This document shows positions 1 through 50,332 of a stretch of DNA of 50,332 nt, one piece after another (position 1 is the first letter of the stretch; the number at the start of each line of letters is the position of its first letter). The notes beneath the pieces are model-generated. The model was not told the DNA's origin. It worked only from the letters and a program-made list of their open reading frames with translations, and did not search any database. The translations under genes and the position numbers were made by a program. This DNA is from Girardia tigrina. Taxonomy: Eukaryota. The stretch spans positions 54,481 to 104,812 of the forward strand of contig MQRK01199850.1 of NCBI GenBank assembly GCA_001938485.1, in the 5' to 3' direction.

Positions 1-242
1 ATGTATCATTAGTAATGGAGCATATTTTGAATAAAGCTTTTTTTATCGTTCTTTTGTTTTTAACGTATTTCTTTTCAAAATTTAATCCGCATTTCATACT
101 TGTACACCTAATAGTAACTAATATTTTATTTTATTTCTACCCAGAACTCATCATTTCCTTTTAATATGATTACTTAAACACCTTTGTTTTTCTCTTTCCG
201 TTAAAGAATTATTGATTAATATAATTTTACTAAATTATTGCA

Positions 243-1486
243 TACTAGAAAAAGACCCGTCATATATGACGGGTGAGATGAATTTTCAACTTCGAAAGTT
301 TCGTAATTATTATACTTTATAATTAATTGTTTCGAATTCTGTGTTGATTTAACAGTTAGTCAGTTAAATCAGCTCCCGAAGCCTTTCGGCAAAAGCACTG
401 TGCAGACAGAACCTTTTCAATGCGGACTACGCAGAACTATCTCAACTTTACGTGGATTCACTCACTTTTCCTCCAATGTTTCTCATTTATCAGCATATAT
501 TAGGTTGTCCTAAAAGTTACCGGTCAATTATGAAAAATGCAATTTTTTTTGCAAGAATTTAGTTTAAATAAATAAAAAATGATGTTTAAATGATGTCCAT
601 CGTTTTCGACTACTTTCTTACAACGGTCTGAAAGCTTTCGAGTCTGGTCAAAGTACAATTCCGGCTGCTTCGAAATGAAGAACTCTTGACATACTGGTTC
701 AACTTCATCGAATGCTTCGAATCGGCGGCCTATTAAGAAGTTTTGCATGGATCGAAAGAGGCCATGGTCGGATCGATCTCAATCAGGTCCGTAAGCAAAA
801 TGCGGGAGGATTTCGACCAATCAATTTCCGTACTTTCTCCAAGTGTTTGTGTACCTTCAACTTTCCAAATTGCCTTGGCAGCATCTGGTGTTGTCAAGCC
901 TTTCTTCCAATAGTGACGTAGCAACACACGAATTTCAAGCTTTGTAATCTGGTAGTCCATATAATGCTATAAATAAATCGATATATATCAATATCAAATA
1001 AATAATGCCAAAACGAAATTTGAAAAAAACTTATATTTTCATTATTGACCGGGAAGTTTTAGGACAACCTAATATATGATCATAGTAAAATTTGAGCTTG
1101 ACTGACAAACCATGAATCAGATGATAACGAAATTTTGCAAATTTAACTTAAATATAATAAGTAAATAAGTGATAGAAATCTTCATTTATCAAATAAATTA
1201 GTATTTTATGAGTATTTTCAAAAAACTTTCACGAAATTCCGTGTATGAATCATCCAAATCATCATTATTCAAAATCGGTGTTAATTTAACCATTAAACGA
1301 CTTGTACGGTTTTCGATCGATTTCATCGCCTTCCGGGCGTCTTTCTGCAAAGGCGCTTCACCGACAAAATTGTATTGATGCGGGCTATGCAGATTGACTA
1401 CGATCATAAATGGATTCACTCTGATTCCTCCGCAATTTCACATAAAAAAGCGTGACTGACAAACAAAAAAACGCACTTTTTAGACA

Positions 1487-1530
<44 letters not shown>
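243..1530. mobile_element. Putative non-autonomous Helitron/Helentron-like (HINE-like) element, interrupted by a mariner
   Basis: Begins ACTAG followed by a perfect 20-bp palindrome acccgtcatatatgacgggt (255-274). Ends with gactgacaaacaaa.. and (TA)n. This layout is typical of invertebrate HINE/Lep1-like elements. Boundaries are approximate. Confidence 0.45.
500..1072 (-). mobile_element. Mariner internal-deletion derivative
   Basis: TIRs ttaggttgtcctaaaa..ccggtcaat / attgaccgg..ttttaggacaacctaa with TA on both sides. N-terminal HTH fragment (IRVLLRHYWKKG) is joined to a C-terminal fragment (KVVENDG). Same family as 20840-22068. Confidence 0.9.
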
Positions 1531-2459
1531 CTTTATATTTATATTAATATATTAAAAAAAAATTTAAGACATAAATATCTTGCTACCAAGCTCTCTTTTT
1601 CTTTTATATAAAAATTAATAAATGACCAACTTTTCTCAAGTTGATTATTATCAAGTATAGTTACAACATTATTATTCGTAAAGCTGAAAAATATCCTCAA
1701 CTAAAATGCTTTACTTTTATCTGAAAATTTAGGTGAAAAATCAAAATCATCAGTCCTTTTTAAAACTGATAAATATACCTTGGTCGGTGCATCAAGAAGT
1801 TTCTATCTAAGGATGGTATTTGATAAAGAAGAAGTTTGTATTTGATAGATAAATTTGTTAAATAAATAAGTAAAAATTTTATGAATTTACTTTATTATTT
1901 TATATTCTTAATTTATTGTCAGAGTAAAAAGAAGTAAAGTATAATAATTATTTATTATTTCCCTAATAAAACTTTAATTCAATATTTTTATTTCTATATA
2001 TTTTACGTTATATTTATTAATTATTTAATTTATTCAACTAATTGAGTGAAAAAAGATTTCAGAAATGATATTCACTGAATTTCTCTTTTTATATATTAAA
2101 GCAAGAATTCTGGTTGCAATTAGCTCTTTACAAATAATTTATTTTTCATTAATGACAGTTATAATAGAAAAAGAAAATGATAGACACATAATTATTTTCA
2201 ATAATATATAATTTATAAAAAAACATTTGATCCTTACAATAAATAGTGTAATTAAAAAATTATTTTTTAACTAATATTTCATTTTCATTATATAATTAGT
2301 TTTTTTCTTTTATTGAAAGTTTTATGTAAATAATTTTGTTGAAATTAGTTTTTAGTAATTTTAATCCAAATGAAGGTTTTTCTTTCAAAAACATGTACGA
2401 GTTCATAGGACTTTAATTATAATTTTTAAAAAAATGAAGATACACAATGAAATTGTTAA

Positions 2460-2679
2460 CCCCTTAATGCATGATTTTTTTCTATTTTAATAAAAAAATA
2501 TATAATATAGGAAAATAGAAGTAAAGAAATACTTATTTTTTTTATTTTTAAATAAATAATTAGTTCATGTGGAATAAGAACAAACAGTTTGATCCATATA
2601 TGAGAAAGCTATGCAGTTAGGGTAATAAAACTATGAATACTTAGTTTGGATCATATATGATCCACTTTGTGATAAGGGG
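2460..2679. mobile_element. piggyBac-type MITE
   Basis: TTAA|CCCCTTA ... TAAGGGG|TTAA, with internal related motifs (tgatccatatatga; ggatcatatatgatcc). Confidence 0.8.
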
Positions 2680-2699
2680 TTAATTTATGTTATCGATAG

Positions 2700-2977
2700 T
2701 GTGGTGATGTCATTCCTCAAAACATTTAGTAATATTGAACTTCAATGATGTCAAATCTCCTGACATCACTACAGTTCAAATTCCGGTGATTTCATATGTC
2801 ATGAGATCACCAGAATGTGCAATTGCAAGGACAATTTCAATTGCATCAATTGACCCCGGGGCATATTATGTAATGTTGCCTTAATATAAAAGGCAAGATT
2901 TCCATATTTAATTGGTTAGCAAACCCCGATCAATATTTTATATAATAAATTTTATTATCTAGTTTCCGTTCTTTACA
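2700..2977 (+). repeat. 5' LTR of a gypsy element
   Basis: TGTGG...TTACA with TATAAAA and AATAAA inside, followed by a PBS-like TGGTGTCGGAA at 2979 and then gag. Confidence 0.6.
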
Positions 2978-5440
2978 ATGGTGTCGGAATTTGCCGAAGA
3001 TTCAGTCAACTCCATCCTACCTCAACCTCAGGCATTCTATGTTGATGATGACGGTACACCCCTTTCCTGGTTCACCCTCTTCGAATTCTCGTTCAACAAC
3101 AAACACAATTCTTCGACATTGGCCAAGTATCTCCTCAGCAATCTCCCTTCTGAACTCCTCCAGAAACTCGGATCCAGCGCTATCAAATGCCTCAATTCTT
3201 CTCAGCCATATGAAAAGTTGAAAAATGTTATTTTCAGTCACTTTAGTCCATCACAATCAGAAATATTTAAAAAATATTTCCGACCTCAAACACTGGTCAA
3301 TACCTCAGCATCAAAATTATTCTCAAGAACCATCTTTGAAATGAATTCACTTTAACCCGGCAGTCCTCCAAATCCAGAACTCGTCAAAGAATTATTCCTA
3401 TCCGCGATGCCAGCCCACATCCGCCTAATATTATTAAGCTCCGATAAATCAGACCCTACTGATTTAGCCACAATTGCTAATCGAGTTCTCCAGGAATCAT
3501 CAAGCTCAAGTTTCACAGATATACAGAGTACCGACCTTTGTTCTACAGCCGAAGAGCTGTCTAAACAAGTAACTTTGTTAACGACCCTTTTAACTCAAAA
3601 TTCAGCAGAGAGTTCCTATGTCAACCGGCCAGATTCACGTTCCCTCATCAGAAGATCGTCCCAACGGAAAAATGTTTTACTTTGATCGTACCATTACCAG
3701 TTCACCAAAAAAGCAAAAAATTGCTGTATTGGCTGTGGTTGGACTAAATCTGATACCTATTCTATTCTCCGTGATCCAATCTGCGTCTATCACAATCGCT
3801 TCGGTTCAAAGGTCATCAAATTTTTGTAAAGATGCTCATTTTTAAAAAACAAGTAGAGTCTCTAGGCGCTCAAGCCCGTTTAGACGACTTTACATTATGC
3901 TCAATGCTCAATTTCAATCCGATTCCGGTCTCAAAACAAACAAAATTGATTTCCGGTTCGTGCCTTTCTATTATTCCTCCGAGAATGGTACCAACACGCT
4001 TTCCGAAAACCACTCTCCGTGCCGCCAACGGTTCGCCAATCCAGACCTATGGAACCATCTCACTTTAATTCAGGCTCTCCGAATTTCAACAAGATTTTCA
4101 GTGGACCTTCACCGTTGCTGACACAGTCCACCCACTTCTTGGAGCTGATTTCTTAAGCAGTTATGGTTTTAAGGTTGATTGTAAGTCTCATAAAATTATT
4201 GAAGCTCATTCGTTTTCCAAAATTTCGATCCCATCGACTTCTTTATCGTCAATCATATCGAATTGTTCAAGGACTACAACTTTACAATCATTCATTAAAG
4301 ATTTTGTTCCAAAGTGTTTGTCTCGCGATCCGGCTTTCTTTCCAATTCATCCGGTGGTTCATCGAATAATCACCAAGCCATGTAATTCAGTCAGGCACAA
4401 ACGACGCGAACTTCCAGTTAAATCCAGATCGGCAGTTCAAGAAGAACTTCGACAGTTAGAGAAAGACGGTATCATCCGTCGTTCTTCTTCCCCATGGGCC
4501 TCAGCTCTTCATGTTGTCGAAAAACCGGACAAATCATTTTGCCCATGTGGAGATTATCGAGCATTAAATTCCCTCACAGTGCACGATTCCTATCACATGA
4601 CGTTGATCACTGACATTGTTCCTCGACTCACCGGTTCAAAAGTATTTCCAAAAATTGATTTGAAGAAATCTTTTCACCAGATTCCCGTAGTGGATGAGAA
4701 CATAGAGAAAACAAAACAACCGTTTGGCTTATTTTAATTTCTTCGAATGCCTTTTGGTCTCAGAAATGCAGCTCAATCATTCCAGCGCTACATTGATACG
4801 GTTACAGCTGATCTTGATGGTGTTTTCGTTTATCTGGACGACATTCTCATTGCATCAAATAACGAAGATCAACATTTTCAGACTTTGCGTTCGCTTGTCA
4901 CTAGATTGCATGAAAAATATCTCCAAATTAATACTAAAAAATGTATTTTTTGAGATTTCAGTGAAATTTCTTGGATTCCAAATCAATTCCGACGGCATCG
5001 CTCCTATCCCAGATAGGATAAAAACAATCTCGGAACTCGCATTGCCAGTCACCGTATCCCAACTCAGGAGTTTTATCGCCATGGTAAAGTTCTATCATCA
5101 ATTCTTACCACATGCTTCTGAAATTCTTGCACCGCTGGTTTTTTTTCATATGGACATAAGACTCTCAAACTCAATTGGACTGAAGATTTAACTTCCCGAT
5201 TTTCCGAAATTCAGAAAAAAATTTCCGATTGTCCAACTCTTATGTTCTATGACCTATCATTACAGTTACAGTTAACCTGGGATGAATCCGATATTGCAAT
5301 TGGAGCTGCATTGCATCATGGACAGATCCTTGAACCTATTGAATTCTTCTCTCGAAAACTTTCAGACACTTAAACTCGATATTCACCATTTGATCGAGAA
5401 CTCCTAGCAATTCATGACGCTGTTTCACATTTTTCACATT
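2978..5440 (+). mobile_element. Degenerate Ty3/gypsy (CsRn1-like) gag-PR-RT-RNaseH, 3'-truncated
   Basis: Motifs LRAANGSPIQTYG, SSPWASALHVV, CGDYRALN, MPFGLRNAAQSFQRY, YLDDILI and an RNase H remnant (FDRELLAI). Multiple stops and frameshifts. No integrase or 3' LTR. Confidence 0.93.
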
Positions 5441-5539
5441 TTCTTCTTTTACATCACTACTAATTTTTTTTTAATAAATGATAAATACAATAAAATTCAC
5501 AGATTTGTTTATGAAAAAATCACTATTATGATTTTTTAT

Positions 5540-5940
5540 TTTTTATCGATCACTACGTAGATCAGTCAATGACTGTCGATGAATGTTATGAAGGAAATCA
5601 TTAGGAAAATCACGCTCCTATTTTTATTATATTTTATTTTTTATCTATTTTTTTATTTTATCTAAAAGTAAATAAGGGATTCATCTGGAGAAGAAACTGT
5701 GTTTACCGAGATCCTTAGTGAGAATACTATGGACCGAACCTCTGGAGATTTTAGTTTGTTTAAAAATCTCATTGAAAAGATCTTTCAATAAAATTATTTA
5801 TTTGAATATTTTCCACGGCACTTGAAGAACGACGATTCATCCAATTTCTTCACTAATACAGTGTTATTCCAAAATATTAAACTTTTGCTTACAGAATATA
5901 AAACTTTTTATTACAATGCATACAGCGTTTAGCAGCTATT
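5540..5940 (-). mobile_element. Old mariner transposase relic
   Basis: Minus strand reads ISRGSVHSILTKDLGKHSFFSR*IP, matching the mariner HTH-to-WVP region. Confidence 0.55.
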
Positions 5941-5989
5941 TGAGATCAAAATAATGTCCATGGGACAAAATGAATAGACAAAAGAAAAA

Positions 5990-6420
5990 ACATTTATTAC
6001 ATATTTTACTTTTATATAGATGGACACATACATAAAAACTAGATCATTCAATGAACCAAATATAAGCTTCTATACACGGCTAATACCGATTGCAGTACTG
6101 AGATAGGCTTTGGGAATGTTTTCCATTGCAACCACTGGATCAGCTGTTGTGGGGATGACTACGGCTTTAAACTACGCCTTCTACATAAAAATCTCACGGT
6201 TTGACATCTGATAAGCTCGGGGCCAAACATAAGGTGTAACATTGTCGTGAAAATTCTCTCCCATTCATTCTTTTTTTGTTCTGGTTGTATGAGATTGTTC
6301 TGAGTTTTGTTGAAAAATATACGACCTCACACGTGTTACAGTAGCAATCTAAGGCATGACAACTGTGGCTAACTCTTCGGTGTAAGCAACGGCATTGACT
6401 CGTACTCAAAAGTTTTATAT
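5990..6420 (-). mobile_element. Tc1/mariner (maT-like) transposase C-terminal relic
   Basis: Minus strand reads VRVNAVAYTEELATVVMP*I..YIFQQNSEQSHTTRTKKE*MGENFHDNVTPYVWP, a decayed FQQDSAPSH..WPP motif. Confidence 0.7.
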
Positions 6421-6768
6421 TTTATTATGAAAATTTTTATATTCTGTAATCAAAAGTGTTTTATTTTTAATAACACTATAAAATTTTCAGCACCATATAC
6501 ATTAGACAATTACAAAAGTTGAACTCAGTGCTCCGAAATAAAAGATTGATTCGGTGCATCTTTAATTGATACTTTTCATTTAATTAATTTAAAGTTATTT
6601 AATTAGTTATTGTCGATAACCAGTGAATCTTATTAGCTTTCATGTCCTTTGTTAAAATCAATTGTATGAAGAAAATTACATTTTCTGCTTTAAAACTGAT
6701 ATAGAAGAGGGAATCAAATAACCGTTTCGGTTTACCTACAAATGACAGAATCAAAGATTTGGAATTAA

Positions 6769-7418
6769 CACATTGTGATCGGGCAGTTTTCGGCCGCGTA
6801 CTAGTGCTGGTGATTTTTCGCGTAATTTCACGCTAACGTAGACCTCTAGAAAAATTGCGATAACTTCAAAAATATTTGTTTGATTTCAATAATTCTTTTT
6901 GCAAATTATTTATTTTATTACATTTTATTTTATTATATTTAGAAATGTATTCTTCATTGTTAAACTAGTGCAGAATTTCACATAAAGTAGGAAAGTTTTG
7001 CAAAAAATCATATTTTTTTACATAACATCCTTTATTTTACAAATTATACATAAAAATTATTTCTAAATGTAAAATAAAAATTAGTATTATTTTAGGGTGT
7101 GATATCTTTCAAATTATTATTCTTCGTCTTAGTGTTGCATGTAGACCGTTATATGTACCGTTATCTTCGACTATTTTTGTGATGAATAACACTACCTCGG
7201 TACCCATCGTACACCACATCTATTGTTCTCAAAAGGTTTTTACTTGAATGGCTACAACCCTACAGACGCTATATAGCGAAAACTCAAGTATATTGGAACC
7301 CGTATTTTAACGTGACCCGCGCTCCACTAACAATCTATCAAAAACATATAAATACGTGATCCGCTCTCTAGCATTAATTTGCTAAAAACGTATTAATACG
7401 TGATCCGATTACAATGTG
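6769..7418. mobile_element. piggyBac-type MITE
   Basis: TTAA|CACATTGTGATCGG ... CCGATTACAATGTG|TTAA, with subterminal repeats (a)cgtga(t/c)ccg. Confidence 0.82.
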
Positions 7419-8112
7419 TTAATATAATTTTTGGATTCTTTAAAATAATTATAATCTGCCGCCACGAATAACACATTGCTATGTCAACAATTTTTAGTCG
7501 ATTCTGTTTATATTTTATGAAAAAAAACATTTTCTAAGTTATTTTGTGATCATTTTCAAACAGGAAATTCGATTAACAATTAATTAATTTACAAATATTT
7601 AAACTTTATATTTTCTGAAAATATAACAAACAATTTAAAAAATATTATTAAATGTTTTAAAAATATTTTTCATGTTTTCTTTCAACAAACTCAAAACAGA
7701 TTTCTAATTTAAATATAATTTCAATAATATCAAGTTTTAATTAGTGTTATTAGTTTCTCAAAGATATTTTTGATATTTTTTATATTTTTTTAATATAGAA
7801 AATTTTGATAAAAATGGAGCAATTTGAAAGCAACCATTCAGAAAAAAAACCAGTTGGAATCTGATTTATGTCAAAATAATTTCCATTTTATAAATAATTA
7901 TAGTTAATAATAACAATTTTTGTCAGAATACAAAAATAAATTTGCCATATTTTGACTTTTTGCAATTATTTATTTAAAATTTGTTTATTTTTATTAAACC
8001 GTTAGTTAAATTTATAGTTATGAAATTAAGATTATACAATAACTTTTAATACAGTGCACATCTTTTAAAAAATATACTTTTGCAAAAATTATAAGCTATA
8101 ATTTTTTATTAA

Positions 8113-8865
8113 CACGTTGAAGATCAATATCCTGGAGAACTTCCGAATGCAGAAAGAGAAGCCCAGGTGCTATGGAGAAATCGGAAGGACTTGTGATTTA
8201 GAGGAGACTTGCTATATATTATTCTCCAATAGGACTATAAACTTCTTTTACCAAAAAATTGAAGAGATTAAATCATCGGCCATGCTCATATGTTGCATGG
8301 GCACATTGGAGTCAGCAAAACAACAGCTCTTTTAAAGGAGAAATTCTACTGGCCAGGTATGTCTTTTTATGTTAGAATAAGAATAGGAAAATGTAAAGAA
8401 TGTCAGAGCCGAAAAAATCAACGACCAGACAGAAATAAGGCTCATGGATCCTTAAATGCCGGGTACCCCTTTGAAACAATATCTATTGATGTAACAGGAC
8501 CCCTTCCAGAAAGTAAAAATGGATGTAGATACATTTTGGGAATTATTGATAACTTTTCAAAATACCCCATGTTGATACCACTGAGAAATATGACTGCAAA
8601 CACGATATGCAAATCCATATTTGACAAGTGGATCGTGCAATTTGGAATCCCGGACAGGATACACTCAGATAGAAGGACTGCTTTTGAGAGCGAGATCGTA
8701 CAGGAACTTTGTGCTCTTCTTGGAATTAGAAAATCTCGGAGCTCACCATATTATCCTCAAGGTGACGGGGTAATTAAGAGATTATTTGGTACAGCAAAAG
8801 ACATGCTTTACGCAACAGCGAAGTCATCTGGATGTGAATGGGAAGATGCGATCCCCTGGCATTAA
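8113..8865 (+). mobile_element. Gypsy integrase fragment (HHCC zinc finger + rve core)
   Basis: HGHIGVSKT..FYWPGM..CKEC, ISIDVTGPLP, IIDNFSKY, HSDRRTAFES, YYPQGDGVIKR. Confidence 0.92.
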
Positions 8866-9849
8866 AATCTTTTCTACAAATCAAAATTAGAATTAATTCC
8901 TATATTATGTGGTAATTATTTTCTATCATGAGTCAAAATTAAAAATCAAAAATGATTACAAATAAAAGATTAAACCAATTTTTAATTTAAATCTTGAAAC
9001 ATTTCTTTTCCAAAATTGCAATCACAAATGATTAAAATATTGAAAATATTAAATAATTAAATGAAAAAAATATTGCAAAATAATGACACTAAAACCATGA
9101 AAGTTGAAACACTTCAGATCATTAATAATCTTTAGAAGTCTTTTATCAATATAAATACGTTCAAATAGGGCAAAAGGTGTCCTTTCCTTCTTAGCCTTTA
9201 ACCGATCGGATCAACAGAAACAAAATGCGAATCAAACACAATCGCGATTTTGTTACGTGCAGCCGAATTCAACAGTAAAAGCATTTGAATTAACTTTGAT
9301 TATTTCTTCTTACACAATCTTTTAGTGATCCGACATAATTGTAATAGAGATTGAGATTTTAAAAAATTTGAAATGATTTAAAACTTAAAATTTTCAAAAC
9401 TTTTTATTAGAGGTTCTTGGAAAATCGTCAGAATTATTAGTATCAGACATTAAAACTTTTATTATACCACAAAACAATGTTTAAATCTAATATTTAAACA
9501 AATTTATTTTTTTTGAGAAACTATTTGTTTCATAAATCTTAAACCGATATAGATAAAAATACATATAAATATTCATATTTACTTTTTTTATTACTTCTAT
9601 AATTACGATAACACTTTAAAATATTTAATCGTTTCATTTAATTTTATTACTTTTTTAAAATCGTTTCACATAAAAATTATACACTTTTTTTTACTTTTTA
9701 TATTATATTAAAACTCTCAAAAATTTTTATTAGCAATTTAATTGATCTTCTTAATTTTAGTAATTTTATTTTTTCGAATTTTACATATTTAATTATATAA
9801 AAAATTTTAATTAGTACATATTTAATATAACTTTCTTTCAAAAATTTTC

Positions 9850-10180
9850 CTAACATTTTTAATTCCTAACGCTTTTCTTGGCAAATCGGGTTATTGTAAG
9901 ATTATAAAAGGCCCTAAAGTTGATCCTCACTGAAGAATCTTTTCATCAAAGTACCCTATAACGATCAAGATTTGATATTGTCTAAGTTTTCTTTATTTAA
10001 TGAAGTATTGTTCGTTATTTGTTTTGATCGCGATTTGATTTTATTTCAAGACTTTGGGAACCATTTAAAGAGAGAATCGAACATCCCCACCAAGTTTCTT
10101 TTTCAAAACAACATAAAATATTTTTACATTTTGAATGTTTGTCTCACTGCATTATGGATCCCAAATATGAAAGAATTCTT
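9850..10180 (-). mobile_element. Highly decayed mariner relic
   Basis: Minus strand reads VVLKKKLGGDVRFSL*MVPKVLK*NQ...IVIGYFDEK, resembling the WVPHEL...IVTGDEKW region. Confidence 0.4.
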
Positions 10181-10749
10181 ATTTTGTTATTTATATTAGT
10201 ATTTCCTATTTAATATTATTTTTTATTTTTACTTCAGTTTACTATAATAACACAAACGAAACTCGAACCAGAAGACAAAAAAAGTCTCATTGTAAAAATG
10301 AAATTTGATATTTTGGGATTTAACTGAATTCCAATTTTATTATCCAAAACTATATGAATTATATAATTTAATTTTTATTCAATTATCAATAAAGAAATTA
10401 TTCCAAATAATCAGGAATTTATAAAAAAAGATTTGAAAAATAAAATGTTATTATTTGAATAAGAAAGAATTTATTTTCTCAAAAACATTAGTTGACTTTT
10501 TTTCACTATATCTCTTATACTAAAAAACTTTTTTTAGTTATTTAGCAAAAAAGTTAATTGATATTATTTCAAAAAATTAAAATATATTATTATAGAAACA
10601 GTTTTTTTATTATATTTCCACGCAAAACTCATCATAATTAATCGGTGAAAGTTTCTGATCGACAATAATTAACTGTGATGAGAATCAAAATTTTCTTAAA
10701 AGAATAAAAAAGCTAAAAATAAGAGTTTATATTGAATATATATAGGGGG

Positions 10750-13700
10750 TGTGGACACCGAACAGGATGAAAAACAAAACTGGTCAAAGGATGAGCTCAT
10801 TGTAGCGAAAATACTTGGAGAAATGATTGGCGTCAACAGGTTATTTGCCTACTCAGACACTAAAAAATATTCAAAAGCCAAACGACTACAGAAGAGGATT
10901 CGGAAGTGGAAGACAGATCGCAATGATGGAGAAGGAAGAATACGGAGGAGAGCGAGAACATATAGAAAAAAACGACATTGGAGTAAGTTTTCATGCGCAT
11001 GAACCAGATCATATAAATTATATATATATATAGTAGTAGTAATATAAATTATATAAATAAAATAAATAATAAAGTTGATAATAATATAAATGCTAAAAAT
11101 AAAAAAATAATAAAAAAGAACAAAGTGAACCAAAACCCGATCTGGAACCAGAAGTAAGTCAGAAAGTCGTGAAATTTATAAAAAAGGAATCATTTAGTGA
11201 TAGAGAATTGCTAATAATTAATAATTGGGAAAATGTTCCAATTACATACGATAAATTACAGGTCGACCGAGTGTAAAAATAAGAATAGAAAACTTAGAAA
11301 TCGAATGTTTACTGGATACGGGTGCAGCGTTGAACGTTATGACGGAAGGAATATTAAAAAACTTAAATAACATAAGGGTGGAACAGATAAATCAGAGATT
11401 AAAGGCAGCAAATGGACTACAAATGGATGTCAGAAGAGAAATAGAAACGATAGTAAAGATTGAAAATTAAGCTGAGAAAATAAGATTTGTAATAGTGAAA
11501 AATTTGAGACCAGAGATGATCGGAGGAATACCATTGATGAAAGAGTTCGGAATAGAATTGCAATGGAAAGAGCGGAATTATCAGGAAACAGAGAGAACTA
11601 AAAAATGTGAAATTGAAGCTAAATTTGGAAAAGAAATCACCAATGAGAATCGCGTTCAAGGGGCATTAAAAGTGATAGACACAAAGAACGATAAAACACT
11701 AGAGCAAATAATTCACGAATATGGAAGAGTATTTATGTCAAACGATTGAGATATAGGCCTTACAAACTTGCTACAAAACAAAATAGAGACAACAGTGAGA
11801 CTCATAAACATAAAACCGAGAAGACAGCCAGTACATCTGGAAGACAAATTAGAAGAAGCTATAAAAAATTTGGAGAAAAACGAAATAATAAAACCATGTA
11901 ATTCTGAATGGAACACACCAATAGTGTGCGTGTGGAAAAAGGACAGGGACGAAATCAGATTGTGTCTGAATTTTATACAGTTAAATCGAATCACTAAGCC
12001 CCATGCAGAATATAGCTGAAATGATGGATAGATTACACGTCACAAAATATATTAGTAAAAGAGACTTAGGGAATGCATACTATCAAGAAGAATAGTACAA
12101 AGAATCACAGGAAAGAACGGTGTTCTCCACCAAGACAGGACTGTTTTGTTTTAAACGGATGCCTTTTGGCATAGCCGCAGCCCCAGGAACATTCCAAGAA
12201 CTAATGACAAAGGTGTTACAACCAATAAAGAAAGGGGCATCAGTTTATTTGGATGACATACTAATAGCGACAAGTACAAAGGAAGAACATTACAAGGTGA
12301 TAAGAGAAGTATTTGAGAGGATCCAACAAACAGGGCTAAGAATAAAACCAGCAAAATGTAAGATATTATGACCGGAAGTAAAATTTCTGGGACACATAAT
12401 AAATGACCTAGGGATACAGACAGATCCAGAAAAGTTTGCAGCGATAGAGAATTTCCAAAGGCCGAAATGTATTAAGAATTTGAGAAGTTTTTTTGGGAAT
12501 TTGTAACTATTATAGAAGGTTTATTAAAGGATATGCAAAGAAAGCCAAAGTATTAGAAGGAATGTATGGTTTAAATAAAGAAAAGTTAATTTGCATGCGA
12601 AAAAGCGTTTAACGACATGAAGGAAGGATTGATAACGGCACCAATACTGAGCTTCCCAGATTTCAAAAAACAATTTATTCTGGATACAGATGCCAGCTTT
12701 GACAGCATAAAGGCGGTACTGTCACAGATAATTGATTCGGGGAAAGAGCAAGTAATATCATATGGATCACATTCAGTGCCAGCACATGAAAAAGGTTATT
12801 GCATAACAAGCAAAGAAATTTTGGCAATTTTTTTATTTTTTTCAGCATTTCAACCATTATCTGTACGGGAAGAGATTTAAATTGAGAACGGATCATAAAG
12901 CTATAAAGTTCATGTATTATACAAAGAAACTCTTAACGGCTCAATTCCAAACGTGGATGAATTACTTAAGTAGTTTGGAGATCGACATAGAATATAGAAA
13001 GGGAGTGCTGCATGGCAACGCTGATATGTTATCAAGACAGAATTGCGACACATGTACACAATGCTAAATGGAACACGAAGAAGCAAAAAAAGGAAAAAAA
13101 ACACGACGAGATTATTAGCAGTGACTACGAGGAGTCAAGTCAGAGTGGGTATGAAAGAATGGATACCGAAAGAAAAAGAAGCGATCTTATCATACAAAAA
13201 CATAGATTATTGTGCCATGCGGGAGTCGAAAAAGTGTACCAATATCTGAGAGACAAGTTTGATATGGAAGAAGAAAAGAAAACGGTAAAAGAGGTTCATA
13301 GGATGATGCATGGAGTGTCAACGAACAAAGACAATAGCCACAAAAATAAAGGAAGAAAACATAAAAATAACAACATCAGAAATATTTGATAAAGTTTATA
13401 TAGACATCTGCCGACCATGGAATAAGGCAGTAAGAAAAGAAAGATACATCTTGGGAATAATTGACCATTTCAGTAAATACGTGAGCCTGACAGCAATTAA
13501 AAGACAAGATGAAGAGGCAATAGTACAAATGATATGACAGAAATGGATATTAAAATTTGGAGCACCAAAAGAGATCCACGTAGACTGCGAGAAATGTTTC
13601 GAAGCGAAAAAAGTAAAAGAAATGTTGGAAGCAAAAGGTATTGAATTGATTTTCTCTAGCCTATATCCCCATAAAACAAATGGGATAATTGAAAGGCAGT

Positions 13701-13777
13701 TTCGGACAATACGAGAATACATACATGAAAGTTTGAAAGAAAGAAATGATACAAGTGTGGCAGACATATTACCTTAA
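10750..13777 (+). mobile_element. Degenerate Ty3/gypsy pol (PR-RT-RNaseH-IN), gag absent
   Basis: LLDTGAA protease, SEWNTPIVCV, MPFGIAAAPGTFQ, YLDDILI, FILDTDAS, RTDHKA, HGNADMLSR, LCHAGVEK, IIDHFSKY. Many frameshifts. Cut off at a TTAA/piggyBac MITE. Confidence 0.93.
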
Positions 13778-14001
13778 CCCTTTACTGACTATTGATGCCA
13801 TATGGAATCATAATATATATCAGACTTGTATAGCCATCTATGAATGAATAGGGATAACATTTTTTATTTAGATCGATAAGGAAGATCGATAAGAAGATAT
13901 ATTTGTTATCAATTAAATTTTTACTCTAATTACTTTACTGCTTTCGCATATATTTTACTACATTTCAGTAAATTGATATTCTTAATTCAGCCAGGAAAGG
14001 G
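13778..14001. mobile_element. piggyBac-type MITE
   Basis: TTAA|CCCTTTACTGACT ... AGCCAGGAAAGGG|TTAA. Confidence 0.75.
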
Positions 14002-14371
14002 TTAATACAATCTTAATCACAGCTTTCGTATGATTGCATTCTAAACTAAATTGCTTAATGAATAAATTTTTATTATTTTAGCAAACCGAGACATAAATAA
14101 TTTATTAAAATATTTACTCAAAACTTATTGGATGAAAATTAAAATGATTATTAATTATTTTAAAAAATATTAATTTGATTTAATTATTAAAAATTGGAAA
14201 AATTAATTAACTTATTTAAAATTTTACCATTATTTGAATTTATAAATACATTTAAACATTACATATTTTGAGGAAATAAGAATTCAAATGTTAATCATTC
14301 ATCTGATTAGGAGAGACACAATTCCAAATCAACATATAACATTCTAACACAAAACATCAAACATTCGAAAT

Positions 14372-15985
14372 AGTATTTAATTTCCACTTTTGGTTAAAAA
14401 ATTTCCTCACAATAGGGATCGTCAGTTAAAATGAATATTTAAACAAAATTAAAAGTAATTTAAATGGTTTTCTGACTGTTACATCATAAATAATTTCCAT
14501 ATTTTTAAAAAAACTTAAACGTGTTTAGATAAATCACTTTGTATATTAAAGCATGGTTTTAATTGCTTAATAAATAATGCTTCAGTGATTATCCGCTCGA
14601 AATTTATGTCAAAATTTTTACTAAACACTTAGAATTCTTTTTCATAATTTACTTTTTCACAATCACGACAACTATTTATATGATCGAGAATGAAACTGTT
14701 TCTACTCATTTGAGTGTGTTCAGCTATTCTAGTACGGATATGACGATATGTTTATCCAATGTACAAGCATTCACACTTGTGACATTTAAACTGATAAACT
14801 AAATTATCTTGTACACTCAAAGGAGTTTGTGATTTATTGCTAAAATATCTCGATAATTTATTTGTAGTAAATATTACTCTAAGATTAAAACACATAAGTA
14901 TTCTTTTAATTAAATTTGTTTTATATCTTTTGATCCTTCAGAGTAAGGTTTTCTAACATTAGCCTGATCATCGTAACATCGATTATATTTGTTTCCTTAT
15001 TTTTACTTTCCATTGATTTTTTAAAAATTGAATAAACCGTATCTTTGATTATTTTACTGAAAAAGTTTTTGTTGTATCCATTATTCATAGTTCAATTAAT
15101 TCGTTCAGTCCTTCATCGACCTTCTCATATGATGATGATAAGCTCCAAATTCTATGAAACAATCTCTTAATCCTATTCCGGTTATACTTTGGATCACAGA
15201 AATTATTTGGCCCACTGTATAACCCCGTTTCCGTTGACTTTCTAAATACTTCCGTAACATAAACTTCTCTCTTCCTCTCGATTAATACATCCAAAAACGA
15301 AATCCTATCACCATTTTCAACTTCACATGTGATTTTTATATTTTGATGAAGTTTATTTACAAAATCAAGAAGCAAATTGATATGACATGATGTTTGGAAA
15401 TTAGGAAAATGTCATCTACCTATCTAGTGTAGTACAACAATAGGACCCCATCACACTCATTTAATCATACTTCGAGGCTTTGTAGAAAAATTTAAGCCAT
15501 AAAGGGGTTAATGGGGACCCCATGGCTACCCCATCGTTGGATAAGAAGAGTACATTTTTTGTGCTGAATTCTGGTAAAGATTTGCGAGCTTTGATACTCA
15601 TTGAAGATTTCTTATCAATAATCTGCTCCTCCCATAGTTTACCACAAATGCAAATTGTTTCATCCAATTGAACATTATTGAAAAGACTGACCACACCAAA
15701 AGACACCATTACTTCATCGGACCAAATCTTTTGCTTTATTATTTAGTTAACAAAATCAAAGCTGTCTTTACATTCTAAGGGGTTCGTAATTAAAAGCTTT
15801 AATAACTTTATAAATATTTTTGCAATCTTATATTATGCAGTGTTTATCATCGAAAGTACTGGGCGTATTAGTATACCTTCCTTATGAATTTTCGATAGAC
15901 CATATAATTTTGCTGTCTGGGATCCACTCATGAACAATAATCCTTTTAAAGAAGTATTTAATTTCCACTTTTGGTTAAAAAATTT
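14372..15985 (+). repeat. Perfect 33-bp direct repeat (14372-14404 and 15953-15985) bracketing the PLE
   Basis: agtatttaatttccacttttggttaaaaaattt is identical at both ends. Confidence 0.9.
14405..15952 (-). mobile_element. 5'-truncated Penelope-like element (RT + GIY-YIG endonuclease), degenerate
   Basis: LYGLSKIHKEGILIRPV, MVSFGVVSLFNNV, GVAMGSP, RYVDDI-like, ISFLDVLI, VFRKST, and LVYQFKCHKCECLYIG*TYRHIRTRIAEH..ITEALFIKQLKPCFN. Confidence 0.92.
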
Positions 15986-16019
<34 letters not shown>

Positions 16020-17709
16020 CCATTTTCATTTATTTTTGAAGGACTTCCATCGTTCAAATGACAAAGCTTAATTCAGAATTAATAACAGTTAGATTAACAA
16101 AAAATATTTTGGTAAATTATTTTTCATATTGGTAATTAAAAATACATTAAAAATATATTTAAAATTCATCTTTCTCTCATTTATTTTTTGAACTTAATAT
16201 GCTTTGGGATTTATAAAGACTCATTTCGGTTTTGATGGCGAATACTGATAAATTATTCAAAAAATATTTGACGAAGTCTTAACGATATTTATGTTAGAAA
16301 TGACCCAAAATCATTAAAACTAATTTTAAATATTTCATAATTGTAGTTAATAAATTAATTTATCTTTTATATTGATAAAATATTATTTATATTGAAAAAT
16401 AGTTTTTAATGAAAACATTTAATAATTGAATACTTCATTTTTTTAGTTCAATTCTTAAGACTTAAATTCGATTTAATTTTGGATTAAAAAAATAAAAGAA
16501 ATTATCTTTAAAAAAAGAATAATTTATAGATTATTTATTATTCTTTCAGTCTTGTTTAATTTACAGAAGAAAAAGAAATTAAGGGGTTTTATTGCAAGAA
16601 AAATACGAATATTGATTTAATAAATTATTTTTTTAAAAAATATACTAAAATATTTTCTATCTGATTAGATCAATCTCTTTATTTAAAATTCAAACATGTA
16701 AATGTGGAAACTTTTTACTCCTCTTTTATCAAATGGTTTGATGATGCGGAAAGATTATTACCGGTGCAGAAAATTTATTTTTTCATAATTAAAATTGATT
16801 CTCGTATGAAATGTGTTTCCGGTTTTGAATTTTTTTTCAATTTAACTTTTGAAAATTACTAAGAAAAATATTTTATAAGTATTTAGATTTTTTTAAAACA
16901 AAAATAAAAACTTCGATTGAAAACAATTTAATACTTTTTAATTATTTTTTTTAAATAATTTGTTTAAATTTTTTACATTCTTCAGATATGTGAGGATATT
17001 GGTATCAGACATTTTTTTTTCGAAAACTTGTCACTCAAAAAGGCCTTCATCGGAAACCATTTTTTCGAACGATAAATTCTTCGAATGAAACTTTTGTTTT
17101 GAAAATAACTAAAACATTTTCATATTTCATTTCTTTTCATATTTTATTTCTCATATAGCAATATTTATTGATATAGATATAAATTAATATTCTTATAATA
17201 ATTATATAATTTAAATTATAAATACAAATACGAGTATAATTACAAGTATAATTACAAAAGTAAATCAAGATTCATTCAAAGGTCAAAAAAGAGAAATAAA
17301 AAACATAAAATTGAAAATAATAAAATTATAAGACACAAGCAAATAAAAATAAATAGTGCACAAAAAATATAAAATAAAACAATTCAAAGTCACACAAACT
17401 GTTGCATGACTATAATTGAAAATATAAATATAGATATGTATATTTAGATGTAAATGTTTTTAGTGAGTTTTATCGAAATGTTGTGGTTTCTACAGATATC
17501 AAAACTTTCGACAAAACCATTCATTCCGGATTTTATTGGAAATCAAAACTTTTGTAGTCTTATTTGGTTAAGACCCAAATTCGTAAAAACAAGTAATTAT
17601 ATTTATCTCAGTTATTTTTTTGGTAATTTATTGGTAACTCAAATTTAATTGCAATTTTGTTTTTTTCATAATTTCCAATTTATTATTGCATGCAATTTTT
17701 GTTGTTATA

Positions 17710-19196
17710 CTTAGGCTGTCCCAAAAGTCCTCAGGTGAACTTTAAAAACACACTAATATTTTACCAAATTTAACCAAATTTGGACTGAATATTATTCAGA
17801 CTGTCATATATACTATGTTAAAATTTCAAAGCATAAAATTTGAAACTTGCCAAAAAAATATTATTATTATTTATTATATTACCAACAAAAAAAATTAGAT
17901 GCAGCGAATTTAAAAATTTATTTAAAAAAATATTTTAAAAATTTCTTAAGCAACAACATATTCGCCATTGTTGTCAATAACCAACTGACAATAGTTAAAA
18001 AGTTTATCTAGTTGATTTTTTAATGTTTCTGTTGATAAAGAATTAAAAAAGAATTTACAAGCTTCTTCAATTTCTTCATGTGATTTGAAAACATGATTAT
18101 TAAAACTTTTCTTCATTTTTGAAAACAAGAATCTGTCACAGATTAAAATCTGGACTATAGGGCGAATGATAAATTTTTTTCAATTTTTCTTCTTTCAAGA
18201 AAAAGAGTTGTTTCTTTGCTAGAATGAGGTATTATATTATCATGCCACCACTTAACTTCCTTTAGCTTGATACTGTTAGATCTAAGTTTCCGCCATTTTT
18301 CACCGGTGTCATGAACAAAGTTCACATTCACCTCGGAATCAATCTTGGTACCATATTGCAGTGCTTTTACATTAAAACGTTTGTTGCAGGTAAAGGTTAA
18401 GAAAACAAGAGATTTTTTATCAGTCATTGGCGATGGCTTTATCACTTTTGGTGGAACAGCATTAGAAGGAATCCAAACTTTGTGATCTTCTTTCTTTGCT
18501 CTACCTTGGAAAAAGACCCATGTCTCATCCTAGATCGCTATGTTGGAATATGCATCATCACCCATCTGTGAAATTACATGGCGTATATGCTTTACAGTGT
18601 TAATGCGTTGTTGTTTATTAGCAGCAGAAAGTTCGTGAGGGACCAAAACAGAGCAAACATTTTTGTAATGAAGCTTTTCACGCAAAATATTGTGGACTGT
18701 ATTTTTGCCTAAAGAAAGTTCATTTGGAGCTTCATCAATCACTTCTTTGACTGCTTTAATCTTTTCATTGCCTACTAATGACGGCCTGCCACTTTTTGAT
18801 GAATCGTCGAAGGACGTCCGCTTTTCTTTTTTAAAATCAGTCAACCATTGTTGAATAGTTTTCAGTGCTGGGTGATTTGCGTCTTCCCATGCCTGCTGAA
18901 GTTGCTGAAGAATTTCTGAAGCAGAGAATCCTCTTTTACTTTGAGTTAGAACAAAAAAACGTTGGCAAAATTTTTTTGTTTCCATTATTAAAAACCGCTT
19001 GATTTGAATTTGCTGCACTTTTAAAATTTCAATACTTTACTAAAACAAAATTTTACTTTTTTTTTAATTTTATGCTTTGAAATTTTAACACAGTATTTAT
19101 GACAGTTTGAATAATATTCAGTCCAAATTTGGTTAAATTTGGTAAAATATTAGTGTGTTTTTAAAGTTCACCTGAGGACTTTTGGGACAGCCTAAG
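17710..19196 (-). mobile_element. Full-length degenerate DD34D mariner with ~131-bp TIRs
   Basis: TIRs 17710-17840 and 19066-19196 (3 mismatches), TA flanks. Motifs SGRP, VLVPHEL, DETWVF, HDN, HSPYSPDFN. In-frame stop and frameshifts. Confidence 0.93.
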
Positions 19197-19446
19197 TATA
19201 ACTAATTTAAACGAGTTCACTCATTATAATTTATCTGTTAGCTTGTTTAGATAGTTTTAACAGTGTAAATAAAATATTGTTAATATAATTTGAAATAAAA
19301 ATATTTTTAATAAATTTAAAAACACAATACCTCTAACTAAATCGCTAAATAAAACAGATTTCAGTAAGTTAAGTTAAAATAAAATTTTTCAAAAAATAAT
19401 AAAATATTCTAATAAAACAATTTTTAATATGACTTTATAAATTTAA

Positions 19447-19733
19447 CACATTTACGGACAGCAACAGCTATAACCGTATTTCTCGTCATTCATGCTGTGA
19501 CTAGACGGTAGTAACCGTATACGGCTACCGCCATAATTGCCATATAATTTGTTCACATGTATATGTATTATGACCGGTGTATTTTATCCGCATGCTAAGT
19601 AGTACAGCTAATTACATTCAAAAACTAAAAATATTATTATAATTAGCCTTACCATTGTAAAACTGATATTATTTAATTAAAAAATCAATGTGTCACATTA
19701 CGAACCCAACATGTTTTTGTGTCCTTCAACGTG
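19447..19733. mobile_element. piggyBac-type MITE
   Basis: TTAA|CACATTTACGGACA ... TGTCCTTCAACGTG|TTAA. Confidence 0.75.
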
Positions 19734-19839
19734 TTAATATTCCAATTTCAAAATTAAAATAAAAAAATTATTTACCTATACTTATAATTCATTATTTTTA
19801 TGTAGAGTGAATATTAATATGAATGTAAAATGGTTTGTT

Positions 19840-20470
19840 TTCATAACTTTGTGTTCTTATGTGCCTTTTATTGCAACGATTACATATCACATTTGGACAC
19901 TCTTTTCTAAAATGTTTTTCTTCATGGTATCACAAACAGGTATTTTTTCTGACTTAAAACATTTCTTCTTGTATCTTCTGTAATTTTTCTATTCCGTGGT
20001 CTTGATGTTCTTCTTTTATTTTCCACTCTGTTCTATTCATTTTCTTTTTTTCAGCGTTTCTTTTCTTTTTATCATGTTCAAACATTCTTGTTTGTATTTC
20101 TTCAATCTCATCAGATTTCGTGATACCTTGTATGACTATTTGTTTTTGTACGTACTCATAATTTATCAAGTTAGCGTATACTAAATTCGATACTTCTTTT
20201 TTCCCCAACTATTTCTCAATTAATTTTACTATTAGTTCGTCTGCTATTATAAATATTATTGTAGGGTCACTGGAGCCAATTCTAAACTCTATAATGTGTT
20301 TCAGTTAATCTAGGATACTTTTTTCCTTTGGGAATGCTGCTCTTAGTTTCTCTTCACAAGTTTCGCAGGGTGTTGTTTCATACTTTATTATTGCAACCGG
20401 AATCATGTATGTTGTTATTAATAAGATTTTCCTTTTCTATGAAAGTCCCATATAGTCGCATACCTTAACA
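19840..20470 (-). mobile_element. LTR-retrotransposon gag fragment with decayed zinc knuckles
   Basis: Minus-strand frames give a helical K/E-rich stretch followed by C..H..KECPN and CNRCNKRH CCHC-like remnants. Confidence 0.55.
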
Positions 20471-20839
20471 GAGAGTGAGGCTCAGAAGCAGTTGTTTGCT
20501 ATGTTGTTTTACTTATAAATTATAAATAAATAAAAAAAATATAGATATCAAATTAAAATAAAAAAAAATGTTTTTACAGAATGAATTTTTTTAGGTAGGC
20601 CTACATATTAGGATCTTTAGGTGTAAACTCTGCATCACAATCCTCCAGAGGGACAGGCTGATGCTTTTGTATCTCTTTTTGTGCTGACATAGTGTTCGAG
20701 TCACATGATTATATCGATAAAGTCTTTATAAATAGGCATGATAGTTTTGGCAAAAATTACAATTATACTACTATAGTTATTGTATCATACTGTTGTAATC
20801 GTTTAATTTTCACATGGTTATAAAAGATACGGTTTTATA

Positions 20840-21966
20840 TTGTCCCAAAAGTTCCGGTCAAGAATGAAAAATACAATTTTTTGTGCAAGAATTTATTTTA
20901 AATAAATAACATTTAACCTTCAAAGTACAGTCCATCATTTTCGACTACTTTCTGCAAACATTCTGCAAGCTTTCAAATTTGGTCAAAGTACCATTCCGGC
21001 TTGCTTCAAAATGAAGAACTCTTGACATGCTTGTTCAACGTTATCGAATGCTTCGAAACGCCGGACTATCAAGAAGTTTTGCATGGATCGGAAGAGATTA
21101 TAGTCGGATGGAGCACAATCATGGCTGTAATCAGGATACGGTAGGATTTCGAGTCCATCCAACTCTTGGAACCTGCCCGTTGTCTTCTTGGCGCTATGCG
21201 GCTTGGCATTATCTTGCTGAAGCAGTGTACATTTTAGGTTGATTAAGGAAGAGTATTTCTCCTTGAGCTTCTTGTAGACACGGTCCAGCTGTTAACAATA
21301 GAACTCTGCATTGATGACCTGGCTGTTCTGAACAAACTCAAAATACACGACTCCCTCAAAGTTCCACCAGACACACAACATGATTTTCAAGCCAAATTGA
21401 TCTTGTTTTGGAACTGACGGCATTGCTTGACCCGGTGGAACCCATGGCTTGTCTCGGTAGAGGTTGACCAAGTAGACCCACTTCTCGTCGGACGTCACAA
21501 TTCGTTTCAAAAAGCGGTCATCTCTCGGATTCTGTAGCAGTTGTCGGCAAGTTCGAACTGTTTTATCGGCCTGTGTTTGGTGAGTTCGTGTGGATTTTGA
21601 CGCGGTTTCTTGTGCACAAAGTCGAGCTGCTTCAAATGTCAATGTATGGTTGACCTGCCAACTCCAAGCTTAAATGCCAAATCGCGAGTGCTTGACGAAG
21701 GCTTCATGTCAAACTCTGCTTGCAAGTCATCGTTATCCAATTTTGTTGATCGTACAGAACGAGGACTTTCCTTCAAGTCAAAGTTGCCTTCATTGAAACG
21801 CTTGAACCAATCAATTGCCGTACTTTTTCCAACCGTTTGTTTAGTTCAACTTTGCAAATTGCGTTGGCAGCATATCGTGTTATCAAGCCTTTCTTCCAAT
21901 AGTGACGCAACAACACACGGAATTCAAGCTTTGTAATCTCGTAGTCCATATATTGCTATAAATAAA

Positions 21967-21999
<33 letters not shown>

Positions 22000-22068
22000 A
22001 TATCAAATAAATAATGCCGAAAAGAAATTCGAAAAAAATATTGACCGGGAATTTTTATGAGAATCTAA
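20840..22068 (-). mobile_element. Near full-length degenerate mariner (DD34D type)
   Basis: FLKRIVTSDEKWVY, KIMLCVWWNFEGVVYFE, INAEFYC, QDNAKPH. Eroded TIRs similar to 500-1072. Confidence 0.92.
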
Positions 22069-23258
22069 TAATTGTGGGATAGTTTGTTTAGTTTGAGATT
22101 AAGTTATCTTTATACCAACTATCTCCCTGTTGCAATTTGATACTATAAAATGAAAGACATTAGTATATGCCAAACATTTTAGTACAAGAAAGGGAGAGAT
22201 TAAAATCTTCCAATAAGTTATAGGAACTCACCAAAGAATCAACTCAAAGTTTATATTTTTTTAACATTTAAAAAATATATTATTATAATCTATATAATTT
22301 ATAGTTTTAAAGTAACTTTATTTGAAAAAATTTCAAAATATATATGTTTAATATTTTGTAAATAAATTAATTTTGACAATTTAATATATTTTTGTTTTCA
22401 TTTGCTTTCTATTCTTTTGTTATTTCAATTATCAACGACATTCATTGAATTGAAACAATAAAAAAAATTCTTGATTTTATAATTTAGTTTTCTTTTGTTT
22501 TTCAAACTAACGGATCTCAAAAAAAAACATTTCGTAAAATAAAAAAAAATTAAATTTTTTAATTATTAAAATTATGCTTTTCAAAAAATTAAATTCCCAA
22601 ATGCTTTGAGAGTGTTCATATTGATTTCTCTGGAGATTGATTAATTTTCTTAGGAAAGAAAAAATGTTTTCGATGATGATAAATAAACTAATACTAAAAA
22701 AACAAAAAAAAGAAAAAAAATACTTAAAAAATTACAGGTGTATTTTGAATATTTTTTTTAAAAATATTTTTATTATATATTTTACTTTAGCGAGACATTT
22801 TGATGTAACTTATATTAATTAAAATATTATTAAAATTATTTCAATTAATAATTTATTCTGAAGTTCAAAGCTAATTTGAATCCATTTATTTTAAATTTTA
22901 ATGTATAATATGTATACTTATAATCAAAATTTATTTCTTTTAAATTTTATTAAATATTAATTCAAAAATTTAAACTTATAGAATAAATAAAAGAATTTTT
23001 AAAATACATATAAAACCATATTTCAAGCAAAAAAATTTTTTAATTAAAAAAGGTTTTATTTATTTTATTTTTCTTTGAAGTATTAGGGTAAAAATTGATG
23101 TAATGCAAAGATGAAAGTTACACATTATTAAATGCAATTATTTTATTTATTTTTATTTATAAAGTTAATTAGGAAACAATTTTTATTTATAATAATTTTT
23201 GTCAAATCTTTAAAAATATTAGTAAAATATTAAATATTCAAAACTTGTTATTCCTTAT

Positions 23259-23334
23259 TGTAAAATAAGATGATTTTTTCGATTTTCAAAAACTATATTA
23301 TTCAAATAAATTAGAATTAATCCATTAAATTTCA
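23259..23334 (-). repeat. 3' LTR (76 bp)
   Basis: Minus strand TGAAATTT...TTTTACA, preceded by the PPT and followed by TSD ATAAG. Confidence 0.88.
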
Positions 23335-24639
23335 TTCCCCCATGATCTCAAGATCGAATCACATAATCGTCCAGATACTGAAGGGGCTTCCGTACCAGCA
23401 CCGGTCGTTGAACGGAATCTCTAGCTACCTCTTGCGTTGTCGGTCAACTCATTTCGTCTTCACTGTCTGAAATGCGATCATCGGAATCCACTAACATCAG
23501 TTGTCGATTGTCCACTGCTCTCCTGATGTTGGATATATGCCTCAAGATTCCATCATCATCCAGCTCCACTCCAACTGCAGACTTCAACGATGTAATTGCA
23601 TGCGGTCCCGTACATGGTTCATTGCATTTCCCGCCGACTCTCAAATACATATTCTCACCAATGCTGAATTGTTTTTTCTCCGTAGCACCATACTCATCAT
23701 TCGAGATGCACTCCGAGATGAATTTACATTCAACCTGATGCTCTTCTCGAATCATTGGCAGTCAAGAATTGGCATGAAACATCAATTCATAGGGCCCCGC
23801 ATCCCGGTGACCCGTCGTACTGTTGTACCAAAACATACATTCGCTGATCGACTTTGCAGATCTCGACGCCATTGTCTTAATGTTGTGGTGATTTCTCTCG
23901 CACATCCCATTCCTTTGATATCGATAGGCTGCCATATCTTTATTATAATTTATCTTAATACTATAATCTATTAAAATCAATATTAACAATCGGTTCTAGA
24001 ATTTTCTGAAGTCTCTTGAAATTAATTTAATTAAATATTAAATTAATTTATGGTGTGTTGTTTTAATAATTTGTTGGGGTCCGAAAAGTATTAACCCCTT
24101 ATAAATCACTAGCATAGAAAAATGTCATAAGAAGAAAAAGAAAGACGACAACAGTACATAATACATATATTTAAATGTTATAATGACAAGTCAGGTCCTC
24201 CTCCCGCATCACGATCCACCAGAAGATCCCCAGCGGTTGAGAAAAAGCCATTAGTCTGAATAAGTACCGAATTAAGTGACACGGACTCGAAAAATAAATA
24301 AAATCGCCTACCGAGCCTCCCCAAAAGAATTAAGAGACCAGTTGATCCTTCAATTGAAGCTCTTGCCGAGTCACATCCTTGACCAAAATCAGCAAACCGA
24401 TGGGATGCTCCCAGACGGAAATATACCCCTGTAAAAAATCGGAAAATTAATAAAAACGAACAAAGCTTAATTAAAAAACTTACCATGAGTCAGCCGTAAT
24501 TCCAATAATAGAAATCGGCTGACAATTTTCCTGAGTCATCGATGACCTGGCTGCATACAAACTCCAAACACACCGACAAGAAATCTATAATAAAATAAAA
24601 TTTTCAAAATTTCAAAAAATATTTTGAAACACGCTTACC

Positions 24640-24765
24640 CGGTTTGACCAATCCGCATCTCAGAAAATTTGATACAACTAGTTGGCAGACATTGGTTGGT
24701 TAATAAAGAATGCAAGGGTGTCCCTCCAACACTATATAGTCAGCGATCACTCTGCCACTTATTGA
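24640..24765 (+). promoter_or_regulatory. Putative Pol II promoter (CCAAT boxes + TATA) in the insert
   Basis: ccaat (~24648), attgg (~24691) and tatata (24733-24738) lie upstream of the candidate exon. Motif evidence only. Confidence 0.3.
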
Positions 24766-25281
24766 ACAATATTTAGAACATTTTTTGAACAACGATATTC
24801 TGAACAACTTGAACAACATTTTACAAACATTTTAAACGAACAACGTTAAACGATTATTATTTTTTTTGAATCACCCTTTTGAACAACTATTACTGCCGTT
24901 ACGTTTGGAGAAGATAAGAAAACGACAAGAAATCACACGAAGACAAAAGAAATTCAACTAAACGACGCGCAGCCGAGGATAACCGAGCGAGAGTTCAACA
25001 CAAGAATCGACGAGAAAAAAACGAGTGCTTCGACCGAACGACGCACCAAGGCGCGAAAATTAGTCAGCAATTGCCGACACATTATTCAACCGACCTCCGG
25101 AGACCATTATCGCCGTAAATTTAATTTATGTTTGCTTAATTATATAAAGTTATTATTGATTAAAATACATGTATGAAAGTGTTCTAATGCGTTATATTTT
25201 ATTTTATTAACCGATTCATCACTTCTTTATTCCCTATTAGGTAGAATAAACCCGTCGTCGCCACCGATCGTCGTCACCGTT

Positions 25282-25485
25282 ATGACGTCCAGCATTGTAG
25301 ACCAATTTATTGAACATTTAGAGAATACTCTGGGAATTTTCCACGAAGCCGAGGTGGATGAAAATAATAATGCCCTTCGGGACGAATTACAATTAGTCAT
25401 TATTGACGTAACGTCAATAACGCTGAGCGAAATGCTCGAGTCGAGCGAGTATTACGGCCCAATCACGCAGGGCGAAAATCGATGA
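25282..25485 (+). CDS. Small acidic orphan protein (67 aa) inside the insert; possibly exon 2 of a spliced transcript
   Basis: Intact ATG-TGA ORF in a CpG-rich island, with an upstream GT..AG intron candidate (25115-25240) and AATAAA at 25682. No recognisable domain. Confidence 0.45.
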   Translation: MTSSIVDQFIEHLENTLGIFHEAEVDENNNALRDELQLVIIDVTSITLSEMLESSEYYGPITQGENR

Positions 25486-28397
25486 TCGAAATTGTTACTG
25501 AAAATATGATTTTGTGAATACGAGTTTTATTTTCATTTCTAGTATCTTAAAGTTTATTTAATTTATAAGTCTATCCTAATTTTAGTTTCGTTTAAAGTTT
25601 AGCCTAAAGTTTCGTTTAAAGTTTAGTTTAGATTGAATTAGCGAATTTTAATGTTAGAATCAGATGTAATGAGTGATAAATAATAAATGAAATTAGAATA
25701 TTACTTCCATCCGAGACGCCCTCGGGATCATGTAGAATGATTTCTTTTAGGGATTGAGGCGAAAACCGAGTAAGATTATTCTAAAACGTTATTGTTAGGT
25801 TATTATTTGAAACCATCATTCAATGTTGTTAGCGGAATTGAAACGACTAAACAAATAGAGTTTAGATTTACTTGATAACTTGATTATAGGGTTTATATAT
25901 TTTAATAATTTATTTAATAATTGAATTTTATAATTGATTTAGTTGTTTTATGGTTTATTTAATAACTTAATTTTATTGATTTAGTTGTTTCATGGTTTAT
26001 AACTTAATTTTATGATTGATTTATTTTATAACTCAATTTGATCCACGAAATTAATAATTGAGAATCAATTCAAAATTATATTACCGAGAATTAATCTAAC
26101 TAAAGTATGAAGTTAATTTGTTGAAAATAAAATGATTTCAATAATAAAAGTACATGAAATTAGATAATAACAAAACAAAAACCTTTCTAAATCCGTTTAC
26201 ATATATTTTCACTGTTACAAAAGGTTACAGACTCGTAAAAAGGGGGCTTGATTGATATTTCTATCACAAAAATTATGAAATAATTCAATATTGAAGTTGG
26301 AACAACTTAAAATTGTTTCAAAACTATCTATTAATTTAATTCTAAATTTAGCGAGAATAAATCTAAAATCGGAAATCAACCTACTATCAGTGTTAAAAAC
26401 ATTTTAGAGGAAGTAATTGAGTAATGATTGATCCAATGAGCGAGTTAATTACGAGTCTCTTTAGGAAATAGAGCTGCCGATATTAATGTAAACATATTAG
26501 TCACTCATATAATGAAAGTATAACCGACAAGACACGAATGAAATAGGCGTAATTTCCGAACAATAAAATTCACCATACCTGGGAGAGTAAGGGGCTGATT
26601 GTCGATATACTGCTTAGGTGAATAAATCAATAGACATTGCCGTAAGTCACAGAAACGACACAACAATGCTGCAATTTTACTAGAACACATACACAACAGT
26701 GCAACAAGTTTTACATCACATAAAGATGATGATTCTGAGTAGATCATCCCAGAGCGACACTTTGCTAGGTGGGGGCCCATAGCTCATCCCATCTTTATAC
26801 GAACCCGCAGGCCCTTCAGACTCGGCACTGCTAGTCAGATGTCGAGCGAGAAAAGGCGTCCGACCCGTTTAAATAGGCAAATGTAAATAAACTTCGTAAA
26901 TCGGTGTTGGGTTGTGATTGACCCTTAACAATCACTGGGGGCTCAGGAGTCAACAGAAATGTTTTCACTCGAAACGGGCGTGACAAATTGAATGTTGAAC
27001 ACAATTTTGAATTTTGATTTAAATAAATCTTTATAAATTATTCTTGTGTTCTAACAGAACACTTGCTCGATTCTCCATTTATCTAGCAACCGTCTCATTG
27101 GGTCACTTCAGTAAACAGCCGCATTATCTGAAAAGAAATATTTCAGTGGTCCAAATTTAGAGCATACGCTATCTATATGCCAACTTATTTCCTCGGCGGA
27201 TTCACTACACAACTTTCTCCAAATACAAAATATTGTTGCTGAATCCACTAAGGTCAGATGCGCGATACAGTTGAAATAAGTCACATCGCTATAAAGTTGG
27301 TACCATACCTAGTCAGTTGACAATTTCCCATGTCGAAACTCAATTCATGGGGCTAGACAGATTTTTGAACAGTCAAGACATTGCTTGATAACTTCCTTAA
27401 CTTGATCCGACTTTACTGCATTAGTCCAATATTTTTCCCTCAACAGTTCACTCATCCTGTTGACTCCAAAGTGACAGATATCATGATTTTTCTTGATCTC
27501 ATCAATCCTTGGATACTGATTTCCTTCAATTGCGTTTACTTCCACTTTCCTGTTTAGCCATTGTTTAGGAACCGTGGTCAATTAATCTGCCATATTCAAT
27601 TGAGATTTCACCAATTCCAGTTTCACCTTCAGTTTTTCTTGATCTTTCAACTCTCTCATGATATCGAATCTTCGGCGTTCCAAATGTTCAGATAATATGC
27701 CGGTTCTTGGGTTCTGTGGATTCTTGAATACTGCCATGAGCCATCCATACACTGTTACTGAGTCCTTCATCAGCCTGAACTTATGAAAACCCTAGGTTAT
27801 TGCCAAGTCTAGTCCCCTTATATTCACATCCAGTTCAATCATATTAATATGGCTTGTATCGTCTTCTTTCCTTAACCAAGAGGTGTCTTCAACGATATCA
27901 CCGTTCTCACACACTAGTACGCCCATTTCTATACTACTTGCATCTGTCCAAATGACAACATTATTATTACAATTTACCACCCACTTGCCTGTTACTGGAT
28001 CTCCATCCATCCTCAGCTTTTTACAGATTACATTAACTTTCTCTATGATGTCTTTTCGCACTAATTCATCCCAGCCTATCTTTCATTTTGCGGGTAATCT
28101 CTGAATGTAGACACAAGCAAATCGTAACCATCCTGCAACTGGTACATGGCCTATCCACACCCCAAAAATTCCATGTACTTCTCTTTTCGTTGCTTTCTCA
28201 AGTTCCCTAGTTACGAGCTCTTGGTCTCCAGGTGTCGTATGCCGGCCCGTCCAACAGTATGACCAAGCATGAGACTTCTTTTTCCATTAGCCCGTCTACC
28301 TCGATGGCAAACGCGAATCTGAACGATCCAACGTTCGACGTCCTCCCCACCATAAAATTTCTTCAAATTACTGATGGATTTCATTGTCGCGATAGCT

Positions 28398-28473
28398 TTT
28401 AAAATAAGATGATTTTTTCGATTTTCAAAAACTATATTATTCAAACAAATTAGAATTAATCTATTAAATTACA
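28398..28473 (-). repeat. 5' LTR (76 bp)
   Basis: Minus strand TGTAATTT...TTTTAAA, preceded by TSD ATAAG. The gag ATG follows 12 bp later. Confidence 0.88.
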
Positions 28474-29631
28474 CTTATAAAAAAAGTTAATTTCTACAGT
28501 TATACATCTAAAGTTTTATAAATCTATTCTAAGATCTAACATCTTATTGGAAAAAGAATAAGGGTTTTTTATAGAAAAGAACTTTTCGTTGTAAGGAGCC
28601 TCATGCAATGTCGTATATCTTTGCTTTATAGAATTCTTTAAATAAATTACTCTACGTGATTAAAGTATTATTATAATATTGTATCTCTTTTTTATTTTTT
28701 TCATTTAAGGCATCAAAAATATGATCAATTACCAGCGTAAATCTAAAGGGACATTAAATTGCTGCTAATAATTAAATAAAATTTAGTTCATGAAAAATTT
28801 TCAAGAAATACTGTTTAGAATTCCGCTAATGCTTACACAATTTTTAATATGTAAAGTGAACAAAATTCTACGAGTTACGTAAATATTTTAGGAAAAATCC
28901 GTTTATACAAGTTGGTCGAGAAAATTTGAATGATTGATCGAACATAGGCTTTTTAAATGATTTAAATAAATGAACCGTTAAAATTTTTAATAAAAATCAA
29001 AAAGAAATTAAATTAAATTTAATTTCTTAATTTTAAATAATCCCCAGAAAATCACGTCGATGTGATAATTTTTCTTGATGTTTAAATATAAATATGTATC
29101 TATATTTTGTTAATTTATTGTTAAAAATCTCTTTTAAAATAATCTTGTAAAGCAGAATCACCGTGTTCGCGTCAAATCGATGAACTGAATTGTGAAATTT
29201 ATTAAAAAAATTGTTATTCAAAAAACATTTAATTTGAGTTTATAAATTTTATTGTAAAAAGAATTTATAATTGTTAATTGGAAATTGTTTGAAAGGTTGA
29301 TTTGTTTAAATCAATAAATTAAATCATAATTGTGAATTGTAAATTTGATTACGTTGATATTTAGTGATTGGAATTTGAATAAATATTAGTCGGCGAATTG
29401 GTTTTGTTTTTTTGAAGAGAATAAATAAAAAATATCGGAAATAATTGCGAAAATTTGAAATCATAATTTAATGAATTGAAAGCTAATTTAATAAATCCAA
29501 ATTTCCATTTTGGTAGCAGAGCGCAGTTTAATTTTAGAATTAAAGAAGATAATGATTCAAGCGACACAGTCGCAAATTACGAAATTGAATCTAATTGAAT
29601 CTAAACTGTTATGAAAATAAATGTGTATTAA

Positions 29632-29896
29632 CACTAGATTTACAGACTGAGCCGATTTGACTCATTAAAAATTATATTGTTATATACATATAAAACTGAA
29701 ATATATATTTTTTAAATACATATGATGGTTTTTAGTTACGCAATGAAATATAGGTTACTCCACTCTTCAGATTCCCTCATTTCGCATATTTGAATGTGGT
29801 TTAAATATTTCTACGGCTATGAGATCGCTTGTTGTATGAGTCAAATTGACTTACTTCAGTAAAATAGGTATATAATAAACCATTATAAATCTAGTG
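29632..29896. mobile_element. piggyBac-type MITE
   Basis: TTAA|CACTAGATTTA ... TAAATCTAGTG|TTAA, with internal inverted motif atttgactca / tgagtcaaat. Confidence 0.85.
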
Positions 29897-30714
29897 TTAA
29901 GAACACTAATTGAATTTTCAATACATTTATTTTTATCAACTTGAATTACCACTACGACAATTCTACACAAAATTTGTGTAGCTAGTCATCGTTCTTTCTT
30001 GAAATATTTTCAATAATATTTCTAAACGTCGTATTATTCAAAAAAAAATTAATTACAATTTAATTTACAATTTGATTTCAAAATCGAATTATAATTTAAA
30101 TTACAAAATAATTTTTATTTATTTTAAGAAAAATATTTTAAATATATTATTTATGATATATTAATTTAATTTATAGTTGGTTACTTTAATTTTAAAATTA
30201 ATTAAATAATATGACGTTTTAAAATATTTAAAATATAAATCTTTCATCTGGGTGGTAGAAAAATAATCATTAAACAACATACCAAACAACATACAATAAA
30301 CACCATTCAAAATATTCCTCATAGTGTGAGAACCTATATTGGTGTTCATAATAACTTAAAAGCTATTTAAGCGAAGAATATTTGGTAAAATATTTAGTTA
30401 ATTTAATTTAATTAGATGCCTCAATTATTTTTCAAGAATGAACCAGTATATATAAGCTTTTGCCAAAGAAAAATAGTCAAACTTAAGGCCTTACAATACA
30501 TCAAATTTGCAGGTAATTTCCGACTTTAATTCTTCAAATAATTTCAACGGATTTTGAACTCGCTATATAATATGCCTTTTCAATCTAATTTTTCATCTAT
30601 GAGGTTCATGGCTGCTTTTTTTAATTAAACTGATAATAATTAAACTGAATCATATGTATATTTATAGTTAATTATAACTCTATTTTATCAGTATATAAAT
30701 AATACTACTTTAAT

Positions 30715-32600
30715 TTTAATTTTATGATATTAAGTTGATAAATTATTCATGTTCCTTTATAGGCTTTGTGACTTTTTCTACCACATCTATAAATATGACT
30801 GTGGTACTCCGAAGAAAAACTCTAAAAAATAAATTGTTAATTAATGTGTAAAAATGTATTAAGAAATGCATAAATAAAAAATGATCATTATGAACAACCT
30901 GTTTAAATGGTTTGGTGTTCGTTCATTCCAAACCCGTTTGATCCACGTTCGTTCATCCCGAATTTTTTCGTTTGTTCATTCCGAATTTATGTTAAAGGAC
31001 CAACTTTGGTAGATTTACCTTTTTTGGTTGTTTTAATTTACTTTTTTTCTTTTTTCTTTTTTTGCATAAGATTACATATAAACCCGACATTTAAATACAA
31101 AATAGTTACATACATAAATCTTAGAATTTAATTGAAAAAATTTTTTTATCTTATAAAAAGAAAGTGAATTTCAGCAGAGTACAAAAGTGAGCAGATAGAA
31201 GTGTTGAGTTTAGTGACAGATATTATATTTAATTAATTTTTTCCAACATTTCAATTTTCCTTTATTCTCTGAAAAGATTCCTATTTGAACTTAACTATTC
31301 AGTATATTAATTGTAAGATTAAGTCTATGTTAGTAGTTGAATTATTAAGAATAAACAAGAGTTAAGAAGTATAAGTTCGGCTCAATAGATTTAGTAAGTT
31401 TCGGCTCAATTAACGTTAAATAGGGTATAGGTTAAGGTTAAAGGGCTTATATAAATAATTTTTATATTTTCTTTCTTTGTGTGAAGTATTATTATTTGTA
31501 CTGTGATAGATTTAAAATATTATTATATTGATAAATTGTTGTCTTTTGATTTGGCTTTGAAGAAATTTAAATTTAATAAATTAATAAATTGAGAATAAAA
31601 GTAATTAGTAAATAAAGATCTTTTATTAAATAAATATAATATCTGTCCCTATATACAACACTTTTATTTACTCACTTTTATACTCTGCTGAACTTCACCT
31701 TCTTTTATAAGATAAAGAAGTTTTTTCAATTAAATTCTAAGATGTAAGTATGTAACTATTATCTTATAAAAAAAATTAAAAAAACCAAAAAAGGTAAATT
31801 TACCAAAGTTTGTCCTTTAAAATAAATTTAGGATGAAAGAACAGGATACCGTTTAAATATATGTTCAAAATTTGAATGGCAATGAAAAAAATATTTCGTC
31901 ACCATGTTCATCTTTTACTTTATTTTTAATAACCGATGTGTTTCATCCTTTGAAACCGCGCTTAACATAAAAATGTGCGCGAATTCAAAGTTCACGATTA
32001 GTTACAACAGATGGCTCGAACCGTTGATGCAGCACTGAAGTAACAAGGGGATTCTTGTGGTCTCCTAACAAACGGTCTTCTGTAGCACCGTCTATGCAAT
32101 CCTAAACTGATACTTGTTAATTGAATTCGGGAGTCTCCGTCCACCACCGATCCGAACGTCTTCTGAGATACAAACCTCATCTTTAGGCACGACGATATGA
32201 TGACTCCGCTTAGCAGCCGGAACGAGCTCTTAAACAGTCAGAAGCCGTCGAAGCGTAACAGGATTGCACGGTTTGTCGCACAGCCGATTGGGGCGGTGGA
32301 CCGGACCAAAAGTAACCTATCGAAATATTTTTTTGCAAATAATCAATTACTAAAAGAATTGACAATTTATTTAAATAAACAAAAAAAATTTCATGAAGTT
32401 TTTTATGAGATTCTTAAAAGTTAAGAAAGATTTAAAATTATAATAGCGTATCTAATATTTTTTGTTTAAATAATGAAATTGGAGATTCTTGCAAATTATT
32501 TGAAAATTTTTCCATTATTTATTGATGTTTTAGTAGACTTTCAGAGTGGGTCTTTGTTTTGGAATGTTTTGAAGAACACGTTGGTTTCCAAATTCTTTCA
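30715..32600. repeat. Copy 1 of a ~0.9-kb inverted duplication (carries the 942-bp foldback insertion)
   Basis: Reverse-complement match to 34522-35475, e.g. the shared peptide MTPLSSRxELLNSQKPSKRN..FVAQPIGAVD and matching flanks. Confidence 0.88.
30909..31850. mobile_element. Foldback MITE with long TIRs and an 8-bp TSD (Merlin- or Mutator-like)
   Basis: GGT...ACC ends, gtttaaat duplicated at 30901-30908 and 31851-31858, arms of roughly 200-300 bp. Absent from the paralogous copy near 35300. Confidence 0.88.
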
Positions 32601-34010
32601 GAAATGTCTTTACTAATGTCTTACAAATTTCTTTGTGCACTTGATGATTCACGAACAAACAAAATATTTTTTTTAAAATTATTTTTATGTTTTTAAAGTA
32701 TTAACTTAAAAAAATTTTATTATAAGATGAAAAAATGAATAAATAAAAAAATAATGAAATTAACCAAAAACCAGATTTTACATATTCGTTCTTTCCTACA
32801 CAGCGAAGATAGAGTATACAGAATGTATTCCTCGGTAAATTTATGTATTTTAAAATACAATTTACGAAAATGAAAAATATTTAAAATTATTTGAAAATAT
32901 TCTTTAAAATACATGTAAAATGGTGAAGCTATGCCTTATTATTGCCTTCAACAGATCACTCAAGTGAACTCATACATGTTTTATTTTCTTTAGAACAATT
33001 TTATTTTAATTTCCTCTTATTCTGAAAATGTTTTACAATCGAAAGTTTTTCTAAATCATGTAATAGTTAAAAAATACATATAAGCGGAATAAATAATAAA
33101 TTGATTAAAAACCTGACTTCATTATTTATATATTTTTTTTAATTTATTTCCAATTTGTGAATATTAAATTTTTTTTCAAGTATGATTTCCTGAGATAAAC
33201 CAAAATCTAATCTTTATAAAAAGAAATATTCTCAGTGATTTATTGTTCCTACACTTGTTTCATTTCTGTCAAAGTAAATCATAAAATTTTTTTTGGAAAT
33301 TAATAAATAATTATATAACTGAATTTATGTGAAAATATAAATAAATATACAAAATAAATAAAATTAATAAATTAAATTTGCAAAGGTAAATAAAATAATT
33401 CATAATGACGAATTAATATTTTTTTTAATTGTCATAAAAATGTCATTTCGTAATTTTTATGTAAATATTATTTTTAAAATTTAATTTTCTTGGCAAATAA
33501 CCCTTCATAATTTAAAAAAAATAAGAGATAATATACGATAATTATTGTGCCAATAAATCATAAATAGTTAATAAATTAATTAATTAATTATTTTCAAAAT
33601 AAATCCAGGGGAAATATCTTTTGTGTTTAAAATCATTCATTCATAAATATATTAATTGAAGTTTTATTTTAATTATATTTTTAATAACATCAAAAATATT
33701 AAAAGAAAATATTTACTTTTTACATTTTTTTATAAATAACTTAAAAATCGAGAAAAATGATATCTAAATAATTTAATCGAAATTATATTTAAATTGATCA
33801 AATATTAAAATGAAGATCATATTAAATTATTTATTCTTTTGATTTATCCTTTAGATTCATTAAACTAAACACTAAGAGATGTAATATGTGGGGTCTCAAA
33901 TCTTTAATGTTGTTATTATGCATTTTTGAAAACTGAATAACTTCATTTCACATAAAAATTGCCAAGTTTAGACGGATTTTCCAATTTTTTTCAAAGTAAA
34001 TTTAATATAA

Positions 34011-34418
34011 CGGATAACATGAAATAGTAGGACACCTACTATTTTAATAGTAGGTGGAAAAAAATTGAAAAGGCGCCCAATATTGGTTTACACCTACTAT
34101 TTGGTGCTTTTGTTTTGANNNNNNNNNNNNNNNNNNNNNNNNNNNNNNNNNNNNNNNNNNNNNNNNNNNNNNNNNNNNNNNNNNNNNNNNNNNNNNNNNN
34201 NNNNNNNNNNNNNNNNNNNNNNNNNNNNNNNNNNNNNNNNNNNNNNNNNNNNNNNNNNNNNNNNNNNNNNNNNNNNNNNNNNNNNNNNNNNNNNNNNNNN
34301 NNNNNNNNGATACACCTACTATTTGATTCCACCTACTATTTTAATAGTAGGTGGAAAATTTTTTGAAAACTTCATTACACCTACTATTTCATGTCCACCT
34401 ACTATTTGATGTTATCCG
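34011..34418. mobile_element. MITE with TIRs and iterated cacctactattt motifs, spanning a gap
   Basis: cggataacatgaaatagtagg ... cctactatttgatgttatccg. Confidence 0.7.
34119..34308. other. Assembly gap
   Basis: Run of N. Confidence 1.
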
Positions 34419-34521
34419 TTAATTTTGTTTTTAAAATGAGTAAATTTATCTTTGAACACCATGTTTTTATATTTTAAACAAGTAAAAATTCCAATCAACA
34501 ACGAAAGTTGTAAATACATAT

Positions 34522-35475
34522 ATGAAAAAAATTGGAAACCAACGTGGTCTTCAAAACATTCCAAAAAAATGCCCACTCTAAAAGTCTACTAAAACATCAA
34601 TAAATAATGGAAAAATTTTCAAATGATTTACAAGAAATTCCATTTTCATTATTTAGACAAAAATATTGGATACGCTATTATAATTTTAAATCTTTCTTAA
34701 CTTTTAAGAATCTCAATAAAAAAACTTAATGAAAATTTTTTTTGTTTATTTAAATAAATTGTCAATCCTTTGAGCAATTGATTATTTGCAAAAAATATTT
34801 CGATAGGGTAATTTTGGTCCAGTCCACCGCCCCAATCGGCTGTGCGACGAACCGTGCAATCGTGTTACGCTTCGACGGCTTCTGACTGTTTAAAAGCTCG
34901 TCCCGGCTGCTAAGTGGAGTCATCGTATCATCGAGCATAACAATGAGGTCTGTATCCCAGAAGACGTCCAGATCAGTGGTGGACGGAGATCCCTGTTCGT
35001 TGGGGACTACTGGGACCCGGTCAGAGAATTCAATTAACAAGTTTAAGTTTTTGATTGCATGGACGACAGAAGACCATTTGTGAGAAGACCACAAGAATCC
35101 CCTTTTGATTCGATGCGGGATAAACGATTCGAGCCGTCCGTTGAAACTCGTCATGATCTTCTTTCAAATTCGCGCACATTTTGATGTTAAGCGCGGTTTC
35201 AATGGATGAAACATATTGATTATTAAAAATGAAGTAAAAGATTAACATGGTGACAAAATATTATTTGTTTTTAAATTGCCAGTCAAATTTTGTACATGTA
35301 TTTAAACAGGTTCTTCATATTGCACATTTTTTATTTATGCATTTCTTAAATACATTTTTTACAAATTAATTAAAAATTTATTTTTAAAGGTTTTTCTGTT
35401 TATAGATGAGGTCGAAAAAGTCACAAAGCTTATAAAGGAACATGAATAATTCATCATTTTAATATAATAAAATAT
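34522..35475. repeat. Copy 2 of the inverted duplication
   Basis: Reverse-complement match to 30715-32600 without the foldback insertion. Confidence 0.88.
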
Positions 35476-36849
35476 AATATAATAAAAATATAATTAAGGT
35501 TTCCTAATTCGTGCTTTACAAACTTAAAATTGACTGAAGCTAAAATATTTATGTGGATAAATAAATAACATGGCCATAGGAGGACATAGATACAAAATTA
35601 CTTATAAAATTGACAGGTTTATAATTTTTTCCACAAACTCAATAAACCAAAAAAAGTGTTTAATTCCACAAGATAAAAAATAACACAGAATCATGAAAAA
35701 TTAAAGAAAAATTTTTAATTTAAAATATTAATTAATTTTATATTATGACAAATAAATTTTGTATGATTTATTGAATTTAATTATTTTCATTAATTCAATT
35801 TTCTTTTTGAAAATCTAATTTTAATCTTTATTAGAGAATTTTTTTATGAATTTCCGAATATAATTGAACTACTCAACATTTCGAATTTCAAAACTTCATT
35901 AACAACAGGAAATTGGAATTTTCCAAAAATAAAAGATTAATGCTTAGCGAAATTGAAGAGTTTCAATTAGAAATTATCAGAATCAATTAAAGATTTATTA
36001 ACTTTAATTTATTGGAATTTTCCACCAATATTTATTATATCCTTTTCATTTGAATGCCAATTTGATTAACAAAAGAAATAATGGTTTTTTCTTTACTTTT
36101 TTTAAGGAGAAAACATATTGGTTTAAATGAAAGATTCTTCGTTTTATAATAATTAAAAAATCACAAATATTTTTCGCATATTAATTATTAATAATATGAC
36201 ACAGTTGTAATGACTGTCGATGGAAAATTACATTATGATCGCGTTGTGAGGAATATTTTAAATCGTGTGTGCATGTGGTGTGTCTATTTGAGTGTGCTGA
36301 AATCGGAATTGTGATTCTCTCACCCGGTTGGAAAATTGGTGTTTCTCTGTATTTGCGATAAGTGATCATTCGAACAGAATTTACGTTTTTAAAATTAATG
36401 AAAAGTTATTTATCTGGTAAAATGTAAATTTTAAAAGTAACAATAAAGGATAATTTTTGATATAAGTAATATTTGTCAAAACTTAAAACAAACATATTTA
36501 ATGTTTTAATTAAACACATTTTAGAAGTTTGAATAATTTTAAAATTAGTTTAATTATTTTTTATAATTTTATGAAATATTTTAAAGTTAAAAATAATAAA
36601 TGTTCGGAAAATTTTTTGAATAATCATTATTAAGAAGACAGAAATAAAAGAATTTAGAGGGATGTCAAACAATGTGATGACACTAAATCTTGTAGTAATA
36701 ATTTTTTGCATATTAATTGTGTCGATTCTCTTAACACAAGTTACATACTAAGCGCTATAAGTACTGCACTTAGTACTGTTAAGAAGTTGTTTGCTAGATT
36801 TTGAAAAGATAAATTTTACCTAAACATCAGAACTAATAATGACATAATT

Positions 36850-37500
36850 TGACCGAAATTCACTTCAAAACTTCATAAATGTGTTAGGGTACAAAAATAT
36901 GATATTAAAATCTATTTTCGAAGTTTTACATTAAATTTTCTAATAAAAATTAAATTTTTGAAATTTTCTCACACAATTGTGCACAATATGGTCTTCTCAT
37001 TTAAACAAACAATTCTCAATTATGTGAATAATGGGCGAAGTATCCAGTTTCCAAATTAATTTCTTTTATCAAATCTTTTAATCCAGAATAATGATGTATT
37101 TTGACATTATCCATAATAAACACTGGATTTACAATGCCCTTTTTTGAGAAAAAAATTTCAGTTGAACAAATATGGCTTAAATCTTCACCTTTTTATTCCT
37201 TGTCATGAAATTTTATTCGTGGCAGCCAGAACGGAAATGTTTCTAGTTCTTACAACAGAAACATTTACCGGATTCTTCTGAAAATAAGCCCATGAGCGTA
37301 TTTTTAGCTGGGACTGTTTTCGGAAAATATCTTGAAATTACTTTTTTTTGAAGAAAAAGTACGGTAGATTTTATAAAATTATGTATATTTATATTTAATT
37401 TGTGCAATGAAGATTTTTCGCACAAAAAATACAACTTTCCGAAACATTTCCAGGGATTATTTACAGAATTATCCGGTACATTTGCATTAGTACCTACAAG
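36850..37500 (-). mobile_element. IS630/Tc1-like (DDE_3) transposase relic
   Basis: Minus strand reads RTRNISVLAA...GEDFKPYL...NPVFIMDNVKIHHYSGLKDLIKEINLETGYFAHYS. Confidence 0.65.
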
Positions 37501-37520
37501 AGATTTTCCTTTTTGTGGTT

Positions 37521-38193
37521 TTGTAGATGTTATGCCGAATTTGTATAATTGCCAAATTCACGAACTCGGAAATTTTTTTAAGAAATTTTTTATTCAATTA
37601 ATGTTATTATTTAATATGAAAAAATATGTATCTAATATGAAAAAAAGCAATTTAATATGAAAAATTATCAACTTATTATGAAAAAATATTGATTCAATAC
37701 GAAAAAAATCAATTTAATTTGAAAAAATATCGATTTAATAAGAAAAAAATCAATTTAATTTGAAAAAAATATCGATTTAATATGAAAAATGCTTTCAAAA
37801 TACAAACGTTTGTAATTCACTTGCCACCAAGGAAGAAGTTTAAATAACTATGAATAAAAATTTTACATTTGTAATCTATTTTGCATAATAAATTAAGATT
37901 TTTTGTATTAATAAAATAATTAAATATTAATTAAATTTATTTTTTTCATATTATATTGATAATCTTTAATGATAAATTGATATTTTTGTCATAATAAATA
38001 CAGTATTTTTGATATTAAATTGATCATTTTTCATGTTACATACATATTTATTCATATTAAATAGATAATCTTTCATTTTAAATTGAGAAATTTTCATTTC
38101 GAAATGAAAATTTATCATATAAATATTGAAATCGGCAAAAATTGACTAGTTCACAAACTCGGCAATTACATAAATTCGGCATAACATAGACAC
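37521..38193. mobile_element. Foldback-type MITE with internal ~20-bp tandem repeats
   Basis: TIRs atgttatgccgaattt..aattgcc / ggcaatt..aaattcggcataacat. The left half has aaaaatatcgatttaatatg-like units and the right half has their reverse complement. Confidence 0.72.
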
Positions 38194-40107
38194 TGCTTAA
38201 CTAACTTCGTCAAAGAAAATTAGTTTGTCAGCAAATTGAGTTACCTAAATTATAAAATTTAATATTTTAATTGAACATTGATTGCAGAAATTGGAAAATA
38301 GATCGCAGATTCCTAAATATTGTAAACATTTAGAAAGAAATTTCCTATTAAGCTGCTATGCTTTGGTTCCTGGGAAATGTATTTCTGGTCAGGAAATTAC
38401 TATAATTTCTTATTGTTCAAAGGAATACTTCTTTTCTTTCGAAAAGAAGTCTCTTTTACTTAACGATACTTAAGTTTTTGTGGTTAACTAAGAATCTGTA
38501 ATTAGATCATCTAGTATGACTTTTAATGAAGATCTTACAGTCTCCTTGAAAGTCTCACACTGTTCTCAGGAGCATCCAAACGTTAAGTAATATGTATTTT
38601 AAACAGTTTACAGTAAAAATGAAATATTATTTTTCAACAATAAATTATTTCATTTGATTTTTGTTTTCAAAGATAAAATAATGGCAAAATAAATCCATTT
38701 TTAGTTCAACAATTAAGTTAAAAAAATTAATCTAAACAAATATTTTTTTTATAAATAATTAAAATTTTATTGAAAAAATCAATTATTTCAGTGATACAGA
38801 CTTTTGCGGAAATAGTATAATATCAGGAATTTAAAATAATTTATTTATATATCATTTGATATGCACGAAATAATTTACTTTTAATAATTTTAATTTAAAA
38901 TATTGAACACATAAATTACATCATTTTACTTGACCCCCACTACTATGTACCGTAAGGGTACCTCAAGTCTCTAGTATCTTTACATTAAAAGAGTTTCTTT
39001 TATGCTTGGGTTAAAATTCCATTTTCTTGTCTTCTGAGTCTCAATTGTTATTCCAGGAAACCGAAAGAAGACATGGTTTCTAAATTATGTAGGTTAAATT
39101 AATGAAAAATGTTTAAATCCCGGTAAATTCATACATAATTAATTTAATTATTATAGAAATAAACTGTCTTTTAAATAAAGCTAAAATCGCTATATTTTTT
39201 AAAATAAAAATCTGACGATTAATATATTAACAAAAACATAAATTACAATATTTAAGGATAAAATTTCGAACCTCAGTCGTATACTCTCAAACCTTGCATT
39301 GCCTTTCCCACTCCTATGTCAGTAGTTTTCCCGAATTTCTTCATTATACTCTCCCAAAGAACATACTTTGACGACGTCATAATATGATAGTATTAGAAAA
39401 ATGAAAAACCGCATAATTGTAGCGATTTCTAATTAATAATTAATAAATATTTATAATATTTTTTTTAAAATAATACATTATTTTAGAGACTGCCATATTT
39501 GCCGTTCAAAAGTAGTTTTGTTTTAAAATTTCTTATTTTAAAGTTTCATATTTCCATGATGGACATTGTGGACATTCGTAAAACGAAATTGGTTAATAAA
39601 TCTGTTTAATATCATAAATAGCAAACTTTGTGAAAAAATACTATTTCTCTTTGGAAGATCTCTACGTTTAATAATAACTTTTGGTTAGCGATAATAAAAC
39701 AGATTTTCTTTCAAAAGACAGTCCTTCAGAAAATAAAACATTTTTAATCTCTTCTTCAAAATACAATTCCTATTTTTTATATTTTAAAGTCTTTTTAATT
39801 GATAATAATGATCTATTTAACGCTAAACGGAAAAAAGCTAATAAATGTCAAAAAGATATTCGATTTCTACAATGTAGAGACATTCTCAAAGACGGAGTAT
39901 ATGTAAATCGTGTTAATGTCTCTTTATGTACAAAATGTAGCAGAAAGGCTATATCTGGATATGAAGTACATGTACTAAAAAGACCATGGTTTGAACCAGA
40001 ACCATTCAAAGGAATTAGAAATTGCTATTGAAAGATCTTTTAAATTTCATTTTTTAAATTTAGGAAGGAAGAATCGATTCAAGATACGGGCACAGACTTA
40101 TGGTTTA

Positions 40108-41240
40108 CGTGGGATGTCCGAAAAGTTCTTAGCCTAACAATGAAAAACAAGAGTTAAATTGAAAAGGATATATTTATTTTTCAATATAATCTCCATAGAC
40201 ATTAAAACATGTATTCCAACATTTTTCTAACAATTCCATTCCTTAATTAAAATGATTTTCTTCGAGCTCTGCCAAATAACGGTTTACAGCTGCAATAGCT
40301 TCATCATATGATGTGAAACGCTTTCCAGCACGGAACCATTTTAGGTTAAGAAATAAAATAATAGTCACTGGAAGCCATATCTTGTTAATAAGGTGGATGA
40401 TCAAGCAATTCATACTTCATTTTATTTTTCAATTTAGCCATCATCAAACCACTTTTGTGAGCAATGCATTGTCTTGTTGAAAAAGGATTTTTTCTTCGCC
40501 AAACCATGTCTTTTCTCACTATTTAATGTATCCAGTTGATCCAAAAGTCTTGAGTAATTTTCTGAGTTGACTGTTTTACCTTTCTCAAGATAATTGGTCA
40601 ATAAAACTCTATTTCTTCCTCTTTATACTATACGGCATCTAAACTGATGATCTTATTGCCAAAATTATCCTTGAGAAATTGAAAAACTTGCGCAGTATGT
40701 GTCAGCTTGCACCATCCAGCATACATCAAAATTCCCCAACTGTACCTAAATATTGAGCCTCAGGAATGAATATTTCACGTAACATTTACACATACCTTTA
40801 CCCAGTTATGTTTCCTTCAGAGAAATTTTGCCTTATTCTTTTTGAAAATCTTTGTAATCCCAAAAAAATTGTTGCAATAACTTTCCCGGTAGATTGAACT
40901 GTTTTAGCCTTCTTTGCTGCACTATGTTGGATCCATGTTTCATCAACAATTATATAACCTCGTTTAAAATGCACTTACTGTTTTTTCTAAAACGATCAAG
41001 GAAGCTTGAGAATTTCTCATTCCAAAGCGTTTTTGATCGATTGTTAACAAATGCGGCCCCAACCTTGTGTAAAACCTTTTTGTGTGTAATTCTTCATGCA
41101 AAATATATCCGACTCGACCTTTTGAAATACCCAAGCATTAATGATAGAATGTTTGGGAAAAAGGACTCATTTGAATCTTTTTTTGAAAAATTCTGTATGA
41201 GGTAGAAATATTAAAAAAAGAAAGGTTGCTGTTTCATTAT
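40108..41240 (-). mobile_element. Degenerate mariner (irritans/Himar1-like), interrupted by a foreign transposase piece
   Basis: TA|CGTGGGATGTCCGAAAAGTTCTTAGCCT end. Motifs GISKGRVGYILHEEL, IVDETWI, KKAKTVQSTGKVIATIF, YLEKGKTVNSENY, DHPPY, GDYIEK. Confidence 0.85.
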
Positions 41241-41454
41241 ATATATATGTCAATAAAACATATGGAATAAAGTTTTATTTGGTTTTAATTTTATTTTTTT
41301 GTATTTATTTGTTTTAATAAATCTTTTATTGTTTTGATTGATGTTAATAAAATTTGTAGCAGTTAATAAAATTATTTATTGTTTTAATAGTTTTTCATTT
41401 TTTCCAATAAAATTCAGTAATGACGGTTTTCTTCCATAGACTATTTTAAAGGGG

Positions 41455-41805
41455 CTATAACCCGTGGATTTCTGTTTGTTTTTTATAGTTTTAATCGAGA
41501 CTATGTCTCTAAACGTAAAGAAAATGTTGACTTATCTCAATTTGGGAATATGGATGAAGTACCTGTTAGTTTTGACATGCCTGACACGAGAACAGTTGAT
41601 GTAAGAGGAAAGTTGAGTAGTTGATGTTTGAATAAATTTCATGTATTTCACGGTTTTTCAAGCATAATTTTTAGAATAAAAGTATCATGTATTAAAGTAA
41701 AAATTTCATGTATTACCCGCACCTATCGTATAACCCGCATCCTCGAATTTTCGGGAAAACTTACTTTTTTCGTATAACCCGCGGGTTATATGCAAGAAAT
41801 TAGGG
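41455..41805 (+). mobile_element. pogo/Tigger deletion derivative
   Basis: GNMDEVPVSFDMPDTRTVDVRG (DDE_1 type). Iterated tataacccgc motifs and the end gcgggttatatgcaagaaattaggg|TA. Confidence 0.8.
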
Positions 41806-42111
41806 TAATTTTTACCACGTTTTTATTAGCTTGCTTTCTTGTCTGTTTGTCTCTCTGGAACAAATCTTGCGATTGATTTTTCGACCACTTTCAGTCATCC
41901 AATTGAGCTGAATTTTTTTATACAGGCTTGCTTCCGATGACAATACAATATTATAAAATAATATTTGAAAAAAAATATTTTTTTCTAATTTGTTTTGCAA
42001 AAAACCACTTTCGATTATCTACAAATTTATACACTGTATTAAATAGCAATCTTTTCGTTTATTTTCATGAATGAAGTTTTATACAGGCTTGCTTCCGATG
42101 ACAATACAATT

Positions 42112-42299
42112 NNNNNNNNNNNNNNNNNNNNNNNNNNNNNNNNNNNNNNNNNNNNNNNNNNNNNNNNNNNNNNNNNNNNNNNNNNNNNNNNNNNNNNNNN
42201 NNNNNNNNNNNNNNNNNNNNNNNNNNNNNNNNNNNNNNNNNNNNNNNNNNNNNNNNNNNNNNNNNNNNNNNNNNNNNNNNNNNNNNNNNNNNNNNNNNN
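42112..42299. other. Assembly gap
   Basis: Run of N. Confidence 1.
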
Positions 42300-43859
42300 C
42301 AGAAATCCGCCCCACGTTTTTGGTTAGGTATAAAATTTCGCACATGTCTAGAAAAAAATTATTTTCCTCTTTTTAGTGCATTGGTAATGCTTGAAAAACG
42401 TGGTTGTTTTCATAAAAAATTTTTTTTATTAATAATATTATTCATTATTGAAGTAATACCAATTAAATAATAAATTATAATTAAACAATAATAAATCATT
42501 TAAATATTAATTTTAGTTTTTAATAAGATTTTAAGGTTTCCAAAATATTTTTTAATGAAAAGTATCACACAAAAATATAAATGGAAGAGGAAGAATAAAT
42601 TTGAAGTTATTGTTTTAAATTATTTTTATTTTATTGTTCAAGATAGACTTAAAATATTTGCCACGAAAAATTTACGTTCGGTAAAAGGCGTATATTGAAC
42701 CATAAGAGTAATAATTGTTAGTCATAAATTATACAATTTAAAATTCATAAATTATTTTTATTTATTTTTATTCTTTCTTTTATCAACGTTGAATAAAATT
42801 GCTATAATTTATAAACTTGAGTTTTGTGAATATAATTTTTATATCATTTCAACTGTAAGTTTTATAATGAGTTCCTGTAAAAAGAGCAAAGTAATCTTTA
42901 AGCATAAGTAAGGGTCGGTATTTACAGATAAAAGAATATATATAAATTGAGACCAAATTATTTTTTTGGTAAGAATTAAGAGAAAAGATTGACGTAAAGT
43001 CAATATAAAATAAGTCTCTAAATTTATTGATATTTTTTCTTATTTATTAGATTTTACAAAAGAATGAAATGAACGCAAATCTGATTGAGGGAAAATAATC
43101 AGAAACAGCAATTCTCACAGAAAATGGCAATAAAAGATACTTCATCATTTTGAAGTATTTCATTCATAAAATAGTCTGTAATTGCAGTAGTAAAAATAGT
43201 TTTATGTTTGGAAGTAAAAAAATATTTTTGTGAGGAAAAAAAGCAGTCAAAAAATATTTCTGTATTGCCATTATGATATTTGAGTCGTATATTTTGAAAG
43301 TGGTCTGAGTCCATTTAAACTTATATTGATATATTTAATAGTTTCAGCGACTTTTAATGTGAACAACTCTAAAGATTTGTGTCCAGAATTATCGTATCTA
43401 CTTGGAATATATATAACCTGAAAAACATAATTGATAAATAACTTGAAGTAGTACATGTAACCACTGACAACCGGAAATAATCGACAAATGGACTTAGGCA
43501 ATTTTACGACAATTTTCAAAAATATATACAAAAGTACACAACATTCTTTTTTTATAATTTAAATTTCCAAATATTCAAACAAAATATTAACAATTATTCA
43601 TTAAGGTTTAATTATTAAAATATTTTATGAAAATATTTTACTAAAATATTTAAATTTAAATTTTATCAAAAATACTTAAATTAATAAAATATTTTATAAA
43701 GCCATTAAAATATTTACGTAATTAAGAATATTGAATTATAATTTAAACTTAAATCGAATAAAAAGGTTGACCCAAATAAAAGTTTTGAAAAAATGTTCAT
43801 TAACAATTCAAACTAGTAAAAATTATGATCTATGCATTATTATCACTTTAAAAAGTCGT

Positions 43860-45500
43860 GGCTTATTGTATTCAATTTTCAGAATGTTTACCCTAAAAAG
43901 CAACTTAAGGGCGCGCCAGGAATAACGTTTAAAAGAATTTCTTCGGGGATTACCAAAATCTGTTCCAGAATAGCGTTTTAAAGATTTTTGAGAGTCTTAT
44001 ATCCATCTTTACAAATATTTTCCCTAAGATAGCCTCAAAAAAATAAATCTCAAATTTAAATAATCTAAATTATGTATGTAACTCTATTCCTTCCTCTTTG
44101 TACTATACGGCATCTAAACTAATGATCTTTATGAGGGGCTAATTTAAATTTCCATCTCGCCATAATAATTTATTATTTTTTTTTATTTAAAAGGTAAAAT
44201 ATTTTAATGTTAATATGCGTATTAAATATTTTTAAAAAATTAAAAAATTAATAAAATAACTATTAAAAAATCAAATACGTACTTAAAAAATAAAATATGT
44301 TTTAATTGTGTTTTTTAAAAATATTTCAAAAATTAAAAATGATATAATAAAAGAAAATCTTAAAAAATTAAATATCTATATAAAAATAAAAAAATATCTT
44401 TTTAATGTATCTATTAAATATCTTAAAATTAAAAATGTTAAGAAATCCATTAAATATTATATATTTATTTTATAAATAAAAAATATTTTTACAGTCATAA
44501 CAATTTATATATTTTAATAGAAATTATTAAACAATTTTAAATAAATTTTCAGTTTTAATGGGAAAGTTATTTAATAAATTTGCAAAATTTTAGAAATTGT
44601 ATCGAAAAATTTAATGGATTAAATCGTGGTGAGAAAATTAAATTAACAGAAAAATTTGTTTAAATGTGTGAATTTTTGTTATAGTAATAAATTTTGGTGT
44701 TAAAAAAATGAATCCTGATATTGAGGTTGCAACCACTTCTCACAATCTTGATCCAAAAGTCTTGAGTAATTTTCTGAGTTGACTGTTTTACCTTTCTCAA
44801 GATAATTGGTCAATAAAACTCTATTCCTTCCTCTTTATACTATACGGCATCTAAACTGATGATCTTATTGCCAAAATTATCCTTGAGAAATTGAAAAAAC
44901 TTGCGCAGTATGTGTCAGCTTGCACCATCCAGCATACATCGAAATTCCCCAACTGTACCTAAATATTGAGCCTCAGGAATGAATATTTCACGTAACATTT
45001 ATACATAACTTTACTCAGTTATGTTTCCTTCCAAGAAATCTTACCTTATTGTTTTTTGAAAATACCTAACCATACTAATAAGCTTCGAGGATTCATGAAG
45101 CAAACAGTTATAAATTCGAGTTTCAATGTTCTCCAGAAGCAAAAACTTTGTTTATTGACGTATTTTCCTATGCCAAATTGAAAATCTCAATTTATTAGCT
45201 TTAAAGATAGAAAGAGTCACCACACTCACAAAATGTTTCTCACAATGTGTTGAGAGGTGGTTAATGTATTTGAGAAAATATGAATGGAATATCAGTAACT
45301 CAACATTTCGGGATTACTCTATTTACCATGTCGACTCTAAGCCGCAGTTATCATCAAAGTTTAAGACTTCAAAAACTTTACATGGGTAAATGCTTGTGTA
45401 AAGCGTATGTTATGCTTATTAAATCATCTGCATCTGCAAGCAGTGCAAGTTCATGAACACTCAGTATTCATGGAGTGTACTTAAACTCTATGGAATATTT
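43860..45500 (-). mobile_element. Split maT/DD37D-like Tc1/mariner relic
   Basis: The 44823-45500 part reads YVNKQSFCFW..., MLREIFIPEAQYLG..MLDGA. The 43860-44130 part reads FF*GYLRENI..KTLKNL*NAILEQI..IPEEIL. Confidence 0.65.
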
Positions 45501-47437
45501 GATTATAATTTTCTTTACAACATTTGTTCGTTATAAAATACGTATATTTAGAATTTTCAATGTATTTCAAAGTAACCTTAACCTTATTTTAACTGTAACC
45601 ATATTAGAATTTAATTGACAGTACCCTTGGGTATGGGTGCACTTCATTATTAACCTCTTCATCGTACACTGGGGTATATGCGGGCATATTCGCAATTTTC
45701 AACATCCACTCACCAACAGAAATACTATTCGACTGATGTATCGACGCATCTCCCTTCCTGCTTAAATACATGGACGCACGAAATAAATGCTTGCATTGTA
45801 AAGAAATTACAAATTTTATATATTTTTTTACATTTGTACCCCAGGGTAGGGTTTCAAGGTTAACGACATCAAATGCGTGGACAAAGAAATTTAGTATTTT
45901 TATCCAATTCAAAATTCAACTTGTTCAGTGAAATAACAAAACTTATTCGTTTACATCACATATTTACTTCCCATGAAAGAACAACTGAATATTTTGTATT
46001 AAATGAATCGAAAAGTAATGCCATTCTTTCCCTAATATCATTTGCCAATAAGAAATATACCCGCCCTAATGACTTTTTCGTTATTTTGTAGGCAGTGTCA
46101 ATTTCCAATCTGTAAAATGATGGAGGGTTTTGTTCCGACCAGTCGAACAAGCACATACATAAAACGACAGTATTTTTTATTCACATAATGACCTTTTTTT
46201 AACGAAGTAATCCTATCTTTTTAGTCCTAAATATAAATAAAAGTTTTTATCTCATAGTAAATATAATAAAATGTTTATTTGCAAATAAAAATAATGAAAA
46301 TTACTTCCTATTATTAATCTAGTTAAATTAAAATTTAAAATCCAATTTAATAATTTATTTCAATAATTATTTAACAATTTTATAATATTTTAATTTCTTT
46401 CATATATTTTATATAAATAACTATTTCAAAGTTATTATAATTACTCAATTATTTGCTTTAATCAGATATTCATTTACTTTTAAAATACTTTAAAAATATA
46501 CTAATAATTATTGGTAAAATTACTTTATTATGATAATTAGGCTCAAAATTAACATAATTAGTATAAAGTATAATGGAAATAATTCTAATTATTATAATTA
46601 TTGTAGAAAAAAATCAAAAATATTTCCAGTATTTTTATTCTATTCTTTTAATTATAAAATGGAGTCTCATATTTGATTAATTTGATAAATTTCCAGTCTT
46701 AATTAATTTTAATTTATGATTGGAAAATTTTAGTGTAAAAAATTGGTTAATTACTCTTCAAAATCAAAAATAATAAATAATTTTCTTGAAATGAATTACT
46801 TAAAATTAAAATTTACTTTCTAGTAATTAAATTATTTAAGTAAAAAAAATTAAATTAAATTTTAATTTATCAAGAAAATGACAAAATAAAGCTTTCAATT
46901 TATTTCATTTATTTAATGCATTATTTATCGTAAACATGCGAATATTTTTTTTTAATAATTAAGATACATTTTGTCGGTAAATTATATTTATTTAAATTTG
47001 AACCTTATAATTTTTTTCATAAGTTAGATTTTTATTTAATCATTATATCATTATGGAATTAGTATTGTATAAAAGAAAATAGTAAATCAAAATTTTTTTA
47101 TATCCATGCTTTATGCTGGCAGAACTCTACTTGACCATTAGCAGTTTTTGTTATCTTTATTTAGAAGGGAAAATTACTATTTAATTTATTATAAATCATG
47201 AAAGAAAATAAACAAGACATTTCTATATGTAAATTTAAAAAAAATATTAAAAAAATGTAAATGTAAAAAAATAATGAAGTTTAAACATTTTTTGTAAAAA
47301 AATTTTTGATTTACTATTTAGTACAAAGCTTTACATTATCATTTATTGTCAATGAAAATGAGTAAATTTAAAAAGTTTAAAGAAAAAAAGAAAAGTAAAA
47401 AGCCTTCAAAAATGTTGCTAAATTCAATATATATATA

Positions 47438-47780
47438 TAGGGTTTTTTATAGCGATTTTGTGGGTACAATGTACAACCAACTTTTGTAGATATACACCCA
47501 AAACTTTAGCTATTTATAGGTAAAGCATTGGTTAATTAAAATATACACACACTGTTATTCCACCCACTCTTTCTCCGTCTCACACCTACACGCTCCTACA
47601 CAAGGTCATTTATAATTGTATACTTATTTAATAAGTATAAGACATTCTTTTGTTCACTACCCTTCAAATCCAGCGTACATGTGTGATGTAACAATTTTTG
47701 AGTAAAAATAAATATGTTACACTGTACACCCAAATCTTTTTAGCTTACATCAAGCTAGAAACTTTAATAAAACTCTGTTA
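47438..47780. mobile_element. Putative Tc1/mariner-type MITE inserted in TA repeats
   Basis: Imperfect TIRs (tagggttttttatagc / ctttaataaaactctg) and internal inverted repeat tgggtacaatgtac / ttacactgtacaccca. Confidence 0.4.
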
Positions 47781-49152
47781 TTATATATATATATATATAT
47801 ATTTATTTGAAACAATGATTTGAGTAGCATTTCCAAGTATAAAAAATCTTACTAAATATTTATGAAAAAGTATGATCATCCATAAAACAAATGTATGTTA
47901 ATAATATCTCATTTATTTATTATTAACATTTATTCTCCAAAATAAAAGGGGCCCACTCGAACACAAAATTCCCGAATTTCAAATTCGACAATGCCAAGCT
48001 AACGCTACTACAGTCCGGTCTTCTGGGCAACCTGGAAATCGGGTAGTACTAATTCAGAGATTTGACAAACATCAGAGATTAGACACAACAACGCATTGAT
48101 TTAATTTAAAATACAGTGCCAATACTTTAAAATGAGTCAGTTATTTGAAATTTACTCAAACTTAAAAGTGATTTTGAGGCAAATTTGTTTTGTATAAATC
48201 AAATTTCAAAGTAACGATAAATGCATAGATCATTCTAACGTTTTACTCTTAATTCGAGTCAATGGACTATTTAGCTCTACTAAATGTATATTTAAATTAC
48301 CAAGAAAATTTTCCCTGCTCTCAATATATATATGTATATATATATATATATATATATAAAATAAGTTTATTTATTTCGTTTATTTTATTAATTTTTTTCC
48401 TATTTTGTATAAATAAAACTAAAATAAATTTGAATTTGATGATAACATCAATAAAATATCGGAGTATGTTTTTACTTATTCTATATAAATGTTGTATAAA
48501 TAATTAATAACAATTACGACAAGTGTTAACAATGAAATAATAACAATTTAAATGCCTTTGATCATACATGAAAACAATTACGTATTGAATGATTGAATCA
48601 TTAATAATATATTGTTTGCCGACAAAACTCGATCATCCTCAGTAACATATTAATATTGGATCAAAATAAGTAGATCCGATTTGTTCATTATTTGTGGAAA
48701 GATGTAAATTAGGTAACATTTTGTTGGTTTATTGTTTATATATTATATATACTTTTAAGAGTCTTTTACCCAAAATAAACTGAACTGAAAAGAAATACTG
48801 AAATGATAATTTTTTAAAATTAAAATTTATAATTTATTTAATGGAAAGTAAATCAAAGAAAATATAATTTAAATTTATTCCAATTCGATTGTGTATGTAA
48901 CATTCTTCACGAAAATCCTAATTAATTCAAAAGATTATATATTTTTGTTTCAATGGATCTCGTGAGAAGTATTTCTGATCATCATGAAAGAGGATTTTAT
49001 ATTTTTCTAAATAATTTTTAAAAATAAATAAGTTCATATTTAAACTCAATTCTTAGCAAAAGTTTATTTATAATTATTTATTTTTTTATATCATTTTATT
49101 ATTTTTGTAATTATTTTAAAATTTCCTCTTATCGTTATACTTATATATATAT

Positions 49153-49480
49153 GGATAAAAATAAGACGAAGCGTTTCGAGAAAATAATAATCTGATCATC
49201 AGGTCACTTTTTTTGAAATTAAACTTCTCACACTCAATGGAATCAACTCAATTTTAGCCTTCCCATCAAACCCAAAACAATCCGAAATCTCATCGATGCA
49301 ATTTGACTGAAATGTCTGACCAAACGGAAATCTGAGAGAACGTTCTTTTCTCTCAACTGTACCAGGTTTGACACTGGTGACAATCAGTATAATAACACAT
49401 TTGGCCAATGCAAAACAATCCCACACCGACAAAATACATTTTGTTTTGAATTCCTTCGTTCTTTCCAACTTGTTCAAAAA
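49153..49480 (-). mobile_element. Probable PLE 3'-end remnant (decayed GIY-YIG + hammerhead)
   Basis: Frameshifted CRCG/LFCIGQ, resembling CxCG..YIGQT, lies upstream of a hammerhead core. The segment sits between TA repeats. Confidence 0.5.
49157..49212 (-). ncRNA. Minimal type I hammerhead ribozyme motif (degenerate)
   Basis: Minus strand: gac CUGAUGA ucagauuauuauuuucuc GAAA cg cuu cg UC, i.e. complete core, 3-bp stem III, GUC cleavage triplet. Stems I and II are imperfect. Confidence 0.65.
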
Positions 49481-49499
49481 ATAATTGATTCTAACGTCA

Positions 49500-49542
<43 letters not shown>

Positions 49543-50222
49543 AACATTTGTTAATCTATACTCATATTTGACTTTTTATAAATCCTTTAAAATAAAATTT
49601 TAAATTTTAAAATGATTAAATTAAGAATAAAAATTATAAATATTATATATAAAAAAATCGAATTTAGTTTAAAATGAGAAAAATAAATTAATAACAATAT
49701 TCATTTTTAACATTAGACCAAAAGATTCACAAAAATACAAAATTAGGAAAGGTAAAAAACTAAATAATGTTTCAGAAAGAAAACTGATAAGAATATTTAA
49801 ATCCGAATTCCAGAATTGCAAAAACGAGAAAAAATCTAAAGATTATCTTAAAGACAGATAACAGTCAGACAAGATTAAATTACTCTAAATTAAAAATTTC
49901 ATATAAATCAATCAACAATTATTTTTATTTAACTTGATTAAGAATTATTAAATTTTTGTTAAATATTTTAAAATTAAATAAATACAAAATTGACGAAAAT
50001 TTTATAAAATTCAAAAAATTTTAAAATTAAAAAAAATTAAAAATATGAATATTATTAGAAAATATAAAATATATAATATTTAATAAGAAATTTCAAAAAT
50101 AATGACAAATTTTTATTAAAATCAAAAACGCCATTAAAATCAAATTTTATTGTCGCAATATATTTCGGTGGATTTTCCACCATCTTCATGCTGAATTAAC
50201 AACAATTTCGCTGTCTTATATA

Positions 50223-50332
50223 CAGGGTGGGCCAAAAGTAGGGTTACAGTTAACACTTAAACATTTTATCTTTATTAGAAATTTAGACATTTATTTACAT
50301 ACATTATATTTACATAATAAACATTTTACATT
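50223..50332. mobile_element. End of a Tc1/mariner element running off the window
   Basis: TA|CAGGGTGGGCCAAAAGTAGG, a typical Tc1/mariner TIR start. Confidence 0.6.

Follow-up and report, generated by a model that had tools for sequence, protein, structure and literature searches.

The integrase is interrupted by two nested mobile pieces

The integrase frame of a gypsy-type retroelement in a 50,332-nucleotide stretch of the Girardia tigrina genome (contig MQRK01199850.1, hereafter the window) is split by about 3.1 kb of DNA, which raises the question of what this DNA is and whether it carries genes of its own. The host is an internally deleted gypsy-type element on the minus strand (23259..28473) with a decayed reverse transcriptase end, RNase H, and integrase. 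Its LTRs measure 76 bp each (23259-23334 and 28398-28473) and differ at four positions, a purine tract adjoins the 3' LTR, and the element is flanked by a 5-bp duplication, CTTAT (23254-23258 and 28474-28478). Relatives of the host element (P0024-P0026) have RVT_1, DUF7047, RNase H, and rve domains. The full-length relative P0026 (984 aa) aligned over residues 402-791 to the host pol before the insert (28226-27057, minus strand; 83% identical, several stops) and over residues 793-984 to the host integrase after it (23932-23357, minus strand; 86% identical). Because the alignment is interrupted exactly there, the insert was defined as 23933-27056. One codon (three bases) of the host is missing at this point, and no target duplication is present.

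In empty-site contigs of runs X1, X2, and X3, position 23932 was joined directly to 27057. Among the matches listed, three of 12 runs held part of the stretch, and none listed was annotated as RNA. The break in the integrase frame noticed in a preliminary description of this DNA was thus borne out by both the P0026 alignment and the empty-site contigs. The description had also found no transposable-element enzyme motif in the insert, and we agree: none of five host-family proteins matched it at E<=1, and no Pfam family came close to the cut-off for the insert frames tested.

The insert is a composite of two mobile pieces, the inner nested in the outer. The outer repeat is truncated, with ~206 bp remaining. 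Its left part (23933..24071, plus strand) is AT-rich, is cut on the 5' side, and ends in the left AATT; its right part (26986..27056, plus strand) begins with the right AATT and continues as AATAAA..TTGTGTTCTAACA, an LTR-like 3' end. Most of the left part (23935-24046) sits in the middle of another record, X3 record 6 (1,605 nt). The inner element (24072..26985, TGTTGGG..CGTGACA) is 2,914 bp long and has a 4-bp duplication, AATT, on both sides, with a single AATT at the empty site. This empty site was found as a joint between 24067 and 26986 with four shared letters in three X2 contigs and one X3 contig, and X3 contains a second such joint, 24071-26999. The TG and CA of the inner element fall exactly at the junctions fixed by the contigs (chance 0.0025).

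The single 3.1-kb insert originally described is therefore real in its extent, but the empty-site contigs divide it into two nested elements. Likewise, the LTR-like right end (AATAAA..CTAACA) is present in the sequence but is part of the outer repeat rather than of the inner element. An LTR of 1.4 kb running from TGTTAGAA at 25652 to 27056 was ruled out, the empty-site junctions being 24072 and 26985. No single contig spans the whole stretch, as might be the case for an assembly chimera or a set of chance patterns; however, both nested junctions are clean, the duplications match, and the empty sites are independent, which makes such an explanation highly improbable.

The inner element is likely a solo LTR

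The last ~245 bp of the inner element (26741..26985, plus strand) form an end module that is common to a very abundant family and that probably comprises the core promoter, R, and U5. It has a TATA-like motif at ~26868, AATAAA at 26886, and a GT-rich stretch at 26905-26919, followed by ~80 bp to the CA end. Because of these motifs and the sharing with the abundant family, the inner element is most likely a solo LTR, and its likely source is a large gypsy-type retrotransposon. Animal gypsy LTRs follow the consensus TGTTRNR..YNYAACA and have AATAAA and then a GT-rich stretch (PMC3601003); the ends of the inner element fit this consensus at seven of seven and six of seven letters. Solo LTRs of animal Ty3/Gypsy elements (Metaviridae) are alike in these features and also in having a conserved R-U5 with a variable U3, a 4-bp duplication, and no enzyme (PMC3601003). 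For the flatworm element ta-TRIM/lennie of E. multilocularis, a 4-bp duplication was reported in 52 of 57 cases (PMC4558846). At 2.9 kb, however, the inner element far exceeds the animal LTR models in PMC3601003.

Summed contig depth in X1, which is not copy number, was ~750,000 at 26756-26979 versus 1,150-1,290 mid-element, and this peak beside a low middle corresponds to the conserved R-U5 and variable U3 of LTRs. Across the inner element the X1 depth of 1,150-750,000, again not to be read as copy number, compares with 37-90 for unique-flank contigs. Upstream of 26743, the loose ends of the abundant family were AT-rich and mutually discordant (0.47). On its plus strand the inner element has 12 AATAAA hexamers.

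There is no second copy of the inner element within the window, and scans of sequence collections for one were also blank. A giant retroelement as its parent is something that we infer, since no parent gag-pol was seen beside any copy, nor was a primer site or purine tract. The preliminary description had offered two readings, a 5'-truncated multi-kb LTR and a virus-like element with tandem mini-genes. The first came close in proposing that a multi-kb LTR bears small genes, yet this one is complete rather than truncated, having TG..CA ends and a 4-bp duplication of its own; the second found no backing in scans of viral contigs or in a viral fold search, both of which were blank.

We are fairly confident that the inner LTR reads left to right, on the plus strand, and no more than that because its left end also resembles a minus-strand 3' end, with a weaker mirror of the same signals (AATATA, a GT-rich stretch, and about 80 bp). 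In a solo LTR of opposite orientation, the spliced RNA described below would be the element's sense transcript, starting near 24710-24770, with a long, intron-bearing R and an 80-bp U5 ending at 24072. The minus-strand TATATA at 24738, the AATATA with a GT/T-rich stretch near 24150-24170, and the end of the spliced X3 contig 7 at 24151 suit this arrangement, as do the minus-strand termini, TGTCACG at the 5' end agreeing with the rGmr1 motif TGTNANR and CCCAACA at the 3' end with YNYAACA (PMC3601003). We nevertheless consider it unlikely, given that the minus strand has neither AATAAA nor ATTAAA below 25125, that the most widely common part is the right end with its plus-strand TATA-like, AATAAA, and GT-rich motifs, and that three efficiently spliced introns in R would be prone to loss on copying.

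Two other kinds of element were weighed against a solo LTR. One is a non-autonomous DNA element mobilized by a Ginger-type, integrase-like transposase, in which introns on either strand would be kept. Ginger elements have TGT..ACA ends, a 4-bp duplication, and a length of 2.6-7 kb, all of which agree with the inner element, as does the preference of Ginger2 for AT-rich targets (PMC2836005). Ginger inverted repeats, however, span 40-297 bp and the targets are CCGG/CCGT or RTATAY (PMC2836005), whereas the inner element has no terminal inverted repeat (its ends are complementary at 11 of 40 letters), lies in AATT, and carries a poly(A) module at one end, which makes a Ginger-type origin improbable. 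Still less probable is a whole non-autonomous LTR element of the TRIM/LARD type, with ~80-bp LTRs at 24072-24150 and 26905-26985. Both pieces begin TGTTGGG and finish GACA, 47 of 90 columns are alike (0 of 2,000 free shuffles), and the host element's own LTRs are just as short, at 76 bp. With the anchors fixed, however, 180 of 2,000 shuffles score as well (p about 0.09), and primer site and purine tract are absent inside the two pieces. Moreover, the older host LTRs differ at only 4 of 76 positions, so a younger pair would be expected to be near-identical. A KolobokP element was rejected: it needs RR..YY ends and a TTAA duplication, and the ends here are TG..CA with AATT.

Evidence for a probable spliced unit antisense to the LTR

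Within the inner element, a probable antisense spliced unit of four exons was delineated on the minus strand (24150..24770, with outer limits that we infer): about 24770/24710-24639, 24584-24484, 24428-24312, and 24255-about 24150. One X3 contig skips intron A (54 nt, GTAAGC..TTATAG, 24585..24638), its shorter flank being 30 letters. Two X3 contigs skip intron B (56 nt, GTAGGC..ATTCAG, 24256..24311); here the aligned cut lies two bases to the left of the one adopted, which was shifted to give GT-AG termini, and the bridging letters match neither position exactly. Between them, intron M (55 nt, GTAAGT..TTACAG, 24429..24483) is a prediction: X3 contig 7 stops at 24429 with no joint listed, and an X10 contig reads through. 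X3 is probably an RNA run (predicted type), its contigs are strandless, and the skips occur in X3 alone. Long contigs of the DNA runs X1 and X2 keep intron B, the DNA-run joints considered being the best 15 of 142, so that DNA copies lacking the introns may exist.

Three GT-AG motifs of 54-56 nt thus lie within 400 bp on the minus strand, a number reached in none of 3,000 shuffles, although the rule defining introns was loosened once the skips were known (the stricter version found two motifs and the looser one three). The background of such motifs in the window is 0.18 per kb per strand. Depth over the antisense region is ~10 times that of the middle of the element, and pieces of it also occur in runs X9 and X10.

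The best antisense ATG frame runs from 24658 to 24253 (~82 codons) and has one in-frame stop here, at 24538. No homologue of the antisense frame was found (a 102-aa unspliced minus-strand frame gave no significant match among four candidates). Three of the four base changes listed for it are at third positions, which is not significant, and this position is common to the plus-strand frame. That the unit codes for a small protein of ~82 residues is a tentative proposal. The preliminary description had placed a first mini-gene here, a basic Pro-rich frame after a TATAAA; the TATAAA is present at 24100, but the strand was probably wrong, since the plus-strand SGPPPASR frame is interrupted by three stops and the splice signals of this region belong to the minus strand.

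The region from ~24120 to 24770 might instead be a separate repeat or a captured host gene that sits in U3 as a passenger without a role for the element. Depth changes stepwise, to 14,000-19,000 over this module versus about 1,200 mid-element, and the match of long X1 and X2 contigs begins at 24118, after 83 letters that differ. The module, however, has no internal ends or duplication around it, the frame searched returned no host-gene homologue, and in another copy an X3 contig links 24598 to 26770, positions in this module and in the end module respectively, albeit over 28 AT-rich letters only. We regard a passenger as an unlikely explanation; if it were correct, the locus would be a well-mapped but routine repeat.

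Proposed mechanism and comparison with known systems

On balance, we lean toward reading the inner of the two nested repeats as a solo LTR whose long U3 holds an antisense spliced regulatory unit. The gypsy integrase was struck twice, by the repeat of which ~206 bp are left and then by the 2,914-bp element inside it. Integration of a full-length element would have produced the 4-bp duplication, and its two LTRs would then have recombined to leave one. In the LTR read left to right, the core promoter, poly(A) signal, and U5 would occupy the last 245 bp, while leftward transcription from a promoter close to the palindromic TATATA (24733-24738) would produce a four-exon RNA ending near 24150. Because these introns face away from the genomic RNA, they would be unreachable for the spliceosome in the RNA that is copied and would persist in every new copy, whereas same-strand introns would be prone to loss. 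Survival of antisense introns through copying via RNA would suit an accessory unit placed antisense within U3. Judging by the analogy of retroviral antisense genes and of the antisense ORFs in plant Retand elements, the antisense transcript likely regulates the element, with self-regulation by an antisense product as the most likely putative function. The product may tune the element's own expression as an RNA complementary to the genomic RNA's U3 tail or as the ~82-residue protein.

HTLV-1 hbz, HTLV-2 aph-2, and the HIV-1 antisense transcript are likewise antisense RNAs from an LTR promoter; hbz and aph-2 are spliced, and retroviral antisense products regulate the element as RNA and as protein (PMC10186651). 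Those units extend from the 3' LTR into internal sequence, and solo LTRs lose them (PMC10186651), whereas here all antisense exons appear to lie inside the LTR, with no sequence relation to the HTLV/HIV units. The plant elements Retand, Grande, and RIRE2 are alike in having an accessory unit antisense to gag-pol, of unknown function and proposed to be regulatory, but theirs are long ORFs with a TRP28 domain, situated between pol and the 3' LTR (PMC11963269). The main text of PMC11963269 does not mention introns in Retand-type ORFs, and the unit here is short, multi-exon, and inside the LTR. Ty3/Gypsy solo LTRs differ from the inner element, which appears to carry a three-intron antisense unit wholly inside, and ta-TRIM solo LTRs are spliced in the sense direction into flanking DNA (PMC4558846).

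For size, the closest comparison is Burro, a planarian giant gypsy element with thousands of copies, accessory ORFs, a Gag-Env-like-PR-RT-RH-IN polyprotein, an internal region of up to 25 kb, and a total of >30 kb, figures that imply LTRs of some kb (PMC6431247). The two would be alike in size class and in putative accessory ORFs, and both have a flatworm host, as compared by description and with no sequence link; Burro accessory ORFs are internal, upstream of gag (PMC6431247), whereas the putative ones here are inside the LTR and the LTR-like part alone is present. No case of a multi-intron gene inside an LTR was found in the literature searched, which included few subscription papers.

Neither nested insertions nor solo LTRs are remarkable. 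What stands out here is a transcription unit with several introns that appears to be contained entirely within an LTR, on the strand where introns escape loss on copying; known antisense accessories are in the internal region or extend there from the LTR. Should the unit be confirmed and prove to be under selection, this family's solo LTRs would be working genes rather than bare promoters. Confirmation would also open a direct test of retroelement self-limitation by antisense RNA versus small protein, in an animal that has adult stem cells and somatic control by piRNAs.

A short plus-strand ORF and remaining observations

The second unit that had been proposed, on the plus strand, has its sequence signals: TATATA at 24733, a 126-nt GT..AG intron candidate at 25115..25240, an intact 67-aa acidic ORF at 25282..25485, and AATAAA at 25682. 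Its splicing is unsupported. No joint between 25114 and 25241 was listed, and both of the X3 contigs listed over the acceptor continue into the intron; X3 cover is zero at 25077-25183, which is uninformative on splicing. The ORF is also intact in a single further copy, P0001, which is 91% identical and shares its stop; no other homologue was found. Its length is within chance, as 317 of 500 shuffles contained an ATG ORF of at least 67 aa. Four of eight listed base differences are silent versus ~1 in 4 expected, not significant and drawn from the best-supported rows only. The predicted fold is a low-confidence helical hairpin (pLDDT 63, pTM 0.33) with no viral match at E<=0.001, and an Atlas search with P0001 gave no usable match.

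MMTV sag, a retroviral gene for a known protein in the U3 of a long LTR on the sense strand, is the nearest analogy to this ORF and not to the antisense unit. A second U3 micro-gene is a possibility that we hold with some doubt. More speculative, and in our view rather unlikely, is a giant flatworm retroelement family with a two-gene LTR cassette, in which a three-intron antisense gene and a sense micro-gene would stand back to back on one promoter, the introns would be retained because they face away from the genomic RNA, and each solo LTR would be a complete expressible gene. Such a family would disperse regulator genes by the hundreds, and these would persist once gag-pol is gone.

Other searches gave no relatives. 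Protein scans confirmed 0 of 36 candidates in viral contigs and 0 of 513 in metagenome contigs, a DNA pattern scan of metagenomes had no matches, Rfam returned a single chance match (E 0.4), and the best PDB sequence match had E 1.3. Run X4, from another organism and read to 1%, contained short AT-rich matches only. Four giant proteins matching an 80-aa frame were rejected as bacterial surface repeat proteins, not retroelement polyproteins, their scores being sums of 11-21 weak stretches, and an IMG/VR pattern match (L001) was an unrelated phage without a match to the window.

Three CpG-rich islands had been reported in the insert. One of them holds up, with a CpG observed/expected ratio of 2.03; the other two, at 0.99 and 0.89 versus 1.07 for the whole window, are GC-richer patches.

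Nested insertions in a gypsy integrase

The window consists of animal DNA that is rich in AT (28% GC, CpG o/e 1.07) and crowded with decayed remnants of gypsy and mariner elements. Evidence from copies was obtained by comparing contigs of public sequencing runs with the window; X1 and X2 are DNA runs, and X3 was designated RNA by an automated guess, with a poly(A) end seen elsewhere in that run. A minus-strand gypsy element at 23259-28473 contains the interrupted integrase. It has 76-bp direct repeats with four differences between them, is flanked by CTTAT (a 5-bp duplication), and carries a purine tract adjoining the 3' repeat; no primer site is evident behind the 5' LTR. LTRs of 76 bp are very short. 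The preliminary description correctly recognized that an insert breaks the integrase: a 984-aa relative aligns on both sides at 83-86% with exactly one residue missing at the break, placing the insert at 23933-27056, and the uninterrupted host form is present in contigs of X1, X2, and X3. Three host bases were lost at insertion, without duplication. Minus the insert, the host element is only about 2.1 kb long because most of gag-pol is deleted; this large internal deletion places the beginning of gag next to the last part of RT. The family is highly repeated among the run contigs; in relatives, a DUF7047 domain separates RT from RNase H.

Position 24067 is joined to 26986 in three contigs of X2 and one of X3, four letters being common to both sides; a further X3 contig joins 24071 to 26999. 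These empty-site joints delimit an inner element at 24072-26985, which starts with TGTTGGG, ends with CGTGACA, and has AATT on either flank. The remainder of the insert (23933-24071 and 26986-27056) is an AT-rich repeat of about 206 bp ending in AATAAA..TTCTAACA. Since its left part is internal to a 1,605-nt X3 contig, this outer repeat is the trimmed end of a longer one, perhaps another LTR that has lost its left side or perhaps a 5'-truncated non-LTR tail. The LTR-like terminus previously noted at the right end of the insert exists, but it belongs to this outer piece and not to the inner element.

The inner element as a probable solo LTR

Most likely, the inner element represents a solo LTR. 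Its ends agree with the animal gypsy LTR consensus as far as PMC3601003 presents it, and downstream of an AATAAA (26886) come a GT-rich stretch and then about 80 bp to the end, an order that the same source gives for the end region of animal gypsy LTRs. A TATA-like run lies near 26868 in this copy and reads TATAAAG in other copies, in the loose end of a contig. No enzyme frame was found by Pfam on the insert frames tested or by comparing host-family proteins with the insert, as the preliminary description had noted for recognizable TE enzymes. Inverted repeats are absent: the termini are complementary at 11 of 40 letters. Ginger, KolobokP, and TRIM readings were each rejected on their defining tests.

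Summed contig depth in X1, which is not copy number, is about 750,000 in the last bin of the inner element, 14,000-19,000 over 24292-24739, and 1,150-1,290 over 25636-26531, with 37-90 for unique-flank contigs. These steps show that the end is widely shared and the body variable. The LTR size class implied for the planarian element Burro, as outlined in PMC6431247, is compatible with the 2.9-kb LTR here, a likeness of size alone. The two ends of the inner element (24072-24150 and 26905-26985) resemble each other in direct orientation, matching in 47 of 90 columns (with anchors fixed, p is about 0.09); this may be the remnant of an old duplication.

To produce a solo LTR, a full-length element would have integrated, and recombination between its LTRs, an established mechanism (PMC4558846), would have left a single one. 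With the LTR in left-to-right orientation, U3 would extend up to about 26870; U3 is a copy of sequence at the genomic RNA's 3' end.

A probable antisense spliced unit within the inner element

The first mini-gene had been placed on the plus strand (a basic, Pro-rich frame at 24179-24499); skips in X3 contigs instead give GT-AG introns on the minus strand, in a unit at about 24150-24770. One contig skips 24585-24638 (intron A, GTAAGC..TTATAG), and 56 bases at about 24254-24311 are missing from two contigs (intron B, GTAGGC..ATTCAG after the cut is moved two bases). A third motif, the predicted intron M (24483-24429), reads GTAAGT..TTACAG. Three intron motifs of 48-65 nt within 500 bp occurred in 0 of 3000 shuffles, under a rule loosened once, after the skips had been noticed; the same rule finds one motif on the plus strand of the whole inner element and 18 in the window on both strands together. 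Intron B is retained in long contigs of the DNA runs X1 and X2, for which 15 of 142 joints were listed. DNA copies without introns, if any, would still imply one splicing of minus-strand RNA.

The plus-strand GT-AG intron proposed at 25115-25240 has good motifs, but both X3 contigs shown at its acceptor enter the intron. Its removal would yield an open frame lacking an upstream ATG (24883-25114 plus 25241-25485, about 158 open codons, no ATG before 25282). Of three CpG-rich islands described earlier, these segments form the sole enriched patch (o/e 2.0).

In a solo LTR so oriented, minus-strand introns would be invisible on the genomic RNA and hence persist, whereas spliced plus-strand introns would tend to disappear on copying; the three minus-strand introns and the unspliced plus-strand candidate match this expectation. 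LTRs are often bidirectional promoters. Retroviral antisense units act both as RNA and as protein, according to the account in PMC10186651, and plant Retand elements keep antisense ORFs that are thought to be regulatory, as PMC11963269 relates. By analogy, the antisense unit probably serves the element as a regulatory accessory. Two chief alternatives are that the element has the reverse orientation, the spliced RNA then being its own leader, and that the spliced unit is a passenger module. There is precedent for solo LTRs, for nesting, and for antisense accessories; we found no case in the open literature of a multi-intron unit wholly inside an LTR.

That the antisense unit codes for a protein is possible but somewhat doubtful. 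With the three introns taken out, the best frame that opens with an ATG starts at 24658 and finishes at 24253 (about 82 codons); in this copy it is interrupted by a single stop, at 24538. Another antisense frame contains two stops and lacks an initial ATG. Of the four differences listed for exon C, three occupy third codon positions in the first antisense frame, two being silent, but the same positions are also third in the plus-strand frame. The 30-letter loose end of an X10 contig, judged by eye and weak as evidence, leaves the minus frame open and puts a stop in the plus frame. Protein and Pfam searches found no homologue of the antisense frame.

The 67-aa ORF

The intact 67-aa ORF (25282-25485) exists as reported. 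A second intact copy, 91% identical and with the same stop, is present in a protein set derived from metagenomes, but the length lies within chance (attained in 317 of 500 shuffles), and the silent share of the listed changes (four of eight) is not significant. Two X3 contigs extend over the ORF without gaps, differing from it at 34 and 18 positions. The remaining protein matches, to bacterial repeats, were set aside as spurious. The predicted structure is a low-confidence helical hairpin, and neither a PDB sequence search nor a viral fold search gave a match.

Other repeats in the window

Two more decayed gypsy elements (DUF7041 gag, RT, and an integrase with an H2C2 finger) occupy 2963-5191 and 8272-13773; within the latter, 11000-13500 is strongly purine-skewed. 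A mariner-like element at 17704-19202 holds a broken transposase inside 137-bp inverted repeats of 98% identity, and 505-1074 and 20840-22070 are related mariner relics (79-82% alike), the second with a Transposase_1 match at 21295-21669. A 316-bp repeat without TG..CA ends is present in two copies (40536-40849 and 44748-45063, 96%), a 50-bp portion of which recurs at 44080. An inverted pair of 800 bp (31851-32613 and 34510-35307, 84%) flanks an assembly gap (N run 34119-34308), and 37527-38187 is a fold-back whose arms are oppositely oriented arrays of a 21-bp unit.
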